Shown: positions 1-64,000 of the stretch, piece after piece
Position numbering within the stretch: the first letter of the stretch is position 1
Layout of the letters: each line of letters opens with the position of its first letter
Source of the DNA: an uncultured marine group III euryarchaeote
Lineage (GTDB): Archaea; Thermoplasmatota; Poseidoniia; MGIII; CG-Epi1
NCBI GenBank assembly: GCA_902627615.1
Contig: CACOJW010000002.1
Coordinates: 26,971-90,970, forward strand
Reading direction: 5' to 3'
Length of the DNA stretch: 64,000 nucleotides
The notes under the pieces: generated by a model
What the model was told of the DNA's origin: nothing
The model's input: the letters and a program-made list of their open reading frames with translations, nothing else
Database searches by the model: none
Program-made: the position numbers and the translations under genes

Positions 1-924
1 ACTCTCAGGAATGGTAAAATTAAAGCTATAATTGGTAGTTCGTGTTTCATTCGTCGATGTTACACCGAATTCGAAATTATAAACTCCTGCTGTAGCATTG
101 TTAGGATAAATTATAGAGACTATACCTTCGGCAGAATGGGTTGCATTTACTGACATATTGCTATGTCCAGTTAGTACCTTGCCATCAGCCATTCCTAAAC
201 TTACTGGCCAATATCCGGTGATATCGTTCTGAAGATTAACAAATTTTTGTCCCGATGGGGAGGTTAGAGTTGAGGTGAATTGATAGGTATCTGTATTCCA
301 TCCTAAATTTGTCAATGTATAGTTACACACAATAGGGTTACTTGGATACACTTCACTATCTCCAGTATTTGACACAGTACCGCACGTTACTTCAGATTCG
401 TATTCAACCCAAGCATTCAACGTTATAGTTCTTGTATTGGTAACATTGCTTGAGGCTGATGCGGGGCTAGTATCGTTTTTACAATCTGAACTGCCACAAG
501 TGTCTGTAACATTACCATCATAATTGTAAAACTTAGGATCAGATAGGCCATAAATCTGAACCGTATTAGTATCACCAGAGGAGCAGAGTTCATCACAACG
601 AATAATAAGACTGATAGTCTCCTGCCCGGCCTTATCCATTCTGATAAGATTATTATCCAATTCATCGTAATTGGAGTCTACAAAGGTAGCATTCCAAGGA
701 ACGCCAGTGACCCAACTAGCTACGAGATATACCTCTAGACTCCTATAGCGTGTGTCTTCATTATCTAAAGTGAAAGTAAACATTATAGCATCTCTTTCTA
801 GAACATTTCCTGAATTTTCGTCAGAACTGATCACAACTGCAGAGGGTGCAGCCTCTGCGCTGTCAAAGCTGCTTAAAATAAGTACAAACAAACCAAGAAT
901 CAAAAAAAATGGCCATTGTTTCAT
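1..924 (-). CDS. Secreted protein, N-terminal part only (C-terminus lies beyond the window start); signal peptide followed by CARDB/NEW3-like beta-sandwich-looking sequence
   Basis: Absent from the ORF track because there is no stop inside the window. My hand translation of the reverse strand from ATG (924-922) gives MKQWPFFLILGLFVLILSSFDSAEAAPS... and stays open for 308 codons down to position 1. It has a hydrophobic h-region, an AEA cleavage-like site and many N-x-S/T sites. Track ORF 423..665(-) is another frame. Confidence 0.75.
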   Translation of the reverse strand, partial: MKQWPFFLILGLFVLILSSFDSAEAAPSAVVISSDENSGNVLERDAIMFTFTLDNEDTRYRSLEVYLVASWVTGVPWNATFVDSNYDELDNNLIRMDKAGQETISLIIRCDELCSSGDTNTVQIYGLSDPKFYNYDGNVTDTCGSSDCKNDTSPASASSNVTNTRTITLNAWVEYESEVTCGTVSNTGDSEVYPSNPIVCNYTLTNLGWNTDTYQFTSTLTSPSGQKFVNLQNDITGYWPVSLGMADGKVLTGHSNMSVNATHSAEGIVSIIYPNNATAGVYNFEFGVTSTNETRTTNYSFNFTIPES

Positions 925-995
925 AATCTCAAAAATAACAAGAACTATTTAACTTAACTGTTAAATTTAATTAAGGCAAAGATTAATTGAATTTT

Positions 996-1706
996 ATGAC
1001 AAAGACCGCACTTGTTACTGGAGCTTCATCAGGCATTGGGAGAGGAATAGCCCATAAATTTGGAGAAGAAGGTTGGGAAGTTACCCTAGTTGCTCGTAGA
1101 AAAAGTAACTTGGAAAAAGTTGCTAAAGAAGTAGAAGATGCAGGCGGGAAGGCTCATATTTTTGCTACAGACTTGACCGAAGAAGGAAATCCAGACGCAG
1201 CTGTCCAATTTGCCATAGATAAAATGGGAAAGGTTGGTACGTTAGTAAACAATGCTGGAATGGGTCGTTTTGAGATGGTACCAGATATCAAAGATGAATC
1301 TTATCAAGAACAATTTCAGCTTAATGTTTGGGCTTGTATGGCCATGGTTAGATCGATTGTTCCACACTTCAAAAAAAACAAAGGCGGACAAATCGTCAAT
1401 ATCGGCTCAATTGTAGGTTATCTTGGAATATCAAAGGGATCTATCTATTCGAGCACTAAATGGGCTCTAAGGGGCCTTAATGAGAGCTGGAGAGAGGAGT
1501 TGTATCCTGACAACATCAAAGTCTGTTACGTCGGTCCAGGTTTTGTGTTAACTGAGTTTAACGGTAGAAAGGAAGGCGGCACTCCTGAAGAACAGGAGTG
1601 GGCCATGGTTCCAGAAAATGTTGCCCACGTAGTTTATTGTGTCGCTACACAAGGTCCAAACAGTGATATCAAAGAAATATCACTTCAAGTTTTAGATCGC
1701 AGTTAG
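996..1706 (+). CDS. Short-chain dehydrogenase/reductase (SDR family)
   Basis: TGASSGIGRGIA cofactor-binding motif, NNAG, and the catalytic S...YSSTK triad. The track starts at TTG 987; ATG 996 (MTKTALVTGASSGIG) is the more typical start. Confidence 0.9.
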   Translation: MTKTALVTGASSGIGRGIAHKFGEEGWEVTLVARRKSNLEKVAKEVEDAGGKAHIFATDLTEEGNPDAAVQFAIDKMGKVGTLVNNAGMGRFEMVPDIKDESYQEQFQLNVWACMAMVRSIVPHFKKNKGGQIVNIGSIVGYLGISKGSIYSSTKWALRGLNESWREELYPDNIKVCYVGPGFVLTEFNGRKEGGTPEEQEWAMVPENVAHVVYCVATQGPNSDIKEISLQVLDRS

Positions 1707-1708
1707 AT

Positions 1709-1996
1709 TTAATCTTTGGAGAAATGCCAAACTTTCTCGCCGTAACTAGTTTCAACGCCGTTAAACATACTGGCCATTTCTTTCATCATTTCTGCAAATT
1801 CAGTTTTACTGTTTTCTAAATTTTCTTCAGTGTCGTATTCTGCAATTGTAATAGCTTCAGTCTCACTAACTCTTACAATTCTACTGTTCTGCAGCCCTTC
1901 AAAATTTTCGAAAAGCTCACGTTTGCTTTCAACTGCCGCCATTATGCTGTCATACTTGTCTGAGTCAAAAGAGACTCTGTTGATTCTGTAATACAT
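1709..1996 (-). CDS. Small acidic cytoplasmic protein, unknown function (possibly a dimeric alpha/beta-barrel, ABM-like)
   Basis: 95-aa ORF packed tightly against the convergent SDR gene. No diagnostic motif, so the fold guess is weak. Confidence 0.5.
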   Translation of the reverse strand: MYYRINRVSFDSDKYDSIMAAVESKRELFENFEGLQNSRIVRVSETEAITIAEYDTEENLENSKTEFAEMMKEMASMFNGVETSYGEKVWHFSKD

Positions 1997-2076
1997 ATGT
2001 TAATATCAAGAGTATGGTTTTATTGCTTTCGATAATATTAAGTCAAATAATTTCTTAATAACATTTACAAAAATAA

Positions 2077-2517
2077 TCAGGAACTAGATATATTTTTCGA
2101 AAAGATAACATACAAAAATACACCAAGAGGCATTAGCATTACTCCAAAAAATACCACCGTCGTCATCTTCCATTTTTCAAAACCTAGTCGAAGGCTCCTT
2201 TTCCACATCCATCTTGTTGCGAATATATCTCCAGCAACCATGTGAGCCCAAACTGCTGCTGCACCTGCCTTAGTACCGATTAGAACTGCAATTTCATCTA
2301 AAATTTCTAGTGGATTAGTAAAACCTTTAATGAGTTCAACAAGGCCTTGAGGCTCTAACATTGTCAAAAAAATCCATATTAGTATTGGGCCTAGGAAGAA
2401 CATTGGCCCCTTAAGCAATTTTTTAGTTGATTCTTCATCTGGGTATATCAACATTGCTAACCAGAATGGGCCTACCCATAACGTTGTCAAAAAGAATGAA
2501 ATATCGTATAAATCCAT
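2077..2517 (-). CDS. 4-TM membrane protein, DUF4281/ABA4-like pattern
   Basis: Four hydrophobic helices. The ...AAVWAHMVAGDIFATRWMW... and ...MPLGVFLYVIF stretches resemble what I recall of the ABA4-like family. Unverified. Confidence 0.55.
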   Translation of the reverse strand: MDLYDISFFLTTLWVGPFWLAMLIYPDEESTKKLLKGPMFFLGPILIWIFLTMLEPQGLVELIKGFTNPLEILDEIAVLIGTKAGAAAVWAHMVAGDIFATRWMWKRSLRLGFEKWKMTTVVFFGVMLMPLGVFLYVIFSKNISSS

Positions 2518-2588
2518 GTTAAATTTTACTCTTACAATCTATTTAAAGTTGTATCATGTGTGTTGCTATATTACTTTTGACAAGGCAG

Positions 2589-3044
2589 TTAATCTTCTAA
2601 ATTCAGGTATCCTGTAATAACCATGGGAATTGCAAATAATGCTGTAAATACTAGTGATTCAAAATCGAAACCATCATCAAACATTACTCCACTGTAACCA
2701 AAAAGTATGCCAAGACCAATCATTGCACTACCAAAAGTAAGACTCAACTTTGCCTGCTCTGAACCTTTCAACCACAATGCTCCTGCAAATAAAATAGGAG
2801 ACCACATCATTCCTAGCCCCCATGAAAAAAACTCATTTTGTTGAATTTTATCTATTAACTTTTGGTTATCTGCAAGCTCTGGATCGATATCTTCCTCAAT
2901 GTAATTACTAACTTCATCGTCATCATTAATGAACGGCATAACGTCCATAGTATATCCAACAGTATGTAAAAGACCGAATAGAATCATCCAGATTGCAGGT
3001 TTACGCAGTGTACCTACTACGAATAATGAAGCTAAATAATCCAT
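2589..3044 (-). CDS. 4-TM membrane protein with an acidic extracytoplasmic loop, unknown function
   Basis: 151-aa ORF with the layout TM1, long D/E-rich loop, TM2, short basic turn, TM3, TM4, ending ...GYLNLED. Same architecture as the neighbouring 3051..3458 gene. Confidence 0.65.
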   Translation of the reverse strand: MDYLASLFVVGTLRKPAIWMILFGLLHTVGYTMDVMPFINDDDEVSNYIEEDIDPELADNQKLIDKIQQNEFFSWGLGMMWSPILFAGALWLKGSEQAKLSLTFGSAMIGLGILFGYSGVMFDDGFDFESLVFTALFAIPMVITGYLNLED

Positions 3045-3050
3045 AAATCC

Positions 3051-3458
3051 TTACTCATCGTCCTTGTGTAGATATCCAGAAGCACCGATTAATGCTGTCA
3101 AAAATAACATGACATATATCATGCCACTTTGATCAGAACCGTAACCACTTTCGTTGGTTAGGTAAAGCATTCCACCGCCGATAAATACTGCTATTGAAAC
3201 TGCTGCAGCCATTGCCATTTGAGCTAATGCTCTGCCACTCACAATTAATCCAGTTGCAATTGACATCGCTGCTAATGGCATTAGATGTAATGCCCACATT
3301 TGCTCGTATTCAGCATCGTGCTCAGCTACATTCTCTTTGCCCCAACCTGATTCTGCCCAACTTTGCCCATCCATTACTCCAGATAAGGATGCTAAGAACA
3401 TCAATGAGCCTACTCCAATCAATAACCATTTAGGGTTTAAGATTTCTTTTGCGTCCAT
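3051..3458 (-). CDS. 4-TM membrane protein, unknown function (likely paralogue of 2589..3044)
   Basis: 135-aa ORF with the same TM layout, ending ...GYLHKDDE. It lies 6 nt upstream of the next gene. Confidence 0.65.
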   Translation of the reverse strand: MDAKEILNPKWLLIGVGSLMFLASLSGVMDGQSWAESGWGKENVAEHDAEYEQMWALHLMPLAAMSIATGLIVSGRALAQMAMAAAVSIAVFIGGGMLYLTNESGYGSDQSGMIYVMLFLTALIGASGYLHKDDE

Positions 3459-3466
3459 AATTCACC

Positions 3467-4555
3467 TTAAAGTGGTTGTGTAACGAAATTCGCAATTAAT
3501 AGAATGACTGTAAAACCTGCAGTTACAGCAGGATACATTTTGTAAAAGAAATCGTCACTATTTGAAAAATCTTCTCCTGCAAAAGTCATACCGTCTTCTA
3601 CACCTTCTTCTCGCATCTTGTAATATGCAAATATATTCAAGAACATTACAAAGGCACTAACTACAATATTTGCTGTAGCAGTACTGGTATCTTGTGTATA
3701 TGGTGAATTGTCATCGCCAGGGATTACTTGGTCATTAGCTACTAGATTTCCAACTATTATGGACAAAGCAAAGAAGGTTATTCCAAAGAGTAAGATGTGA
3801 GCTACAGCCCAGTTCCCCTTAGCTCCGTTAGTTAGTAAAATTAATCCCATCGAAACATAAATAACAAAGAACGAAGCTAGAACTCGATAAGATAGTGGCG
3901 TGGCAGCTATCGGATTAGTCCAGTAAGTTCCTTCTTCAAAGCCAGAAATTAGAGTTGATCCTTCTCCGCCAGCATATCCATCAGCAAAAAAGAAATGATT
4001 TATAGAATATAATGTGCCAATAATCGAAGAAAGAATTACTGCATATTTTGCTTCGTTATTCAATTTAATTTCCATATTGAAAGCCAAGCCCTCATCAACA
4101 CCTTCTTCTTTCAACATGAAATAAGCTGCAGTGTACAATCCTAAAGCAGCAATTGTAGCAAAAAGTGGATTATTGTTTGCAGATTCGTAACCTCCTTGGA
4201 ATGGAGGTGCTAATACGATTGCCAAACAGGTAAATCCAGCAATAGTCGGTATCATAATTGTCCATTTGCCGCGTGCGCCTTCATTTAGAATTAAGAGATT
4301 TCCTGTAATAACTCCAAACATTAGAACACCCGCAACATACAGCGTTCCAGCCCCTCTTCCGTAGGCTTCATCGTCAGGAGTTGCTCCGTTTGGTATTAAA
4401 GAGAAACAATCTCCATCACCGTTTACAACAGAACACGATGAAAAGAATATGAAGTTTATCGAGTACATTATTCCAATCAAGAATGAAAGACTCAAACAAA
4501 CTTTAGCAGGCATGGACTTGATGTTGTCAAACATAAGCCTTATTTTAGAATACAT
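3467..4555 (-). CDS. 8-TM membrane protein built from an internal tandem duplication of a 4-TM module
   Basis: Both halves share IG(I/T)(M/L)YSIN(F/H)(I/F)FF, L(I/L)L(N/T)(E/N)GA(R/K)G(K/N)W and Y(F/Y)(M/K)(L/M)(K/R)EEGV(D/E)(E/D)G(L/M)(A/T)F. The true start may be an internal Met (M8 or M15). Confidence 0.75.
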   Translation of the reverse strand: MYSKIRLMFDNIKSMPAKVCLSLSFLIGIMYSINFIFFSSCSVVNGDGDCFSLIPNGATPDDEAYGRGAGTLYVAGVLMFGVITGNLLILNEGARGKWTIMIPTIAGFTCLAIVLAPPFQGGYESANNNPLFATIAALGLYTAAYFMLKEEGVDEGLAFNMEIKLNNEAKYAVILSSIIGTLYSINHFFFADGYAGGEGSTLISGFEEGTYWTNPIAATPLSYRVLASFFVIYVSMGLILLTNGAKGNWAVAHILLFGITFFALSIIVGNLVANDQVIPGDDNSPYTQDTSTATANIVVSAFVMFLNIFAYYKMREEGVEDGMTFAGEDFSNSDDFFYKMYPAVTAGFTVILLIANFVTQPL

Positions 4556-4590
4556 TACTTAAATATATTGCACTGCAAACAAAATAGTTA

Positions 4591-6189
4591 TTATTTTTTC
4601 TTTCGATGTCTTCTACTGGCCTTTCTTCCTCTTTTCCAGTTAGGCCGTTTTTTACCCTTAGAATAAGGGGCTTTTTTGCCCTTTGAATAGGGTGGCCTCT
4701 TCTTTGCTCCACCCTCATCCTTTTTAGGTTTGTTAGGTCCACCGTATTTTTTTGGGGAGCCATCTTCATTAGTTGTCAAACCTTTGGCACCATAGGTAGG
4801 TTTTTTTCTTCTACGTGGTCTGTCTTCCTCTCTTGGAAATTGTTTTTTCTTTCCTTGGTTTTTATTTTTATTTCTGAATTTATTTCGACCTTTATTTTTT
4901 CTGAAGAATGAAGCTTTTTCAACTTGCTTTTCAACCTTACTTAGAGCAGATGGTTCTTCTTTTTTCTCGGATTTTCCTCTAAATCTAGATCTTCCTCTTC
5001 TTCTCCTTCTGTTCTTAGCCAAAGGACTTTGCATTCTTTTAGGTCTTTTCGGAGGAGTGTATTTTACTCTCTCAGGCAATTTATCAAATTCAGGTGAAGT
5101 AAAGTTGACTTTAATTCCAACTTGTCTTTGAATTTTGTTAAAATCACGCTTTTGAGGTTTTTGAACAAGTGAAATGACAGAACCATGAGCTCCAGCTCTT
5201 GCAGTTCTTCCACTACGGTGTTTGTATGCTTTTCCATTTTCAGGTGGATCATAGTGAACCACACATTGAACTCCTTCTACATCTATTCCTCGTGCAGCTA
5301 CATCGGTTGCAACTAATGCAACGCATTCGCCATAGATGAATTGATTCATTGCTTTGTCACGCTGGTTTTGAGACAAACCTCCGTGAATTACGGCAACTCT
5401 CAAATTTTCAGCCCTTAATTCCTTACCAACTCGATCTACGCCTCTGCGAGTACGACAAAAAATCATACTTCTTCCTCCTTTCTTCACAGCATCTGCAGTC
5501 AATTTAGATTTTCGAGTGTTTGGCATTAACCAAAAGAAATGTTTCATACTTTCCATCGATACTTCTTTTGGTCCAACTTCAATTTTCACTGGTTTACGTT
5601 GGTATTTTTTGACTAAAGTGGCAACCTCATCATCTAGTGTAGCACTAAACAAAATAGTTTGACGAGTTTTAGAACAATTATCCAAAATATGGCATACTGG
5701 ATCAATAAAACCCATATCTGCCATTCGATCAGCTTCATCGAGGACTGCAATATTCACATCGTCTAAGCGAATACTTTCATTTTCCATTAAGTCAATTAAC
5801 CTTCCAGGAGTTGCTACAACTATATCAACGCCTTTTGAAAGAGCCTGTTTCTGTTTAGTGTATGAGACTCCCCCATAGATTGCTATTACTCCTAGGTCTA
5901 CTTTCTTTGCTAACGGTTTTAAAACATTACTAATTTGCTCAGCCAATTCTCTAGTCGGTGTTACAATTAGAGCGGTAGGATAATGCGGATGTGCAGGTTT
6001 ACAATTTGTAATAATTGGTAAACCGAATGACAAAGTCTTTCCAGATCCCGTCGGAGCCCTACAGCATACATCATTTCCATCTAATATATCAGGTATGGAT
6101 TTGGCTTGAACCTCAAATGGTTCCTTAATGCCTTGTTCTTTCAGGACATTAACGACAGGTGGCACTATGCCGAGTTTCGTAAAACTCAA
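4591..6189 (-). CDS. DEAD-box ATP-dependent RNA helicase with a long basic low-complexity C-terminal tail
   Basis: Q-motif region, APTGSGKT (motif I), PTRELA, DEAD (VLDEADRM), SAT and HRSGRTARAG (motif VI). The last ~155 aa are K/R-rich with repeated PYSKGKK. Confidence 0.95.
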   Translation of the reverse strand: MSFTKLGIVPPVVNVLKEQGIKEPFEVQAKSIPDILDGNDVCCRAPTGSGKTLSFGLPIITNCKPAHPHYPTALIVTPTRELAEQISNVLKPLAKKVDLGVIAIYGGVSYTKQKQALSKGVDIVVATPGRLIDLMENESIRLDDVNIAVLDEADRMADMGFIDPVCHILDNCSKTRQTILFSATLDDEVATLVKKYQRKPVKIEVGPKEVSMESMKHFFWLMPNTRKSKLTADAVKKGGRSMIFCRTRRGVDRVGKELRAENLRVAVIHGGLSQNQRDKAMNQFIYGECVALVATDVAARGIDVEGVQCVVHYDPPENGKAYKHRSGRTARAGAHGSVISLVQKPQKRDFNKIQRQVGIKVNFTSPEFDKLPERVKYTPPKRPKRMQSPLAKNRRRRRGRSRFRGKSEKKEEPSALSKVEKQVEKASFFRKNKGRNKFRNKNKNQGKKKQFPREEDRPRRRKKPTYGAKGLTTNEDGSPKKYGGPNKPKKDEGGAKKRPPYSKGKKAPYSKGKKRPNWKRGRKASRRHRKKK

Positions 6190-6297
6190 ATTAGTGACGT
6201 CCCGAAAAATCTTCCATGCTTCGCGACGAAGCGCCCTCTATATTATATGAGCAGAGGGCGTTTTTCGTCTAAATTACTTGTTTGTAGTCTAAAAACT

Positions 6298-7410
6298 TCA
6301 CAGAAGTCTAGCACTTCCAATTATATTCCCAGTCAAATCAAACTGAATATCTAATTTCCAGTTATCTGCTGCTGGTCCGTTTGCTGAGTTACCCATTCCG
6401 TAGACCATGAATTGGTCTCCTGCTGATAAGAAACCATCGCGGTCATTGTCTGAGAAATGAACAGGGTAAACAGAGCCATCATCATTACTGACATTGGTTG
6501 CTCTGTTCTTTAATTGGTCGTCATCACCAGTGTAACTCGTTTCAATTCCGAATTCGCTTCCACTAATAATTTGCATAGCAACTTCACCGAAGCCATTACC
6601 GCCTACATATGTTGATCCAGTGTCGTCTTTCAAGAAGAAACTAAAGTCTTCCAGAGGTGCTGCCCTTGATACTTTAATTACCTCTATGTGATATCTCCCT
6701 CCACTGTCTTCAGACACGAAGAATGTGGCTATAGGATCTGAATTTGGCCCACCTCCACAATTTGGATCATCAAACAAGTCTTCCATGTCATCTGTAATGC
6801 CAAATAATCCAGGAAGATCATTTTTTATTTCCATCATATCATCATAATCTATCCAATCTCGTAAAACGAACTGTACTAATTCGATACCTGCGGCGCCTTC
6901 ATTATCTAAAGCAATAAAAGCAAATGTTGTATGGAAAATCAAACCACAAATATCATTATTAAGCACAAAATCATAATTCCAGTTACTGTTTTCTAGCTTT
7001 AACGTTTCATTGTCGGCAGATGTATTATTTATCAGTATACCAAAATCTTCCTCTACAAATACATCAATATTCATATCTAAATCCAAATCAAATCCTGCAT
7101 TTGCGATGCTTCCGTCAAAATCTTTTGCAGCCCAATTTACATAGATTGCCATCCTTGCCTCATCATCATAGGATGGATCGAAAATAACATAATCATCATT
7201 ACTCAACCAGATTCCTGCGGCCACATACGGAGCCATATTTGCAGTTGTATTTGTTCCAACTGGAGTTATTTGTTCATCACCTTCTACAGTAGTAGTTTCT
7301 TCTTCGGTGGTAGGTTCTTGTTCAGATAATTCATCTAAATTTTCATTACCAATGCATCCTGTAAAAGACGCAGCTAGCAAAAATATTGCAAAAAAATAGG
7401 CTTTGCTCAT
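6298..7410 (-). CDS. Acidic secreted lipoprotein-like protein, unknown function
   Basis: Signal peptide ending in a lipobox-like FTGC (MSKAYFFAIFLLAASFTGCIG), a T/E-rich linker and a very D/E-rich body. Confidence 0.7.
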   Translation of the reverse strand: MSKAYFFAIFLLAASFTGCIGNENLDELSEQEPTTEEETTTVEGDEQITPVGTNTTANMAPYVAAGIWLSNDDYVIFDPSYDDEARMAIYVNWAAKDFDGSIANAGFDLDLDMNIDVFVEEDFGILINNTSADNETLKLENSNWNYDFVLNNDICGLIFHTTFAFIALDNEGAAGIELVQFVLRDWIDYDDMMEIKNDLPGLFGITDDMEDLFDDPNCGGGPNSDPIATFFVSEDSGGRYHIEVIKVSRAAPLEDFSFFLKDDTGSTYVGGNGFGEVAMQIISGSEFGIETSYTGDDDQLKNRATNVSNDDGSVYPVHFSDNDRDGFLSAGDQFMVYGMGNSANGPAADNWKLDIQFDLTGNIIGSARLL

Positions 7411-7560
7411 ATTAACTTATTTTAGTAAGGATTATAACTATATCTCGCAATTTTTTAGATTCGTTAACTATAGACAAATCACAGTAATAATCTAATCATT
7501 ATTTCTTCTTACCAAATTTCACAGTATTTTTTCCAAATTTTAATTAAACTATAGACAAAC

Positions 7561-7905
7561 TCAGTAAAATAGCTTATGAATTACCCGTATCGTCCCCGAG
7601 AAAGCTATAGTATAAGATACCACCACTAAAAAGAATAAAGGTTCGAAAGATCCTTGAATAATGAACCGAATCAGCGCGCCAATTGCAATAGCAGAAACCC
7701 AAACTCGTAGGCTTTTAACATATTCAGGTTCTTTGTCTACAGTTATGAAACCAATTCGGTACAATAATCCAATAATTAGTGCAATTGAAATCAAAAAAGG
7801 TAATAGAATTTCAATGAAACTTCCTTCCGAATTATGCGTTTCTCTTCCTTGGCTTACAAAAAAGAGTAGAAGTCCAAAGTCACCGATGAAAAATTTAACG
7901 TTCAT
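7561..7905 (-). CDS. Small 4-TM membrane protein (DUF3054-like pattern)
   Basis: IGDFGLLLFFVSQGRETHNSEG... resembles the D-x-(hydrophobic)-G-R-x-x-H start I associate with DUF3054. It directly abuts the SGNH gene (7905/7906). Confidence 0.55.
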   Translation of the reverse strand: MNVKFFIGDFGLLLFFVSQGRETHNSEGSFIEILLPFLISIALIIGLLYRIGFITVDKEPEYVKSLRVWVSAIAIGALIRFIIQGSFEPLFFLVVVSYTIAFSGTIRVIHKLFY

Positions 7906-8625
7906 TTAATTATTTGCCGTGATAAAATCTGCGATGTGTTCTCCAATTACCTTGTGTCCTTCTTCGGAAGGATGTACTAAATCATCGCTATAGTATTCAG
8001 GAGTTTCCTCGGGGCTCATAATCTCTTTTAAACTTATGAAATAAACATCACCATTTACTTCAGCATATTCCTTGTATCTATCATTTAGAATTTCTATTTC
8101 TAGTATTAAATCCTCGAATTCTGACCCTTCAGGTACGTTATAGTATCCTAAAATCAGAACTTTACTCCCATCATCTTTTACTTCGTTGATTAAATTAGGA
8201 ATGAGGCCTTTGTTATCATCAGTTATAATTTCATCTAATTTCTCGTCACATTCTTCATCATCGCCTTCGCTGCAGTAAGCCATTGCATCATTTCCTCCAC
8301 CGTCAATAATAGTCCATTCCCAATCTCCCGAGACATACTGGCTAGGAATTCCATCTTCTCCTATGATTGTTGCTCCAGGAATTGCGTGATCTGTAACTCT
8401 AAGCTCTAATTTGAGACTCATAAAACCAGCTATACTTGCACATCCATCAGCATCAGAACCAAAAAGAGAATCTCCAACTAGTTGAATGTTAGCCTCTTTC
8501 ATTTCCTCTATTTCTGGACAATATCCTTCATCAAATAGAAATATGTAAGCAGATGCTGCAACAAATGAATAAGCAATTATGACAATACCGAGAGTATTGC
8601 TGATGCTTTTCATCGTAAAATCCAT
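7906..8625 (-). CDS. SGNH/GDSL-family hydrolase (esterase/lipase), membrane-anchored or secreted
   Basis: Block I VGDSLFG (catalytic Ser), block III GGGND, block V DLVHPSEEGH (Asp/His), and an N-terminal hydrophobic anchor. Its start overlaps the 3' end of the giant gene by 16 nt. Confidence 0.85.
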   Translation of the reverse strand: MDFTMKSISNTLGIVIIAYSFVAASAYIFLFDEGYCPEIEEMKEANIQLVGDSLFGSDADGCASIAGFMSLKLELRVTDHAIPGATIIGEDGIPSQYVSGDWEWTIIDGGGNDAMAYCSEGDDEECDEKLDEIITDDNKGLIPNLINEVKDDGSKVLILGYYNVPEGSEFEDLILEIEILNDRYKEYAEVNGDVYFISLKEIMSPEETPEYYSDDLVHPSEEGHKVIGEHIADFITANN

Positions 8626-11600
8626 TCTTTCATTTTTTCTTCGACTTCTTCAACGGCATTTTCCAAAGAATCAGTATTAACGCCTTTTTCCTTTAGCCTG
8701 TTAATTAAAATTCTTGTTTCATCTAATTTATTGGTAACTCTTGATGAACTACGGTAAAGTCCATACGCGTGACTTGATGATATAAACGCAGCGAATAAGA
8801 AAAGCATGAGAGCTCCTACTTGCCAACCTGCAGTCAAAAAACGGTTATTTGGCATGACGTCAGAATTATCTCCAACTCCATCACCGTCTAAATCGCTCCA
8901 TTCATTTATATCATTTGGAAATGCGTCACCGTTATTTCCATAACCATCACCGTCTGAATCTTCCCACTCTAATCGATTTAACGGAAAAGCATCTAATATA
9001 TCACAAACATTATCTGAATCGAAGTCATGCCAATCGTTCGGATCATTTGGACAAGCATCTTGTTTCTCACAATAACCATCTCCATCTACATCGATAAATC
9101 CGTCGTAATCAGGACATTGATCAGCATTATTACCGACCCCATCTCTATCGTTATCATACCATTCGCTTATATCATTTGGAAATACGTCGCTATTATCTCC
9201 GACACCATCACTGTCGCTGTCTACCCATTCTGCTGCATCTGTTGGGAAGAAATCTTCAATATTTGGAATTCCGTCACGATCAGTATCTGCAAGTATGGTC
9301 ACATTAAATTCTACAAAGTTGCTACTAATTGTGCCATGATTGTCTATGGCATAAATAGTAATAATATGGAAACCAGAATCAAGACCTAGAAATTGGTATT
9401 GACTATGGTAAGGGCCTAATCCAAAAGAGGCGATGCTTTCTGTCGAGCAATCCTGCGAACAATACAAGCTTCCCCAACCACTAGCCCATTGACTACTTTT
9501 CCACTTATATTTTTGAATATATCCATCGTCATCATAACTTGTTATGAATAGTACATCATTTATTTCACTATTATGCTGTACGAAAGTATAGTTCTGATTT
9601 TTTAATAATGTTTTAGATTGTTCTAAAAGGCTAATAGTTGGTGGTTTGTTAATAAAAACAATTTCTGTTTTCAGTATGTTATTCCCTACAATTAAATCAT
9701 TATACGGGGTCATTTTATCAGAACAATAAAAAGACATACTGTCATTTGGATGATAAATATAGTGTCTGCTAGGACTAATAGTAAATTCTTCAACAGAACA
9801 TGAATCGACAATAGAGCTACTATATTCTGATGAACGGTTTAGTAATTCAATAGCTATTTCAAAGGTAGTTTCATTTGAGACAAGAGGTATATTTTGATTA
9901 TCATAATCAAATGCAATTTCAATTGATTCTTTAACATGTAAATTAGTTATCGTTTTATGACTAATTAAAGAAACGCCATTGGATATATCGTAAATGGACG
10001 CCTGTAGGTAGCCAAAATCGATATTTTCGTTTCCATTATTAGTATAATTTACAACTATTGAGAAATTACTCGTGATGAATGTAGATTTAGGTGCTGTTAT
10101 GCTAGTACCTTCAATTTCTTTACCGTTTGAGTACAAGGAAAGATTATAGATTGTCCATGAACTGTCGGAGTCAAAATATGCACCCCCCATTCGGAATCTG
10201 AATTTGATATCATTGATATATGCTTGAGGTATTGTTTCTTTTTCAATAGTAATGGTAGTATATTTTATACCGCCAGAAGAAGATATAAAACCTTCAGATC
10301 CTCTTAAAGGATTTCCATAATATTCACTTGCGAAGATTTGGCCCTCATATCCATTAAATGTAGGTGTAACTACATTGCATTGATAGTCATTCAGATAGGT
10401 AGTTACTTCAAAACACATTTCTACTCTTCCACCATCGTATTGCTCAAAAAAGTAGGCGTGTTCTAGTAAAATGTAGATATTTGATGATGCACCGGACAAA
10501 TCAAAAGTAGGTGACATAATGCTATAATCGTCTCCATTATATGGTGTTCTTAACGTATCATTACCAGTGATCCAGGATCCATTCACTAATTTCCAATTAC
10601 TCTTTTCTTGAATTTCTTCAGAACTGCAGACAGAATTTTGACAAAAGTTAGTCCAGCCCAACCAATGGTTGCTATTGTATGCTAGATTATTTTCTAATAC
10701 GTTAAAATAAATTTGATTGTTTTCATCGTTCTGATCAATTTCATAATTTGCAAATATACCAAATTGATACCGATGAGCTAAATCAATATTATAATCAATT
10801 AAAATATTATTTTTTTCTCCTAAATGCAGCGTTCCCGCAGCCATAACAATATTCTCATGTTCTAAGAAATAGACTCCGTCCTCATCTAGTTTCCAAATTT
10901 CGAGTTTGAATGTAATATTATCCAAATTAAGATCTGCAAACCCCTTATTTCTTAGCGTTAGGTTCAAGAATCCATTTTGATTAACGACGAGAGTATCTAC
11001 CTCATTTTCTATATTATTTGGGCCGTACAAAGAATTTATAGGAATTAGGTCTTTGGATTCAATTTTAATGATTTCCACATCATACTTCTTTAGTTCTCCA
11101 AAAATAACAACATTATCGAAACCATATCCTCCATCATATCCCGCAGTTCCACAAGATAGAGATGAAAATCCAGAAGTCCATCGGAGTTTAACATTTGAAT
11201 AGTCTTTATTAGTGTCCAAAAGAGAAGACAAATCGACCACAACTTCACTAGGTGAAGTTCCATACACCCAATCACTCTGATACCCTCCATAATTTGAGTA
11301 ATCGGTCCAGGCTACATTACCTCTTATTGGGTTTCCATAATATGACTGACTACCTACGCTTCCAGGGTAAGGATTTTCAGGCGTTATTGTGGTAAATCCC
11401 TGCCCCATATCAATTTCTAAAAACGTACCACCGTAATTGTAATAAAAATAATATGAATGTGAAAATTTTAAATATATATCATAGCCGACATTTAAATTAA
11501 ATGAAGGACTTGTAATTGAGGTTCTAGCAGGATTGTTTTGTGAGCATCGGTATCCTGAGAACATACTCCTGTTTCCATTTGCGTCGTTAGTATAGTTCCA

Positions 11601-12740
11601 AGCTTGAGATTCTGAGAAATCCCAGCCACTATCCTCCAGTGTACCTTCTTCAAAATTTTCTTTAAAAATTAGAAACTTAATAGCAGTCTCGCTATGAATT
11701 TTATTATTAGATATGTTTTCATCAGAAATTATTAAAGATACACTAATCGTAATATTATCATTATTTTCAAACTCCAAATCCATAAGAATAGGAGCTATAA
11801 ATTTAACTTCGAGTGGTGCCCTATTAAAGCGTTCAAGGAAATCAATATTTTTTGTGTGAGTATAGAAAACTGCACCGTCGTCATTAAATAATTCGAAAGA
11901 TACATTGAAATCAGTTTGATTTTTAGTCCCTATATTTCTGATAACTGTTGTTATTGTTTCATTAAAGTTTAATGAAAAATAAGAATCATATTTTAGTTCT
12001 GACACTACTAAATCATTTTTGGGGATTGGTGGCGCATAAAAACGCACAGAAAACTGCGAATCAAGTTCTTTCATACCGCCGTGATGATATTGCAACCCCA
12101 CCTCAGCAGAACCTTGTATACCTATTCCAACTGTTCCATTGTAATCACTCCCTCCATTTGAGAAGTTATTATTGTACTGGAATAGAATGTCTCCTGTTTT
12201 TTCAAATAAAATAATTTGAAAATTATATAATCCATAATGATCACTACTGCACGAACTATAATCGCGTAGATTATCATATTGTATAATCAAAGTTCGATTA
12301 TTGCTGTTTCCAAATTTCTTGTAACTTAAGTTAGCATAGATTTCACTATCGCAAGTACCTCGATGATCTCTCCAAAAAGGAGCGATTGCGGCACCAAATT
12401 TTGTAGTAGGTATGGGGTCTGGCGTCCATGTCTGGGAGACAACGCTACCTAGAGTTATGTACGCATTATCACCACCAAGGTACCACTGACTATACCACTC
12501 TCCATAAAAGAAAAAATCAAAACCTATATCATAAGGACCTCTCACTGAATCTCCGTGCAAATTAAAACTCGTTCCATTCGAAGAAATATCTATCCAATTA
12601 TATGCTGGCCCATCAGTTTCATTACTCTCTTTGAATGTATAACCAAAGCTGTCAGGACCTCCGCTTTCAGCAGAACCTTGTTGACTTGCGCAAAGTCCGA
12701 TAACAACAAAAATCCATAGAAGATATGGCCACTTATTCAC
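8610..12740 (-). CDS. Giant (1376 aa) surface protein: signal peptide, shared N-terminal module, CARDB-like domain, two MAM-like modules, seven TSP3-type Ca-binding repeats, TM helix, short cytoplasmic coiled tail
   Basis: GTG start with GAGGA 5 nt upstream. The N-terminus (GGPDSFGYTFKESNETDGPAYNWIDIS...FDFFFYG...) is homologous to the N-terminus of 50054..57196. YYGNPIRG and YYGNPLRG modules at about 11097..11670 and 10129..10680. C-terminal TM WQVGALMLFLFAAFISS. Confidence 0.9.
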   Translation of the reverse strand: MNKWPYLLWIFVVIGLCASQQGSAESGGPDSFGYTFKESNETDGPAYNWIDISSNGTSFNLHGDSVRGPYDIGFDFFFYGEWYSQWYLGGDNAYITLGSVVSQTWTPDPIPTTKFGAAIAPFWRDHRGTCDSEIYANLSYKKFGNSNNRTLIIQYDNLRDYSSCSSDHYGLYNFQIILFEKTGDILFQYNNNFSNGGSDYNGTVGIGIQGSAEVGLQYHHGGMKELDSQFSVRFYAPPIPKNDLVVSELKYDSYFSLNFNETITTVIRNIGTKNQTDFNVSFELFNDDGAVFYTHTKNIDFLERFNRAPLEVKFIAPILMDLEFENNDNITISVSLIISDENISNNKIHSETAIKFLIFKENFEEGTLEDSGWDFSESQAWNYTNDANGNRSMFSGYRCSQNNPARTSITSPSFNLNVGYDIYLKFSHSYYFYYNYGGTFLEIDMGQGFTTITPENPYPGSVGSQSYYGNPIRGNVAWTDYSNYGGYQSDWVYGTSPSEVVVDLSSLLDTNKDYSNVKLRWTSGFSSLSCGTAGYDGGYGFDNVVIFGELKKYDVEIIKIESKDLIPINSLYGPNNIENEVDTLVVNQNGFLNLTLRNKGFADLNLDNITFKLEIWKLDEDGVYFLEHENIVMAAGTLHLGEKNNILIDYNIDLAHRYQFGIFANYEIDQNDENNQIYFNVLENNLAYNSNHWLGWTNFCQNSVCSSEEIQEKSNWKLVNGSWITGNDTLRTPYNGDDYSIMSPTFDLSGASSNIYILLEHAYFFEQYDGGRVEMCFEVTTYLNDYQCNVVTPTFNGYEGQIFASEYYGNPLRGSEGFISSSGGIKYTTITIEKETIPQAYINDIKFRFRMGGAYFDSDSSWTIYNLSLYSNGKEIEGTSITAPKSTFITSNFSIVVNYTNNGNENIDFGYLQASIYDISNGVSLISHKTITNLHVKESIEIAFDYDNQNIPLVSNETTFEIAIELLNRSSEYSSSIVDSCSVEEFTISPSRHYIYHPNDSMSFYCSDKMTPYNDLIVGNNILKTEIVFINKPPTISLLEQSKTLLKNQNYTFVQHNSEINDVLFITSYDDDGYIQKYKWKSSQWASGWGSLYCSQDCSTESIASFGLGPYHSQYQFLGLDSGFHIITIYAIDNHGTISSNFVEFNVTILADTDRDGIPNIEDFFPTDAAEWVDSDSDGVGDNSDVFPNDISEWYDNDRDGVGNNADQCPDYDGFIDVDGDGYCEKQDACPNDPNDWHDFDSDNVCDILDAFPLNRLEWEDSDGDGYGNNGDAFPNDINEWSDLDGDGVGDNSDVMPNNRFLTAGWQVGALMLFLFAAFISSSHAYGLYRSSSRVTNKLDETRILINRLKEKGVNTDSLENAVEEVEEKMKEWILR
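8838..9287 (-). repeat. Seven tandem ~21-aa thrombospondin-type-3-like calcium-binding repeats (coding, inside 8610..12740)
   Basis: DTDRDGIPN.., DSDSDGVGDNSDVFPNDISEW, DNDRDGVGNNADQCPD.., DVDGDGYCEKQDACPNDPNDW, DFDSDNVCD.., DSDGDGYGNNGDAFPNDINEW, DLDGDGVGDNSDVMPNN. Confidence 0.85.
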
Positions 12741-12770
12741 AATTCCTCATTTTCATCCCTTAATAATATT

Positions 12771-13589
12771 TTATTTTAGAAATGATATTGCATTAACGGC
12801 AGTTACCGTTTCTTTGACATCATGAACTCTTAGAATATCAACACCGCCTGTAGCCCCCATTATTGCAGCAGATAAACTTCCAGTTAATCTATCGCCATCT
12901 TCATTACCAGTCATTATAGCGATGAATGATTTTCTACTTGCCCCTAGTAAGACACCACCAGCCATTCCTTTGAATTCATTTAATCTTCCCAACAGTTCTA
13001 AATTATGTTTTAAATTTTTACCAAACCCAATTCCTGGATCAACGATAATATCAGAACGTTTGATTCCAGCTTTTTCAGCAGCATTTATCCGTTCTTTTAG
13101 CCATTCTTTGATATCTTCCACTACATCACCATATTGAGGGTTCTTTTGCATATCTTCAGGCGTTCCTTGCATGTGCATCACTATTACTGGAACTTTCATT
13201 TCAGCAACTGCAGAAATCATATCCTCATTTCGTAAGCCACCAACATCATTTACAATACACGCACCAGCTTGTACTGCTTTTTTGGCAACTTCAGCCTTTT
13301 GAGTGTCAATTGAAATTGGAATATTGTAATTTTTTGAAATATACTCAATGGCAGGAATTACTCTTTCTAACTCTTCTTCTGTAGTCACAGGTTTTGATCC
13401 AGGTCTAGTTGATTCTCCACCTATATCTATTATTTGGACACCTTCGTTTATCATGGCATCTACTCTTTTTTGTGTATCAACTAAATTAAAATGTTCGCCA
13501 CCGTCATAGAAACTATCTGGTGTAACGTTTAGGATTCCCATAACATGGCATTTGCCATCTAATTCTAATTTACCTAACTTGAGGCTCAT
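12771..13589 (-). CDS. folP: Dihydropteroate synthase
   Basis: GILNVTPDSFYDGG, DIGGESTRPG, NDVGG, DPGIGFGK and GASRKSF, all classic pterin-binding DHPS blocks. The ATG overlaps the upstream gene's TGA (ATGA at 13586-13589). Confidence 0.95.
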   Translation of the reverse strand: MSLKLGKLELDGKCHVMGILNVTPDSFYDGGEHFNLVDTQKRVDAMINEGVQIIDIGGESTRPGSKPVTTEEELERVIPAIEYISKNYNIPISIDTQKAEVAKKAVQAGACIVNDVGGLRNEDMISAVAEMKVPVIVMHMQGTPEDMQKNPQYGDVVEDIKEWLKERINAAEKAGIKRSDIIVDPGIGFGKNLKHNLELLGRLNEFKGMAGGVLLGASRKSFIAIMTGNEDGDRLTGSLSAAIMGATGGVDILRVHDVKETVTAVNAISFLK

Positions 13590-16500
13590 TCACGTATTAC
13601 AAATTGAGAGCCACACATAGGACAGCCGACTTGAATTGGTCTTTGAGTAGTTGTTATTGAGATTAATCCGTTACAATTTGGGCAGTTCAATTCCAGAGGT
13701 CCAGGAGTGACATCTTCGAACATTTCTTCGAAATCATCTCCACCGCCACCACCCATTCTCTTCAAGCCCATAGCTAATCCAGCTAGTGCTACGACGGCAA
13801 CTCCAGCAATACCTGCGAGCATTGTTGTACTGTAGCCATCTTCCTCACCATCTCCTCTATTGACACCACTGTCGCTAACAGTTACAGTAGCTTGCCAAGT
13901 AGCAGTTCCACCTCTTTCATCAGTAACTGTCAAAATGGCAATATAGGTTCCAGGAGTGTTGTATATTTTATTGAAGGTTTTAGAGTTTTTATCACCTAGA
14001 AGATTGATTGAAAATCCTTGGCCATTTACAATACTCCAAGAATATTCTAGTTTGCTATCATCACCATCAGGGTCGTATGAATTAGCTGCGGAGTAAGTAA
14101 TTTCTTCTCCAGTTTTTGCAGATTTTAGAATATCACTAAAAATTCCTTGGCCATTAATGAAAATTCCAGCTTCTGCTTTAGCAACAGGATTTATATTTTC
14201 AGGTAGATAAATTCTAATTGGAATCAATGGAGACCAACTACTAGCAAGTATGTCATCAGCTCCACTTTCATCGATTTCTCGAGCCATTAATTGTGCACTA
14301 AATATTTTTTCATCAAATAGTTCGGGCAAGGTATAGTTGTAACCATTTGTTGTCACTTGGCTATCTACTACTTCAAGTAAAAATAATCCTTCTCCGAGGT
14401 TTAGGTTAGCAATAGCGGCATTAGAACCGTTCATAAGTCTGAAAATTCTATTTATTCCAAATTCATTTTGTACTACTTCTTCGCCACTATCTAGCTGCAA
14501 CTCACCTCCATTAGGGCCCGTGAAGAAGGCGTTACGATATAGTCGAACAGTTTGTCCTTCTTTTACCCAATCAGAGAAAACATTATCTCCGAAATTAAAT
14601 CGATATTCTAATTCAGCACGGTAATCAGGATCATAGGAGTCACTAACATCAAATGTTATGAAAGCACCATCAGAAGCTTCAGTTATGTTCGATTTTAATA
14701 TTGCAATAGGCTGGGTGTTCGCTTTAACTTCTACAGTGATGACTTGTTGAGTAGATTCTTTTCTTCTTTCATCTCTTGTCTGCACAAGTATTTCTTTTTC
14801 ACCAGGCGTAGAAAAACTTAGATCCCACGTATAGTCTGAAACCCATGTAGTCCAACTTCCATCGAAATAGTATCTGTAAGTTAAATCAGGGTTGCCGTCT
14901 AATCGATCCATTTCACCATCTGTAGTTTCATTGTCGTATGAATTTCCTGCATCTACGCGTGCCGCTTCGTCAACCCAAAGAATGGTCTTGTCGATAGTAG
15001 CTTCGACAACGGGTTTGTCGTTTGGAATTTCTTCTATTTCTAGAATGGTATAATCCTTATTGTTACTAAATCGAGTTTCTTGTCTAGGTTGGTTGGTATC
15101 TTCCGCTAGTCCATAAATTTCATGATAGCCAGGAGTTGTTTGAATTCCATACCAAATGACTTCAAAAGAAGCAGATTCTCCGTTGCTTAGTGCTTTACAT
15201 CCGTCACGTTGATTTTCTTCAGTTGCATCACAACTAAATTCGGTTATTTTCTTTCCACCAGCGTCAGGATCTCCATCGTATATTTTCACTCTCCACTTAG
15301 CAGTATCGGCACCGCCGTAATTTACGATGCTTAGATTTATAGTGATATCTTCATCCTCGTTTGGATTTTCAGGAAGATAACTAATTTCACTTCCTTCAAT
15401 AGCCAAATCAGGCTTATTGGTTTGACCTTCAGTTGTGAATAACCAGAGGTAAGCATCACTTCCTACAGCCATCTCCATTGCACCATCATTATCAGCATTT
15501 CCAATAGCTATTCCTCCGTAATGTCCAGCTCTGTTAGATAAAGCACTGGTTTTTGCTTCAAAAGTTCCAGGCTCTATTCCGTCATAAATGAATAATTCTC
15601 CTCCTGAAGTTCCGTAGATCAATTCAGCCTCTCCATCACTATCAAAATCTCCAACTTCGATACCCCAAACGGAGTTACTGTCTACATCTTTTGAATAATC
15701 CTCAGCATGAGAATCTCCATCATAAATTATCAAACGAGGTTTATTCTCGCCTTTTTCACCAGTACCGACAATAATTTCTTCAGTTCCATCACCGTCTAAA
15801 TCTCCAACATCAATTCCATAAGCAGTATATCTTGCAGTATTCATGACTGAACCGTCTAGTGAATAACTTCCACCAGTTCGCTGGTATACTCTTACCTCTG
15901 CATTAGCTTGCGATCCTTCTCTGTTATCACCTCCAGTTCCTACCACAAGTTCATTGTCCCCATCATTATCAGGATCTCCACTATCAATTCCTCCAACAAT
16001 TTGTCCGATATCTCCAGAAGTCCATTCTTGGGAAAAGCTAGAACCGCCATATCCCCAAACTTTGACTGCACCGTGTAATTCAGTAGTTCCAGAAGTTGCC
16101 TCAATAATTTCTAAGTATCCTGTAGCAATTCCGATTTCAGGGTGGTTTGTTCCATCTAATTCGGAAATAGTTACTCCCAAAGAAGCGTCAATATTTCCAC
16201 TTTTGAAAGCTTCAGTGAAGCCATCTCCACTTCTTTCAAAAACATACAGATATCCTTCACCTCCATCGCCCTCCTCACCTTTTGGTTCTCCAGGGATTCC
16301 GGTGGTTACAGCAATATCATTATTCCCATCACTATCTAAATCACCAATTGCAACTCCAATGGGAATTTTATCTAATTGTGGACTTACCCATTGGGTTTCG
16401 TAAGTTGCACCATCGAAGACATAAATTCTTCCGGAACCAGATCCAACGACAATTTCTAAATTATCGTCATCATCTAAGTTAGCCATATCTACTCCATAGT

Positions 16501-17788
16501 TGCTTCCACCTTCCAGTGTAGCTAATAAATTGTCATTTTCTCCAGCTTCACTGGTCCATGCTAAAGCATGATTTGTTTGAGAGGTCACTTCCCAAGCTCT
16601 TACTATTCCAGCATCACTTCCATGAACAATCCAAGGGTCATCATGTCCATTCATAGAGATAGTTACTCCTCCTCCGGTATTCATTGGAAATCCGCCACTC
16701 CATTCTTGGTAGGTTGTTAAACTGGAACCAGACAATCCCATGATTCGTATGTTTCCACTTCCATCGGCAACAACTAATTCTTCATTGCTATTTCCAAATA
16801 AATTTTCACTTGCTAGTCCATATCCACTTTTTACGTCGTTATCGCTAATCCTCTCGTCACGATCACCGTCCACAAAAATAGTTATTTTTGATTGTTGAGG
16901 AACAATCAACTCATCAATTCCATTTCCATCTAAGTCGGCTGCGTGTAAACTGTAACACAAGCTATCTGCGCCACTACTTCCATCCATGTCATATTTCCAT
17001 TGCATTTCTTCAGTTTGGCCGTCAAAAACTGCGACCCAGCCCTGCTTACTTCCAACAGCTACCTCTGTAGCTTCATCGTCGTCAAATTGTCCAAATGTTA
17101 AGCCCCAAGTATTTTCTAAATTACCGCCACTAGTTTTAGCTCCAAGATCTACATACCACTCAGCTTCATCGTAAGTAATATCTCTGCCAACATAAATTTC
17201 AGGTTTATCTGTATCTACAACCCATAAAAATCCACGATCACCACTCATTGCCAATTCAGCTTTTTCATCCCCATCCAAGTCGCCCATTGCCAGCCCATAT
17301 GGCCATCCTTCAGTCCATTGAGTGTGTGACCATGATACTCCAGAAGACCAATTTGCTTCTGCAAGAAGAGAGATTCCATCAATAATTTTTACTTTTCCAG
17401 AATCTGCATTCCAGTTGTAACCAATTGCAATTTCCAATTGTGGGTCATCATCTATTTGTGCTATTTCCATTCCTTTTACAGGACCACCCATATCTACGGT
17501 GTGGAATGTTTCAAACCATCCTTCGTTACTAGAATCCCAGTCCAAAATGTGGACATATCCTTGTGAATTACCAAAAATTAACTCATCCTCACCATCTATA
17601 TCTATGTCAGCACTTTTAATCGAATTTAAAGCACCGACACCAGTACCTATTCCAGTATGCCATTTTTCGCTTAAATAACCAGTATCCGTATCTGTTCTAG
17701 CATCATTTGCAGCTTCAACATTTATTCCAGAGGAAACGGCAGAAATCAAAAAGACGATAGCCAATGCTAGAGCTTTTGCTGGATTCAT
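13586..17788 (-). CDS. Giant (1400 aa) integrin-alpha-like FG-GAP/VCBS beta-propeller surface protein with CARDB and PKD domains, a TM helix and a cytoplasmic C-terminal zinc ribbon
   Basis: Signal peptide MNPAKALALAIVFLISAVSSG. At least 9 FG-GAP Ca loops (GDLDGDEKAE, ADLDGNGIDE, GDLDSDGNNDIA, GDLDGDGTEE, GDFDSDGEAE...). CARDB-like segment (PDLAIEGSEISYLPENP..ITINLSIVNYGG). PKD signature (SYDPDGDDSKLEYSWSI...GTYIAILTVTDERGG). TM MLAGIAGVAVVALAGLAMGL. Tail CPNCNG...CPMCGSQF. Confidence 0.9.
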   Translation of the reverse strand: MNPAKALALAIVFLISAVSSGINVEAANDARTDTDTGYLSEKWHTGIGTGVGALNSIKSADIDIDGEDELIFGNSQGYVHILDWDSSNEGWFETFHTVDMGGPVKGMEIAQIDDDPQLEIAIGYNWNADSGKVKIIDGISLLAEANWSSGVSWSHTQWTEGWPYGLAMGDLDGDEKAELAMSGDRGFLWVVDTDKPEIYVGRDITYDEAEWYVDLGAKTSGGNLENTWGLTFGQFDDDEATEVAVGSKQGWVAVFDGQTEEMQWKYDMDGSSGADSLCYSLHAADLDGNGIDELIVPQQSKITIFVDGDRDERISDNDVKSGYGLASENLFGNSNEELVVADGSGNIRIMGLSGSSLTTYQEWSGGFPMNTGGGVTISMNGHDDPWIVHGSDAGIVRAWEVTSQTNHALAWTSEAGENDNLLATLEGGSNYGVDMANLDDDDNLEIVVGSGSGRIYVFDGATYETQWVSPQLDKIPIGVAIGDLDSDGNNDIAVTTGIPGEPKGEEGDGGEGYLYVFERSGDGFTEAFKSGNIDASLGVTISELDGTNHPEIGIATGYLEIIEATSGTTELHGAVKVWGYGGSSFSQEWTSGDIGQIVGGIDSGDPDNDGDNELVVGTGGDNREGSQANAEVRVYQRTGGSYSLDGSVMNTARYTAYGIDVGDLDGDGTEEIIVGTGEKGENKPRLIIYDGDSHAEDYSKDVDSNSVWGIEVGDFDSDGEAELIYGTSGGELFIYDGIEPGTFEAKTSALSNRAGHYGGIAIGNADNDGAMEMAVGSDAYLWLFTTEGQTNKPDLAIEGSEISYLPENPNEDEDITINLSIVNYGGADTAKWRVKIYDGDPDAGGKKITEFSCDATEENQRDGCKALSNGESASFEVIWYGIQTTPGYHEIYGLAEDTNQPRQETRFSNNKDYTILEIEEIPNDKPVVEATIDKTILWVDEAARVDAGNSYDNETTDGEMDRLDGNPDLTYRYYFDGSWTTWVSDYTWDLSFSTPGEKEILVQTRDERRKESTQQVITVEVKANTQPIAILKSNITEASDGAFITFDVSDSYDPDYRAELEYRFNFGDNVFSDWVKEGQTVRLYRNAFFTGPNGGELQLDSGEEVVQNEFGINRIFRLMNGSNAAIANLNLGEGLFLLEVVDSQVTTNGYNYTLPELFDEKIFSAQLMAREIDESGADDILASSWSPLIPIRIYLPENINPVAKAEAGIFINGQGIFSDILKSAKTGEEITYSAANSYDPDGDDSKLEYSWSIVNGQGFSINLLGDKNSKTFNKIYNTPGTYIAILTVTDERGGTATWQATVTVSDSGVNRGDGEEDGYSTTMLAGIAGVAVVALAGLAMGLKRMGGGGGDDFEEMFEDVTPGPLELNCPNCNGLISITTTQRPIQVGCPMCGSQFVIRE
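13589..13690 (-). other. Cytoplasmic C4 zinc-ribbon tail of the FG-GAP surface protein
   Basis: LNCPNCNGLISITTTQRPIQVGCPMCGSQFVIRE lies after the TM helix and a KRMGGGGGDDFEEMFED linker. Confidence 0.75.
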
Positions 17789-17806
17789 GCTAGTAATGGT
17801 AAAGCG

Positions 17807-17816
17807 TAACTATATC
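17807..17816 (-). promoter_or_regulatory. Candidate TATA box (GATATAGTTA) for the FG-GAP giant gene
   Basis: It lies 19 nt upstream of the ATG at 17788, which suggests a leaderless or near-leaderless mRNA. The identical 10-mer occurs at 7435..7444 upstream of gene 6298..7410. Confidence 0.45.
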
Positions 17817-17826
17817 AAGGTTTTGA

Positions 17827-17847
17827 CATAATGTCTAAGACATTATG
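17827..17847 (-). terminator. Perfect 9-bp stem, 3-nt loop hairpin immediately after the tatA stop
   Basis: CATAATGTC-TAA-GACATTATG (plus-strand reading) starts 3 nt from the tatA stop codon. The role (terminator or processing site) is inferred. Confidence 0.45.
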
Positions 17848-17849
17848 GT

Positions 17850-18107
17850 TTATTCATTTGACAGTTCTTTCATTATAGCTTCTTTAATTTCGGTTTGATC
17901 CATTCCAGCCGTATCAATTCCTAGTCTTTCAGCAGAAGAACGAACCTTATCATTTTTAGGAAGTTCGTTGTTTCCTGAGGTATATCCACGAAATTCACGA
18001 TAGGCTTTTCCTAGTGCTTTAGCACCTTCAGCCATTTTCCGTGGGCCGAGAAAAGCCCACGCCAAAAATAAAATAATTACTAATTCAAGCAATCCAGGAG
18101 CGTTCAT
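17850..18107 (-). CDS. tatA: Twin-arginine translocase subunit TatA/E
   Basis: N-terminal TM LLELVIILFLAWAFLGPRK followed by the amphipathic MAEGAKALGKAYREFRG, matching the (F/L)GP(K/R)K...G...REF(K/R) pattern. Confidence 0.8.
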   Translation of the reverse strand: MNAPGLLELVIILFLAWAFLGPRKMAEGAKALGKAYREFRGYTSGNNELPKNDKVRSSAERLGIDTAGMDQTEIKEAIMKELSNE

Positions 18108-18604
18108 TAGCTTGTCAAGGCCCGTTCCAAATAAGCCTTAAGCTCATTTTGATTTTCAGCATTAATTCCAAAATATTCCATAAAGGCTTCAGTTACACTT
18201 AATTCAAAACTTCGTCCTTTTCTCTCGCGCTGAACCATTCCCAACTCAACCAATTCACCCACGTGTTCATAGACTTTATCACCTAATTTTTGTTTCAATT
18301 CTTTTTGCATCATTGGTTGTTCATGAGCAATTAATGCTAAAGTTCTCAAAAGGTATGAAGGAATTTCTTGAGGAGCTAGCCTTCTTCCATATTCGACGGC
18401 TTCGGTTTTCAATTGTAGTGCATATTTGTGTCCTAATCTAACAATTTCCAAAGCCCCTTCTCTGTGTTTGTAAAGCTCAACTATGGAATCTAAAGCCCCT
18501 ATTGCCTTATTTCTCGATAATCCAGTAGCTTCAGCTACTTCGGTAGCATCCAAAGCTCTACCAGCAGAAAATAATGCAGCTTCAACAGCCATTAATTCGT
18601 TCAT
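18107..18604 (-). CDS. scpB: Segregation and condensation protein B
   Basis: VEAALFSAGRALD start and the LRTLALIAHEQPMMQKEL winged-helix block. Positioned after scpA with a 4-nt overlap. Confidence 0.85.
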   Translation of the reverse strand: MNELMAVEAALFSAGRALDATEVAEATGLSRNKAIGALDSIVELYKHREGALEIVRLGHKYALQLKTEAVEYGRRLAPQEIPSYLLRTLALIAHEQPMMQKELKQKLGDKVYEHVGELVELGMVQRERKGRSFELSVTEAFMEYFGINAENQNELKAYLERALTS

Positions 18605-19443
18605 CCAGCACTCTCCAGGTTTTTAATGTAAATATTGTGTTTTTCTAAATTTTTCTGTATGATATCTATTCGCCCTTCTCTAGCCAAAAATAAAGATCCG
18701 ACGAAAGTACGAACAACACTTGCCTTTTCAGGTCTATCAAGTAAGTCCCCGATGGGAATTGGTTTTCCGTTAAACTCGTTTATTCGTTGCCAAACTTTCT
18801 CTTTGTATTGGCTTGGATCATCATTATGCAACTTTTCACCTAATCTTTCAGCCACTTCATTTAATACAGATTCACGAGCTTCTCTCAATTTCTTTCTTCT
18901 TTCTAATCGTTCTTTACGCTCAGCTTCCATATTTTGAGCGTCTTCTAAAGCGCCTACTAATTCCATCAGGGTCACGCGTCTTTCGCCTTTAAACAATACA
19001 CTTTCATCAATTGGAGGTTCCACACTATCTTCTAATTGTTCAGCATACGTTGGCTCCCATCCAAAATCAAAATCGACCCATTCAGGTTGAGGTTCAGGTA
19101 TTGGCTCAGTTGCTTCTATTGCCCCGTTGGCTCTTAATTTTAGAACATCCCAAGCCCAGCTAAGGACTGAACCTGCTAGTGGTAAATCTAAATCATCTTC
19201 TTTGATGGCATATTTTTGATATTCTTGGATAGTATGTTTAAGATCTAGAGACCAAGGATCTAAACCATGGTCCTTTACAAGCATAAAAAGAAGGGTAACA
19301 CTTCGAGTAAATGGATCTTCTATGGTCGATACTTCAGCAGTATTTCCAGCACCTGATGCAATTTCTATGTATTGATCAATCTTATCAGAATCTACTCCGA
19401 TCATTGCTTTGTGGAATAACAAGTGATTTACGACCTGACTCAA
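18601..19443 (-). CDS. scpA: Segregation and condensation protein A (kleisin)
   Basis: LDPWSLDL motif near the N-terminus, C-terminal winged helix (FVGSLFLAREGRIDIIQ), and 4-nt overlaps with both smc and scpB. Confidence 0.85.
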   Translation of the reverse strand: MSQVVNHLLFHKAMIGVDSDKIDQYIEIASGAGNTAEVSTIEDPFTRSVTLLFMLVKDHGLDPWSLDLKHTIQEYQKYAIKEDDLDLPLAGSVLSWAWDVLKLRANGAIEATEPIPEPQPEWVDFDFGWEPTYAEQLEDSVEPPIDESVLFKGERRVTLMELVGALEDAQNMEAERKERLERRKKLREARESVLNEVAERLGEKLHNDDPSQYKEKVWQRINEFNGKPIPIGDLLDRPEKASVVRTFVGSLFLAREGRIDIIQKNLEKHNIYIKNLESAG

Positions 19444-22400
19444 GCACCCACCTCAGCTTCAACAGGCAGAGTTGATAGGAAAGTTTCAACATCTCTAATT
19501 TGATGCAATCTAGATACTCCATCATCGCCCATAAAGACTCCAATCACATTATCAGATTCCCTTAAGGCTGCGTGGTGTAAACTAACAACTAAGAATTGAG
19601 CAGCATTTGCTTGTAAGGCAATAGCTCTTCCGATGTGTTCAGTATTAACACCATCTAAGTTCTGATCAGGTTCATCGAGTAAGTAGAATGGACTTGGATC
19701 ATACCCTTGAATTGCAAATATAAAAGCCATTGAAACTAGCGATTTTTCACCACCAGACAGGGCTTCTACAGGATATAATTTCTTACGAGGCATTCTTGCT
19801 TTTATTGTTACACCGCCTTCAAACGGAGATTTTTCATTCTCCAAAACAAGCCTTGCTTCGCCACCACCAGTAATTTCCTTGAAAGAAGTTTTGAAACTTT
19901 CACTTATGCTGTTGTATACTCCCATGAATTTGGTTTCTTTTTTATCTGAAATTTTCTTTTCCAAAGTATCCAAGCGCCTTACTTCATCTTTCAGATCTTT
20001 TTTATGTTTCTTAATTTCATCATATCTTTCAGCTTCTTGCCTGTAATGATCCAATGATAACATATTGACATTCCCGAGTCTATTTCGGCTACGGTCTAGT
20101 GATTCCTTCTCAGATTCTAACTTATCTCTACTTGGTACGGTCTGTGGTGTTTTTGTCTTCTCTGGAATGCGGGCTTTTGCTTCTGCTAACTTCGGTTCTC
20201 TTGTTGCTATTTCAACTTTCAAGTCATTCATAGCGTGCTTACGACTTCTGCGAAGTTCTTGTTTTGTAGAGAATTTGCTTCTTAGGTTAGTCAATAAATC
20301 ATGTAGTTCATCACGTTCATCTCTTAAACCTTTCAATTCCTTGAACTTTTCTTGTTCTTCTTTTCTGAGAGATTTCAGAGTTTTACCGAGCTCTTTTACA
20401 TTTTGAGTTTCAACTTTACGTTTTTCTTGAAGTTCTTTCTGTTCTTTTTGATTTAATTCCAAATCACCCTTTAATCTTCCAACTTCAGACTTCATTGCAT
20501 CTACTTTTGCATCTAGTGAGGCCAAAATAGCCTGTTCTGTAGCTAATTCTTCTCTACTTTTGTCTAAGCTAATTTGCATTTCAGCAATAACTTTAGAGGA
20601 CTTTCCATCAGCAACAGCTTGTAAGTTTTCAGTAGCTTTGCTAATCTGTTTTGCACCTTTTTCGATTTCTTTCTCTAGTTTTTCTAATGAATCACTTCTT
20701 TCAAGAATTTCACCTTGTAACGCTTCAATGACTCCCTCACGTGTTTTTACAGCTTCGTTAGCTTCTTCGAGACGTTTCTTTACTTCTTCAGCTCTTCCGT
20801 CATAATCAGTAACTCTGGTCTGGAAAGCAGCTTTTTGACTTTCTAGTTCCTGTCTAGCTGTGGCTAATTTTCCAGCTTCCTCCAACAATTCGCCAAGTTG
20901 GGATGAAAGTAGCAATTTTTCAGTTTCCAATGATCTTATTTGGTTCCTTAATTCATCGATGTTATTTCTTTCAGATGTTCCAAAGTGAATTCCAGTTCTT
21001 GGTGCAGCCCCTCCGACTAAAGCCCCTCCAGCTTCTAGTAATTCGCCTTCAAGAGTCACCATGCGTCCCTTTCCTAAGTGACGCCTTGCTTCAGTTAGAG
21101 TTTTCATAATGACAGTATCTCCAAATACGTTTCCAAAAACATCTTTGTATCGCCCATCAAATTTAACTAAATCTTGTGCAAAACCCAAAGCTTCTTCCTT
21201 TTTCGATATTAGTAAGGCATGAGCGCTCGGTTTGTATGAGTGTACTTTGTTGAGCGGTAAAAATCGAACTCTTCCAATATTATTTTTCTTTAAGAAGTCG
21301 ATAGCAGCGGCAGCAGCACTATCATCTTCAGTTACAATTGATTGCAATCTTGCTCCGGCAGCTACTTCCAATGCCGTAGCATATTTTTCATCAACTCTTC
21401 CTAGTTCAGCAATTGTTCCAATTATTCCTCTTAGTTGGCCATTATCTCTACACTGTAATAATGCTTGAACGCCCTTTGCATATCCTCCAAATTCTTCTCT
21501 TGCTCTTTGAGCAGCTTCTTGGGAGGCTAACTTCATCGAATCGTTTCTTAAATCCGATTCAATTTTTGTTATTTTCTTTTGGTGAGATTCAATTGTTTTA
21601 AGCGTGGAACTGTGTTTCTCTTTAATTTTCTCTAAATTCTTTGCAGCAGATTTATTGCCAACTTCTAAATCTTTCAGTTGGAAATCAGCTTCTTTTGCAT
21701 CAGTTTCAATAGATTCAAACCATTGCTTAGATCGAACTAGCTGTTCTTCGGCATTTTTTAATTGAATTTCTAGCTGTTCTTTTTCACCCTCAAGTCGATG
21801 TCTTTGCATTTCTAGTTCTCCAGCATCTTTTCTGAGTTTTTCTAACTCTTCCCGTTGAGAGGATACAGCTTCAGAATCATTAACGGCATTACCTTCTAGC
21901 TCATTTAATCTTGCAATTTTTGCATTAACTTTACTATCTAATTTTTTTACTTTTTTCTTACCTTTTTCTAAGTTTAAGGTTAAATTTTTCAATTCTTTTG
22001 ACGAATGTTTATGGTCGCCGTTTAGTCTTTTTCTTTCATTTTCTAGAGATTCTAGTTCCTCACGAGCGCTTTCGGCATTTCTCTCGGCAACAGCGTGTGC
22101 AACTCTTGTTTTGTCTAATTCTTCTTGCAATTCTCTAGCTTTATTTCCGCCAGAAACAGCAATATTATTTTCAACATCTTTGAATTTCTCTTGAGCTTCT
22201 TCAATATCGGCTTTTCTTTTATTTTGTTCTTTCTCTAATGTTTCTAATTCTTTAGTATAAGTTTGAACTACTTCTCTTCTAGATTCTATTTCCGCTTCAT
22301 AATCGAATACAGTTCTAAATTTTAGTAATAGTTCATTTTCTTTGATTTCTTCTATTATTTTCTCTAATTTTTCTGCTGCTTCCTTTTCTCTTTCGAGTTG

Positions 22401-23027
22401 TGCTAGAGTTCTTTTAGACTCTTTAGCGCGTTCATTGAGTAAAGTTAGGTCTGCTTCTACAGAATTACGGGCACTTCTTGTACTTCTAAGTCTAGTATCA
22501 TAAGCAGTGATTCCTGCAACATCCTCTATTTTTCTTCTCCTTTCAGTGCCAGACATCAAAGATGTTTGGATTACGTCTCCCTGTTGAATTATGTTATAAC
22601 CGGTTGCATAAAGTCCGGCCCTTGAGAATAAAGCTTCAAATTCACCGGCTGATGATTTTATTCCATCAAGTAGATAATAGGTAACGGTATCTTTTCCTCT
22701 TAAACGAATTCCTTTGGTAAACGTTACTTGATCCTTTTCAATCGCTAAGAATCTATCACTATTGTCAAATACCATTGAGACTTTGCAAGATTTTGGTCCA
22801 GTTTTCTTCTTACTACCTTCTTGAAATCCATGAATAAGTTGTTTTAATTTTCTAGCTCTAAGTAATTTTGTCGAACGTGATCCAAGTATGAAAAGTATAG
22901 CATCAGTTATGTTTGATTTACCGGAACCATTTGGTCCAGTTATACAGGTAAACCCTGGTCCGAGAGGGACGGTAACGTGGCCTTTGAAAGATTTAAAATT
23001 CTCGAACTCAAGTTCGAGAAGCCTCAA
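19440..23027 (-). CDS. smc: Chromosome segregation ATPase SMC
   Basis: Walker A GPNGSGKSN, long coiled coils, a hinge (GIIGTIAELGRVDEKYATALEVAAG...IGRVRFLPLN), the signature LSGGEKSL and Walker B LLDEPDQNLD. Confidence 0.97.
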   Translation of the reverse strand: MRLLELEFENFKSFKGHVTVPLGPGFTCITGPNGSGKSNITDAILFILGSRSTKLLRARKLKQLIHGFQEGSKKKTGPKSCKVSMVFDNSDRFLAIEKDQVTFTKGIRLRGKDTVTYYLLDGIKSSAGEFEALFSRAGLYATGYNIIQQGDVIQTSLMSGTERRRKIEDVAGITAYDTRLRSTRSARNSVEADLTLLNERAKESKRTLAQLEREKEAAEKLEKIIEEIKENELLLKFRTVFDYEAEIESRREVVQTYTKELETLEKEQNKRKADIEEAQEKFKDVENNIAVSGGNKARELQEELDKTRVAHAVAERNAESAREELESLENERKRLNGDHKHSSKELKNLTLNLEKGKKKVKKLDSKVNAKIARLNELEGNAVNDSEAVSSQREELEKLRKDAGELEMQRHRLEGEKEQLEIQLKNAEEQLVRSKQWFESIETDAKEADFQLKDLEVGNKSAAKNLEKIKEKHSSTLKTIESHQKKITKIESDLRNDSMKLASQEAAQRAREEFGGYAKGVQALLQCRDNGQLRGIIGTIAELGRVDEKYATALEVAAGARLQSIVTEDDSAAAAAIDFLKKNNIGRVRFLPLNKVHSYKPSAHALLISKKEEALGFAQDLVKFDGRYKDVFGNVFGDTVIMKTLTEARRHLGKGRMVTLEGELLEAGGALVGGAAPRTGIHFGTSERNNIDELRNQIRSLETEKLLLSSQLGELLEEAGKLATARQELESQKAAFQTRVTDYDGRAEEVKKRLEEANEAVKTREGVIEALQGEILERSDSLEKLEKEIEKGAKQISKATENLQAVADGKSSKVIAEMQISLDKSREELATEQAILASLDAKVDAMKSEVGRLKGDLELNQKEQKELQEKRKVETQNVKELGKTLKSLRKEEQEKFKELKGLRDERDELHDLLTNLRSKFSTKQELRRSRKHAMNDLKVEIATREPKLAEAKARIPEKTKTPQTVPSRDKLESEKESLDRSRNRLGNVNMLSLDHYRQEAERYDEIKKHKKDLKDEVRRLDTLEKKISDKKETKFMGVYNSISESFKTSFKEITGGGEARLVLENEKSPFEGGVTIKARMPRKKLYPVEALSGGEKSLVSMAFIFAIQGYDPSPFYLLDEPDQNLDGVNTEHIGRAIALQANAAQFLVVSLHHAALRESDNVIGVFMGDDGVSRLHQIRDVETFLSTLPVEAEVGA

Positions 23028-24047
23028 TCAGAAGGCCTCCAGTTGAGCTTGGCGGGGTGAAAGCCGCATAGAATCTTTGCCGCCCTCAACGCTAGGCCCA
23101 TGTTGCCTTTTGTACGCTTTCCAGAAGCTTTTGATAAGCTTTGTTCGATCCCCACGGTCGCCTGCTACTAAACCGGATAAATAAATTGAACGGTCCTCCT
23201 TTTGCCATGCAGTAGCTGACAAACCGGCCCGAATTAACATTCCATCTAGGATTAATCTACCAACTAAACCATTACCAGATTCAAACGGTCTAACTTGCTG
23301 GAATCTATGGTGGAAAAGTATTGCCCTTTCAAATGGATGTAACGGTGAGGGATCGTGCCACCACTGCAACAATCCTTCAAGCTCATCCTCAATTAGAATT
23401 GAAGGTGGAGGCATGAAAGCGGAACCAGGCAAGCTTGCAGATTCCTCTCTAAGTATTCCGCCTTTTCCAGTACCTTCGAATAGGTCTTGATGTAATTTTA
23501 GAATAGTTCTTTTGTCAAGTCTGGCGATTCTATCAGTAATTTCATCATTTAATCTTCTAAGCGATAATGCTTCTAGAACTTTTGAAAGTGGCACTCCTGT
23601 TGGAGCTCTATCTTGTTCAAAGATTGATTGCACGTTATCGATAGACAAAGGAGCCGAGGAAAGAGCCATAGTTCCATTTACGTTTAATACACTATTTCGT
23701 GCATTAGTAACGCTTCTTTGCTCCGGAGATTCTAGTCTGTGCATGGCCCGATTAAGGAATCTCATTCGTTCCAAACCAAGTAAAGCAGATTTATCTAAGT
23801 AGGGAGTTCTGTAAGTTTCAGAAGACATAATGGCCATTCTTTCAATTGCAGCCAGTTCTAAATCTATGGTATATTGTTGCTTTAGTTGCTCTAACTCAGT
23901 TTCGTTTGGTTCGTCTGAACCAAGGTATTGTTGTACCTTTTCGACGCGACCATCATATTTGAAAGACTTAACGAGATAATAGTATTGCTGACCTCGAGTC
24001 GTCTTTCTTGTTAGATATACCATTGTAATGCAATGCATTGGTTCCAC
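23028..24047 (-). CDS. Fic/DOC-fold protein with a degenerate active-site motif
   Basis: ILFHHRFQQVRPFESGNGLVGRLILDGMLIRAGL aligns to the Fic core H-x-F-x-x-I-HPFxDGNGRxxR, but reads RPFESGNGLVGR (His to Arg, first Arg to Leu). The start may be M9 (24023). Confidence 0.7.
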   Translation of the reverse strand: MEPMHCITMVYLTRKTTRGQQYYYLVKSFKYDGRVEKVQQYLGSDEPNETELEQLKQQYTIDLELAAIERMAIMSSETYRTPYLDKSALLGLERMRFLNRAMHRLESPEQRSVTNARNSVLNVNGTMALSSAPLSIDNVQSIFEQDRAPTGVPLSKVLEALSLRRLNDEITDRIARLDKRTILKLHQDLFEGTGKGGILREESASLPGSAFMPPPSILIEDELEGLLQWWHDPSPLHPFERAILFHHRFQQVRPFESGNGLVGRLILDGMLIRAGLSATAWQKEDRSIYLSGLVAGDRGDRTKLIKSFWKAYKRQHGPSVEGGKDSMRLSPRQAQLEAF

Positions 24048-24187
24048 CTTTTAAAGATTTACTACGGAAGTGTTTCTCTTAAAAAACGCACATTACCCAC
24101 TTATTTAGTAGTAACAAAAGAAGGTGGAACACAACACACAAACCAGTCCCCGTTTTAATGTTTTATAGACGAGGCCTATAGTGAAAT

Positions 24188-24577
24188 ATGGTAATGGTTT
24201 TGTTTGTATGTACTGGGAATGCAGCGCGTTCTCAAATGGCAGAAGGATGGCTGAAAAATCTTAATTCAGACGTTAGTGTAATAAGCGCAGGTACTAAACC
24301 AGAAGGAGTCAGTAAAATTGCGATAAAGGTTATGAAAGAAATAGGTATAGATATTTCAGATCATACTTCAGATAATTTAAACGATGTCGATTGGCAAGGT
24401 GCAGATTTCGCAATAACTCTTTGTGGTTCAGCCAATGAAACTTGTGTTTCTATGCCGTGGCCAGAAACTTGTAAAAGATTGCATTGGCCAATTAAAGATC
24501 CAGTATCAGAAGACGAGTACAGAAATGCTAGAGATGAAATTAAACAAAAAATAAATAATTTCTTAATAAGTCTTTAG
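24188..24577 (+). CDS. arsC: Arsenate reductase, thioredoxin-coupled LMW-PTPase type
   Basis: CX5R P-loop VCTGNAARS, plus a downstream Cys pair (TLCGSANETC) spaced like the Cys82/Cys89 pair of the pI258-type enzyme. Confidence 0.85.
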   Translation: MVMVLFVCTGNAARSQMAEGWLKNLNSDVSVISAGTKPEGVSKIAIKVMKEIGIDISDHTSDNLNDVDWQGADFAITLCGSANETCVSMPWPETCKRLHWPIKDPVSEDEYRNARDEIKQKINNFLISL

Positions 24578-24675
24578 ATGTTCGGATTTTAGAAATATCA
24601 ATAGAATATAAAGATAGTATAGAAAGCCGAACTTCATTTCGTTAAAAGACGAACCTAATTTCTTTGATTATTTTT

Positions 24676-24694
24676 CTTTTGTCGTCGACAAAAG
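24676..24694. promoter_or_regulatory. 19-nt perfect palindrome CTTTTGTCG-T-CGACAAAAG between arsC and the ABC operon
   Basis: Read directly in the sequence. It lies ~100 nt after the arsC stop and ~88 nt before the SBP start, preceded by a T-run. It could be an operator or a terminator. Confidence 0.4.
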
Positions 24695-24781
24695 ATTAAA
24701 GATAGAGCTTCTTAATGGCATAAGATTCTGCATATAACGAAATAAGTAGTGTTAAATACAGTCTCAAGAAATAACTAGTTT

Positions 24782-25921
24782 ATGAAGCAAATCTACGCGC
24801 TAATAGTAATGCTCATGATGGCAAGCGTAGCCTTTACAGGCTGTGTAAGCGACGACGGAGATGCAGATGACACAACTGTAGATGATACTACAGGTGATAC
24901 AACTGTTGAACCGGTAGGAGAGGAAGCCAAGAGCACTCTCGATGTAATCATTGAACGCGGATCATTGAAATGTGGAATCAAGACAAGCCAATTTGGTATG
25001 GGATATCTTGATTCAGATACTGGTGTTTACTCAGGTCTAGATGTTGAATACTGCCGAGCAGTAGCTGCAGCTATTGGACTAAACCCAGATGAAAACATTG
25101 AATACGTAGTAGCAAGTGCAGGTGACAGATTCACCAAGCTAGCAGACAAAGAAATTGACGTTTTAATCAGAACCACGACCTGGACAACCAGCCGTGACGC
25201 AGACTTGAACGCAGATTTCGCAGGAATTAATTTCTATGATGGTCAAGGAATGTTGGTCAACACAGGTGCTCACGCTGATGCAGATTCAATTATGGATTTG
25301 GACGGAGCTAAAGTTTGTACAACAACTGGAACCACAACAGAAGGTAACCTAGCAGATTATTTCACAACCAATGGTCTCACTTACGATGTTGTAGGTGTTG
25401 CAGATGATGGTCAAGCAATGGAAAAATTCAAAGCAGAAGACTGTACTGCATGGACTGGTGACATGTCTAACATGGTTGCTCAACAATGGGCAGTTGGAAA
25501 CGACGCAAATGTTACTTTTGGAATGGCAATTATGCCTGAACTACTATCAAAAGAACCTTTAGGTGCAGCAACTCGTGATAACGATGCAGACTGGAACGAA
25601 GTAGTCACTTGGGTATGGTATGGTATGTTGACAGCAGAAGAACTAGGTGTTGACAGCTCTAATTACGGAGATCAAGACATGGAAAATCCAGCTTACAGCA
25701 GATTGTTGAATAACAATCTTGGTCTAGGAACCGAAGCTAATCCATTATCAGCCACATGGATGCAAGATGTGCTAAATCATGTAGGAAACTACCATGAAGC
25801 ATACGATAAGTCATTCTGTGACGGTGATGGAACTATGGCTAACTGTCTAGTAGACAGAGCTGGCACAATGAACGCACCTTACTGGGAAGGCGGACTACAA
25901 TACGCCCCACCAATGAGGTAA
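24782..25921 (+). CDS. Polar/general amino-acid ABC transporter substrate-binding lipoprotein (AapJ/BztA-like)
   Basis: Signal peptide with FTGC lipobox, a D/T-rich linker and type-II SBP blocks (LKCGIK..., DVLIRTTTWT..R). First gene of a 4-gene ABC operon. Confidence 0.85.
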   Translation: MKQIYALIVMLMMASVAFTGCVSDDGDADDTTVDDTTGDTTVEPVGEEAKSTLDVIIERGSLKCGIKTSQFGMGYLDSDTGVYSGLDVEYCRAVAAAIGLNPDENIEYVVASAGDRFTKLADKEIDVLIRTTTWTTSRDADLNADFAGINFYDGQGMLVNTGAHADADSIMDLDGAKVCTTTGTTTEGNLADYFTTNGLTYDVVGVADDGQAMEKFKAEDCTAWTGDMSNMVAQQWAVGNDANVTFGMAIMPELLSKEPLGAATRDNDADWNEVVTWVWYGMLTAEELGVDSSNYGDQDMENPAYSRLLNNNLGLGTEANPLSATWMQDVLNHVGNYHEAYDKSFCDGDGTMANCLVDRAGTMNAPYWEGGLQYAPPMR

Positions 25922-25957
25922 AGTTCTAAGAGCTAACTAAAAACTAAGTAGAAGGGA

Positions 25958-25980
25958 ACTCCGGGATTTATTCCCGGGGT
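25958..25980 (+). other. Intra-operon GC-rich hairpin after the SBP gene
   Basis: ACTCCGGGA-TTTAT-TCCCGGGGT (9 bp including one G-U pair) followed by TTT, located 37 nt after the SBP stop. Confidence 0.5.
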
Positions 25981-26015
25981 TTCCAACATATACTCCTTTC
26001 TCGTAGGAGAAATGA

Positions 26016-27737
26016 ATGGAAAAACAAAATATCGATAAATTTAAGATTTCTAAATATTCTTTGTCGGATTTTTTACCATATGGCAGTTTTATTCTTTTAT
26101 ATTTTTTTATATCTAATATTTTTTTAGATTTAACCTTTCTAAACCTAACGCCAAATCGTCTTGAGGCTTTAGATCTTCCTTTCTATGTAGAATCTTCATC
26201 TGTTAACCTGGTTTCAGATATATTTTCAGCAATAATTAGTATATTTCTTGCAATAGGAATGTATATGCTACAAAAAGGAACTTTATCTCCGAACAGAACA
26301 GATATAGGCATTCAAGTTTTAGCAACAATTGCTTTTCTTCCAGTAGTATCATATTTCTTTTTACATGTGATGTGGTTAAGACAAACAGACTCTTCATGGG
26401 AGTTTGATTTCAGCCTAATGGATGAGGCCGCAGGGTGGCAAATTTCGAATGAATGGCCTTTTGAAACTAAACTTCAAGATCCAAGATGGAAATTCTACCA
26501 AGTTGGCGTTATCAATTCGGTGAGAGTTGTAATATTTAGCATTTTCTTTAGTACAATTCTTGGAGTTATAGTTGGTGTCCTAAGACTTTCTAAAAACAAA
26601 CTTTTATCAAATTTAGCTAAGATCTATGTAGATTTATTTAGAAACGTTCCTTTAGTAGCTCAGTTATTTTTTGTATCAGTTTGGTTTTTAACAACACTCG
26701 AACCTTTTAGAGAGGTTCAAAATAATAATTTTTTGGGTTGGTTTTATTGGAGCAATAGGGGGTTCGTTTTTCCCCACCTTGAATTTTCTAATACCTTATT
26801 CTTTTTCTTAGCTATAATTCTGATACTTGGATCTCGGATTTATTTTAGGTTTACAGAAAGAATACCAGTATCCAACCAGAATTCTCCAGCCTTCTCACTA
26901 AAAAGACCTCTTATTGGCCTAGGATCCCAAAAAGAGCCAATTGTTGTAGATATGCTGTATTCGTTTTCTCTAATCTCCATAATTTACAGTGTTTTCAAGG
27001 TAGTATCTTGGGATTACAAATTCACTTTAAGCGGATTGATTTCTTGGTCAGATTCTTATTCAATTTTTGTTTTCAGCTCTTTATTATTGGCTTTATCAAT
27101 GCGTTATAATCGAAAACTTGATGAGGACGGGTTGAACAAATTTACAGATAGTCAGATTCTCATTTTTCAAGTAAATCCTCTACACATAAGATTAGTCATT
27201 TTTATCTTATCAACTATTCTAATATATCTTTCCTTATCCATCGAAAAACCAAATTTAATTACTGAGGAAAATGGTGAAGAATTATCGTGGGGCAGATGGG
27301 AGTTTCAAGAAGGAACATTTGAGGATGTATCTTCCGTCTTTTTAGTTTTGATGATAGGACTTACACTTTACACCTCAGCACAAATCTCAGAAGTAGTTAG
27401 AGGCAGCATCCAAGCACTTCCAGTAGGTCAAGTTGAGGCATCTATTTCATTAGGCCTTTCATCTTACCAAAGATTAACTCTAGTTATTCTTCCACAAGCA
27501 CTTAGAAGTATGATCCCTTCTTTAACAAATCAATATCTTAACTGTTGGAAAAATTCTAGTTTAGCGATTCTCATAGGTTTTTCTGATTTTTATGCGATAT
27601 TGACTAATGTCGTTAATAATGCAGGTCATGCCGTTGCGATATTTGCTATCATTCTACTTACATATCAAGCAGGAAGTTTAGTCATTTCAACAATTATGAA
27701 TGATATTAATCAAAATGTGACAAAGGTGAAAATATGA
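26016..27737 (+). CDS. Amino-acid ABC transporter permease (AapQ/BztB-like, enlarged)
   Basis: HEQRo-family blocks: GVINSVRVVIFSIFFSTILGVIVGVLRLSKNK...YVDLFRNVPLVAQLFF and the EAA-loop region EASISLGLSSYQRLTLVILPQALRSMIP. At 573 aa it has extra N-terminal and central TM segments. Confidence 0.85.
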   Translation: MEKQNIDKFKISKYSLSDFLPYGSFILLYFFISNIFLDLTFLNLTPNRLEALDLPFYVESSSVNLVSDIFSAIISIFLAIGMYMLQKGTLSPNRTDIGIQVLATIAFLPVVSYFFLHVMWLRQTDSSWEFDFSLMDEAAGWQISNEWPFETKLQDPRWKFYQVGVINSVRVVIFSIFFSTILGVIVGVLRLSKNKLLSNLAKIYVDLFRNVPLVAQLFFVSVWFLTTLEPFREVQNNNFLGWFYWSNRGFVFPHLEFSNTLFFFLAIILILGSRIYFRFTERIPVSNQNSPAFSLKRPLIGLGSQKEPIVVDMLYSFSLISIIYSVFKVVSWDYKFTLSGLISWSDSYSIFVFSSLLLALSMRYNRKLDEDGLNKFTDSQILIFQVNPLHIRLVIFILSTILIYLSLSIEKPNLITEENGEELSWGRWEFQEGTFEDVSSVFLVLMIGLTLYTSAQISEVVRGSIQALPVGQVEASISLGLSSYQRLTLVILPQALRSMIPSLTNQYLNCWKNSSLAILIGFSDFYAILTNVVNNAGHAVAIFAIILLTYQAGSLVISTIMNDINQNVTKVKI

Positions 27738-29245
27738 GTTTTAATTTCTTTCTTCTAATATTCATTCTGTTTGTGCTATTACCAGATTTATTGAATCGGT
27801 ATCATATTACAGTAAGAGCAGTTCAGGTTTCCTGCCCAAATATAAGAGAAATACTAAATCTTCTTTATGGTAAACTTCCAAGATACACATATTCGGCTGA
27901 ATTAGCCTTTATTATTTCATTATTATTAACCTATTTTGCAGTTAAATCAGAATTATCGTTTGCTTCATACTTACCATTGGTTACATTTGGATATATAGCG
28001 CATCTTAATTCAAAAGAGTTGTTTGATACTCCTTCGAATTCATTTATTACTATCCTCTCTTTTTTCATATTATATTCTTTCTTTGTTAAAGCTCTGGAGT
28101 TTGTTTTTATAGAGAGCAATTGGGACGTCGTATTCAAAAATCGAAGATTTATTTTTCTTGGCCCGTATTTTATCAATCCATACACTGGCGATGAAATTTG
28201 GAGATTCTGGCCTCCTTTCTATGTTTTCTTAGTTATATTTTGCGCAGGTTATGGAACATTATCCGAAAGTAAAGTAAAGTTTTTGCTTCCATATTCGATT
28301 TTCTGTTTGGCTTTAATATTCTTAATTGGTTATGATTCAGATTATTATTCTTATAAAAATGGAATGAAAATAAGTAATAGAAATTATGAAGCTACTGAAT
28401 CCCTTTTTCTTTTAGCAGGCGCTCTCATCTTAGGACTAATTTCTTATTTATTGATGCACCAAAGATGTAAGATTTTAGAAGAGTTTCAAGTTAATTACAT
28501 TCAACAAGTTCTAATTCTATCATCTTTCCTTTCGTTTATTGGGATGCTTTTCTTACTGGATCCGCCAGGTGATGAGGGTGTAAAGCCTTCATACTGGGGT
28601 GGTTTCGTATTGAATCTTATTTTTGCATTTGGTTCTTTAGTTATCGGGTTTGGAATCGGCATTGCTCTTGCTTTTGGAAGGCGTAGCAGTCTTCCTGTAT
28701 TTTATGTTCCCTCGGTAGCTATCATAGAATTATTTCGGTCTGGTCCTCTAGTTGCTTGGTTATTTTTTGCCCAATTTTTAGTACCTGATTTATTTAATCC
28801 AGTATGGGAAGCCGATATAGCCTCAAGAATCATATTTGTGTTTGCTTTGTTCTTTGGCTGTTATTTAGCAGAAATACTGAGAGGAGGTTTGCAGACAGTT
28901 CCTCATGGCCAGTTTGAAGCAGCTACAGCATTAGGTTTATCTCCCACACAAATCAAACTTAGAATTCAATTACCGCAGGCTATTAGGACTACATTGCCAG
29001 CTATTGTAGGACAAATGATTGCTATGTTAAAAGATACATCATTAGTATATTTCTTTGGAGTTTATGATGCGTTTAAAGCAACAAAAGATATTCCTAGCCA
29101 AAGGGATTTTCTTGCAGAATATGAAGAACCATTGGTTTTTGTAGCCTTTTTATTCTGGGCAGTAGCTTACTACTTGTCCCGACTTACGACAAAAATCGAG
29201 AAAAATCTAGGTTTAGATAATGAAGGAGGCGCCGGAAGAACATGA
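27734..29245 (+). CDS. Amino-acid ABC transporter permease (AapM/BztC-like, enlarged)
   Basis: [15 protein letters not shown] and [28 protein letters not shown]. 4-nt overlaps with both neighbouring genes. Confidence 0.85.
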
Positions 29246-29985
29246 GTGAAGAATCCATAATCCAAACTAAAGACGTGACAGTATCATTTGGAGATTTTCA
29301 GGCACTCAAGGGAATAAATGTAGATATTAAACAAGGAGAAATTATAGTTGTCTTAGGTCCTTCAGGTTCAGGTAAATCGACATTTATCAGGACATTGAAC
29401 AGATTGCAACCCCACGATGGAGGAGAGATAGTAGTCGATGGTATTCAAATTAATGAAGATACAACAGTTTCAGATTTGAAGCAACTTCGTTCAGACATTG
29501 GCTTCGTATTTCAACAGTTTAACCTTTTCCCCCACATCACAGTCCTTGAAAATATTGCTCTCGCACCTCAGAAAGTCAGAGGAATGTCCAAAGAAGAGGC
29601 CGAAGAAGTTGCAATGAAATTATTGGAAAGAGTAGGTATTCCAGAACAAAAAAACAAATATCCAGCAGCACTTTCGGGAGGTCAACAGCAAAGGGTGGCT
29701 ATAGCACGAGCACTGGCTATGGATCCAAAGATTATGTTGTTTGACGAGCCCACATCAGCTTTAGATCCAGAAATGATTAAAGAGGTCTTAGATGTAATGA
29801 TAGATTTAGCTAAACGAGATATTACAATGATCGTAGTTACACATGAAATGGGCTTTGCTAAAGAAGTTGGAGATCGTATTATGTTCTTTGATGAAGGGCA
29901 TTTAGTCGAAGAATCAACTCCAGATGTTTTCTTTGATAATCCCAAAGAAGATAGAAGTAAATTATTCCTGGAACAAATTCTTTAA
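29242..29985 (+). CDS. Amino-acid ABC transporter ATP-binding protein (GlnQ/AapP-like)
   Basis: Walker [11 protein letters not shown]-loop, signature [15 protein letters not shown], Walker [12 protein letters not shown] and H-loop VTHEM. Confidence 0.95.
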
Positions 29986-29986
29986 C

Positions 29987-30469
29987 TTACAATTCTCGAG
30001 GCAGAAGTAATTCTTCTAAATTCCAATTTCCAGGTTTTTTCCACGATTTTGAATTATCCTTTATTGTAAGTAATGCAGTTGCAGCAGTAGGCATTCGATG
30101 CCATTCTCCACACAAATGTTCAAGAAAGTCGGCACAGCCAGGATTATGGCCAAGTATCATAATTGTTTCATAGTTTAATTCATCTGGAATATTTTTCATA
30201 ATTTTTTTTGGTTTACTGTGATAAAATTTCCGAGAGTATTTTACATCAACGTTTTTTATGTATTTATTCATTCTTTTCCAAGTTTCTTTAGTTCTAGCAG
30301 AATCACTGGAAAATAATTTGTTAGGGATCCATTCTAATCTCATTAGTTCTTTAGCAATTTTTACAGATGCTTTTCTTCCTCTTTTTTTCAAAGGCCTCTC
30401 ATGATCAGATAGGTCAGGATATTTCCACGAACTCTTAGCGTGTCTCATCAAAATTAGTTTTGATATCAT
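29987..30469 (-). CDS. Histidine-phosphatase superfamily protein, SixA-like
   Basis: LILMRHAKS (the RHG-type catalytic His), RPL..RG, SSDSARTKET and ILGHNPG. Confidence 0.7.
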   Translation of the reverse strand: MISKLILMRHAKSSWKYPDLSDHERPLKKRGRKASVKIAKELMRLEWIPNKLFSSDSARTKETWKRMNKYIKNVDVKYSRKFYHSKPKKIMKNIPDELNYETIMILGHNPGCADFLEHLCGEWHRMPTAATALLTIKDNSKSWKKPGNWNLEELLLPREL

Positions 30470-31452
30470 TTTTTGTCTTTTTTTGCAGAATAGTTTATTG
30501 TTGCTTCAGAGATATCTGTAGAATATGCTATCGTCCTCATAATTGCATCAATAGCTATTGAAAATTCCAGCGGATGTTCCATTTCTTTTTTGTATTTATT
30601 CTCGAAATATGTTCTGGCTTTTTGCATAGTTTTCTTCCCTTTATCTATATTATTTGTGGCTTTACGCGGTTCGTTATTGATGAAACTTTTCATAGCTTCT
30701 TTCATAATGTACTCAGCATCTTTTGCTAACGGCAACATTTTCCTTCCAGGGATTAGTCCAGCAACGTATCCTATTTCGGCAAGCCTACATGCATGATCCG
30801 CAATTCTCTCAAGATAGCGCGCTACATTTGAATAAATTACACCTTCAAAAGAAGTGGCCTGAAGTGGCCTTGATAGGCTCGAGTCTTCAAGCATCATGTT
30901 AAATTGTCTCTCAATAAACCATTGTAGCTTATCAGCTTCTTTATCTCTATCAACAACATCAGCAGCCAATTCCTTTGACCCTTCTAAAATTAATATGGAA
31001 TCGCTGTACATTGCGTTAACAATTTTGTATAATCGTTTTATTGCAGTCCTTAGAGGCAAAGCGCCTGGATTTGACATATCATTTAAAATGGCGATAGTGG
31101 CTTCTTCTTCTATTATTTCTAAGCCAATAACACTTGCGGAAAATTTACGTATGGTCTTTCTTTCCTTAACTGTAAGTCTGGGGTTTCCTACAACTTTTAT
31201 TTCTGTCGCTCCTGCTAAATAAACTCCGATTAAGTCTCTGAACAGGTGCTGGCTTTCTTCGTTATTACAAGTTACAGTTGATATTTTTTTCTTAATGTTG
31301 TAATTTCCTGGGTCGATAGTCATAGTACCGTCAGGCTGTTTTATCAATCGTACTTCTGAACCTGTTTTTAGGTTATTTTTCTTAATCCATTTTTTTGGTA
31401 GTGAAACGATTAGTGTAGATCCTCCAGTTTTTTGTAATTTACGACTTTCCAT
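30466..31452 (-). CDS. Phosphate-uptake regulator: N-terminal AbrB/SpoVT DNA-binding domain plus two PhoU repeats
   Basis: KLQKTGGSTLIVSLPKKWIKKNNLKTGSEV (a swapped-hairpin AbrB-type sequence), followed by PhoU-like helices (D.DKEADKL, ERIADHA). Confidence 0.8.
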   Translation of the reverse strand: MESRKLQKTGGSTLIVSLPKKWIKKNNLKTGSEVRLIKQPDGTMTIDPGNYNIKKKISTVTCNNEESQHLFRDLIGVYLAGATEIKVVGNPRLTVKERKTIRKFSASVIGLEIIEEEATIAILNDMSNPGALPLRTAIKRLYKIVNAMYSDSILILEGSKELAADVVDRDKEADKLQWFIERQFNMMLEDSSLSRPLQATSFEGVIYSNVARYLERIADHACRLAEIGYVAGLIPGRKMLPLAKDAEYIMKEAMKSFINNEPRKATNNIDKGKKTMQKARTYFENKYKKEMEHPLEFSIAIDAIMRTIAYSTDISEATINYSAKKDKK

Positions 31453-31483
31453 AATTTTTTGGTTTCCTTTGTGCTCACTAAAA

Positions 31484-31498
31484 TATATAGGCTATATA
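31484..31498. promoter_or_regulatory. Palindromic double TATA element TATATAG-G-CTATATA in the divergent phoU-like/pit intergenic region
   Basis: Perfect 7-nt inverted halves, 32 nt from the phoU-like ATG (31452) and 46 nt from the pit ATG (31544). More TATA-like sequence follows at 31511..31520. Confidence 0.45.
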
Positions 31499-31543
31499 TA
31501 ATATTTAGTATATATTTATTTAGGTGCAGTTTTGAAGGCAGAC

Positions 31544-32977
31544 ATGTTTGGACTGGATATAATGATTTTTCTTGCAATATTGATCGCAGGATACATGGCT
31601 TGGAACATCGGGGCAAATGATGTTGCCAATGCTATGGGAACAAGTGTCGGTAGTGGAGCTTTAACTTTTAGAAATGCTATAATTGCAGCAGCGGTTTTTG
31701 AATTTTTAGGGGCTTTCTTTGCAGGAGATGCAGTAACAGATACAGTAAGAAAAGGAATCTTAAATTTTGAAGAAGCTGATTTAGAAAAATATTCTACCGA
31801 ATTGAAATATGGATTTATTGCAGCTATGTTTGCAGCAGCTTTGTGGTTGACAGTTGCAACAAAATATGGTTTACCTGTGTCCACTACTCATAGCATAGTT
31901 GGAGGAATCCTTGGTATTGGAATATATGTTGCACCAGACAACGTAGATTGGGAAGTGGTGACCAAAATTGTGATGAGTTGGGTAGCATCACCTTTGCTTG
32001 GAGGAATTTTAGCGTACACAACATTTGTAATTGTTAAGAGAGTAATTATGGATGCAGAAGATCCTATTGAAAGATCTAGGATAATGGCACCAATTTTGGC
32101 TCTTCCCACATTTTTTGTCCTCGGTTTAGCACTTCAATATAAGGCAATGAAAGGAATGATTAAACGCCTTGATTCCGAAGGATTTTTAGACAAGGCAGAG
32201 TGGTTGCCAGCTAGCGAAGGTACAACATTTAACATTTTTGAAGAAGGTGCTTGGTTACCTTTGTATTCTCTTCTCCTAGCCCTATTCATAGGAATTGTAG
32301 CTAGCGGTGTACTCTATTGGATCTTAAGGGAATATGAATTTGATGAAGAAGGATATCAGGGCGTAGAGAAAATTTTTGTATGGTTGCAAGTTATTACAGC
32401 TTGTTACGTAGCTTTTGCTCATGGAGCAAATGATAGAAGTAATGCCATCGGTCCGATGGCCGCAGTATGGCAAATACATGAACAGGACGTCCTTCAGTCT
32501 GAGGCAGCAATACCAACATGGTTGATTCTTTTAGGAAGTGCAGGTATTACGCTTGGAGTAATGACCTGGGGAGCCAGAGTAATGGTGACTGTTGGTAAGA
32601 AAATTACCCATATTACACCAACAAGAGGTTTTGCAGCTGAGTTTGGAGCGGCCACAACAGTTTTAATTTTTTCAATGCCTTTCCTAGCAGTTCCTATCTC
32701 CACAACACACACCCTTATTGGCTCTGTAGTTGGGGTAGGTTTGGCAGGTGGTACGGCTTCTGTAGACTTCAAAGTATTCGGAAGGATAGCTGCGAGTTGG
32801 GTTGCCAGTATACCTGCAGCAGCCATTGGCTCGATTGTGCTGTACATGATTTTTGGACTGGATGAAACAAGATTTATCATATCAGTTGCAATAATTTTAT
32901 CAACAATAATTTGGCTGTTATACAATGCAATTGTAACCGAGCTAAAGTCTGATATAAGGTCAGAGGCTGAAGGTTAG
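31544..32977 (+). CDS. pit: Inorganic phosphate transporter, PiT family
   Basis: The GANDVANAMGTSVGSGAL signature occurs near the N-terminus and recurs as HGANDRSNAIGP in the second half. The track uses TTG 31532; I prefer ATG 31544 (MFGLDIMIF...). Confidence 0.93.
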   Translation: MFGLDIMIFLAILIAGYMAWNIGANDVANAMGTSVGSGALTFRNAIIAAAVFEFLGAFFAGDAVTDTVRKGILNFEEADLEKYSTELKYGFIAAMFAAALWLTVATKYGLPVSTTHSIVGGILGIGIYVAPDNVDWEVVTKIVMSWVASPLLGGILAYTTFVIVKRVIMDAEDPIERSRIMAPILALPTFFVLGLALQYKAMKGMIKRLDSEGFLDKAEWLPASEGTTFNIFEEGAWLPLYSLLLALFIGIVASGVLYWILREYEFDEEGYQGVEKIFVWLQVITACYVAFAHGANDRSNAIGPMAAVWQIHEQDVLQSEAAIPTWLILLGSAGITLGVMTWGARVMVTVGKKITHITPTRGFAAEFGAATTVLIFSMPFLAVPISTTHTLIGSVVGVGLAGGTASVDFKVFGRIAASWVASIPAAAIGSIVLYMIFGLDETRFIISVAIILSTIIWLLYNAIVTELKSDIRSEAEG

Positions 32978-32979
32978 AG

Positions 32980-33642
32980 ATGAAATTCTTTGAAAGCAGA
33001 ATTGGACCTAGCGTTTTCAAATCATATTACAAGCATGCTGAAAGTGTTTTTGAGACAGTTGAAAATATGAATGCTTCTGTTAAAGCAGCATGTGATGGTG
33101 AAGATATAGTACCACACATCAAAGCAACGTCAGAATCCGAACTTAAAGCAGATAAGATTAAAAACGAAATAAGAGATGTCTTGAGAGGCAGCGTTCGTTT
33201 AGCTATTGACAAATTAGTTTTTCTTGATTTAGTTTCTAGGCAAGATAGAATTGCAGATTATGCAGAAAATGTAACGGAAATTTTATCATTTAGAAATTTA
33301 TATGAAAATAAAGAAGCCCAGTCTTTGGTTCTAGAGTTAGCAGATTCAGTCACATCTACAGTCGAGGAGTATCGTAAAACAGTAGAGAGGTTTGAGTATC
33401 TTTTAGAATCAGCATTTTCAAATAAAGAAAAAGACATAATGCACGAACATATTGCTAAGGTTAATGATTTAGAGCACCAAGCAGATTTAGTAGAAGCTAA
33501 AGCTGCAGCCTATGTTTTTTCTAACGGCGATGATCAACCTTTGGCAGCAGCACATATGTATCGATTGATTCAGAGACTTGATGATGTCGCCAATGCAGCA
33601 GAAACTGCAGCCAATAGTCTTCTACCAATAATTTCAAAGTAG
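32980..33642 (+). CDS. DUF47/PhoU-like Pit accessory protein
   Basis: Helical 220-aa protein starting 2 nt after pit, the usual position and size of the DUF47 (TIGR00153-type) partner of PiT transporters. Confidence 0.7.
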   Translation: MKFFESRIGPSVFKSYYKHAESVFETVENMNASVKAACDGEDIVPHIKATSESELKADKIKNEIRDVLRGSVRLAIDKLVFLDLVSRQDRIADYAENVTEILSFRNLYENKEAQSLVLELADSVTSTVEEYRKTVERFEYLLESAFSNKEKDIMHEHIAKVNDLEHQADLVEAKAAAYVFSNGDDQPLAAAHMYRLIQRLDDVANAAETAANSLLPIISK

Positions 33643-33668
33643 GTAAACATTATTTGGCCACTCCTTGA

Positions 33669-34364
33669 ATGGTTAATATGAATCTCGAAGTCCCGTTGTA
33701 TACTCAGTCCATGGATTTTAGTTGTGGTTCAGCTTGTGTAGCAATGGCTCTGAAATATTTTAATTTTGTTAGTAATATGGATAGAGATCTTGAAGTTGAG
33801 CTATGGAGAGAAACGAATGCTGTCGAGATGAAAGGTGCAGGCAGATATGGCGTTTGTGCTCCACTTTCTGTTAGAGGCCTCCACCCACACATCATAACAG
33901 ATAATCCTGATTTAGGGCTTATTGAAAGGGCCAAAACATATGTCAAGTCTAATGGTGGAAATGAAAATTATCTTATTTTCTTCCATGACATGCAAAAAAG
34001 AGTATGCGCACTTAATGGAACCACTCAAGAGATCAGAAAGCCAACATTAGAGGATATTCGTGAGGCAATTCAAACAGATAGAATTTGTATTGCACTAGTT
34101 TCTACAATAATCTTTGAGGAAGAAGATGAAGACATTCCACATTGGATTGTCATCACCGGGGAAGATAATGGAATTCTGACGGTAAATAACCCAATTGATG
34201 AAGATACAGCAAAATCTCATCGACCTATCTACTTTGAAGATCTTTACACTAATGTTGAAATGTATCAAGAAACAACGTTGATAACAGTCGGCAAGAAAGC
34301 TCTTGAAAAAGAATTAGTCCCTGAGCCGGAATTATCCACAAAATACCTAGAATATGTTCGTTGA
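33669..34364 (+). CDS. Papain-like cysteine peptidase, C39-like domain protein
   Basis: VPLYTQSMDFSCGSACVAMALKYF (an oxyanion Gln and catalytic Cys spaced as in C39), followed later by IPHWIVITGED..VNNPID (candidate His and Asp/Asn). Confidence 0.6.
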   Translation: MVNMNLEVPLYTQSMDFSCGSACVAMALKYFNFVSNMDRDLEVELWRETNAVEMKGAGRYGVCAPLSVRGLHPHIITDNPDLGLIERAKTYVKSNGGNENYLIFFHDMQKRVCALNGTTQEIRKPTLEDIREAIQTDRICIALVSTIIFEEEDEDIPHWIVITGEDNGILTVNNPIDEDTAKSHRPIYFEDLYTNVEMYQETTLITVGKKALEKELVPEPELSTKYLEYVR

Positions 34365-35723
34365 AAGGTAGTAATACATTAGGTAAATACCTATCACTAT
34401 CATAATGATTCCACCAGTCATTTCTATTTGGCGAGTTGAGGCTTTCATTCTATCAACAATTGTAGTTTCAGATGCAGCCACCATCATTGTGAAAGCCACC
34501 ATCAAGATTCCAGCAGTCATTGCGAAAATTAAGAAAACTAGTAGTCCCGTTATTATTCCTTGACTAATACTTGCAGTTAACAGCCCTATTACGACAGGAG
34601 CCACACATCCTGCAGCTGCAGATCCGTAAGCAACACCATACCAGAATAGACCAATTCGAGTTCCGTCTGAATTATCTGAGAAACTGAAGTCTTTTCCTGT
34701 TGTGGCTTTAATTCCTTTTTCTATTCCTTGTTTAGCCATAAGTGCAGGGGCCGAACTTCCTATTTGGGCTACAAGTTTACGGAATGGCTGGACTATCTTC
34801 TCAGAATCATATTCCATTACCATCACAACACCTAATCCAGTAAGTACTATTCCAATTAACAATTCTAAATGTCCTAATAACCCTCCAATAACACTCACAA
34901 ATGGAATCAGTAATATTCCAATCAATAGCAAAACTCCTGCCAAACCTGCCGCAGCAGCCAATCCATCAGGCAATGTTTCTCTTGCAGCGGTTTCATCAAA
35001 TTTACCAGTTCGTTGCTTCTTGTTTGCTAAGTAAAAAGACATGTATCCGGGAAGCATAGGAAATGAGCATGGAGAGAAGAAAACCATCACTCCAGCACCC
35101 ACTGCAAATAAATAAATTGAAGATTCTTTTAGATTAACAACGCCGCCTTGACCAGTAAGTGCTTTATCAACTTCATTGCTTAGTTCACTTTCAGAGATAG
35201 GGCCAACATGAGAATAGGTGATTTTCCCTTCTTTATCTATGATGAATATTTTAGGAGTTCCAATAACATTGTAGTCTATCTCAATATCTCCATTTGAATC
35301 TCCAAGTGCATGTCTCCAATCATGTTCTTCAGCATAATTCCTCAATTTAGTTTCATCATCGTTACCAAAAACACTAACAGAGACTATTGCAATATCATCC
35401 TCGTCCATATAACCAGAATAAGGTCCTAAAGCTTCCTTTACGAATTTCTCACATGGTACACAAGTACTGAACATAAAATCGAGAATTACTACTTTCTCAC
35501 CTTCGTAATCAGATAAGGAGAAAGTTACACCCTCAGTATCTTTTAGTGTAAAATCAGGAGCCTCATTATCTCCTCCAATCATACCGTATAGTACAATTGC
35601 TAAAATAAGTATTACACCAGTTCCAATAGCAAATAGAACTTTATTTTCTAGTATAGAGTTGTACCAATCACTTTGATTAATATTCTCTATGAATACATCC
35701 CAATTAGTTTTTTGCTTAGCCAC
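34347..35723 (-). CDS. Fusion protein: N-terminal TM anchor, TlpA/ResA-like thioredoxin domain (CVPC) and CcdA/DsbD-type transmembrane thiol-disulfide electron transporter
   Basis: APDFTLKD..G..FSLSDYEGEKVVILDFMFSTCVPCEKF...VIGTPKIFIIDKEG (Trx fold with a cis-Pro), then FFSPCSFPMLPGY and AAAGCVAPVVIG (the two conserved CcdA membrane cysteines). Confidence 0.85.
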   Translation of the reverse strand: MAKQKTNWDVFIENINQSDWYNSILENKVLFAIGTGVILILAIVLYGMIGGDNEAPDFTLKDTEGVTFSLSDYEGEKVVILDFMFSTCVPCEKFVKEALGPYSGYMDEDDIAIVSVSVFGNDDETKLRNYAEEHDWRHALGDSNGDIEIDYNVIGTPKIFIIDKEGKITYSHVGPISESELSNEVDKALTGQGGVVNLKESSIYLFAVGAGVMVFFSPCSFPMLPGYMSFYLANKKQRTGKFDETAARETLPDGLAAAAGLAGVLLLIGILLIPFVSVIGGLLGHLELLIGIVLTGLGVVMVMEYDSEKIVQPFRKLVAQIGSSAPALMAKQGIEKGIKATTGKDFSFSDNSDGTRIGLFWYGVAYGSAAAGCVAPVVIGLLTASISQGIITGLLVFLIFAMTAGILMVAFTMMVAASETTIVDRMKASTRQIEMTGGIIMIVIGIYLMYYYLSTNIF

Positions 35724-35733
35724 CTAGTTACAC

Positions 35734-37074
35734 CTAGTTTTTTCGTCGATTTAATCCAATAAATAGAGCACACAGGATTCCAATAATCCCGAGTCCGGGA
35801 GAATCTTGTTCATTATTTCCAGTTCCAGTACCTTCGAATTGCTTAGCTTCACTGGCTGCAAAACCTTGTTTTCCGTCAACCAACAAAATTCGATACCAAA
35901 CAGGATCTCCGTCACTAAATTCAATAGATGCAGAAGCTACATTATTTTCATCTATTTCCATAGGCATTACTCCCCAAGCTTCATCATTGTATGAACCATT
36001 ATGGAAATTATAAATTATATAAGCTGAACCGATTCCATCTTCATCTTCAAGAGTGGCACTAACTTTAGCTACGCTTCCTTCTAGCTTTTCATCATAACTA
36101 ACAACTTTTGGAGGCTCGTTTTGCTCGTCATATGCAGTTGATTCAGGAGTTGCTGAATTAGCAGCTCTTGGGGTATCTGCTGCGTTGCCCGTTTTTCCAG
36201 ATGAAGTAGTTCTGGAAGTATCATCATTGTCGTATACTACAGCTACAACAGAAATTTTGGCAGGATTGATTGGTGTAAGAATAGGATGTTCACCTTCTTG
36301 GGGATTTCCATCATGATCTTCGTGACCACTTGGATACATAATTGTTTCAGGAATTATCCATTCAACTTCATTACTCCAGGTTTCACCAGGTAATAGTTCA
36401 ACTTGAGCATTATGAAGAGCCGTTTCTCTGAAAACGTTGTGAGTCATAACTTCTTTATCTTCGACAGAACTCCAAGCCATGATGTCATCTTCAACTACAA
36501 ACAAGTAAACGCTTGAATCAAGTTGATCAGGATCAGTTGGAAGGCGAATGCCTCCTTCACCCAAATAAGTTAAGTTTACAGTAAATACAAATCGGTCTTC
36601 CCTAAATTCTTGCCAGACCCTTAGTTCTGTTGGTTTAACCTCTCTTTCACCACATTCAAAATAATGATCTTTGTAAGTATCATAAGTACCGTCTCCACCA
36701 CCTAATTCTTCGATGTATCCTCCATCAAATTGAGCATCAGGAGTACCCTGCACTGAGTAATGGTTGTAACGGTCTTTAGCTTCTTGACTAGCAAATTCAT
36801 CATCTGATCCACCATTTATTTGGTGAAATGATACAAATGTTACAGGGTGAGAAGGATCTTCTCGAAATTCTTTCCATAGTTTTGCCACATCTGGGTCAAT
36901 ACCCATACATGGAGGGCAGCCTAAGCTGGTAAATTGCTCCATGAGAGGCCTGTGAGTCCATCCGTTAGGATATTCATCTGGTTCAGTATTGCTAGCCCCG
37001 GTAGGAATTGAAATTGATGAAATAACAAATATAAAACAAACAGCTATGGTTAGTAAATTTAGTCTCTTGCTCAC
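35734..37074 (-). CDS. Surface-anchored thioredoxin-fold CxxC protein (CPPC), paralogue 1, with a PGF-CTERM-like tail
   Basis: Signal peptide; YPNGWTHRPLMEQFTSLGCPPC...FVSFHQINGG...VQGTPDAQFDGG (a DUF1223/Omp28-like pattern); C-terminus SPGLGIIGILCALFIGLNRRKN. Confidence 0.8.
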   Translation of the reverse strand: MSKRLNLLTIAVCFIFVISSISIPTGASNTEPDEYPNGWTHRPLMEQFTSLGCPPCMGIDPDVAKLWKEFREDPSHPVTFVSFHQINGGSDDEFASQEAKDRYNHYSVQGTPDAQFDGGYIEELGGGDGTYDTYKDHYFECGEREVKPTELRVWQEFREDRFVFTVNLTYLGEGGIRLPTDPDQLDSSVYLFVVEDDIMAWSSVEDKEVMTHNVFRETALHNAQVELLPGETWSNEVEWIIPETIMYPSGHEDHDGNPQEGEHPILTPINPAKISVVAVVYDNDDTSRTTSSGKTGNAADTPRAANSATPESTAYDEQNEPPKVVSYDEKLEGSVAKVSATLEDEDGIGSAYIIYNFHNGSYNDEAWGVMPMEIDENNVASASIEFSDGDPVWYRILLVDGKQGFAASEAKQFEGTGTGNNEQDSPGLGIIGILCALFIGLNRRKN

Positions 37075-37127
37075 ACTATCACCTTGAACTAATATCCTAC
37101 AGCACGTATTTTACACTTTTGCTCTTT

Positions 37128-38636
37128 CTAATCCCAAATTTCAGCATCATCCCAAGACCCTTCGGCAGGCCTTCTAGCCCACATAACAAATCCTGCGACA
37201 GCTCCCAAAACTAAGGTACCAACGGCAATCATCATAATTGGTAAATCTCTTTCTTCAGAAGGAGGAGTTCCGCCATCTGAACCTACAAATTGTAAAACAT
37301 CAGTTCTACTTGACGTTTTATTTCCATCTGAGAAAATAACTTGATAATAAATTTCATTATCGCCAGAGTAGGGAATTAATGAAGTTCCTGTAGCTCCAGA
37401 GTATGCGTAACAGACTCCGTTTTCGTCACAGACTTCTTCACCTTCAATTTTCATTTCATCAGTCATCCATTCACCAGTAAAATTACTTGATTCATAATTA
37501 TAGACTACAAATGCAGCACCTATGCCCTCATCTGCATCGAAGTTAGCGAGTATTTCTGCACCTTCATCAAGGTATTTTTCAGTTTTTTTGGTTATCTCAG
37601 GAACATCTCTCTCAGGGTTATCATATTCAGTTGATTGAGGTGTAGCAGATTGAATTGCCCTAGGTGTAGGATATGTGTCGTCACCGTTTGAGTCCTGATC
37701 GTTGCCAGAATCTGTATCATCGAGATCAAAAACAGCTGCAATTGGAATTATTCTACCTGGGTTGATTGGTATTTTGATGTCACCACTTACTCCATCTCCA
37801 TCAACTTGGGTGGTTGGAACTTTCCAAACAGCACTAACTGTGGTTGATTCACCTTCAGCAAGAGTAAATTGTTCATCATTTATTCCATATTCTCGAAATA
37901 CCATTCTATTATTCCAAACTTCGTCTAGATATGAAGAATAAGCAGGAACTCCATCTTCAACCATGAAAACAATTAGTTCACCGTTTAAATCAGGACTTTC
38001 TCCTAAAACATCATCAGGTTCAGTAGGGATTCCATCATCACCTCCAGTCTGTCCATGGTATGTGATATCAACACTTAGTCTGAATTGTCCAGCTTCACCT
38101 TCAGATTCAGACCCTATAAATTCACTGTAAATATCTAAATCTACGATTTTGAAAGGTTCGTCATTTCCTTCACCCTCTCTTTGTCCAGACTCAGACATTG
38201 CATTAGTGTAATCTTGATAGTTTGAATCTCCACCACCTCCAACATACCTATAATTTCCATCAAATTGAGCGTTGGGCGTTCCAGTTTGACCATAGTGGTC
38301 TCTCATTCTGGATTTGGAATCTTCAGTATGGAAAGGATCATCACCAGCACCTCCATTTGTTTGATGGAAAACAACAACATTGTAAGGATTTGATTCATCC
38401 ATTTCGCCATCATGAATTACTTCTTCCATAGCAGGATCAGCATAATTCATACAATACACACAGCTCAAACTCGTAAAAAGTTCTCCAAAAGGCCTGTGTG
38501 TCCATCCATTAGGGTAAGTTCTGTCAGAATTAGTTGTTTCGTATTCTATCGTTTCTTCAATGGCTCCTGAGGAGCAAGGAGAACAAAAGGATAGTGCGAC
38601 GGCCATCACTATAGCCAGTTTAACTGATTCCAACAT
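37128..38636 (-). CDS. Surface-anchored thioredoxin-fold CxxC protein (CVYC), paralogue 2, with a TM anchor and acidic cytoplasmic tail
   Basis: Alignable with 35734..37074 along its whole length: YPNGWTHRPFGELFTSLSCVYC, VVVFHQTNGG, QTGTPNAQFDGN, TPRAIQSATPQSTEYD. C-terminal TM IMMIAVGTLVLGAVAGFVMW. Confidence 0.8.
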   Translation of the reverse strand: MLESVKLAIVMAVALSFCSPCSSGAIEETIEYETTNSDRTYPNGWTHRPFGELFTSLSCVYCMNYADPAMEEVIHDGEMDESNPYNVVVFHQTNGGAGDDPFHTEDSKSRMRDHYGQTGTPNAQFDGNYRYVGGGGDSNYQDYTNAMSESGQREGEGNDEPFKIVDLDIYSEFIGSESEGEAGQFRLSVDITYHGQTGGDDGIPTEPDDVLGESPDLNGELIVFMVEDGVPAYSSYLDEVWNNRMVFREYGINDEQFTLAEGESTTVSAVWKVPTTQVDGDGVSGDIKIPINPGRIIPIAAVFDLDDTDSGNDQDSNGDDTYPTPRAIQSATPQSTEYDNPERDVPEITKKTEKYLDEGAEILANFDADEGIGAAFVVYNYESSNFTGEWMTDEMKIEGEEVCDENGVCYAYSGATGTSLIPYSGDNEIYYQVIFSDGNKTSSRTDVLQFVGSDGGTPPSEERDLPIMMIAVGTLVLGAVAGFVMWARRPAEGSWDDAEIWD

Positions 38637-38669
38637 ATTACTTCATTAATTTGCTAATATATTATACTA

Positions 38670-39221
38670 TTGTCAAATACCGAAAATACTTATTTTCTGG
38701 TTTGCATAGCATCAGTTGTGTTAGCAAGATATAGATTAACAAATAATTTTTTCCAAGACGCTTTAAAGATTTCCAAAGAGGAAGGGAAGAAGTTGTTGGT
38801 TATTGGTGATCCCTGCAGTGGAACATATTTTCAATTTATAACAAATTATTTCCTTGATTATGGACATGGTGATGTTACAATAGATTTGTTTGGATGTGGA
38901 AAATGCACCAGAATGGACATTAATGATATGGAAGCTTGGTCAAAATTTGAAGATAATTCCTTTGTAATAATGGAGACTGGCACTCTGTCTTTTTCGAAGG
39001 ATATACGTAAAGTCTTAGCTCAGATTAGAAGAATTTCAGGGGGAGATTTCCTTTCAGCTGGAGGAACACACGGTTATCTTTGGGAGAATTTTTTACACAA
39101 AACATATGATAAGAATTTGAAATATTTAACGCATCCATTTGATTTTAGGGAAGATTCTTTTCATAAATCAAAGACTTTAGCAGGTAAGGAAGTTTTAGAG
39201 CTAGAATTTATGAAATTATAG
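38670..39221 (+). CDS. Hypothetical cytoplasmic protein
   Basis: 183-aa ORF with a non-ATG (TTG) start in the track. KKLLVIGDPCSG is vaguely Rossmann-like. No diagnostic motif, and the start is uncertain. Confidence 0.5.
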   Translation: MSNTENTYFLVCIASVVLARYRLTNNFFQDALKISKEEGKKLLVIGDPCSGTYFQFITNYFLDYGHGDVTIDLFGCGKCTRMDINDMEAWSKFEDNSFVIMETGTLSFSKDIRKVLAQIRRISGGDFLSAGGTHGYLWENFLHKTYDKNLKYLTHPFDFREDSFHKSKTLAGKEVLELEFMKL

Positions 39222-39260
39222 TATGCGTATCTTTTTAACCCACTTATTTTAGTTTAAATT

Positions 39261-39536
39261 GTGGATATAGCAGCGATTGATGTGATTTTTTTAATTTTAG
39301 GATTTGGAGTTGGATATCCTGTAATGATATTCGCTAAGAACCGAGGTCCAATTCCTTGGCTTATAGTTCCTCTTGTTGGTTACTCTATTCCACTATTTAC
39401 TATAGGTCTTCATCCAATTGTTGTGGGACTATACTTGCCATTAGCTATCTACCTGATATACTGTGGTTGGATTGTTTTCCGGAATCCTAGTGCGATTAAT
39501 GAGTTATGGCTTAACCTTGAAAAGAAGGATAAGTGA
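39261..39536 (+). CDS. Small 3-TM membrane protein, unknown function
   Basis: 91-aa ORF with a GTG start, strongly hydrophobic throughout. Confidence 0.5.
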   Translation: MDIAAIDVIFLILGFGVGYPVMIFAKNRGPIPWLIVPLVGYSIPLFTIGLHPIVVGLYLPLAIYLIYCGWIVFRNPSAINELWLNLEKKDK

Positions 39537-39677
39537 AACTAAAGCCAGCTCATTTGCGTTTTAAGTACACTTATGTCCTCGACAAATGGTAGTGTACAGT
39601 AAGCAATTTCGGGACCTTAAATCGCACTCACTAACATTACAAAATAAATAGCCTCAGGCTTCCTCATCCGGCTTGTC

Positions 39678-39938
39678 TCAGTCTTCAATTTTTTCGACAC
39701 ATTTTGTGCAGCCAATAATTTGATTTTGTGCTCCACCTCTAATTTTAGCGCATCTCTCTTTTTTGCAGTTTGGACATTTAGATTTGAAAACTTCAGCTAC
39801 TTCATCTAAGTAAGCATCTACAATATCTCCTGCATATTCTCCAGCTCTCAGAGCTAAAGCACTTATTCCAAGTGCAAAACCAGTGGCACCGCCTATTACA
39901 AATTCTCCTGCATCTAGTAATAATTTTATTCCCTTCAT
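39678..39938 (-). CDS. Small protein: N-terminal glycine-rich hydrophobic segment plus a C-terminal C4 zinc ribbon
   Basis: GGATGFALGISALALRAG followed by CPNCKKERC...GCTKCVEK. A hairpin plus T-run follows the stop (around 39640..39665). Confidence 0.55.
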   Translation of the reverse strand: MKGIKLLLDAGEFVIGGATGFALGISALALRAGEYAGDIVDAYLDEVAEVFKSKCPNCKKERCAKIRGGAQNQIIGCTKCVEKIED

Positions 39939-40049
39939 ACTCTCCCGACACTGTTGTTTAATTTAAGATTATAGTTTTTCAGTGATAGGGTACAAATTGG
40001 TCTTATCCGTACTCAGTTATTAGGAATAAGTTCTCGTCAGAGGATACGA

Positions 40050-40137
40050 TGGCGCGGGGAGGGGGATTTGAACCCCCGTGGGATAAATCCCATTGGATTA
40101 GCAATCCAACGCAATGGCCAGACTATGCGACCCCCGC
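40050..40137 (-). tRNA. tRNA-Ser (GCU), class II with a long variable arm, CCA encoded
   Basis: Reverse complement GCGGGGG-TC-GCA..TGC-G-TTGGA-TT[GCT]AA-TCCAA-TGGGATTTATCCCAC-GGGGG-TTCAAAT-CCCCC-TCCCCGC-G-CCA. The acceptor, anticodon and T stems all pair. Confidence 0.9.
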
Positions 40138-40160
40138 TAAACCGTCTCGACAAACCGGCC

Positions 40161-40166
40161 ATATAA
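40161..40166 (-). promoter_or_regulatory. Candidate TATA box for tRNA-Ser
   Basis: CCTTATATGG on the minus strand, 24-29 nt upstream of the mature tRNA 5' end. Confidence 0.45.
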
Positions 40167-40219
40167 GGCAATTACGCTGAAACCCTAACCATTAAAGTGC
40201 CAAGTCAAATGCACAGCTT

Positions 40220-40780
40220 GTGAATATTAATCTGGTTACTTCCAATAGTGGAAAAGTTGAAGAATTGTCTTCAATTTTAGAACCATTTGGTCATTCAGCA
40301 TCTCAGCTCAATGTTGAATGCCCTGAAATCCAAACATCAACACTAGAAGAGGTAGTAGATTTTGGATTAGATTGGTTAGCCTCTAAAAATGTCCAGACCC
40401 CTCTTATCATAGATGATGCAGGAGTATTCGTTGAAGCATTGAAGAATTTTCCAGGCGTTTATTCTAGATATGTTTATGACACAATAGGCCTTTCAGGTAT
40501 TTTGAGACAAATGGAAGGTGTTGATAATAGAGCAGCCACTTTTAGATGTGTTCTAGGATTAATTCTCGATGATGGTTCTAAGCGTAAATTTGTAGGGGAA
40601 TGTAAAGGCAATTTAATTCACGAAATGAAAGGAACAGGAGGTTTTGGCTATGATCCTATATTTGTTCCAGAGGGATATGACAAAACTTTTTCAGAATTAT
40701 CTTCTGAAGATAAAAATAAGGTTAGTCATCGAGGCAGTGCTATGAAAAAATTAATTAAATTTTTGTCTGAGTTGAAATAA
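40220..40780 (+). CDS. rdgB: Non-canonical purine NTP pyrophosphatase (ITPase, RdgB/HAM1 family)
   Basis: LVTSNSGKVEE, IDDAGVFVEALKNFPGVYS, GGFGYDPIF and SHRG. Confidence 0.9.
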   Translation: MNINLVTSNSGKVEELSSILEPFGHSASQLNVECPEIQTSTLEEVVDFGLDWLASKNVQTPLIIDDAGVFVEALKNFPGVYSRYVYDTIGLSGILRQMEGVDNRAATFRCVLGLILDDGSKRKFVGECKGNLIHEMKGTGGFGYDPIFVPEGYDKTFSELSSEDKNKVSHRGSAMKKLIKFLSELK

Positions 40781-41553
40781 TGGATTCGTGTAAGAATTGT
40801 TTAAAACCTATTACTGAATCTCAAGTATATTGTAGCACAAAGTGCTGGCAAGATTATAAGGGCAAGAAGGAATCCACAAAATCACCTTTTGCAGATCTTA
40901 GTTTTTCACAGTGGGCTTGGGCCCAAGCATATTCCTGGATTTCAATAATTGGAATGATGTTTTCTTTATTTTTTATAATAATTTTAGTAGGCTCAATTAC
41001 GGACGTTTTCCACTATCAAATTTTAATATCAACAGCAGTATTGTCAGTATTTGTTTATCTGGTACTTAGATATACTAACGATTCGGAGAAATTAAGCCAG
41101 TTATTAGCTTTTCCAAAAACTATGGAAACTTGGAAACTCATCGGTTTTGCTCTTGTAGTAGATTTATTCGTTGTTAAACCTCTCAATATTGTTTTTATGC
41201 TTGAATTTTTCCCAGATGCACAAGAACAAGAGGTTATTACTGCCCTGCAAGAAATGTCATTATTATCCTCGATTATAACTGCTTTTTCCGTATCAATATT
41301 AACTCCGATTTTAGAAGAGCTCTTATTCAGGGGTTTCATATTAGGTATGTTTTTGAAATGTTATGATAATAAAGTAGCCATAATCTTTTCAGCGATTATT
41401 TTTGCTATAGTCCATGAGCCTATTGCAATAGCGATGGCTTTTGGAATCGGCTTGATATACGGTTGGCTCCGCGTTAGGACAGGTAGTATCATTCCTAGCA
41501 TGATTCTACATGCAATATGGAACAGTTTTGTAAGTATTTTAATTCTTTTTTAG
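40780..41553 (+). CDS. CPBP (CAAX-type) intramembrane glutamic protease with an N-terminal zinc-ribbon-like Cys cluster
   Basis: EELLFRG (motif 1), FAIVHE (motif 2) and HAIWN (motif 3). N-terminus MDSCKNCLKPITESQVYCSTKC. Confidence 0.85.
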   Translation: MDSCKNCLKPITESQVYCSTKCWQDYKGKKESTKSPFADLSFSQWAWAQAYSWISIIGMMFSLFFIIILVGSITDVFHYQILISTAVLSVFVYLVLRYTNDSEKLSQLLAFPKTMETWKLIGFALVVDLFVVKPLNIVFMLEFFPDAQEQEVITALQEMSLLSSIITAFSVSILTPILEELLFRGFILGMFLKCYDNKVAIIFSAIIFAIVHEPIAIAMAFGIGLIYGWLRVRTGSIIPSMILHAIWNSFVSILILF

Positions 41554-41591
41554 TGACAGCGTTTAATATATAGCGTGAATTTTGCGCTTCT

Positions 41592-43595
41592 GTGAAGAAT
41601 ATACTAGTATGTGTGGCTTGGCCTTACGCCAATGGACCTTTACACTTAGGTCATATGGCAGGTTGCTATTTGCCTCCAGACATATTTGCAAGATATCACC
41701 GTCTAAAGGGTAACAAAGTTTTGATGGTTAGCGGAAGCGATATGCACGGCACTCCGATAACAGTAACAGCACAACAGGAAGGCAAAACTCCTGAAGAAGT
41801 GGCAATGCATTATCATGCAATTAACAGTAAATCAATTGAAGAGATGGGAATATCTTTTGACTTATTCTCTCATACACATACTAAAGAGCATTTCGAGTCA
41901 GCCAGATGGATTTTAGATACACTTGATAAAGCAGGATATATCGAGCCAAGAGTTTCAGAAGAACCATATGATCCCGTTGCTAAGCAATTTTTGCCAGATA
42001 GATACGTTGAAGGCATTTGTCCACATTGCGAATATGAATCAGCAAGAGGGGATCAATGTGATAATTGCGGAAAGACATTAGATTCGAAAGAATTAAAAAA
42101 TCCACGTTCCAAATTAAATCCCGATGCCGAAATTGAATTTAGAGAAACTGAACATTTATTTTTCAAATTATCAGAATTCAGAGACACGTTACTTGAGTGG
42201 CTTTCAAGCGGTAAGGAGCATTGGAGGCCATCAGTAATTAATTTTACTAGAAATTGGCTTCAAGAAGGTTTGATAGATCGCCCAATTACTAGAGATTTAG
42301 AATGGGGTATAGACATTCAGCGTGAAGGTTATGAAAAGAAACGAATGTATGTGTGGTTTGAAGCTGTAATGGGTTACTACTCAGCTTCACTTCATTGGGC
42401 TAAAAATCAAGGAGAACCAGATCTTTGGAAGGATTGGTGGGAGAATGATGAAGCAGAGCATTATTATTTCATGGCCAAAGATAACATTCCATTTCATACT
42501 ATAATATGGCCGGCAATGCTTTCCGGTTGTGGACTACACTTACCACATGATGTTCCAGCTAATGAATATTTGTTATTAGATTCAACGCAATTTTCTAAAT
42601 CAAGGCGGCACGCAGTTTGGATACCTGATTATTTAGATAGATACGATCCCGAATTGTTACGATATTATTTAGCCTCGATAATGCCCGAGCAGAAAGATGC
42701 CAATTTTACATGGGAAGATTATGTAACTAGAATTAACAACGAGTTGATAGGCAATTATGGTAATTTAATGCACCGAGTAATTTCTTTTGCTCATAAAAAT
42801 TTTCCAGAAGGTTTGAGTTCGAATGAATCTACTTTACCTTCACTTAATGATAAAGTAAAAGAAGTGCATGAGCGAGTGCAGGAAGCCCTTGAAGCTTGTA
42901 AATTTAAGAGAGCCCTTCAAGCTATCATGGAATTATCTCAAGCAGGAAATATAGAATTGAACGAAGTTGCGCCTTGGAAACAAGTCAAAGAGGATCGAGA
43001 TGCTTGTGAAGCTACTTTAGTTACGTTTTTGAATTTATGCAGAAGTTTATCAGTTTTGATGACTCCTTTCCTTCCTAAGTCATCACAGAAAGCATGGGAA
43101 TATTTGAATCAGGAAGGAAAAATTGATGATGCCGGTTGGAATTCAGCTTTGGAATTTAAAGCAGAATTCAAACTACAACAACCACTACCTTTGTTCAGTA
43201 AATTGAACATGGAAGAAATATTGGAGAAAGAAATGCCCCCAGAGGAAGAAAATGAGCTAGCTAACGTCAAACCAGAGATAACATTTGACGATTTCAAGAA
43301 ATTGGATATACGAATAGGAACTGTAGAAAAAGTACAAGCACATCCTAATGCCGATAAGCTTTGGTTATTAGATGTGAATTTTGGTGGCCCTACAAGGAGA
43401 ATAGTAACCGGTCTTCGTGGAATATATGAATCTGAGGATTTACTCGGGAAAAGGATTGCCGTTTTGGTTAATCTAGCTCCAGCTAAATTCAGGGGTGAAG
43501 AATCAAACGGGATGTTGCTTGCGGCTGAAGGAAATGACGTAGTTAGTTTACTTCAACCAGATAAAGAAATAGAAGACGGTAGCGAAGTACATTAA
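41592..43595 (+). CDS. metG: Methionyl-tRNA synthetase with a C-terminal Trbp111/EMAP-type tRNA-binding domain
   Basis: HIGH (PYANGPLHLGH), Zn knuckles CPHC...CDNCG, KMSKS (KFSKSRRH), and a C-terminal DIRIGTVEKVQAHPNADKLWLLDVNFG. Confidence 0.97.
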   Translation: MKNILVCVAWPYANGPLHLGHMAGCYLPPDIFARYHRLKGNKVLMVSGSDMHGTPITVTAQQEGKTPEEVAMHYHAINSKSIEEMGISFDLFSHTHTKEHFESARWILDTLDKAGYIEPRVSEEPYDPVAKQFLPDRYVEGICPHCEYESARGDQCDNCGKTLDSKELKNPRSKLNPDAEIEFRETEHLFFKLSEFRDTLLEWLSSGKEHWRPSVINFTRNWLQEGLIDRPITRDLEWGIDIQREGYEKKRMYVWFEAVMGYYSASLHWAKNQGEPDLWKDWWENDEAEHYYFMAKDNIPFHTIIWPAMLSGCGLHLPHDVPANEYLLLDSTQFSKSRRHAVWIPDYLDRYDPELLRYYLASIMPEQKDANFTWEDYVTRINNELIGNYGNLMHRVISFAHKNFPEGLSSNESTLPSLNDKVKEVHERVQEALEACKFKRALQAIMELSQAGNIELNEVAPWKQVKEDRDACEATLVTFLNLCRSLSVLMTPFLPKSSQKAWEYLNQEGKIDDAGWNSALEFKAEFKLQQPLPLFSKLNMEEILEKEMPPEEENELANVKPEITFDDFKKLDIRIGTVEKVQAHPNADKLWLLDVNFGGPTRRIVTGLRGIYESEDLLGKRIAVLVNLAPAKFRGEESNGMLLAAEGNDVVSLLQPDKEIEDGSEVH

Positions 43596-43600
43596 ATTAG

Positions 43601-44869
43601 ATGAAAATAGGAATAGTAGGCGCAGGAATTTCTGGCTTAGCTATTTCAGTAGCTGCAGAAAAAGCAGGACATGAAGTAGTTCTTTTTGAGTCTGAGAGTG
43701 ATGTTGGTGGTAGAATGTCTTCTATACGTTTCGGCCCTTACATAATCGATATTGGTTTTCATGTTTTGCACACGGCTTATCCTTCACTGCATAGATGGAT
43801 TGATTTTAGACAACTTGAATTTAAAGAAATGGAAAAATGCACAGAAAGTATTGATCCTGATACAGGTCAAAGAAAATTACTTGCAGATGCAATTAAAATG
43901 CCTCTCAAGCTTTTTCCAACACTAAGAGCAATTGGCTTACGAGATGGTCTTAGACTCTTGAGGTGGAGGTTAGCCTCAAATGGTAAAGATATCGAATCAC
44001 CTCTAGATTTTAAATCTGAAAAAATAATTGATGGATTCAGACAACGAGGTTTTTCAAACAATCTTATTCAGAATATTCTTCGTCCATTGTTTGCAGGAAT
44101 CACCCTTGATCCAGATTTAGAAGAGCGTATGAGTTTTGCTTCTTTCACTTGGGCTGCAATGAGTTTAGGTTCCATGATAATGCCAAAAGGAGGTATCCAA
44201 GCTATACCTAATCAATTAGTTAACAGACTAGTTAGCACGAAACTCAGATTTAGTTCTAAAGTTAATGCCGTTTCGTCAACAAGTATTACCTGCAGTAAAG
44301 AAACAGAGAAATTCGATAAAGTAGTTTTAGCTACTCCGCAAAATGTAAGTTTTCATCTTCTAAATCGTAAGCCATTGAAAAAGGTAAGAAAAACTGCAAC
44401 AATTGTTTTCAATTCAAACAAAAATCCATTACCTAGGCATAGATTACTAATTAACGAAAAGTATGGCCTGAATGGAAATAAAATTCTTCACGCTCATTCA
44501 CATCCTTACCATCCAGAACTAATAATTGCTACAGTTATTGGGAATGATGCAGACTCATTACAGGAAAACCAAGATGAAATTTTATTAGAGTTTGAAAATT
44601 GGTTTGGTAAGCAAGTTAGAGAATGGGAGTTTGTAACAGTAACAAAAGTCGATAATGCATTACCTATGATTGATACGGGACACGTAGGAAGAATTAGGGA
44701 GCCAATCACTGAAAAAGGAATATTGCTTGCAGGCGATTATACCACACACCCATCAGTTCAAGGGGCATTGTTTTCAGCTGAAAGAGTTCTAGACTATTTA
44801 GGTATTCCAATACCTGACAAAACAATAAATGCAACCGCCTCTCAAACTAACCTAGGGCCTGTAGCCTAG
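43601..44869 (+). CDS. FAD/NAD(P)-binding oxidoreductase (amine oxidase / phytoene desaturase / PPO-like family)
   Basis: Dinucleotide-binding start KIGIVGAGISGLAISVAAEKAGHEVVLFESESDVGGR, and a C-terminal LLAGDYT block. The last 15 nt overlap tRNA-Arg. Confidence 0.8.
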   Translation: MKIGIVGAGISGLAISVAAEKAGHEVVLFESESDVGGRMSSIRFGPYIIDIGFHVLHTAYPSLHRWIDFRQLEFKEMEKCTESIDPDTGQRKLLADAIKMPLKLFPTLRAIGLRDGLRLLRWRLASNGKDIESPLDFKSEKIIDGFRQRGFSNNLIQNILRPLFAGITLDPDLEERMSFASFTWAAMSLGSMIMPKGGIQAIPNQLVNRLVSTKLRFSSKVNAVSSTSITCSKETEKFDKVVLATPQNVSFHLLNRKPLKKVRKTATIVFNSNKNPLPRHRLLINEKYGLNGNKILHAHSHPYHPELIIATVIGNDADSLQENQDEILLEFENWFGKQVREWEFVTVTKVDNALPMIDTGHVGRIREPITEKGILLAGDYTTHPSVQGALFSAERVLDYLGIPIPDKTINATASQTNLGPVA

Positions 44870-44931
44870 CCTGGAAGGGCGTCTGGCTTCTAACCAGAAG
44901 ATCCAGGGTTCGAATCCCTGCAGGCCCGCCA
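44855..44931 (+). tRNA. tRNA-Arg (UCU), CCA encoded
   Basis: GGGCCTG-TA-GCCT-AGCCTGGAA-GGGC-G-TCTGG-CT[TCT]AA-CCAGA-AGATC-CAGGG-TTCGAAT-CCCTG-CAGGCCC-G-CCA. All four stems pair. Confidence 0.92.
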
Positions 44932-44936
44932 TTATT

Positions 44937-45893
44937 CTAGAAAGGTAATTTTGATAAGTCTACATTTCCACCAGTAAGTATGATTCCTACTTTTTCAATA
45001 CCTTCTAGCTTTTTAAATTCAGGACTCATTACTACTGCGAAAGGCGTAGCGCAACTAGGTTCGATTATTATCTTCATTCTTTCCCATATTAATTTCATTG
45101 CTTTTACTACCTCTTCATCGCTAACAGTGTATATGGTTTCAAGATGGTCCCTTAGTATATTCCAGGTGTTTTCACCCAGACTAGTTAAGAGCCCATCGCA
45201 AATAGTATTTGGATTTTCTTGAGGCAATAAGCGTCCCTCTTTGAGAGAGCGGTAGGCATCATCTGCACCCTTTGGTTCAGCACCAAAGAGCCTTGCTTTT
45301 GGAAGAAGGTTTCGTGTAGTTATGCAAGTACCAGACATCAAGCCTCCTCCACCGATGGGGGCAATCATTGCGTCTAATTCACCTAGATCTTCAATCATTT
45401 CAAGTGCAGCAGTTCCTTGTCCAGCAATTACATTTGGATTGTTAAATGGGTGAATTACAGTAGCATCAGTTCTTTCAGCAATTTCCTTGAGGGTTGATTT
45501 TCTTGCATCAAGCGTAGGTTTGCAAAGAGTAACATTTGCACCATATCCCTTAACGGCATTAATTTTGACGTTAGGTGAATTATTCGGCATTACAATATAT
45601 GCAGGTATTCCTCTTTTTTGTGCAGAGTAGGCAACGGCTTGGGCATGATTTCCACTACTATGTGTACAAACGCCTTTTTCAGCTTCGTCGTCACTTAACA
45701 TAGAGACAGAATTCCAACCACCTCTGAATTTGAACGCTCCTATCTTTTGAAAATTTTCACATTTAAAGAAAAGTTTTCGACCTGCCATTTGATCTAAAGT
45801 TTTACTTGTTAGTATTGGTGTTCTGTGTCCAATTCCTTTAATACGTTCAGCTGCAGCACGAACGTCATCTATAGAAGCAGCATATTTTTCCAT
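44937..45893 (-). CDS. PLP-dependent serine/threonine dehydratase family enzyme (serine racemase / threo-3-hydroxyaspartate dehydratase-like)
   Basis: PLP-lysine block ENFQKIGAFKFRGG, plus SSGNHAQAVAY and the glycine loop PIGGGGLMSG. Confidence 0.88.
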   Translation of the reverse strand: MEKYAASIDDVRAAAERIKGIGHRTPILTSKTLDQMAGRKLFFKCENFQKIGAFKFRGGWNSVSMLSDDEAEKGVCTHSSGNHAQAVAYSAQKRGIPAYIVMPNNSPNVKINAVKGYGANVTLCKPTLDARKSTLKEIAERTDATVIHPFNNPNVIAGQGTAALEMIEDLGELDAMIAPIGGGGLMSGTCITTRNLLPKARLFGAEPKGADDAYRSLKEGRLLPQENPNTICDGLLTSLGENTWNILRDHLETIYTVSDEEVVKAMKLIWERMKIIIEPSCATPFAVVMSPEFKKLEGIEKVGIILTGGNVDLSKLPF

Positions 45894-46022
45894 TGAAATT
45901 TAATGGATGCAACTAGGATAAAAAAGGTTAATATGAAAAAGTAAGTAAATTCAGTCGGATAAATTTTTTTATTTATTAGGATATTTTTTAAGAGCTTAGT
46001 ATTTAAATCTTTAAATACCCTC

Positions 46023-46030
46023 TTTATATA
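46023..46030 (+). promoter_or_regulatory. Candidate TATA box (TTTATATA) for tbp
   Basis: It ends 27 nt upstream of the tbp ATG, inside the A/T-rich 163-nt divergent intergenic region. AGGAG lies 7 nt before the ATG. Confidence 0.45.
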
Positions 46031-46056
46031 CAAAGTTCTCCACATAGGAGTAACAC

Positions 46057-46608
46057 ATGGCAGAAATAATAGTGGTAAATGTTGTAGCTAGTGCATCGAT
46101 TGGTAAAGAATTGATGCTTCAAGATATAGCTTTTCAGTTAGAAGGCGCAGAATATGATCAGGATAGATTTCCAGGATTAATTTACAAATTGGCAGAACCA
46201 AAAACAGCAGTTTTAATTTTTAGAAGTGGTAAGGTAGTTTGTACTGGTGCAAGATCCATTCCAGATGTTCACGTTGCAATCAATAAAGTTGTAGATGAAC
46301 TTAGGGTTTTGGATATGCCTGTTAAAGATGAACCAGACATAGTTATACAGAACATTGTAGCAACTACAAATCTTGAATCAACTTTGAATCTTATCCAAAT
46401 TGCAATGTCTCTAGGTTTTGAGAATGTTGAGTATGAACCCGAAGCTTTCCCTGGCTTAGTTTACAGGATGGATGACCCAAAGGTCGTACTTCTATTATTC
46501 GGAAGTGGAAAGATGGTTTGTGTTGGAGCAAGAGAAGTAAATGATATTAAGAACGCAGTTAGAAACATAAAGGAAGAATTATCTACTGCCGGCTTAATGA
46601 GAACTTGA
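46057..46608 (+). CDS. tbp: TATA-box binding protein
   Basis: Two direct repeats: NVVASASIG...FPGLIYKL..PK.AVLIFRSGKVVCTGA and NIVATTNL...FPGLVYRM..PKVVLLLFGSGKMVCVGA. Confidence 0.97.
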   Translation: MAEIIVVNVVASASIGKELMLQDIAFQLEGAEYDQDRFPGLIYKLAEPKTAVLIFRSGKVVCTGARSIPDVHVAINKVVDELRVLDMPVKDEPDIVIQNIVATTNLESTLNLIQIAMSLGFENVEYEPEAFPGLVYRMDDPKVVLLLFGSGKMVCVGAREVNDIKNAVRNIKEELSTAGLMRT

Positions 46609-46613
46609 GCCGT

Positions 46614-46787
46614 ATGATTACAGTAGAACAATTAATTGAAAGATTAGAAGCTCTGCATGAAGATACAGGTGACCAATCACTTGAAGTAGCAGTGGATTTG
46701 TTTAATAGAATGCGCCGCAATATTTCAGGCAGAAATACTCTTTATGGTCATCTGTCGGATGACAAATGGCGAGATTTAGAATGGTGA
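46614..46787 (+). CDS. Small conserved-looking hypothetical protein between tbp and aIF5A
   Basis: 57 aa counted from ATG 46614 (the track uses TTG 46605, which overlaps the tbp stop). It ends 6 nt before aIF5A. No motif found. Confidence 0.4.
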   Translation: MITVEQLIERLEALHEDTGDQSLEVAVDLFNRMRRNISGRNTLYGHLSDDKWRDLEW

Positions 46788-46793
46788 GATAGT

Positions 46794-47189
46794 ATGAGCC
46801 AAACATCGATACAAGAAATCAGAACATTGAAAGTCGGCAGGTATATCGTTATTGACGATGAACCTTGCAAATTGGTAGAATATACTACCTCAAAGCCAGG
46901 CAAACATGGTGAAGCTAAGGCACGTATGGTTGCTATTGGTCTTTTTGATAAACAAAAGAGATCACTAGTACATCCAGTCAAGCATAAAGTTCACGTTCCA
47001 CAAGTAGACCGCCGTAAAGCGCAAATTTTAGCCAATATGGGTGCTGAAGTTCAAATGATGGATCTTGAAACATTTGAAACGTTCAACATACCTTTGACAG
47101 ATGTACCTGAGAAATTCCATGGAGATATGGAACCAGGTAATGAGATAGTTTTTCTCGCAGCTATGGGGCGTAAACTGGTAACAGACTAA
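46794..47189 (+). CDS. Translation initiation factor 5A (aIF5A)
   Basis: The hypusine-loop sequence [18 protein letters not shown], and the typical 131-aa size comprising an SH3-like domain plus an OB domain. Confidence 0.95.
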
Positions 47190-47190
47190 A

Positions 47191-48051
47191 GTGACAGAAT
47201 TCTTTGCGGACGCAGAAAGTTCATTTGATGAAGCAAAGTTCGTATTTTACGGCTACCCTTACGACGGTACTGCGTGTTTCAGAAAAGGTACTTCAGAAGC
47301 TCCGGATGAAATCCGTAGGCATAGCTATAATTTTGAAACATACTTAATGGAATTGGGTATTGACTTATGCGATGTTTCTGCTAATGATTGGGGCAATTTA
47401 GAAATTACTAAAGATCAAGAGAAGAATGAAGCTCGATTAGAGGAATTAGTAACAAAAATAGTTTCTTCAAATAAATTTCCAGTGGGTATTGGCGGAGAGC
47501 ATTCATTGACTCCTGCCGCAGTGCGTGCGGTCCAATCAAAATATCCAAATTTAGCAGTTGTAATTTTAGATGCACATCTTGATTTTAGACAAGAATATGA
47601 AGGTAATGAAAAATCGCATGCAACAGTAACAAGGCGCCTTACAGATATTGTAGGTTTAGATAAAGTCCGTCCAGTCGGAATTCGTTCAGTTTCTCAATCT
47701 GAAATATCAGAAGCTAGGACAATAGGTTTGAAGTTTATAGAATCTGGTTGGACTGAATTAAGAGAATATTTAACAGATATTATTGATGAATTAGATAGTC
47801 CCGTTTATCTTAGTTTAGATATGGATGCCATAGATCCTGCATTTGCACCAGGAGTAGGTACTCCAGAACCATTTGGGATGACTCCATACGAAGTATTACA
47901 GACAATTAATTTCTTTTCAGATAGAATTGTTGCTTTTGACTGTGTAGAAGTTAGTCCGCCATATGATAATGGAAATACTTCAGCTCTTGCAGCTAGAATT
48001 ATCCGTCACTTAGTTGGTGCCATTTGGCAATCTCAAGAACGTTTCAAGTAA
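47191..48051 (+). CDS. speB: Agmatinase (ureohydrolase family)
   Basis: Mn-ligand blocks GGEHS, LDAHLDFR and SLDMDAIDP. GTG start 1 nt after the aIF5A stop. Confidence 0.9.
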   Translation: MTEFFADAESSFDEAKFVFYGYPYDGTACFRKGTSEAPDEIRRHSYNFETYLMELGIDLCDVSANDWGNLEITKDQEKNEARLEELVTKIVSSNKFPVGIGGEHSLTPAAVRAVQSKYPNLAVVILDAHLDFRQEYEGNEKSHATVTRRLTDIVGLDKVRPVGIRSVSQSEISEARTIGLKFIESGWTELREYLTDIIDELDSPVYLSLDMDAIDPAFAPGVGTPEPFGMTPYEVLQTINFFSDRIVAFDCVEVSPPYDNGNTSALAARIIRHLVGAIWQSQERFK

Positions 48052-48663
48052 TCAATATTCTACAGGTATAGGATCTAAACTTCTCCACATGTACCAAGTT
48101 GCTACAGTACACCATGGCGACCATTTTGTTCTGAATTTTTCGAGTTCCTTTTTGTCAATTCGTTCAGAATTATAGTAGTGTTTCTCGATTCCTCTAATTA
48201 ATCCTATATCTGCCAAAGGCAATACATCTGGCCTTCCTAAGTTAAAAATCAGAAACATTTCAGCAGTCCAAACTCCAACGCCTTTTATCTTACATAGCCT
48301 ATCTATAGCCTCAGCATCAGATAATTCTCCCCAATTTGTAGTCAATACATCTGAGGAGGCTATGTTTTTTAGATAGGTTATTTTTTGTTTAGAAAGCCCA
48401 GCACTTCTCATTTCTTCATTTGATAAATTAATAATCTCTTCCTTGTTTATATTTCCATTACAGAGATCTTCGACTTTGGTCCAAACGCTATCTGCAGCTT
48501 TTACAGAAATCTGTTGCCCAACAATAGAACGGCACAGCGTTTCGAATGGCTTTCCCCTTAATGCCATTTTTTCACCACTATATTGAGATATTATTTCTTC
48601 AATCGTAGAATCTCTTCTACTGAGTTCCTCAACAGCCAATTGCCATTGTTCAACTACATTCAT
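48052..48663 (-). CDS. DNA-3-methyladenine glycosylase II (AlkA-like, HhH-GPD superfamily)
   Basis: Helix-hairpin-helix LCKIKGVGVWTAEMFLIF, followed by the catalytic-Asp segment PDVLPLADIGL. Confidence 0.85.
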   Translation of the reverse strand: MNVVEQWQLAVEELSRRDSTIEEIISQYSGEKMALRGKPFETLCRSIVGQQISVKAADSVWTKVEDLCNGNINKEEIINLSNEEMRSAGLSKQKITYLKNIASSDVLTTNWGELSDAEAIDRLCKIKGVGVWTAEMFLIFNLGRPDVLPLADIGLIRGIEKHYYNSERIDKKELEKFRTKWSPWCTVATWYMWRSLDPIPVEY

Positions 48664-48716
48664 ATACTATACCTAACCGCGCGCCTAAAATAGTGCTACG
48701 TTCGTGGAAATAAAGT

Positions 48717-48803
48717 GCGGGGGTCGCATAGTCTGGCCAATTGCGTCGGACTCAAAATCCGATCCTTAGTGGTACGTGGGTTCGAATCCCTCCCCCCGCA
48801 CCA
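48717..48803 (+). tRNA. tRNA-Leu (CAA), class II, CCA encoded
   Basis: GCGGGGG-TC-GCA..TGC-G-TCGGA-CT[CAA]AA-TCCGA-long variable arm-GTGGG-TTCGAAT-CCCTC-CCCCCGC-A-CCA. Discriminator A; one U-U mismatch in the T stem. Confidence 0.85.
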
Positions 48804-48816
48804 TTTTTGAATTAAT

Positions 48817-49374
48817 TTAAATCTCAGAGTAAATAGTTTCCAATTTAGGCCTTTTAATTTTAGGAGGAACTTTCCCTATTCCAATGAATATGAATCCAAT
48901 TATTTTTTCCTTTTTAGTATCAATTTTAGTGATTTCATAGGTTTTTTTATCTTCGGTAATTTTCCCTGTGGACCATTTAGTTCCAATATCTTTGCTAGCT
49001 AATGACAACATGATATTTTGTATAGCGCAAGAGCAAGCTGCATAATTTTCTAAATCTGTCTTAGTATCTTTATCTTTAATTTGACTGGCCACTACTAAAT
49101 GCGATGGGTTCATAATTTTACGCCTTAGCTTTTGTTTTATGTTTTTTCTTAAGATTTTATTTTCAGATTTTATTTCTAAATATCTTTTAGCTATTTTTAG
49201 CCTGTTTTCTTGTCCAATATTTTTGAATCTCCATGGGAAAGTGAGGCGGTGGCAAGGTGCAAGATTCCCTGCTTTTATGGCTTCTATTACTAGTTTGTTT
49301 GGAATTTTTTTATCTTCAAACTCATTAATGGTCCTTCTTAATTCAAAAATTTGGTTGAAATCCATACTTTTCAC
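48817..49374 (-). CDS. Nitroreductase-family flavoprotein
   Basis: N-terminal RRTINEFEDKKIP (RRS-x-R-x-F type), ...APCHRLTFPWRF, and the typical ~185-aa size. Confidence 0.75.
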   Translation of the reverse strand: MKSMDFNQIFELRRTINEFEDKKIPNKLVIEAIKAGNLAPCHRLTFPWRFKNIGQENRLKIAKRYLEIKSENKILRKNIKQKLRRKIMNPSHLVVASQIKDKDTKTDLENYAACSCAIQNIMLSLASKDIGTKWSTGKITEDKKTYEITKIDTKKEKIIGFIFIGIGKVPPKIKRPKLETIYSEI

Positions 49375-49386
49375 TGATTATAGGTT

Positions 49387-49944
49387 TTAAAAAGTTTTAG
49401 CAGTATTCTCGATTAAATTTATCCAGATTTTATGAAATCTTGTGTCGTTAGTTAGTTCAGGATGAAAAGTTAGAGCCATATTTTTTCCACTGGTGCAACC
49501 CACAATTTCTTTATTTTTCCAAGCGATTGGCTTAACACCATTCCCTAGTTTCTTAATCGCGGGCGCGCGTATGAAAACTCCATCGAAAGATTCATTATTT
49601 TCTAAGGTTATTTTGGTTTCAAAAGAGTCTCTTTGTCTTCCGTAATAGTTCCGGTCAATTTCAATGTCTATTTTTGCAAACGTTTCATCTTTGCATTTAC
49701 CCAAGAGTATCGCTCCGGCACAAGTCCCCATTATCGGTAATTCTGAGTTTTTTATTAAATCCCACATTTCTGAATTCTTTAGTAATTTTCTCAATGTAGT
49801 AGATTCTCCTCCGGGCATGATTAAGCCGTCTAAACGATTTATGTCTTTATTCTCTCTGACTTCAATTATATTGATGTCTAATTGGCGCATAATTATTTTA
49901 TGTTCAGATACTGCGCCTTGCAAAGCTAGGACTCCGATATTCAT
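49387..49944 (-). CDS. pdxT: Pyridoxal 5'-phosphate synthase glutaminase subunit
   Basis: IGVLALQGAVSEH, MPGGESTT, the catalytic GTCAG, and FHPE near the C-terminus. Confidence 0.92.
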   Translation of the reverse strand: MNIGVLALQGAVSEHKIIMRQLDINIIEVRENKDINRLDGLIMPGGESTTLRKLLKNSEMWDLIKNSELPIMGTCAGAILLGKCKDETFAKIDIEIDRNYYGRQRDSFETKITLENNESFDGVFIRAPAIKKLGNGVKPIAWKNKEIVGCTSGKNMALTFHPELTNDTRFHKIWINLIENTAKTF

Positions 49945-50053
49945 TTGTCTCTACATTCTAAACGCTAACCTTTATATTAGAATGGCGTCATGGTAGGTAC
50001 CCTTCAATGGGCTAACGCCCGTTGATACAAGGACTCAACCAAGGTGTATACAT

Positions 50054-53000
50054 ATGCAAAAAACTCATAATGTAAGCAAGAGAAATTGGGCTGCAAAGCT
50101 GATGGCGATTGTAGTCGTCGTGTCTATGGTAGCAAGCACGTTAGTGCTATTCGCTCCAGAGGCATCGGCAAGAACCGGAAGTGATTCTTACGGTTATACT
50201 TTTAAGGATAATGCTGAGGCAGATGGTCCAGTATACGATGATGAATGGATAGAATTAGTGGGCAATGATGCGGCTGAGCTATTAATTTCATCTAGTACTG
50301 ATGCAGGTCAATCCGCAGTTGATATTGGTTTTACCTTTGAATTCTACGAAAATGAATATACGACGTGGGGTAACGGAGGAGACAATGGATATATCAATTT
50401 AGGATCTGCAGGTTATTCCTCTCGCTGGACTCCATATTCAATCCCATATAGTGGATTGGGTACTGCAGTCATTGGCGGATGGTTTGACGGCGGTTTCTGT
50501 CGAGCAAGTAATCCAACAGCAGGAGTTTACTACGCTACTATAGGTACTGAACCAAACAGAAAATTAGTTGTTCAATACCAAGATCAGGGAGCATGGTATC
50601 CTTCAGTTTATCAATGTCCAGGTGCTGCAGCAGCTAATGCTTTGACCTGGCAGATAGTATTGCACGAAAATACAAATTTAATTACTATGAATTACAAGGA
50701 TACTAATGGCGGATATAGTTCAGATAATGAATATATGACAGCAGGTATCCAAGGTGTTCCAGGTGGAACTTTAACCGGTTTACAATATGCATACCGTAAT
50801 AGTCCAACTTGGTCTGATGAAACATCAGTAAGATATGCACCACCACCTCCAGCAAGAAATGATTTGAGATTGAAATCAACAGCAGTTCCTGATCCAATGT
50901 CTTTGGCAGAGGAAAACATTCTTGGAGCTACAGTATCTAATTACGGTGTAAACTGTGACACAGCAGGTGAATGTACTCCAGTAAATGAGGACAATGTAGC
51001 TGTAAAAGCCAGTATTTTCTCAGTTAAAGAGAGCGTTTCCACTTTCGCATTTGACGGTGAAGACTCAGATTCGTTCACACCAATGAGTATTCAAGGTCAA
51101 AACAAGTGGACTGCAGCTTTGAATGATGGTAAAGGAGACCACAACTACGGTGATGAAGGAAGTGACGATGGTTCATGGTCTTCAGGCCGTAAATCACAGA
51201 CTCTTGGCGGTATGTTTACAGATCAACAAAAAATCCATTACGATGGAACTAATATTTTGATTGCAGATAAAGGCTCAGACAGTGTTTTGAAATTGGATAT
51301 TGCCACAAATGCAGTAACAACAGTTATTGCTGCAAGTAGCACTTATCTTAATGATGTAATTGATGTTACAGATGATGGAACTTACTACTACACTTTGGCT
51401 AGAACTTCAGGAACTTACTCATCTACAACTAAAGTTTGTAAGTGGTTAATTTCTGATACAACCCAAGCACCAACATGTAGCGGTTCGACTGCAGTAAGGT
51501 ACGGAACTTCTTTGACCCATTACGGCGGTGAACTCTTTGCACTACAAACTTCATCAAGTTCGACATATCGTAAAGTCATAATTTTAGATGCAAGTGATAT
51601 GTCAACAGAAGGCAGTCTTTCCTATGCAAGTGGAGTTTCATCTTATTATTATGCAATGGGAATCGATGCCGATGATACTAATGGTGATTTGTATATTGCT
51701 TACCGTGATTACTACGGACGCACTAGAGAATATACTAGAGATTCAGATGGAGATTATTCAGCATCTGATTATAGGCAATTCTACACATACGCAAGATATC
51801 ACCACGCATTGGATGTTCAAGATGACTACGTCTACACTAGTGGATTCTACTACTCATCATGGTATGGCGGTATGAAGAAATGTTCAACAAGTTCATCTAG
51901 TTGTTCAACACTTTGGAATTCATACACTGGAGCGAACGGATACAAAGGTTCAGTTGCAACAACTGATACTGGAGATATTTACGTATCTAGTAATTACGCA
52001 TTCAGTTACTACAGTTTCTCTAATTGGGACGATAAAATCTGGATTCACGAAAATGATGGTGGCTACTCAGGTACACCAGATACAACCTTGGGACCAAATC
52101 CAGCTAGTTTGGCAGCATTGTCAACTCCGGCATTTGACACATCAGATGCTATTGGAATGACAATGACTTTCAAGTATTCATACCAATTTTACTACAGATG
52201 GGAAGGTGCTTACCTTGAGTCATCTGTTGACGGCGGAAGCACTTGGGACTATGTTTCAGGTGATAAATTCTCAGCCGGCGGATACTATGGAACTACATTC
52301 GGAGTATACGGAAATCCAATATCTACCTCACTAGATACTTGGACTTACTATAACACGAACGATAGATACAGTTACAATACAAATTCAGCCCCATGGGCCA
52401 CAGCTTCATTAGATCTTGGAGATTACACTGGTTACAGTGATGTGAGATTCCGATGGGTTGTAGGTTTCAATCAGTATGATAATACATACTACTATGATTC
52501 CTACTTCAGGATTGATGATGTAGAAATAACTACTAAAGAAGCAGATACTACTTATGCAGAAGAAACTCAAACTATAGCTTCTCTCGGGTTTAAAGAGGAA
52601 GCAAGTGTAGAATTCTTTACAGTGGATACTTTCCAGCCTTCGTTGGAAGGACTATCTGTTGGAGATAAGCTGGCAGTATTGATTAGTGTTACTGGCGAGA
52701 ACGGTGATGAGGATCTCAGTAACAACCGAGATATCCAATTCAGAGAAGTCAAATACGTTATATTTGCAGATGATTTCGAAGATGGTGATGCTAGCAATTG
52801 GGAAACTGGTAAGGTTAGATACGGATCAGGAGATACCTGGGAAGTTCGTGATAGAGATTCTAATGCAGGCTCTTACTCCATGGACAGTGACTTTAGGAGA
52901 TCAAATTCTGTTCCGGCAGATAACTATGTATCAACTCCAAGTTTAGACTTGACTTTGCCTGTAGAAGCCGAGCTTCAGATGGCAATATCTTTCTACGGAT

Positions 53001-56000
53001 ACTACACGTATGATGGATATCAAGTGCAGGCTTCAGGAGATGGTGGAGATACCTGGGCAGCGATACAACCTAAAGCCAGTGATCCAAGACAGTATGGTAC
53101 AATCTATAATACAGCGTACTATTCCAATCCACTACGTGGACTCAAGGGATACACATCTTATGGAACAACAACTGGATTTACCTATTCGCCTGATCCTCAG
53201 GGATGGGTAAAAGCTACCTTTGATTTGACAGAGTTCTGTGGAAAGAATGATGTTAAGGTTAGAGTAGTTACAGGTTGGTCAACATTATCGACAGGTCCAA
53301 GTTACTTCGAATCATTCTTTAGGTTTGATGACGTAGCAGTTACTGGATTGGTCTTTAATGATAATATAGGTCTAGGAGGATTTGAACTGCCGGACCCATT
53401 GGGCGTAGATGCAACAGTGCCTGTAGAAGCAACTGTCATTAACGCAGGTATCAACGCACAAGCTGCAAATGAGGCAACTGTAAGACTACAATTAGGACCT
53501 ATGGGATTGGAAACATATGATTCCTCAGAAGATATGGAAGACTATGCAGATGAAGCTGCAGCAGTAGTTGCAGGCTGGGCAACCAGTGATGACTGTAACA
53601 CAACCTACAGCACATGTAGCAACTGGGGATACTATGGAGGAGATCCAGGTTTTGTCATGAACACTGATGAAGGAGATGGTGACGAAACCAACTCTTGGGG
53701 TTCAGATGGCGATGAGTTCCAAATGTATTACGGCGGAGGAAGTGTTAGTGCAACAACACCAACAATTGATTTCTCTGGTGCAGCTAGTGATTTAACATTC
53801 ACAATGGTCCACAGATACAACTTTGATTACTATGCAGGATATACAGCTTATAATGGTGCTCAAGTTCACATATCAACAGATGGTGGAGACAATTGGGAAT
53901 TACTCACACCTAGCGGTGGATACCCAGGAACAATGTACAACTATGCACCATACGGTAATCCATTGTCTGGACAAGCTGGTTTCGTAAACTGTGGTTCTTG
54001 TCCAGGATCTGGAGCAGCCAGTGACGATGCAGACGAGTATATCTCTACTGAATTCGCTATGGCTGATTACGTAGATATGACAGATGTAAAGCTCAAGTTT
54101 GTTGTTGGAATGTACAGATATCAATGGCCAGGTGATGGAGAACACTGGCATATTGATTCATTGTCATTCACAGGAACAGGAATGGAGTCAGTTGCATTTG
54201 AAAAGCAATGGGATATCACAGGTGCTGGTGCTGGTGGAGAGTTCCAGAGTGGTGAAGCTCAAACAGTTGGTGTAGATTATCATTTCCAAGTTCCAGGAGA
54301 ATACAAAATTGTATTTGACGCATGGATAGGAGATAATCCATCTGATGGAGATGACTTTGCTGGAGACAACAGCGTTGCTCTTGCAAGGGAAACAATGTTC
54401 ACAGTTGTAGGAACTACAGGAGATGAGAGTGCTATGACTAAGAAGAATGACGAAAACAATGATAGACACTATGATAGTGGTTGGCACGCCTCTGTAGATG
54501 GAGGACCTAAGGATGGATTCCAATGGCAACCTTCAGCTACTACTGGAGCAAGTTCTGCACCGGTATGGTGGAATGGCCTTGACACCTATGGTAGTTCGTA
54601 TAATGGTGATGATACTAGCTTAGTATCTCCAGTTTTCGACCTTTCCAAGGCAACATCTGCTAAACTAGTATTCAACCACAAGTTTGCAATGCATGGATTT
54701 GAATATTCATGGGCTAATTACTACTATGATGGTGGTCGAATTGAAATTAGTACAGACGCAGGAGATTCCTGGTCAGCATTGAATCCAACCTCCGGTTTGG
54801 GCTATGGTGGAACTATCTACAACTATGCATACTATGGCAATCCATTGAGAGGTCAATCAGGTTTCGTTATGGGCTCTGATGGCTGGCACGAAACACAATG
54901 TAGATTAGATTCTTACACAGGTCCGGGAATGGATCAACTTCAGATAAGATTCCGATTGGGTGGAACGTTCTTTAACAATCCAACAAATTGGGAAATTGAT
55001 GATGTAGGAGTTTATGGACTTGGTTTCGATCTTGCTATGACCTCTGAAGCAGCACCGTATACCTTAGAAGTAGGTGAATCATTCACGATGTCTACTTCAT
55101 TCAAAAATCAAGGTATGGGTAACCTAGGACCTGGAGGCGCTGTGGAAACTGCTCACGCATATGCATATGTTAATGATATGGGTGGCAACGAGCTTTGGTC
55201 ATCTGAAACATCACTCGGTACGCTAGCAATGGCTTACTACGATGACGCAGGCAATACAGTTGCAGGTGCAGAATCAGCAGTCATTGACTTTGAATTCCCA
55301 GGAATGGATACGGCTGGATTATACACAGCAGGTGTCAAAGTAGCAGATGCCGATGGTAACACATTAGCAGACTTGTTCATGGCTAACAATGATGCAAGCC
55401 ACATGTTGATTGTAGGTAAGAGCGCAGATATGGGTTCACCACTATTGACTGGCGGACCTAATTGGGTAGCAACAGAAGATGAACCTGCAGAAGTCGGTGA
55501 CGGCGCTATGGGCGTTTCATGGGACCAAACTGGCGTAGCTACAGATGCATTAGCAGTGTCCATTGGAGGACAAGCTACTGGTTTTGTTCCTCAGAACCCA
55601 ACAGTTCAACTTGGAACTGAAGTAACATGGACCAATGCAGATAGTATAACACACACAGTAACAGACAAGGATGCACAATTCGATTCTTTCGATATGCTAC
55701 CTGGTGAAAGTTATTCATTAACCTTCACGGAAGTAGGAGTGTTCAACTATTACTGTAAGTTCCATCCAATGATGGAAGGATCTATAACCGTACTATCTTC
55801 GCAGTCGGCAGATGAGCAAGTCAGAACAAGCTACGTTGAAGTTTGGTCTGCTACAGCTTATCTAGTATTCTGGGCAAATTTCGATATGTCTGACGACAGT
55901 GAAATTAGTATTTATGCACAGAAGAAAGGCGCATCTTTAGATGATGCAGACACTCTAGGACTATGGGGAGCTAATGGATTCACCATAATGGACGGATCAA

Positions 56001-57196
56001 ACCATGAGGAAGTTGGAGGAACACTATCTGGTAATTCAGATGGCTGGAACCCATACTACATGTCATTAGATTCAAAGAAGCTAGGATACAGTAGTTTAGA
56101 TTACGATCCAGCAGATGACAATGCATACTCATTCGTTTTCCGTGCAAGAGGTGTTGAAGGAACAGCTCACATAGGTGGAGTTGAAGTCATTAGAACACTT
56201 GACACTGGATTCTTCATGACAAAAGATGATGTTGGTAAGTTGACCTATGATATATTCCCAAGTTTAGCAGTCGAAATTGACTACTTCACAAAGAATATAG
56301 GTACACAAGACAACACATTCCGTATGACTCCAGAATTGGAAGCACAAGGTAAATCCTATGATGGAGCTGCCTTTGATGTTTCAATCAATGTCATGATGAA
56401 CGGTAATACCTTCGAAGATATTACTTCAAGCCAAGATGAAAACGGAGTTTGGACATACGAATTTGATATGGCTCCAGATGATGAAGCAATGATTACTGTC
56501 CGTTTCGGCGCTCCAGACTACGATCAAGAAGCCGGTGAACCAGCAGGTAACCGCAAGTTTGATGTAATAGTTAATGGATACGACGTAGGCAGTGATGAAT
56601 CTCTAAGAGAACCTGTCGCTGCAACTTTGTTCATTAAACCATCACAGTTTGTGCTTGGTGAAATGACATTCAATCGTGCAGGTGTAATCGAAGGAGACTC
56701 TTTAGATATCACAGTTAAAGCATGGAACGAAGGTAACTACGCATCTGATGTGTTAGTTGTTTTCTACGCTATGGATTCAACTGGTGATGCATACTCCACT
56801 CCTGAAGGGGTCAAACGTATGAAGAGAGTAGCTTCAACAACCGTACCACTAATGGCACCTAAGCCTGTTTTAGAAAACGACGGAGTTTTCCAAACTTGGT
56901 ATTTTGCAACTGCAACATGGGATGAGACATTTATTCCAGGAACTACAGTCCAAGATTTTGAAACTGTAGAAATGTATGCAATGATCAACCCAGACGCAGA
57001 AGAGCAAGATGTTAAAGACGGAGTAAAGACTCAAGATGAGTATCTAAATCAGAAAGATGATAATGATGCAGTTGGCAGTATTGCAATTGTCAAAAACAAG
57101 GCATCTACACCGTCTTTCACAGTAGGACTCATTGGTCTTTCTGTAGCAGCCTTAGTCGCATCTATTGGTGCTTCTCTTCGTAGAGAAGAAGAATAG
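50054..57196 (+). CDS. Giant (2380 aa) surface protein: signal peptide, shared N-terminal module, CARDB-like domains, a beta-propeller-like region, four MAM-like modules, an embedded cupredoxin domain and a PGF-CTERM-like C-terminal anchor
   Basis: Signal AAKLMAIVVVVSMVASTLVLFAPEASA. N-terminal GSDSYGYTFKDNAEADGPVYDDEWIEL...FTFEFYENEY is homologous to 8610..12740. MAM-like modules at about 52092..52537, 52764..53347, 53689..54175 and 54478..55018, carrying YGNPIS, YYSNPLRG, YGNPLSG and YYGNPLRG. Tail PSFTVGLIGLSVAALVASIGASLRREEE. AGGTG lies 8 nt before the ATG. Confidence 0.92.
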   Translation: MQKTHNVSKRNWAAKLMAIVVVVSMVASTLVLFAPEASARTGSDSYGYTFKDNAEADGPVYDDEWIELVGNDAAELLISSSTDAGQSAVDIGFTFEFYENEYTTWGNGGDNGYINLGSAGYSSRWTPYSIPYSGLGTAVIGGWFDGGFCRASNPTAGVYYATIGTEPNRKLVVQYQDQGAWYPSVYQCPGAAAANALTWQIVLHENTNLITMNYKDTNGGYSSDNEYMTAGIQGVPGGTLTGLQYAYRNSPTWSDETSVRYAPPPPARNDLRLKSTAVPDPMSLAEENILGATVSNYGVNCDTAGECTPVNEDNVAVKASIFSVKESVSTFAFDGEDSDSFTPMSIQGQNKWTAALNDGKGDHNYGDEGSDDGSWSSGRKSQTLGGMFTDQQKIHYDGTNILIADKGSDSVLKLDIATNAVTTVIAASSTYLNDVIDVTDDGTYYYTLARTSGTYSSTTKVCKWLISDTTQAPTCSGSTAVRYGTSLTHYGGELFALQTSSSSTYRKVIILDASDMSTEGSLSYASGVSSYYYAMGIDADDTNGDLYIAYRDYYGRTREYTRDSDGDYSASDYRQFYTYARYHHALDVQDDYVYTSGFYYSSWYGGMKKCSTSSSSCSTLWNSYTGANGYKGSVATTDTGDIYVSSNYAFSYYSFSNWDDKIWIHENDGGYSGTPDTTLGPNPASLAALSTPAFDTSDAIGMTMTFKYSYQFYYRWEGAYLESSVDGGSTWDYVSGDKFSAGGYYGTTFGVYGNPISTSLDTWTYYNTNDRYSYNTNSAPWATASLDLGDYTGYSDVRFRWVVGFNQYDNTYYYDSYFRIDDVEITTKEADTTYAEETQTIASLGFKEEASVEFFTVDTFQPSLEGLSVGDKLAVLISVTGENGDEDLSNNRDIQFREVKYVIFADDFEDGDASNWETGKVRYGSGDTWEVRDRDSNAGSYSMDSDFRRSNSVPADNYVSTPSLDLTLPVEAELQMAISFYGYYTYDGYQVQASGDGGDTWAAIQPKASDPRQYGTIYNTAYYSNPLRGLKGYTSYGTTTGFTYSPDPQGWVKATFDLTEFCGKNDVKVRVVTGWSTLSTGPSYFESFFRFDDVAVTGLVFNDNIGLGGFELPDPLGVDATVPVEATVINAGINAQAANEATVRLQLGPMGLETYDSSEDMEDYADEAAAVVAGWATSDDCNTTYSTCSNWGYYGGDPGFVMNTDEGDGDETNSWGSDGDEFQMYYGGGSVSATTPTIDFSGAASDLTFTMVHRYNFDYYAGYTAYNGAQVHISTDGGDNWELLTPSGGYPGTMYNYAPYGNPLSGQAGFVNCGSCPGSGAASDDADEYISTEFAMADYVDMTDVKLKFVVGMYRYQWPGDGEHWHIDSLSFTGTGMESVAFEKQWDITGAGAGGEFQSGEAQTVGVDYHFQVPGEYKIVFDAWIGDNPSDGDDFAGDNSVALARETMFTVVGTTGDESAMTKKNDENNDRHYDSGWHASVDGGPKDGFQWQPSATTGASSAPVWWNGLDTYGSSYNGDDTSLVSPVFDLSKATSAKLVFNHKFAMHGFEYSWANYYYDGGRIEISTDAGDSWSALNPTSGLGYGGTIYNYAYYGNPLRGQSGFVMGSDGWHETQCRLDSYTGPGMDQLQIRFRLGGTFFNNPTNWEIDDVGVYGLGFDLAMTSEAAPYTLEVGESFTMSTSFKNQGMGNLGPGGAVETAHAYAYVNDMGGNELWSSETSLGTLAMAYYDDAGNTVAGAESAVIDFEFPGMDTAGLYTAGVKVADADGNTLADLFMANNDASHMLIVGKSADMGSPLLTGGPNWVATEDEPAEVGDGAMGVSWDQTGVATDALAVSIGGQATGFVPQNPTVQLGTEVTWTNADSITHTVTDKDAQFDSFDMLPGESYSLTFTEVGVFNYYCKFHPMMEGSITVLSSQSADEQVRTSYVEVWSATAYLVFWANFDMSDDSEISIYAQKKGASLDDADTLGLWGANGFTIMDGSNHEEVGGTLSGNSDGWNPYYMSLDSKKLGYSSLDYDPADDNAYSFVFRARGVEGTAHIGGVEVIRTLDTGFFMTKDDVGKLTYDIFPSLAVEIDYFTKNIGTQDNTFRMTPELEAQGKSYDGAAFDVSINVMMNGNTFEDITSSQDENGVWTYEFDMAPDDEAMITVRFGAPDYDQEAGEPAGNRKFDVIVNGYDVGSDESLREPVAATLFIKPSQFVLGEMTFNRAGVIEGDSLDITVKAWNEGNYASDVLVVFYAMDSTGDAYSTPEGVKRMKRVASTTVPLMAPKPVLENDGVFQTWYFATATWDETFIPGTTVQDFETVEMYAMINPDAEEQDVKDGVKTQDEYLNQKDDNDAVGSIAIVKNKASTPSFTVGLIGLSVAALVASIGASLRREEE
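55560..55800 (+). other. Type-1 copper (cupredoxin/plastocyanin-like) domain inside the giant protein
   Basis: PQNPTVQLGTEVTWTNADSITHTVTDKDAQFDSFDMLPGESYSLTFTEVGVFNYYCKFHPMMEGSITV. It carries His (THTV) and the C-x2-H-x2-M ligand set in the canonical order and spacing. Confidence 0.8.
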
Positions 57197-57217
57197 ACGA
57201 AATAAGTCAATGAAGGA

Positions 57218-57240
57218 GGGAGAAGGCAAGTCCTTCTCCT
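57218..57240 (+). terminator. Hairpin 22 nt after the giant gene stop
   Basis: GGGAGAAGG-CAAGT-CCTTCTCCT (8 Watson-Crick pairs plus 1 G-U). No clear T-run follows, so a terminator role is uncertain. Confidence 0.4.
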
Positions 57241-57297
57241 ATCCGATCATGTAAGCTCCAGCGTCAGCTTTAATTCCATAAGGAAACAATTAGTGTT

Positions 57298-58218
57298 ATG
57301 TTTGAACCAGCTTCTTCAACAGGAACGATATTAGTTGTGGTTGTGGGATTTCTAGTTCTTAATTATTGCCGACAGAATCAGTTTATGGTTTCGCAATCGC
57401 TAGTTTTCATTAACTTTAGTATATTTGCTACTTGGTGGATTCTAGTTTTTATTAAACCTTCAATGGCAATTGATGCACTATTAAATTTAGGATTCAAGCC
57501 TTTGTATTTGCAATCGTTAAATTTTGAACTATTGACTCTGTTTAGTTCAATGTTTATGCATGGAAGTCCTATGCATTTACTAATGAACATGCTGATATTG
57601 ATATTATTGGGCGTTCCTTTTGAAGATCGTATAGGTTCAAAATCTTTTTTGCGAATTTATTTGATCAGCGGTCTAATAGGATCTTTACTTACCGGAATAA
57701 TCTCAGTTTGGAATGAAGGGAATGACATAGAAACAGTCCATATTGGCGCTTCAGGAGCAGTTTTCGGCATTATGGGTGCATTTGTCTTATTGTATCCTAG
57801 GCTTGAGATACCTATGCTTTTAGGGCCAATATTTATGCAAAGAGTTCCTGTTTTACTATCTACTATAGTATTTGTTGGAATGGAAACTCTCTATGTGGGT
57901 TTAGGTACTGATGATGGTATAGGGCATGGAACACACATGGCGTCGTTTGTTGGAGGTGTATTCTTAGCTCCTTATTATGCATCTAAAGTAAAAGATATTA
58001 AAGAAGCAATTAATTTTGATTTATCCTTTTTATCCAAAATCAATGAAAAAACAGGTATGGGGAGTCGTGAGCTCAAGATGGTTGAGGATTCTGATGAACC
58101 AGAGTTGATAGAAGCTTGGATAGATGAATTTTGGAAAATTCAAAAGTGTCCTAATTGTGGGGGAGATATATCTCCAAAAGGCAAGTGTTCAAAGTGCAAT
58201 TCTAATTTTATAGATTAA
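57298..58218 (+). CDS. Rhomboid-family intramembrane serine protease with a C-terminal cytoplasmic zinc ribbon
   Basis: MHGSPMHLLMNM (H-x4-H-x3-N), catalytic GASGAVFG, catalytic His in GHGTHMASFVGG, and C-terminal CPNCGG...CSKCNS (58147..58218). Confidence 0.9.
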   Translation: MFEPASSTGTILVVVVGFLVLNYCRQNQFMVSQSLVFINFSIFATWWILVFIKPSMAIDALLNLGFKPLYLQSLNFELLTLFSSMFMHGSPMHLLMNMLILILLGVPFEDRIGSKSFLRIYLISGLIGSLLTGIISVWNEGNDIETVHIGASGAVFGIMGAFVLLYPRLEIPMLLGPIFMQRVPVLLSTIVFVGMETLYVGLGTDDGIGHGTHMASFVGGVFLAPYYASKVKDIKEAINFDLSFLSKINEKTGMGSRELKMVEDSDEPELIEAWIDEFWKIQKCPNCGGDISPKGKCSKCNSNFID

Positions 58219-59681
58219 GCAGTTAAGAAATGGTCATAGAATAGAGCAACAACTATTGATCCTATTGTACAAGTTATAATCATAACAGGAACACCTACAC
58301 CTAGCCATTCTTTGGTTGAAATTTTGTGCCCGCCTCTTTCGCTAATAGCAATAGTCATAACGTTCGCACTAGAACCAATAGGAGTAGCATTTCCTCCAAA
58401 GCCACAGCCAATTGCTAAAGCCCAATATAGGGGAATAATATCTACCTCAGCTATACCTGTAACTGGATCTTTACTTAATTCGCCTATTTCTAGAATTACA
58501 GGTAACATAGCTGCACAAAAAGGAATATTGTCAACGATAGCAGATGCAATAGCGGAAACCCATATGAGAACAATAACCAATACTATGGGACTGTTATGTA
58601 TTGTTCCATCAGGTCCAAAATTATCAAAGATCATATTAGCTATGGCCTCCAGGTATCCCATAGCTTCCAACCCTCCAACCATAACAAATAGCCCTGCGAA
58701 GAATAAAAGTGCACCCCATTCGACTTTATGCACAACTTCATGGATATCCATACGTTTTTCTTCAGGAACACCTAGCATACTAATTGACATGGCAATACCA
58801 GCACCACCAAGAGATACTGCTGAAATTTCTAAATCTAAATGCAAGAGTTCCACTGCAGCAAACATTACAACGGTTACTGCTAAAGCCCCTAAAGTTCTGT
58901 ACATCAAAGTATCGTTTTTTACAGCAGCCCATTCATCTTCACTAGTTACTTCTTCCACGTTCTGGGGTTTAACTTCTCTCCAGTTTTTGAAGTGACGGTG
59001 CATAAACCAGAGAGTAGCACCCCAAGCAACTATGGCCAAAGGAGTTAGATGGTAAATAAAACTCATAAAACCGAATCCTAAGCCTCGAGCACTTGCATAT
59101 GACGCGATTAAAACGTTAGGAGGATCACCCACTAATGTTGCTACGCCTCCAGTGTTTGAGAAGATTGCTAGAGCAATTAGTGGTGGAATAGGACTAATTT
59201 CAATCTTAGAGCAAATTTTTAGCGTTACAGGTGCTATTAGAATCAAAGCTGTAACATTATCAATAAAGACAGAAATTACTGTGGTAAACGTTCCTAGATA
59301 GAATACCAATTTCCAAGGATCTCCTCCAGATAATTTTGTAGCTTTTATTGCTACAAATTCAAAGAAACCGCTTATTTCTAGCATTCCAGCAAAGATCATC
59401 ATTCCCAATAGCAATCCTATGACGTTGAAATCTATAGCCTCAAACAGATTATTTTGACATACTGCGCCAGCTTCACCATGACCGCCTCCCGTACACCAAG
59501 TTAGGGAATCGTAGTAAGTTCCAACCAAGAGCATTCCAACAGCACCGCCCCAAGCTGCTAAAACACGATCAACAATTTCACCTAAAATTAAAGCAAATGC
59601 TACTAGGAAAACAAGTAGAATAAGTATAGCTTCGATTGAGCCAGTATCTGCCACGTAATCAGTTGTCGATTCTGTCGCCAT
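58215..59681 (-). CDS. ArsB/NhaD-superfamily ion/anion permease
   Basis: ~12 TM helices, a duplicated hairpin-type motif (SNTGGVATLVGDPPN and GGNATPIGSSANV), and a central hydrophilic loop. Confidence 0.7.
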   Translation of the reverse strand: MATESTTDYVADTGSIEAILILLVFLVAFALILGEIVDRVLAAWGGAVGMLLVGTYYDSLTWCTGGGHGEAGAVCQNNLFEAIDFNVIGLLLGMMIFAGMLEISGFFEFVAIKATKLSGGDPWKLVFYLGTFTTVISVFIDNVTALILIAPVTLKICSKIEISPIPPLIALAIFSNTGGVATLVGDPPNVLIASYASARGLGFGFMSFIYHLTPLAIVAWGATLWFMHRHFKNWREVKPQNVEEVTSEDEWAAVKNDTLMYRTLGALAVTVVMFAAVELLHLDLEISAVSLGGAGIAMSISMLGVPEEKRMDIHEVVHKVEWGALLFFAGLFVMVGGLEAMGYLEAIANMIFDNFGPDGTIHNSPIVLVIVLIWVSAIASAIVDNIPFCAAMLPVILEIGELSKDPVTGIAEVDIIPLYWALAIGCGFGGNATPIGSSANVMTIAISERGGHKISTKEWLGVGVPVMIITCTIGSIVVALFYDHFLTA

Positions 59682-59712
59682 GACTAAATTATCTTAGGGG
59701 CGGAATAAAAGC

Positions 59713-62007
59713 TTAAGCTAGCCGGTTCCATATTGGTTTAGTCCATTTATCTCTGATTTCTTCAATTGTTAATTGTGCTATTCTGTCGTTACCACTTTTG
59801 AAGATTATTTTTTCATTAATATCACCAATCTTCTTAGCAAAGTCAAATCGTTTACTAAAAGCATCTTCATATTTAGGATTAACTTGTACAATCCATCTTC
59901 CATTAGATTCACTAAATAATTCAACATCATTTCTTAATTGACCATCGAAAGTAATCTCCGCTCCAATACCGCTCATACACATTTCAATAATTGAAAGAGC
60001 CAATCCACCGTTTGAAATATCATGACAAGCTACTACTTCTTCATTTTCTATAGCTTGAATTAGTTGTTCCATCCTAGGAAGAAAAGTTTTGAAATTAGTT
60101 GAAGGAACTTTTGCACACTCAAGTCCTAAAGTTCTGTAGTAAAGACTAGCACCCATTTCCTCTTTTGTTTGGCCTACAAGCCAGATACTTCCTTTGCTTT
60201 TCATATCACTGGTCACACATTTTCTAATATCATTTACTAATCCAATGCCCATCAAGACAGGAGTTGGTGGAATAGCCCCTTCCTGAGTTTCATTATACAA
60301 GCTTACATTTCCTGAGACATAAGGGACGTCTACAGCAGTAGCAGCGTCTCTTAGAGCCTCACAACTAGCTTTGAATTGACCCATTACGTCAGGCCTACGA
60401 GGATTTCCAAAGCATAAACAATCTGCTAGAGAATCGATTCTAGCTCCAACGGAAGCTAAATTTCTGCAAACTTCTTCTACGGCACTCATGGTTCCGTGGT
60501 AAGGATTTGCTTCCATGAGGTATGGATTTACATCTGAAGTCAATGCCAATCCTTTCCAGGAATCATCAACGGGTTTTATTACAGATGAATCTCCGGGAAC
60601 TTCTTTTCCAATAGGGCCTTGTATCGGCTTCAGAGCAGTTTTTCCTCTTACTTCATGATCATATTGCCTAATTACCCAATCTTTTGATGCAACCTCTGGT
60701 TGATTAATGATATTGATTATTTGTGTTTTGATATCATTCGGATAAGGGGGTAAATCAGAAGGATTCCCTATATCATATTCAGGTAAATTGTAAGGTCTTT
60801 TGTAAACAGGACCTCCGGTAGTAAATTCCAAATCTAGATTTAAGATTTCGGTGCCATGATAGTTTACGATATTTCGTTTTTCAGCAATGACTTCCCCTAT
60901 GCTTACAGCTTCAACATCCCATGAGTTACAAATTTCAAGTACTTTATCCACATTTTTTGGCGTTACTGTAAACATCATTCGCTCTTGAGATTCAGAAACC
61001 CATATTTCCCAAGGAGGCATATTTTCGACTTTCAAATGTACTTTTTCTAAATCTACTTTTGCTCCAAATCCAGCATCTAATGCAAGTTCTCCAACTACAC
61101 AAGACAGCCCTCCGCCTCCTAAATCTTTCATTCCAGTTAATAATCCCATTTCGTTTAATTCTAAGCATAAATGCATTAGAGGCTCTTTGGTTATAGGATC
61201 ACCTAGTTGTACAGCTCCTATATCTTCTTCAGACCCAGCATCCAAATCACGTGATGCAAAGGTTACGCCGTGTATTCCATCGCGTCCAGTTCTTCCTCCT
61301 GCGAGTATGTAAATATCCCCCACACTTCCAGCTTTACTGTGAATCATTAATTCTTTTTCAACAATACCTACGCATCCAACATTCACCAAAGGATTTCCAG
61401 TATATTTCGGATGGAATGCAACTTGACCTGCTACGGTAGGTATTCCGACTCTATTTCCGTAATCACGTATGCCTGCAACTACGCCACCCATAAGATATCG
61501 AGGATGTTTCACTCCTTCAGCTAGTGTATCGCGAGGCGTATCTAATTCTCCAAAAAACAAGGGATCTACCAATGCAATTGGTTGAGCACCCATACAAACA
61601 ACATCTCTCAAGATGCCTCCAATACCTGTCGCTGAACCTCCGTAAGGATCAAGTGCAGATGGATGATTATGTGATTCCAATCCAACAGCGTAGTAATGCT
61701 TGTCATCAAATTCCATTATTCCAGCGTCTTCTCTTGCTATCACCTTTTTGCTAGATTTAAGCCCGAAAACAGTTTCCTCTAAGACAGGTTTCGAGGATTT
61801 GTAGCAGCAATGCTCAGACCATGCTTGATCTATGGCTTGAAGTTCAACATCTGTAGGCCTTCTTCCTTCATTTCGAAAATAACCTTTAACTTTTTCCATT
61901 TCATCAGGTAGTAAACCTAAACCTAAATCATTTACAATTTTAGATAAGTCTTCTTCTAAGTTAACATAAAAAACTTTTTTTGCGTTGGGAACTGGCTCTA
62001 GCATCAA
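59713..62007 (-). CDS. purL: Phosphoribosylformylglycinamidine synthase subunit PurL
   Basis: QAWSEHCCYK, VGLESHNHPSALDPYGGSATGIGG, duplicated AIR-synthase-like domains, and a 4-nt overlap with purS. Confidence 0.96.
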   Translation of the reverse strand: MMLEPVPNAKKVFYVNLEEDLSKIVNDLGLGLLPDEMEKVKGYFRNEGRRPTDVELQAIDQAWSEHCCYKSSKPVLEETVFGLKSSKKVIAREDAGIMEFDDKHYYAVGLESHNHPSALDPYGGSATGIGGILRDVVCMGAQPIALVDPLFFGELDTPRDTLAEGVKHPRYLMGGVVAGIRDYGNRVGIPTVAGQVAFHPKYTGNPLVNVGCVGIVEKELMIHSKAGSVGDIYILAGGRTGRDGIHGVTFASRDLDAGSEEDIGAVQLGDPITKEPLMHLCLELNEMGLLTGMKDLGGGGLSCVVGELALDAGFGAKVDLEKVHLKVENMPPWEIWVSESQERMMFTVTPKNVDKVLEICNSWDVEAVSIGEVIAEKRNIVNYHGTEILNLDLEFTTGGPVYKRPYNLPEYDIGNPSDLPPYPNDIKTQIINIINQPEVASKDWVIRQYDHEVRGKTALKPIQGPIGKEVPGDSSVIKPVDDSWKGLALTSDVNPYLMEANPYHGTMSAVEEVCRNLASVGARIDSLADCLCFGNPRRPDVMGQFKASCEALRDAATAVDVPYVSGNVSLYNETQEGAIPPTPVLMGIGLVNDIRKCVTSDMKSKGSIWLVGQTKEEMGASLYYRTLGLECAKVPSTNFKTFLPRMEQLIQAIENEEVVACHDISNGGLALSIIEMCMSGIGAEITFDGQLRNDVELFSESNGRWIVQVNPKYEDAFSKRFDFAKKIGDINEKIIFKSGNDRIAQLTIEEIRDKWTKPIWNRLA

Positions 62008-62249
62008 TTAGCCACCGCAATAGAATAATCATGAACTACAGGATTTGCTAGTAATCGTTGACACATTTTTTCGGCTTCAGAAAGAGCATATTTTTCATCG
62101 CCTTCTATAACGACTCTGTAGCATTTAGCTGATTTGACAGTATCAATATTTTCAAAACCTAAAAGGTTTAATGCTTTTTGGACATTCGCACCTTCAGGAT
62201 CCGCCATTCCTGATTTCAATCCGATTCTTATTTCGATTTCAGTAGACAT
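62004..62249 (-). CDS. purS: Phosphoribosylformylglycinamidine synthase subunit PurS
   Basis: 81 aa with LKSGMADPEGANVQKALNLLGF, a typical PurS block. Located immediately upstream of purL. Confidence 0.9.
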   Translation of the reverse strand: MSTEIEIRIGLKSGMADPEGANVQKALNLLGFENIDTVKSAKCYRVVIEGDEKYALSEAEKMCQRLLANPVVHDYSIAVAN

Positions 62250-62306
62250 AAAACTCTGAATTTCACAGATAAAACTAGGAATAAAAATTAAACGGCTACT
62301 AATTAC

Positions 62307-62807
62307 CTAAATGACATTGGATTGAATCATAATCAATAATAGAATTAACGTTTGAATTCCGGCAGCAACGTCGTCTAGAATGATACCATGCCCCCCTTCT
62401 AATTTTTCTAGATCTTTTGCGGGCCATATTTTTAAAACATCGAAAATTCTAAAAAATAAAAAAGATAATATCCATAGGGTTTGATTCATATTTATTCCAA
62501 ATAGTAACAAAGATCCAATCGCAATCAAGTATCCTATGACTTCATCAATTACATAGATTCCAGGATCTTTGCCATATTTTTTTTCGCACCAAGGCGCAAT
62601 TTGCATTCCACCATAGTATATAATTCCAGCTAGTAACATCAATAAGTAAGCACTATACTCTAAAACATTCTCAACAATAAAGTAAGCTACAATCAAGGCT
62701 CCAAGTGAACCAAAAGTACCTGGTGCCAATGGAGATTTCCCAAGAAATAGAAAGGAGATGAATCCTTCTTTAATGAAATCACTTTTTTCATTCATCTTTT
62801 GCCTCAT
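62307..62807 (-). CDS. pgpA: Phosphatidylglycerophosphatase A family protein
   Basis: PGTFGSLGA, DPGIYVIDEVIGY and FRIFDVLKIWP are PgpA blocks. Its start overlaps the upstream lipid synthase gene by 20 nt. Confidence 0.85.
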   Translation of the reverse strand: MRQKMNEKSDFIKEGFISFLFLGKSPLAPGTFGSLGALIVAYFIVENVLEYSAYLLMLLAGIIYYGGMQIAPWCEKKYGKDPGIYVIDEVIGYLIAIGSLLLFGINMNQTLWILSFLFFRIFDVLKIWPAKDLEKLEGGHGIILDDVAAGIQTLILLLIMIQSNVI

Positions 62808-63417
62808 TCCAGAAATGCAGCATTCGTTGTAGCGCCGTTAAATTTCCTAAAATAGCTAATATGGCAACAACAATAGTGATGATAGTCTCTACATTACCTA
62901 CAAGTTCTCCAATTAATAGTCCCATTCCTAAGACAAACCATCTTTCAGGTCTCTCAATTAATCCTATACCTTCCTGTGATACGCCTAATCTTTCTGCGGC
63001 TGCACGGCAGTATGAGGTTTGAAATGCACCAACCATTGCAGCCATTGCCCACATCTGCCCTGAAATAAAGTCTAAAGAATCAATGGGTAATGGTTTCACC
63101 CAATTACAAAGAACTAGCGCACTAAACGCAATGCAATCAGCATATCTGTCTAAAGTTGCATCAAGATAGCCACCTCTTATCGAAGTAGTCTTTGTAGCTC
63201 TAGCTACTAAACCATCAGCACCATCAAGTAAACAAGCAACAAGCCCAATTGAAAAAGCATAGTATATTTTTTGATCGTATAGTAACCATGATGCATAAAA
63301 CGTCAAAGTCAGACCCATTATAGTTATATGATTTGGCTTTATTCCTAAGCTTCCAAGAAATTTTCCTAAGGGGTCCAATACTTTTCCTGCGGTAGTTTTT
63401 AGTGTTTTACTAAGCAT
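62788..63417 (-). CDS. CDP-alcohol phosphatidyltransferase (archaetidylglycerophosphate/inositol-phosphate synthase type)
   Basis: Signature D-G-x2-A-R-x8-G-x3-D-x3-D read as DGLVARATKTTSIRGGYLDATLDRYAD. Multi-TM protein. Confidence 0.88.
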   Translation of the reverse strand: MLSKTLKTTAGKVLDPLGKFLGSLGIKPNHITIMGLTLTFYASWLLYDQKIYYAFSIGLVACLLDGADGLVARATKTTSIRGGYLDATLDRYADCIAFSALVLCNWVKPLPIDSLDFISGQMWAMAAMVGAFQTSYCRAAAERLGVSQEGIGLIERPERWFVLGMGLLIGELVGNVETIITIVVAILAILGNLTALQRMLHFWNEAKDE

Positions 63418-63476
63418 GATGTTATTGAGGCAGGGGAGTGGTTATTTTAGTCCCTTCCGTAGTGAGGTAATTACAC

Positions 63477-64000
63477 ATGGACCGTGACTTGATAAAACAG
63501 CAATTAAAACATACTTTAGAAGAAACTAATTTTGATGATCAAGGAGAACTGTACAGAGGTAAAGTTCGAGACAATTATATCAATGAAGATACTATAACAA
63601 TGGTAACGACCGATAGAATATCTGCTTTTGATAGAGTATTAGGTACAGTTCCATTCAAAGGGCAAGCTTTAGTTGAATTGGCAGATTGGTGGTTTGGCGA
63701 GACTGCAGACATAGTTGCTAATCATGTTATGAGGCGCCCTCATCCTAATGTGTGGACTGTGAGGAGATGCGACCCTATACAAGTAGAAATGGTGGTTAGA
63801 GGATACATAACGGGTGTAACTTCAACTTCTGCTTGGACTGCATATGAAAAAGGAGACAGAAATTTTTGTGGAAATGAGTTACCTGATGGAATGAGAAAAA
63901 ATGAGAAGTTACCCGAACCCATTATTACACCTTCAACAAAAGCAGCTAAAGGAGATCATGACGAGTCAGTACCACCTTCAGAATTATACAAGAGAGGTGT
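63477..64000 (+). CDS. purC: Phosphoribosylaminoimidazole-succinocarboxamide synthase (SAICAR synthetase), N-terminal part only
   Basis: Not in the ORF track (it runs off the window). Hand translation from ATG 63477 gives MDRDLIKQQ...[10 protein letters not shown]...[11 protein letters not shown]...VVRGYITG..., and the frame stays open to 64000. Confidence 0.9.

Follow-up and report, generated by a model that had tools for sequence, protein, structure and literature searches.

Organisation of the locus

The 64,000-nt stretch of DNA analysed here (the window) contains three consecutive genes on the minus strand which a first-pass annotation had read as a self-contained pathway feeding surface CxxC proteins. 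The genes were found in the ORF list at exactly the coordinates noted before, with intergenic gaps of 53 nt (A to B) and 10 nt (B to C), and most likely form one operon in this Marine Group III archaeon:

37128..38636, minus strand: gene A, surface-anchored CxxC ectoprotein of 502 aa, CVYC type (ORF; paralogue of B; AF2 model with pLDDT 77.9)
35734..37074, minus strand: gene B, paralogous CxxC ectoprotein of 446 aa, CPPC type (ORF; 34% identity to A over the full length)
34347..35723, minus strand: gene C, fusion of membrane anchor, ResA/TlpA-like thioredoxin and CcdA, 458 aa (ORF; Pfam, NCBIfam)

The three CxxC motifs translate as annotated, and A and B are paralogues that align over essentially their full length with an E-value of 2e-67. 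Orthologues of A in Marine Group III genomes are 88% identical. For B, 68 homologues were found, all from marine Poseidoniia or metagenomes; those of C numbered 290, and the ones from Poseidoniia are named 'redoxin domain-containing protein'. The operon is neighboured by a Pit/PhoU phosphate-uptake set, a C39-like peptidase and a Ham1-family gene. A further copy of A or B was not found elsewhere in the window.

The thioredoxin-CcdA fusion

Gene C was divided into the following parts, in agreement with the three-part architecture annotated before:

35577..35639, minus strand: signal-anchor helix TM0, aa 29-49 (hydropathy 2.58; Lys-containing N-tail predicted to be cytoplasmic)
35169..35567, minus strand: thioredoxin (Trx) domain, predicted to be extracytoplasmic, aa 53-185, with CVPC at 35451..35462 (Pfam; predicted topology)
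34359..35123, minus strand: six-helix membrane domain of the CcdA/DsbD type, aa 201-455 (six hydrophobic segments; family profile)
35067..35069, minus strand: CcdA cysteine Cys219 in FFSPCSFP
34605..34607, minus strand: CcdA cysteine Cys373 in AAGCVAP

The Trx domain exceeded the Pfam cut-offs of AhpC-TSA (E 5e-16) and Redoxin (E 9e-14), and its nearest solved structures were 2M72, ResA, the pneumococcal Etrx1/2 (4HQS, 2YP6, 4HQZ) and TlpA. The membrane half reached 15.8-23 bits with DsbD_TM, below the Pfam gathering cut-off of 27.1; the model was matched by nine of 12 family members, and in the match of the family profile to 5VKV, a solved structure of CcdA (E 1.5e-6), both cysteines were aligned. 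Judged from these profiles, the membrane domain is a divergent six-helix CcdA. Its K/R-rich loops are one-sided, with 19 K+R in four predicted cytoplasmic segments and none in three short outside segments, and the Trx domain was placed outside the cell by the topology prediction. Proteins of the DipZ type of Mycobacterium tuberculosis likewise combine CcdA membrane and thioredoxin-like domains in one polypeptide, but there the thioredoxin-like domain follows the membrane domain, whereas in C it precedes it, behind an extra signal-anchor helix. We know of no Omp28-like partner described for DipZ.

CcdA and ResA are the classical Bacillus pair, and TlpA keeps the thioredoxin-fold copper chaperone ScoI and CoxB reduced. 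With these systems C shares a membrane-anchored ResA/TlpA-like thioredoxin, in them reduced via CcdA, and ResA and TlpA are sequence relatives of its Trx domain. C could then serve in a System II-like cytochrome c maturation by reducing the CxxCH of apocytochromes, A and B being unrelated companions in the operon. Several C orthologues are indeed labelled 'cytochrome c-type biogenesis protein' by JGI and ResA is the best NCBIfam match of the Trx domain (E 4.5e-15), but the score of 56 bits against a cut-off of 170 shows that C is not an equivalog, and with TlpA it reached 23.5 against an equivalog cut-off of 230. Moreover, the haem motif CxxCH was absent from all window ORFs of at least 150 aa outside the 30-43.6 kb stretch around the operon; no ResB/ResC-type gene lies beside the module in the window or in loci with called genes, as the annotation had noted for cytochrome c maturation genes in general, and no Sco or Cox gene accompanies it in the window and the compared loci. 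It is the CxxC ectoprotein that accompanies C throughout Marine Groups II and III and is even fused to it. In Poseidoniales, highly transcribed blue-copper carriers such as halocyanin and plastocyanin are prominent in electron transport (PMC9723583). A role of C in cytochrome c maturation is, in our view, very improbable.

Domain structure of the ectoproteins A and B

The following features were recognised in A and B:

38562..38636, minus strand: A, signal-like hydrophobic segment, approximately aa 1-25, boundary approximate (hydropathy peak 1-26; AF2 helix 2-17, then a disordered linker)
38172..38519, minus strand: A, predicted thioredoxin-fold head, approximately aa 40-155, with WTHRP, FTSLSCVYCM, FHQTNGG and GTPNAQFDG (AF2 order, invariant residues, head profile matches)
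38451..38462, minus strand: A, CVYC redox motif, C59 and C62 (translation; invariant in alignment A1)
37725..38150, minus strand: A, first beta-sandwich, aa 163-304 (AF2 strands; corresponds to the Pfam Omp28 region of distant relatives)
37620..37664, minus strand: A, invariant motif PRAIQSATPQSTEYD, aa 325-339, after the acidic linker (conservation in 17 homologues)
37305..37598, minus strand: A, second beta-sandwich, aa 347-444, with the extra cysteine pair C403/C409 (AF2 strands 347-444; cysteine positions)
37173..37250, minus strand: A, C-terminal transmembrane anchor, aa 463-488 (hydropathy 2.39; AF2 helix 466-487)
36907..36918, minus strand: B, CPPC redox motif, C53 and C56 (translation)
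35752..35793, minus strand: B, short C-terminal hydrophobic tail, aa 428-441 (SPGLG before, RRKN after; sequence)

Both proteins start with the hydrophobic signal-like segment that had been annotated as a signal peptide and are strongly acidic (D+E versus K+R is 96 versus 26 in A and 77 versus 30 in B). In the AF2 full-length model of A, the head blocks had pLDDT values of 70-91, and the beta-rich body proposed before appeared as two beta-sandwiches, followed by the C-terminal helix. NCBIfam Omp28_seleno matched A residues 50-269 weakly, and Pfam Omp28 matches were found in distant relatives of A and B. Within PRAIQSATPQSTEYD, residues R326, A327, S330, A331, T332, P333, S335, T336 and D339 are invariant in the 17 homologues. 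The loop with C403 and C409 is missing in B-type proteins.

A C-terminal membrane anchor had been proposed for both proteins. This holds for A, in which the helix is followed by the tail WARRP..GSW, predicted to be cytoplasmic and kept in Marine Group II homologues; in B, the hydrophobic stretch of approximately 14 residues is below the hydropathy threshold of 19 residues. The B tail, with SPGFG in orthologues at the SPGLG site, resembles a sorting signal more than an ordinary transmembrane helix; it is PGF-CTERM-like by eye only, and sorting-domain models gave no significant match to it. The active-site dipeptides differ as well: the A-type genes of Marine Group III have CVYC or CVFC throughout, all B-type genes C(P/S)PC and single-copy ectoprotein genes C(P/S/A/G)PC. 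By means of these dipeptides A and B are probably tuned to different potentials or clients.

Fold and family of the head

The head of A had the AF2 element order strand, CxxC starting helix 1, strand, helix, cis-Pro position, strand, strand, helix. FHQxNGG and the cis-Pro motif GTP(N/D)AQFDG are present in both A and B, as annotated, and the core residues H91, N94, G119, T120, P121, D126 and G127 are invariant in 17 homologues with identities down to 33%. A broadened head profile found the DUF1223 structure 2AXO (E 2e-9) and many thioredoxins (E 1e-8 to 1e-4), with CxxC and cis-Pro aligned in both cases, and HBP35 (5Y1A; E 9e-5). The head modelled alone had a pLDDT of 59 and its Foldseek matches were nearly all thioredoxins, at E-values above 0.2 and thus not significant. 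Model and profiles agree in predicting that the heads of A and B are thioredoxin folds whose cysteines occupy the catalytic position.

None of the Pfam models matched A or B themselves, and NF045500 reached 26-33 bits at a cut-off of 200; the Omp28/DUF1223-like models suggested at the outset were nevertheless correct as remote homology. The A/B family profile retrieved Omp28/DUF1223-like proteins from 1.84 billion sequences at E-values of 1e-6 to 1e-17, and one protein found in this way, P0261, exceeds the Pfam cut-offs of Omp28 as well as DUF1223. By profile comparison, the heads belong, as remote members, to the Omp28/DUF1223 branch of the thioredoxin superfamily. Like Omp28 (PF11551), the selenoprotein family NF045500, DUF1223 (PF06764, 2AXO) and HBP35, A and B have a secreted or surface thioredoxin-like module with (E)xFT(G/S)xxCxxC and cis-Pro, followed by a beta-rich domain. 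Unlike them, A and B are archaeal, C-terminally anchored and neither lipoproteins nor T9SS cargo, have a second sandwich and the invariant PRAxNSATPxSTxYD motif, and are genetically tied to a Trx-CcdA gene. To our knowledge, a physiological substrate has not been established for any of these bacterial families.

The substrate of A and B may not be a protein. Beyond CxxC and cis-Pro, the polar or metal-ligand-type residues H47, R48, H91, N94, D100, R110, Y115 and D126 are invariant around the fold in the homologue alignment, which exceeds the generic need of a protein-disulfide reductase and could indicate a small-molecule or metal substrate. A and B would then act on copper, another metal or a metalloid as chaperones or reductases, or would be thiol peroxidases, and C would keep their CxxC reduced, much as TlpA does for ScoI and CoxB; only the last step differs. 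Pfam SCO1-SenC matches the Trx domain of some C orthologues, the related NCBIfam family consists of selenoproteins, which argues for catalysis at the CxxC position, and the reliance of Poseidoniales on blue-copper carriers fits as well. HBP35 of Porphyromonas gingivalis, a distant relative, binds haemin and has thioredoxin activity (PMC2907840), and ScsB supplies reductant to a cell-envelope peroxiredoxin (PMC3322552). On the other hand, A and B matched no Sco, peroxiredoxin, ArsC or Msr model of Pfam or NCBIfam at an E-value of 1 or better, their cysteines are in a classical CxxC with cis-Pro and not in the CxxxC...H of Sco or the PxxxTxxC of peroxiredoxins, and neither copper nor oxidase nor peroxide-related genes are conserved beside the module in the window and the compared loci. 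Such a last step is rather unlikely. The substrates suggested in the first-pass annotation, namely giant surface proteins, copper and sulfur or selenium compounds, are conjectural.

Conserved linkage, gene fusion and loss of the CxxC

An ectoprotein gene followed by an adjacent Trx-CcdA gene on the same strand was found in 48 of 53 informative loci and in 41 of 46 GTDB species representatives of Marine Groups II and III and other Thermoplasmatota. The estimated coding gap was -6 to 72 nt in 46 of the 48 adjacent loci, and the genes flanking the pair vary from locus to locus and are unrelated. The linkage is not universal, since five informative loci (L048, L052, L053, L055, L059) have no Trx-CcdA gene adjacent to the CxxC-bearing or variant ectoprotein. 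In at least six diverged lineages the three modules are joined in a single protein of approximately 900 aa (P0192, P0194, P0195, P0199, P0205 and P0207; 887-922 aa, in six different 50%-identity clusters). The order is ectoprotein, TM, Lys-rich loop, TM, Trx and DsbD_TM, by which both redox domains stay outside; the fusion proteins also carry the motif PRAIQSATPQSTEYD. The fusion is a continuous ORF in one genome (L056) and on a 26-kb contig (L061).

The CxxC was retained in 37 of 41 close and 69 of 70 distant cluster representatives (106 of 111 in total) and the cis-Pro in 106 of 106. Relatives with a defective CxxC, which the first-pass annotation would have counted against the relay, do exist (P0197/P0335, P0209, P0223/L059), but where their context was visible they are unlinked to Trx-CcdA: an adjacent gene was absent in all three such contexts of defective copies (L062, L063, L059), compared to four of 52 intact copies (Fisher p = 0.0013, without correction for phylogeny). 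Since the defective copies are those without the linkage, they strengthen the coupling of ectoprotein and C and do not refute it.

These data also bear on a mainly structural or adhesive function of A and B, in which the cysteine pair would be a structural disulfide or a relic and C would serve other clients. The two Ig-like sandwiches and the acidic linker make up the bulk of each protein, and with the whole model Foldseek found Ig-like domains from transglutaminases, adhesins and receptors. In some relatives the CxxC has been lost and additional surface domains are present (P0335, 763 aa; P0219, with fn3 repeats), and in L029, L040, L045 and L057 the ectoproteins diverge much faster than C (approximately 36% versus 70% identity). 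However, the retention of CxxC and cis-Pro over very large distances, a bona fide thioredoxin-fold head with cysteines at the catalytic position, and the joint loss of cysteines and linkage speak against it, the fusion to Trx-CcdA in several lineages is hard to explain for a purely structural protein, and we give this function very little weight.

A putative extracytoplasmic thiol relay

The function that we consider probable for A, B and C is an extracytoplasmic, DsbD-like reductive thiol relay that ends in thiol-disulfide exchange with envelope proteins. The proposal is built on gene order, domain identities, predicted topology, motif conservation, adjacency and gene fusions; the electron flow from C to A and B, its reality and direction, and the final substrate we infer, the path from established CcdA/DsbD biochemistry. 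The self-contained pathway read by the first-pass annotation gains strong and independent backing from the adjacency, the fusions, the retained active site and the predicted topology. Cytoplasmic thioredoxin would reduce the Cys219/Cys373 pair in the membrane domain of C, from which electrons would pass, at the outer membrane face, to the CVPC of C's own ResA/TlpA-like domain and further to the CxxC of the membrane-tethered heads of A (CVYC) and B (CPPC). A and B would be dedicated acceptors, either as terminal reductases or as an adaptor passing electrons on like the alpha domain of DsbD. The last step would be thiol-disulfide exchange with exposed envelope proteins, that is reduction, isomerisation or repair of cysteines oxidised in the oxic, sunlit sea; it was chosen because the active site is a classical CxxC with cis-Pro. 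Against the relay speaks that the N-terminal head, separated from the anchor by two sandwiches and a linker, would need to swing back to the membrane-proximal Trx domain of C.

In Proteobacteria, DsbD and ScsB convey reductant across the membrane (PMC2631958, PMC3322552) to dedicated envelope substrates (PMC3322552). Like them, the archaeal module combines a membrane core of the CcdA type, which contains two cysteines, with two further cysteine pairs, one in a thioredoxin-fold module and one in another extracytoplasmic module; it would likewise deliver reducing power to an oxidising compartment, and the fused relatives hold all three modules in one polypeptide, as DsbD does. Unlike in DsbD and ScsB, the core has six instead of eight helices, the Trx module precedes the membrane domain, and the third module is an Omp28/DUF1223-like head with two sandwiches and its own anchor instead of an Ig-like alpha domain; in the window, this module is split into separate genes and duplicated, and the host has no outer-membrane-bounded periplasm. 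In Streptococcus pneumoniae, which also has no outer membrane, an operon-encoded chain leads from CcdA1/2 to the surface-exposed, ResA-like Etrx1/2, which rank among the nearest solved structures to C's Trx domain, and on to the dedicated surface-anchored acceptor MsrAB2 (PMC3914529). In the archaeon, by contrast, CcdA and Trx are one protein and the acceptor would be an uncharacterised CxxC thioredoxin-fold ectoprotein with no similarity to Msr. In sum, the design of such a relay is known from bacteria; what is new is an archaeal version with a new, uncharacterised family of putative acceptors.

Organisation of the operon and its surroundings

The ORF list of the window contains A, B and C as consecutive genes on the minus strand, at the coordinates claimed in the first-pass annotation:

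37128..38636, minus strand, gene A, 502-aa ORF
35734..37074, minus strand, gene B, 446-aa ORF
34347..35723, minus strand, gene C, 458-aa ORF

The intergenic gaps of 53 and 10 nt claimed there were borne out, and translation gave the expected motifs CVYC (A), CPPC (B) and CVPC (C). A and B, which had been described as full-length paralogues, indeed aligned from end to end with an identity of 34% (E 2e-67); no further paralogue was found in the window. Read by eye, the A-B spacer carries GGTGA immediately upstream of the GTG start of B and an AT-rich box lies ~20-32 nt upstream of the ATG of A, which is compatible with a single transcription unit. The operon neighbours (a Pit/PhoU phosphate set, a C39-like peptidase and a Ham1-family gene) are unrelated. 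The peptidase gene is convergent with C, overlaps its 3' end by 18 nt and is not kept beside the module at other loci. Past it, downstream of C, lies the phosphate-uptake cluster, unrelated to the module as well:

33669..34364, plus strand, C39-like cysteine peptidase gene (Pfam DUF3335, E 8e-27)
30466..33642, phosphate cluster with a MazE/PhoU-domain regulator, a PHO4/Pit transporter and a PhoU_div (DUF47) protein

Three very large ORFs with signal-like N-termini are also present, at 8610..12740 (minus strand), 13586..17788 (minus strand) and 50054..57196 (plus strand); they encode 1376, 1400 and 2380 aa with 17, 7 and 15 cysteines, respectively. A thiol relay might serve their products as surface clients, with no specific link between the two.

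Protein C combines a predicted outward-facing thioredoxin domain with a divergent CcdA domain

As had been proposed, C contains a thioredoxin domain (residues 53-185), which is of AhpC-TSA/Redoxin type (E 5e-16 and 9e-14, respectively). Both models scored above their cut-offs (AhpC-TSA 59.2 bits, cut-off 26; Redoxin 52 bits, cut-off 26.6), and the CVPC motif (residues 88-91) is located at the canonical CxxC position. The closest named relatives in NCBIfam were ResA, DsbE, StoA and TlpA. Since the scores stayed far below the equivalog cut-offs (ResA 56 vs 170, DsbE 36 vs 123, TlpA 23.5 vs 230), the domain is a member of the broad family outside every named orthologue group. The closest solved structures were 2M72, ResA, the pneumococcal Etrx1/2 and TlpA, with E-values of 1e-9 to 5e-5 for the ResA, Etrx and TlpA structures.

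Hydropathy analysis revealed an anchor helix (residues 29-49) and, after the thioredoxin domain, six hydrophobic segments. The N-tail and every second loop contain 3, 5, 8 and 3 Lys and Arg residues, the loops in between none. From this distribution the thioredoxin domain is predicted to be extracellular and to enter CcdA helix 1 from the outside, and the membrane domain is predicted to have six transmembrane helices with both ends outside. The outward orientation suggested earlier was thus recovered as a prediction by the positive-inside analysis, which places residues 50-200 outside. The periplasmic N-terminal domain of DsbD likewise leads into helix 1 from the outside.

C219 in FFSPCSFPMLPG and C373 in AAGCVAP correspond to the CcdA-type TM1/TM4 cysteines in Pro-containing motifs and are invariant among 12 diverged relatives. 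The assignment to DsbD/CcdA held for these cysteines but not for the score of C itself, which remained below the threshold of Pfam DsbD_TM (PF02683, 27.1 bits) with 15.8 bits for the whole protein and 23 bits for the isolated domain. A profile made from the membrane halves of the 12 diverged relatives matched the Thermus CcdA 5VKV in both halves (E 1.5e-6), with C219 and C373 in register with the cysteines of 5VKV. DsbD_TM was matched by 9/12 relatives of the membrane half and its threshold was passed by the relatives P0192 (46.4 bits) and P0199 (39.7 bits). Therefore, by transitive evidence from these relatives and the 5VKV match, C is a divergent CcdA member.

A and B are remote relatives of Omp28 and DUF1223 proteins

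In a Pfam scan A gave no match and B matched Thioredoxin_2 alone, at chance level (E 0.19); neither matched Omp28 (PF11551) or DUF1223 (PF06764) at an E of 1 or better. NCBIfam returned faint matches of A and B to the Omp28-related selenoprotein model NF045500 (E 5e-6 and 5e-8), for which the scores of 26 and 32.8 bits compare with a cut-off of 200; lipoprot_Omp28 reached 21 bits against 150. A search of 1.84 billion representatives with a family profile yielded 318 matches, the distant ones being Omp28, Omp28-selenoprotein or DUF1223-like and having the motif (E)xFT(G/S)xxCxxC in common. The homologue P0261, matched by the close-family profile of the ectoproteins at E 1.2e-13, exceeds the Pfam thresholds of Omp28 (60.1 bits) and of DUF1223 (34.2 bits) alike, and many sub-threshold Omp28-like proteins were also among the matches of this profile. 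A broadened head profile (46 sequences) matched the DUF1223 structure 2AXO at E 2e-9 and, with E-values between 1e-8 and 1e-4, dozens of thioredoxins, whose CxxC and cis-Pro were aligned with those of the heads; 2AXO has a thioredoxin fold in SCOP (PMC3091736). P0310, a bacterial Omp28-like protein, had no match among PDB sequences. The profile matches to Omp28/DUF1223 proteins, 2AXO and thioredoxins place A and B in the Omp28/DUF1223 branch of the thioredoxin superfamily, as remote archaeal members outside every curated family. The relationship for which a model check had been suggested therefore stands at the superfamily level, via P0261 and 2AXO, but not at the level of the curated thresholds.

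Unlike the proteins of the Omp28, NF045500 and DUF1223 families, which are bacterial outer-membrane lipoproteins or T9SS cargo, A and B are archaeal and carry a signal peptide and a C-terminal anchor; furthermore, NF045500 proteins have selenocysteine in the redox motif whereas A and B have Cys at both positions. Distant members carry the CxxC head in other architectures as well, in fn3 fusions or twice within very large proteins. Such architectures were seen in P0219 (999 aa), P0255, P0263 and P0276 (1356-1452 aa) and P0261 (617 aa); P0285, with PKD domains, is T9SS cargo of the Bacteroidota type.

Conserved residues and modelled structure of the ectoproteins

In the close-family alignment of 17 homologues, with identities down to 33%, the residues W-T-H-R-P, E, F-T, C59, C62, M63, H91, N94, D100, R110, Y115, G-T-P (119-121) and D-G (126-127) were invariant. 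The motif P-R-A-x-x-S-A-T-P-x-S-T-x-Y-D (PRAxNSATPxSTxYD) was invariant in all 17 sequences of this alignment and likewise in the ~900-aa fusions:

37620..37664, minus strand, invariant motif in A, residues 325-339, just past the acidic linker; B equivalent PRAANSATPESTAYD

The many invariant polar residues may point to a role of A and B in handling a metal or a small molecule, a less probable reading than one in thiol exchange.

AlphaFold2 modelled full-length A with a pLDDT of 77.9 and a pTM of 0.76 (head pLDDT 70-91). The model comprises, in this order, a signal-like helix, a disordered linker, the head, a beta-sandwich (163-304), a low-confidence acidic linker, a short strand and helix with the invariant motif, a second sandwich (347-444) and a transmembrane helix (466-487). 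The head was modelled as a thioredoxin fold, as anticipated from the sequence: the succession E50-55, H60-79, E86-91, H105-114, E122-125, E130-133 and H140-151 is strand-helix-strand-helix-strand-strand-helix, C59 and C62 lie where the first helix begins, and T120-P121 immediately precede the third strand. Modelled in isolation, the head reached a pLDDT of 59.1 and lost strands 3 and 4; the top Foldseek matches of this poor model were nearly all of the thioredoxin family but not significant, with E above 0.2 and TM below 0.5. Foldseek with the full-length model of A found mainly Ig-like sandwiches of transglutaminases and receptors with TM below 0.2 and told nothing about the head. A likeness of the second sandwich to influenza neuraminidase, seen with the close-family profile against PDB sequences, was at chance level (E about 0.1) and was dismissed as spurious.

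Divergence of A and B

The two paralogues differ at their C-terminal ends:

37128..37250, minus strand, C-terminal end of A, full transmembrane helix and conserved cytoplasmic tail WAR(R/Q/M)P..G(S/T)W
35734..35793, minus strand, C-terminal end of B, SPG(F/L)G-hydrophobic-RRKN

The C-terminal half of A, with an extra CDENGVC loop, the transmembrane helix and the WARxP..G(S/T)W tail, has these features in common with the single-copy proteins of Marine Group II. A keeps the ancestral form in this half, with its dipeptide altered to CVYC. B has C(P/S)PC as in the single-copy proteins, is devoid of the CDENGVC loop and terminates in the short SPG(F/L)G-hydrophobic-RRKN end. This split of retained ancestral features suggests that each copy took over part of the ancestral role. 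The end of B looks like an archaeosortase (PGF-CTERM-type) signal. Matches to sorting-domain models were sub-threshold only (GVDTG_CTERM at E 0.008 for A, Heimdall-CTERM at E 0.28 and LAETG at E 0.07 for homologues), and PGF-CTERM was never among the matches for A, B or homologues.

The module is conserved in marine Thermoplasmatota and occurs as a fusion

All homologues are marine, and the named ones are from Poseidoniia or Thermoplasmatota. When each GTDB species was scanned in one genome, 53 loci emerged; the closest (A 88% identical) are in single-cell and metagenome genomes of Marine Group III, the others in Marine Group II (Poseidoniaceae, Thalassarchaeaceae) and other Thermoplasmatota. 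A single ectoprotein is encoded by Marine Group II genomes, and the A-B duplication occurs at 17 loci, in a clade of Marine Group III to which the window belongs. The synteny proved to be conserved: a same-strand Trx-CcdA gene directly follows the ectoprotein gene(s) in 48/53 informative loci, i.e. those whose sequence continued for 700 nt or more downstream, and in 41/46 GTDB species representatives. The estimated coding gap between ectoprotein and Trx-CcdA genes was -6 to 72 nt in 46 of the 48 adjacent loci, while the flanks of the module were wholly different between loci (for example FdhD/FTCD vs HerA/TPR). The adjacency is not universal, since five of the 53 loci (L048, L052, L053, L055 and L059) lack an adjacent Trx-CcdA gene. 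At L052, a Thermoplasmatota locus, a short second family member of 332 aa with ELYTAQNCPYC is encoded convergently to the ectoprotein gene (6369..7367, minus strand) and ends in a transmembrane helix followed by a long Lys/Arg-rich tail. At four loci with a single ectoprotein (L029, L040, L045 and L057) identity to C was about 70% for the Trx-CcdA protein, and identity to A or B only about 36% for the ectoprotein; there, the surface-exposed partner evolves far faster than the membrane component.

Ectoprotein, thioredoxin and DsbD_TM domains were found on one chain in at least six representatives of 887-922 aa, each from a different 50%-identity cluster, in the order ectodomain, transmembrane helix, Lys-rich loop, second transmembrane helix, thioredoxin, CcdA. 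Since the chain passes through two helices joined by a Lys-rich loop between the ectodomain and the thioredoxin domain, both are predicted to be on the same side of the membrane, and the head-to-tail fusion would keep both redox domains outside. The fusions are uninterrupted ORFs in a Thermoplasmatota genome (894 aa, L056) and on a 26-kb archaeal contig (896 aa, L061); gene-calling artefacts were ruled out by these ORFs and by the at least six clusters of <50% mutual identity.

The CxxC motif was retained in 37/41 close and 69/70 distant representatives and the cis-Pro in 106/106 relatives. One or both cysteines are missing in P0197 and P0335 (SAVYD), P0209 (SASPD) and P0223 at locus L059 (YPPC). 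Genomic contexts were visible for three such A-type relatives:

L062, 67..2358, P0335, 763 aa
L063, 151..1452, P0209, 433 aa
L059, about 4878..6503

None of these three had an adjacent Trx-CcdA gene, whereas intact copies were adjacent to one in 48/52 cases (Fisher p = 0.0013, from a small sample and with kinship ignored). The conservation expected for the motif was found, with few defective relatives. P0335 has about 300 added residues and a Cys-rich acidic tail.

A proposed thiol relay to the cell surface

Automatic annotation names orthologues of C 'cytochrome c-type biogenesis protein', which would make C part of System II cytochrome c maturation. As observed before, maturation genes are missing nearby: the ResB/ResC (CcsBA) families were absent from the called neighbours in the window, L001-L006 and L061, and CxxCH was absent from the checked window ORFs of 150 aa or more outside the 30-43.6 kb stretch. 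The conserved, and in places fused, partner is the ectoprotein. The prominence of halocyanin, a blue-copper carrier, in the electron transport of Poseidoniales (PMC9723583) also counts against this assignment, and System II was rejected.

A self-contained relay is supported as far as sequence analysis reaches. Following the established behaviour of CcdA/DsbD, cytoplasmic thioredoxin would reduce the Cys219/Cys373 pair of the CcdA domain, which would then reduce the fused outward-facing CVPC thioredoxin domain. The latter would pass electrons to the CxxC heads of A and B, which may act as terminal reductases or as a DsbD-alpha-like distributor. Since the heads retain the classical CxxC and cis-Pro site for protein thiol-disulfide exchange, the last step would most likely consist in reducing, isomerising or repairing oxidised cysteines of envelope proteins.

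The module is, by its sequence features, a putative archaeal DsbD-like relay, split or fused, with a new acceptor family. DsbD and ScsB have the same relay logic (PMC2631958, PMC3322552) and, like the fused relatives, three cysteine-pair modules per protein, but the component parts differ. The pneumococcal CcdA-Etrx-MsrAB2 surface system is especially close in logic (PMC3914529). No description of the module was found in the literature on Omp28, thioredoxin and selenoproteins or on disulfide/DsbD systems of Marine Group II/Poseidoniales.

We consider it rather unlikely that the ectoproteins instead form a hitherto overlooked class of reductases on the archaeal cell surface, with reducing power from the cytoplasm being directed at the environment and not at the cell's own proteins. 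If they were, they could possibly detoxify extracellular peroxides or organic oxidants or acquire copper or iron reductively, PRAxNSATPxSTxYD and the invariant residues (His, Arg, Asn, Asp, Tyr) would form a new catalytic or binding site on a thioredoxin fold, and in the ~900-aa fusions archaea would have assembled a DsbD analogue independently.

Among the planktonic archaea of the sunlit ocean, the uncultivated Marine Groups II and III dominate; to our knowledge, extracytoplasmic cysteine redox management in archaea is poorly characterised. A compact conserved module of one or two ectoproteins and a Trx-CcdA fusion across these groups offers a clear proposed electron path, for which the gene fusions and the CxxC-less unlinked paralogues serve as natural controls. 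Bacteroidota and other bacteria widely encode the Omp28/DUF1223 branch of the thioredoxin superfamily, one subfamily of which consists of selenoproteins; we know of no established physiological role for this branch, and the dedicated supply of reductant proposed here would be its first genomic functional link. If oxidants or metals were the final clients, the module would be relevant to photochemical-oxidant tolerance or trace-metal acquisition in these archaea.

Follow-up and report, generated by a model that had tools for sequence, protein, structure and literature searches.

What does a blue-copper domain do deep inside a giant archaeal surface protein? The stretch of DNA analysed here (the window; 64,000 nucleotides) comes from a Marine Group III archaeon (Poseidoniia), a group that has no cultured members and, to our knowledge, no described cell surface. 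It encodes a 2380-residue protein in a single uninterrupted reading frame (Table 1). An earlier note had recognized in this protein a complete cupredoxin domain, with all four type-1 copper ligands, embedded about 1835 residues from the N terminus, and had suggested that such an architecture was new. Full-text literature searches returned no published description of a cupredoxin within a giant surface protein, and the architecture is apparently undescribed. The protein is the product of a conserved core gene, and the cupredoxin provides the only recognizable cofactor site in its 2380 residues.

Table 1 Features of the giant surface protein gene and its downstream neighbour, in window coordinates
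Feature	Position	Strand	Basis or remark
Surface protein gene	50054–57196	+	2380 residues; stop codon within coordinates
N-terminal signal or anchor segment, residues 1–39	50054–50170	+	Translation: basic start, hydrophobic AIVVVVSMVASTLVLFA, then A-S-A
N-terminal head domain, residues ~40–290	50171–50923	+	Common to the 1376-residue paralogue at 8610–12740 (-)
Four internal repeats, resembling MAM or Reelin-B-like jelly rolls	52079–55048	+	jackhmmer self-search, Asp-boxes, NF038112
Conserved linker, residues ~1795–1829 (PLLTGGPNW..EVGDGAMGVSWDQTGV)	55436–55540	+	Comparison with relatives
Cupredoxin (type-1 copper) domain, residues ~1830–1914	55541–55795	+	Pfam, PDB sequence matches, AF2, Foldseek
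Codon of His1867	55652–55654	+	Ligand; checked in sequence
Codon of Cys1901	55754–55756	+	Ligand; checked in sequence
Codon of His1904	55763–55765	+	Ligand; checked in sequence
Codon of Met1907	55772–55774	+	Ligand; checked in sequence
Stalk, residues ~1915–2352	55796–57109	+	AF2 of residues 1780–2380, Foldseek, conservation table
C-terminal anchor	57110–57193	+	P-S-F, 21-residue hydrophobic helix (residues 2355–2375), RREEE
Rhomboid-family intramembrane protease gene	57298–58218	+	PF01694, 98.5 bits; 100 nt downstream of the giant gene, same strand

Architecture of the surface protein

Orthologues are present at full length in six GTDB genomes (Marine Group III/Poseidoniia; 65–94% identity), and a seventh holds only the C-terminal part. 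Synteny is kept in the GTDB genomes wherever the flanks could be compared. The predicted product is exported, anchored to the membrane at its C terminus and all-beta, with an extracellular topology. Its first 39 residues are almost invariant among the orthologues and contain no twin-arginine motif in translation; the signal is presumably cleaved after Ala39. The chain is acidic (14% Asp plus Glu) and rich in Gly, Ser, Thr and Tyr, with 15 cysteines and 24 histidines. N-glycosylation sequons are avoided along it.

The protein is a mosaic of a ~1800-residue head and a unit formed by the cupredoxin, a stalk and the membrane anchor. The N-terminal head domain has no Pfam match over residues ~40–290. 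It shares 33% identity over 291 residues (blastp, E = 8e-31) with a 1376-residue paralogue encoded elsewhere in the window, which contains no cupredoxin. Further along the head, a jackhmmer self-search delineated four repeats (residues 676–831, 907–1106, 1185–1383 and 1471–1665), each carrying one Asp-box (S-x-D-x-G-x-x-W, at residues 724, 994, 1274 and 1566), and the NF038112 model matched four stretches with 97 bits. The earlier note had described MAM-like, CARDB-like and propeller-like modules. The MAM-like label is echoed by the Asp-boxes and by sub-threshold matches to InhA-like_MAM (19.3 bits against a gathering score of 26.9) and Reelin_subrepeat-B (26.9 against 27), and the propeller-like label by a weak match to TIGR02276 (17.9 against 27.85); BNR scored 12 bits against a gathering score of 27. 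CARDB was not detected in the 2380-residue protein.

The boundary between head and unit is marked by the conserved linker. Short-form proteins of 740–960 residues start at the equivalent of this linker, directly behind a signal peptide of their own, and consist of the cupredoxin, the β-sandwich stalk and the C-terminal anchor alone. They are not pieces of a split giant gene: the product of the 560-residue gene upstream of the short form P0176 does not resemble the giant protein. The cupredoxin is evolutionarily part of the stalk–anchor unit, which also occurs without the head. This, and the head paralogue devoid of a cupredoxin, argues against the earlier idea that the copper site acts on substrates held by binding modules in the head.

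In the AlphaFold2 (AF2) model of residues 1780–2380, the stalk forms a row of roughly four or five β-sandwich domains running from the cupredoxin to the membrane anchor. Its Foldseek matches are integrin legs, pilins and macroglobulin domains, and the conservation table lists no conserved His or Cys within it. The anchor appears as a helix at residues 582–596 of the modelled fragment and is kept in the long-form relatives. The CTERM sorting-signal models (PGF-CTERM, GlyGly-CTERM) matched neither the whole protein nor its last 48 residues. A recognized C-terminal sorting signal or a rhombosortase was rejected, as no curated model matched; the rhomboid encoded downstream scored 22.9 bits with the rhombosortase model, whose cut-off is 84. 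The anchor (P-S-F, helix, basic residues) bears a purely visual likeness to archaeosortase and rhombosortase signals. The rhomboid gene directly follows the giant gene in L001–L006 and in the distant orthologue L009. It is absent after the giant gene in L007, the protein of which has a different anchor. It is possible that the rhomboid acts as a processing enzyme for the C-terminal anchor.

The cupredoxin domain and its ligands

The domain had been placed at positions 55560–55800 of the window, an interval that encloses the Pfam envelope (residues 1836–1913). The 63-residue segment singled out at the time corresponds to residues 1851–1913 (nucleotides 55604–55792) and lies in the frame of the reading frame called here. 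Of the checks proposed at the time, a Pfam search and a fold prediction bore the assignment out. Copper-bind (PF00127), whose gathering score is 21.2, reached 29.7 bits when the whole protein was searched and 36.1 bits with the fragment, on which Cupredoxin_1 scored 27.5 bits against 27. A phmmer search of the PDB matched the cupredoxin tethered in 9cck at E = 1e-16 and amicyanins at 1e-9 to 1e-7, and a profile of the orthologues reaches the PDB solely via residues 1821–1913. In the alignment, His1867, Cys1901, His1904 and Met1907 occupy the positions of the copper ligands in amicyanin 1sfd and in the 9cck domain, which agrees with the plastocyanin/amicyanin-like spacing noted earlier; the ligand loop, C-K-F-H-P-M-M, matches that of amicyanin in length.

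The AF2 model of residues 1822–1922 (pLDDT 89.5, pTM 0.82) is a Greek-key β-sandwich, and the domain was recovered again in the 601-residue model. The best 50 Foldseek matches in the PDB are all cupredoxins (TM 0.65–0.80), for example 5fc9 (TM 0.80, r.m.s.d. 2.1 Å). Superposition of the model on copper-bound structures at ~2 Å implies that the four side chains would converge on one metal point. The domain is likely to bind type-1 copper. No further cupredoxin domain was found among the reading frames scanned in the 64-kb window.

All four ligands are intact in 7 of 7 GTDB orthologues (65–94% identity). A wider set of 25 family sequences has 22 with the full site, and these extend to short forms at 54–61% identity. 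Together with both ligand loops, the ligands are kept in ~32 of 35 sequences, a set that spans two architectures and identities as low as 54%. Substitutions among close orthologues fall outside the ligand loops, WTNxDxxTHTVTD and YYCK[FY]HPMMEG. The exceptions are P0135/L009, P0171 and P0182. The first is a syntenic orthologue (41% identity) in which Cys is replaced by Asp and His by Tyr, with the domain retained. The close variant P0171 has lost His, Cys and His; its cluster mates P0311, P0316 and P0315 keep the ligand positions that they cover. Site losses thus take out two or three ligands together, the pattern expected if the ligands are otherwise under joint selection for metal binding. 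The ratio dN/dS is highest in the cupredoxin domain (0.23–0.31, from 78 codons only, versus 0.01–0.2 elsewhere in the protein). The predicted copper site is not indispensable in the family: one true orthologue, if not more, is without it. The earlier note had named loss of the ligands in most orthologues as an outcome that would speak against it: L009/P0135 and P0171 go part of the way there, as a minority, and nearly all other relatives keep the site.

Possible roles of the copper site

We favour, with a probability of about 0.5, a tethered one-electron relay: an amicyanin/plastocyanin-type copper domain carried by a conserved Marine Group III surface protein. One copper ion would be held by His1867, Cys1901, His1904 and Met1907. 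By its extracellular topology, the cupredoxin caps the membrane-distal end of the unit that it forms with the β-sandwich stalk and the C-terminal anchor, and this unit is fused to the ~1800-residue head of binding-type modules in a conserved, syntenic, chromosomally encoded surface protein. Electrons would be exchanged with a separate partner, which could be another redox protein, diffusible or close by, or else an oxidant or reductant from the surroundings. Electron transfer is the established role of type-1 copper sites, and among the closest solved relatives of the domain are electron-transfer domains tethered to copper oxidoreductases. The analysis itself establishes the fold and family, the ligands and how well they are conserved, the modular build, the topology as read from the sequence and the absence of a partner in cis; that the site holds copper and is redox-active, and from where to where electrons would flow, is what we infer from it.

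A second conserved metal or redox site was not found in the 2380 residues, the conserved histidines being scattered and the cysteines arranged in disulfide-like pairs. Any electron partner must therefore act in trans, and the copper centre would serve that separate partner rather than feed a catalytic domain in cis. We also rejected a catalytic domain resembling NirK, a multicopper oxidase or NosZ elsewhere in the polypeptide, as there is no conserved His cluster; a weak L-NosZ match (E = 0.034, residues 396–457) covers only a β-propeller repeat. The giant gene has as neighbours genes for arginase, HhH-GPD, nitroreductase, PdxT, the rhomboid, CitMHS and PurL. Among these neighbours and the reading frames scanned across the window, there are no respiratory or redox genes and no copper transporter or chaperone genes. 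Methylamine dehydrogenase genes are absent among the neighbours, and no dehydrogenase was found among the reading frames scanned in the window.

Several of these observations count against a relay. There is no evident donor or acceptor in the chain, and the stalk puts ~430 β-sandwich residues between cupredoxin and membrane (AF2). Electron tunnelling is limited to ~1.4 nm, so that a copper site on an extended stalk would probably be too far away for direct exchange with membrane complexes. The ligand losses in L009/P0135 and P0171, the highest dN/dS and the lack of redox genes nearby weigh in the same direction.

The same losses suit a structural or recognition module, the alternative that survives best, though we regard it as rather unlikely. 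The domain would then be one more β-sandwich in the stalk, and copper, if bound, would merely stabilize the fold and transfer no electrons. Plant phytocyanins and early-nodulin-like proteins, or ephrins, offer a parallel, as they use the cupredoxin fold on the cell surface whether or not it carries copper. Persistence of the domain with a destroyed site in L009/P0135 and P0171, flanking by Ig-like sandwiches only, the absence of a redox partner in cis and the dN/dS value all fit such a role, as does the loss of ligands in some domains of tandem cupredoxin arrays. It is harder to reconcile with the retention of ligands and both loops in ~32 of 35 sequences of two architectures, and it offers no reason why a chain with very few other cysteines and histidines should keep a lone Cys together with two His and a Met.

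A further reading, doubtful in our view, has the protein present a redox-active type-1 copper at the surface for extracellular one-electron chemistry, copper-based and cytochrome-free, in the oxic ocean, with the rhomboid controlling when the protein is freed from its anchor. Metals, organic radicals or reactive oxygen species would be oxidized or reduced on particles held by the head, or else electrons would be swapped with another cell; the hosts would be planktonic heterotrophic Marine Group III.

It is improbable that the domain is a respiratory carrier that takes the place of halocyanin or sulfocyanin in Marine Group III and, while tethered, shuttles electrons from one membrane complex to another. 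Membrane-tethered blue copper proteins commonly replace cytochrome c in archaea, as is generally known (PMC9038741). The giant gene is a conserved chromosomal core gene, and the nearest relatives by per-domain identity, among the matches listed in a profile search for further giant mosaics with one cupredoxin, are small single-domain cupredoxins of 78–146 residues. However, one carrier domain per 2380 residues would be costly, the stalk would have to lie along the membrane to bridge the ~430 residues between domain and anchor, the site is lost in a syntenic orthologue and the reading frames scanned in the window include no respiratory genes. The scores are also far below the curated cut-offs for halocyanin (TIGR03102, 29.1 versus 93.8 bits), plastocyanin (TIGR02656, 26.1 versus 87.85) and amicyanin (TIGR02657, 33.8 versus 110.2), and membership in any of these equivalogs was rejected on that ground.

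Copper handling has similarly low odds. A high-affinity surface site would capture, buffer or sense copper that is scarce or toxic in seawater, like periplasmic cupredoxin-like copper-tolerance proteins. The extracellular location and the Met-Met pair at the ligand loop would suit this, and the lineages that have lost ligands would be in keeping with a trait that is dispensable and tied to the niche. However, the protein has no His- or Met-rich tracts and no extra copper motifs, copper transporter or chaperone genes are absent nearby, and buried type-1 sites exchange metal slowly. Finally, the uninterrupted reading frame, the full-length orthologues in independent genomes and the strong profile, PDB-sequence and fold matches practically exclude that the motif is due to chance or was introduced by gene calling or assembly, and nothing was found in favour of such an origin.

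If the copper centre is redox-active, as the relay would require, it would point to surface redox chemistry in heterotrophs of the oxic ocean, in a small, easily expressed domain suited to testing. If the domain is structural, the family would offer a natural set in which one domain occurs with and without copper in one scaffold, and would show cupredoxins turning into non-redox surface modules. The analysis also provides an initial outline of how a surface protein of Marine Group III is built, with a head paralogue, a short form, two anchor types, a rhomboid linkage and sequon avoidance.

Comparison with known cupredoxin proteins

The domain resembles amicyanin/plastocyanin-type proteins (PF00127) in its Greek-key fold (TM ~0.7, r.m.s.d. 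~2 Å to amicyanins), and it shares with amicyanin the four ligands and a Cys-x2-His-x2-Met loop of equal length. In contrast to these proteins of ~100 residues, which are free or lipid-anchored, it is a single domain at residue ~1835 of 2380, and the reading frames scanned provide no methylamine dehydrogenase or photosystem context.

The best solved sequence relatives are the tethered domains of a Nitrosopumilus maritimus multicopper oxidase (9cck; E = 9e-19 and 36% identity with the orthologue profile) and of Thermus scotoductus NirK (6hbe). As in the Marine Group III protein, the cupredoxin is fused into a larger extracytoplasmic polypeptide. However, in 9cck and 6hbe the tethered domain serves type-2 or type-3 copper domains with catalytic function, and the Marine Group III protein has no other conserved metal site. 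The closest stand-alone structure, the purple cupredoxin Nmar_1307 (5fc9), likewise comes from a marine archaeon, N. maritimus (TM 0.80, r.m.s.d. 1.7–2.1 Å, 32–34% identity). In the alignment, it has an Arg three residues past the second His, where the Marine Group III protein has the invariant Met.

Plant phytocyanins and early-nodulin-like proteins also place cupredoxin domains on anchored cell-surface proteins, and some of their lineages have lost the ligands and kept the domain. These proteins are, however, eukaryotic, GPI-anchored and small. Closer in taxonomy, a survey of blue-copper proteins in Thermoplasmatota and Thermoproteota defined a class '1D_Cu_Large', with one cupredoxin domain in more than 400 residues (PMC9038741). 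The Marine Group III protein shares with it the phylum-level group and the single cupredoxin in a long chain. The class is defined in the methods only; no member, architecture or function is discussed there, and Marine Group III is unmentioned (PMC9038741).

An exhaustive search returned 26,540 relatives, and the top-ranked ones are membrane-anchored proteins of 300–1166 residues with 3–10 tandem cupredoxin domains; some domains in such arrays have lost their ligands. The premise of the earlier note that cupredoxins are small carriers is thus too narrow, given arrays of up to 10 domains and oxidase fusions (9cck, 6hbe) in the subfamily, and the class of more than 400 residues (PMC9038741). Among these uncharacterized tandem proteins are P0010, with 10 domains in 1154 residues, and P0017, annotated as 'cupredoxin domain-containing protein [Chloroflexota]'. 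They belong to the same WTNxD..HTVT/C-x2-H-P-x-M subfamily (35–46% identity per domain). Like the Marine Group III protein, they start with a signal peptide and end in a membrane anchor, which places their copper domains on a long polypeptide outside the cell. Pro-rich linkers connect their cupredoxins into arrays along which electrons could pass, whereas the Marine Group III protein sets one copper domain among non-redox modules.

The cupredoxin domain and its relatives

The giant protein is encoded by a single uninterrupted ORF. The segment quoted in the earlier note as a blue-copper domain lies in frame within it, and Pfam Copper-bind (PF00127) recognizes this region with 29.7 bits in the whole protein and 36.1 bits in a 167-aa fragment (gathering score, 21.2); Cupredoxin_1 scores barely above cut-off on that fragment. 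The four proposed ligands, whose codons were checked, are His1867, Cys1901, His1904 and Met1907. Among PDB sequences, the best match (E 1e-16) is to 9cck, a multicopper oxidase of Nitrosopumilus maritimus, in its C-terminal cupredoxin domain; 5fc9 matches at 1e-11 and many amicyanins at 1e-9 to 1e-7, and the alignment puts the His and Cys-x2-His-x2-Met columns on the known ligands. A profile of the orthologues matches PDB sequences only through this domain, which is the only cupredoxin within the 64 kb window. Chance or artefact as the source of the motif is excluded. Sources name family members “plastocyanin” or “hypothetical protein”.

The predicted fold bears out the assignment. An AlphaFold2 model of residues 1780-2380 (33-sequence alignment) has a pLDDT of 85-93 across the cupredoxin part and recovers 5fc9 in Foldseek (TM 0.80, rmsd 1.7 Å). 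For a model of residues 1822-1922 alone (125 sequences; mean pLDDT 89.5, pTM 0.82), all of the top 50 PDB matches are cupredoxins, among them 9cck, 5fc9, plastocyanins and the tethered NirK domain 6hbe; amicyanins compare at a TM of about 0.7 and an rmsd of about 2 Å. Superposition on cupredoxin structures implies that the four ligands would converge on one point.

An exhaustive HMMER search over 1.84 billion representative proteins returned 26,540 relatives of the domain. Ranked by total score, the leading sequences are 300-1166 aa long and carry a signal peptide, 3-10 cupredoxin domains in tandem and a C-terminal anchor; one bears the name “cupredoxin domain-containing protein [Chloroflexota]”. 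When domains are compared one by one, the closest relatives outside the family, at 45-55% identity, are small proteins 78-146 aa long and come from Chloroflexota, Dehalococcoidia and Aenigmarchaeota. To regard cupredoxins as nothing but small carriers is too narrow a premise, given these tandem arrays and a class of single-cupredoxin proteins >400 aa, defined without discussion in a survey of Thermoplasmatota (PMC9038741). The domain by itself is an unremarkable representative of a known family, and the architecture, of which we found no description in the literature, is an undescribed variant. Nor did we find a description of the membrane-anchored tandem proteins (P0010, P0017 and about 140 others), whose 3-10 type-1 copper domains, some without ligands, are joined by Pro-rich linkers; public data contain many such proteins, which might conduct electrons by way of copper.

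A mosaic of two units

At its N terminus, the giant protein has a signal or anchor segment of the Sec type, lacking a twin-arginine motif; its C terminus consists of P-S-F, a hydrophobic helix of 21 residues and RREEE. Two units make up this mosaic, and each is also found separately. The first runs from a linker through the cupredoxin and a stalk of beta-sandwiches (about 430 aa) to the anchor. This unit recurs in short forms of 740-960 aa (P0040, P0175, P0176, P0179 and P0180), in which a signal peptide directly precedes the cupredoxin, and the giant-type stalk is followed by PKD or Cys-rich modules and a different anchor (...ALRRRY). The gene for P0176, on a 469-kb contig, belongs to a row of genes for surface proteins (Laminin_G_3, FG-GAP and beta-propeller proteins); the gene upstream of it is unrelated to the giant protein.

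The second unit, the N-terminal head, has a paralogue in the window, an exported protein without a Pfam match and without cupredoxin, stalk or anchor. The two have in common an N-terminal domain (33% identity over 291 aa) and repeated Asp-box/MAM-like modules (24-34%). Four stretches of the head match the non-catalytic part of NF038112. As for the modules proposed earlier, the MAM-like ones have only sub-threshold matches (Reelin subrepeat B and InhA-like MAM), the propeller-like ones correspond to a weak beta-propeller repeat match, and CARDB was not detected in the giant protein. The earlier note pictured a copper site cooperating with a binding head tens of nanometres out; the modular history does not support this, since the cupredoxin travels with the stalk and not with the head.

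Coordinates of the features discussed (nt in the window unless a contig is named)
Feature	nt (strand)	Residues
Gene for the giant protein (2380 aa)	50054-57196 (+)	
Segment quoted in the earlier note	55604-55792	1851-1913
PF00127 match		1836-1913
Orthologue-profile matches to PDB		1821-1913
Cupredoxin-stalk unit		about 1795-2352
Head repeats (four, one Asp-box each)		676-831, 907-1106, 1185-1383, 1471-1665
Rhomboid-family intramembrane protease	57298-58218 (+)	
Head paralogue (1376 aa)	8610-12740 (-)	
Third large exported protein (1400 aa)	13586-17788 (-)	
458-, 446- and 502-aa proteins	34347-38636 (-)	
P0176 (contig L008)	8001-10433	

The giant protein holds 2 N-x-S/T sequons despite 117 Asn and 18% Ser+Thr (shuffles, 20.7 ± 4.1), and its seven orthologues hold 1-4, with 20-22 expected in full-length ones. 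The head paralogue has 25 against 19 expected, and neither the short forms nor cytoplasmic controls are depleted. The pattern suggests that selection acts against archaeal N-glycosylation of the giant protein alone.

A third large exported protein carries FG-GAP repeats together with CARDB and PKD domains. The source genome is therefore rich in surface giants. Elsewhere in the window, a 458-aa protein with an AhpC/TSA-redoxin domain adjoins two ORFs (446 and 502 aa) without a Pfam match.

Conservation and loss of the predicted copper site

A GTDB scan (one genome per species) detected the gene in seven genomes, whose labels read Marine Group III euryarchaeote, Poseidoniia, Poseidoniales or Thalassarchaeaceae. 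Six orthologues are full length (65-94% identity); the seventh, L006, is a C-terminal part only. Where flanks are present, the order PALP, arginase, PdxT, giant gene, rhomboid, CitMHS, PurL is shared, and the giant gene is therefore part of the chromosomal core and not of an island.

The rhomboid gene lies about 100 nt downstream on the same strand, and does so at eight loci: the window, L001-L006 and a distant orthologue on contig L009. All eight giant-family proteins end in P-S-F, helix and RREEE. The remaining orthologue, L007, has a short-form type tail (Cys-rich, then ...ALRRRP) and no rhomboid downstream. This co-occurrence suggests a protease-substrate pair; neither protein matches a rhombosortase or CTERM model. 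The rhomboid and the 1400-aa protein both end in a zinc-ribbon-like tail (Cys-x2-Cys ... Cys-x2-Cys), which would be cytoplasmic given the expected topology.

All four ligands are kept in the seven GTDB orthologues and in 22 of 25 sequences of the wider family. P0135, on L009 (41% identity over 779 aa), is a true syntenic orthologue because the rhomboid lies directly downstream; its loop reads YYDTQYPQMEG rather than YYCKFHPMMEG (Cys to Asp, His to Tyr). P0171 (His to Gln, Cys to Ser, His to Asp) is a single variant, since its cluster mates P0311, P0316 and P0315 (at least 90% identity) keep whichever ligand positions they cover. P0182, with a deletion after Cys-x2-His, may be an artefact. Site loss takes several ligands together, which argues that they are otherwise under joint constraint; it also shows that in at least one lineage the scaffold works without copper.

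Purifying selection acts throughout the giant protein (Nei-Gojobori). The cupredoxin has the highest dN/dS (0.23-0.31 vs 0.01-0.2 elsewhere; three window-based pairs, only 78 codons), its replacements falling outside both ligand loops, which are invariant among orthologues.

A probable displayed copper centre and its possible partner

The best-supported reading, to which we give a probability of about one half, is that a type-1 centre, copper-binding and probably redox-active, is displayed on the outside of the cell, where it would cap the stalk-anchor unit and act on a partner in trans. Its main rival, a structural or recognition module in which copper is incidental, draws support from the ligand-less orthologue in syntenic position, from the lack of a partner in cis and from the domain's comparatively rapid evolution; we consider it unlikely, yet the most serious alternative. 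Roles as a tethered respiratory carrier or in copper handling are each improbable.

If the displayed centre transfers electrons, the conserved residues would place its partner in a separate molecule. Across orthologues, conserved His are few and scattered, Cys fall into disulfide-like pairs except Cys1062, Cys1616 and the ligand Cys1901, and in the stalk neither residue is conserved. The giant protein therefore does not follow the tethered-donor logic of NirK or the 9cck oxidase.
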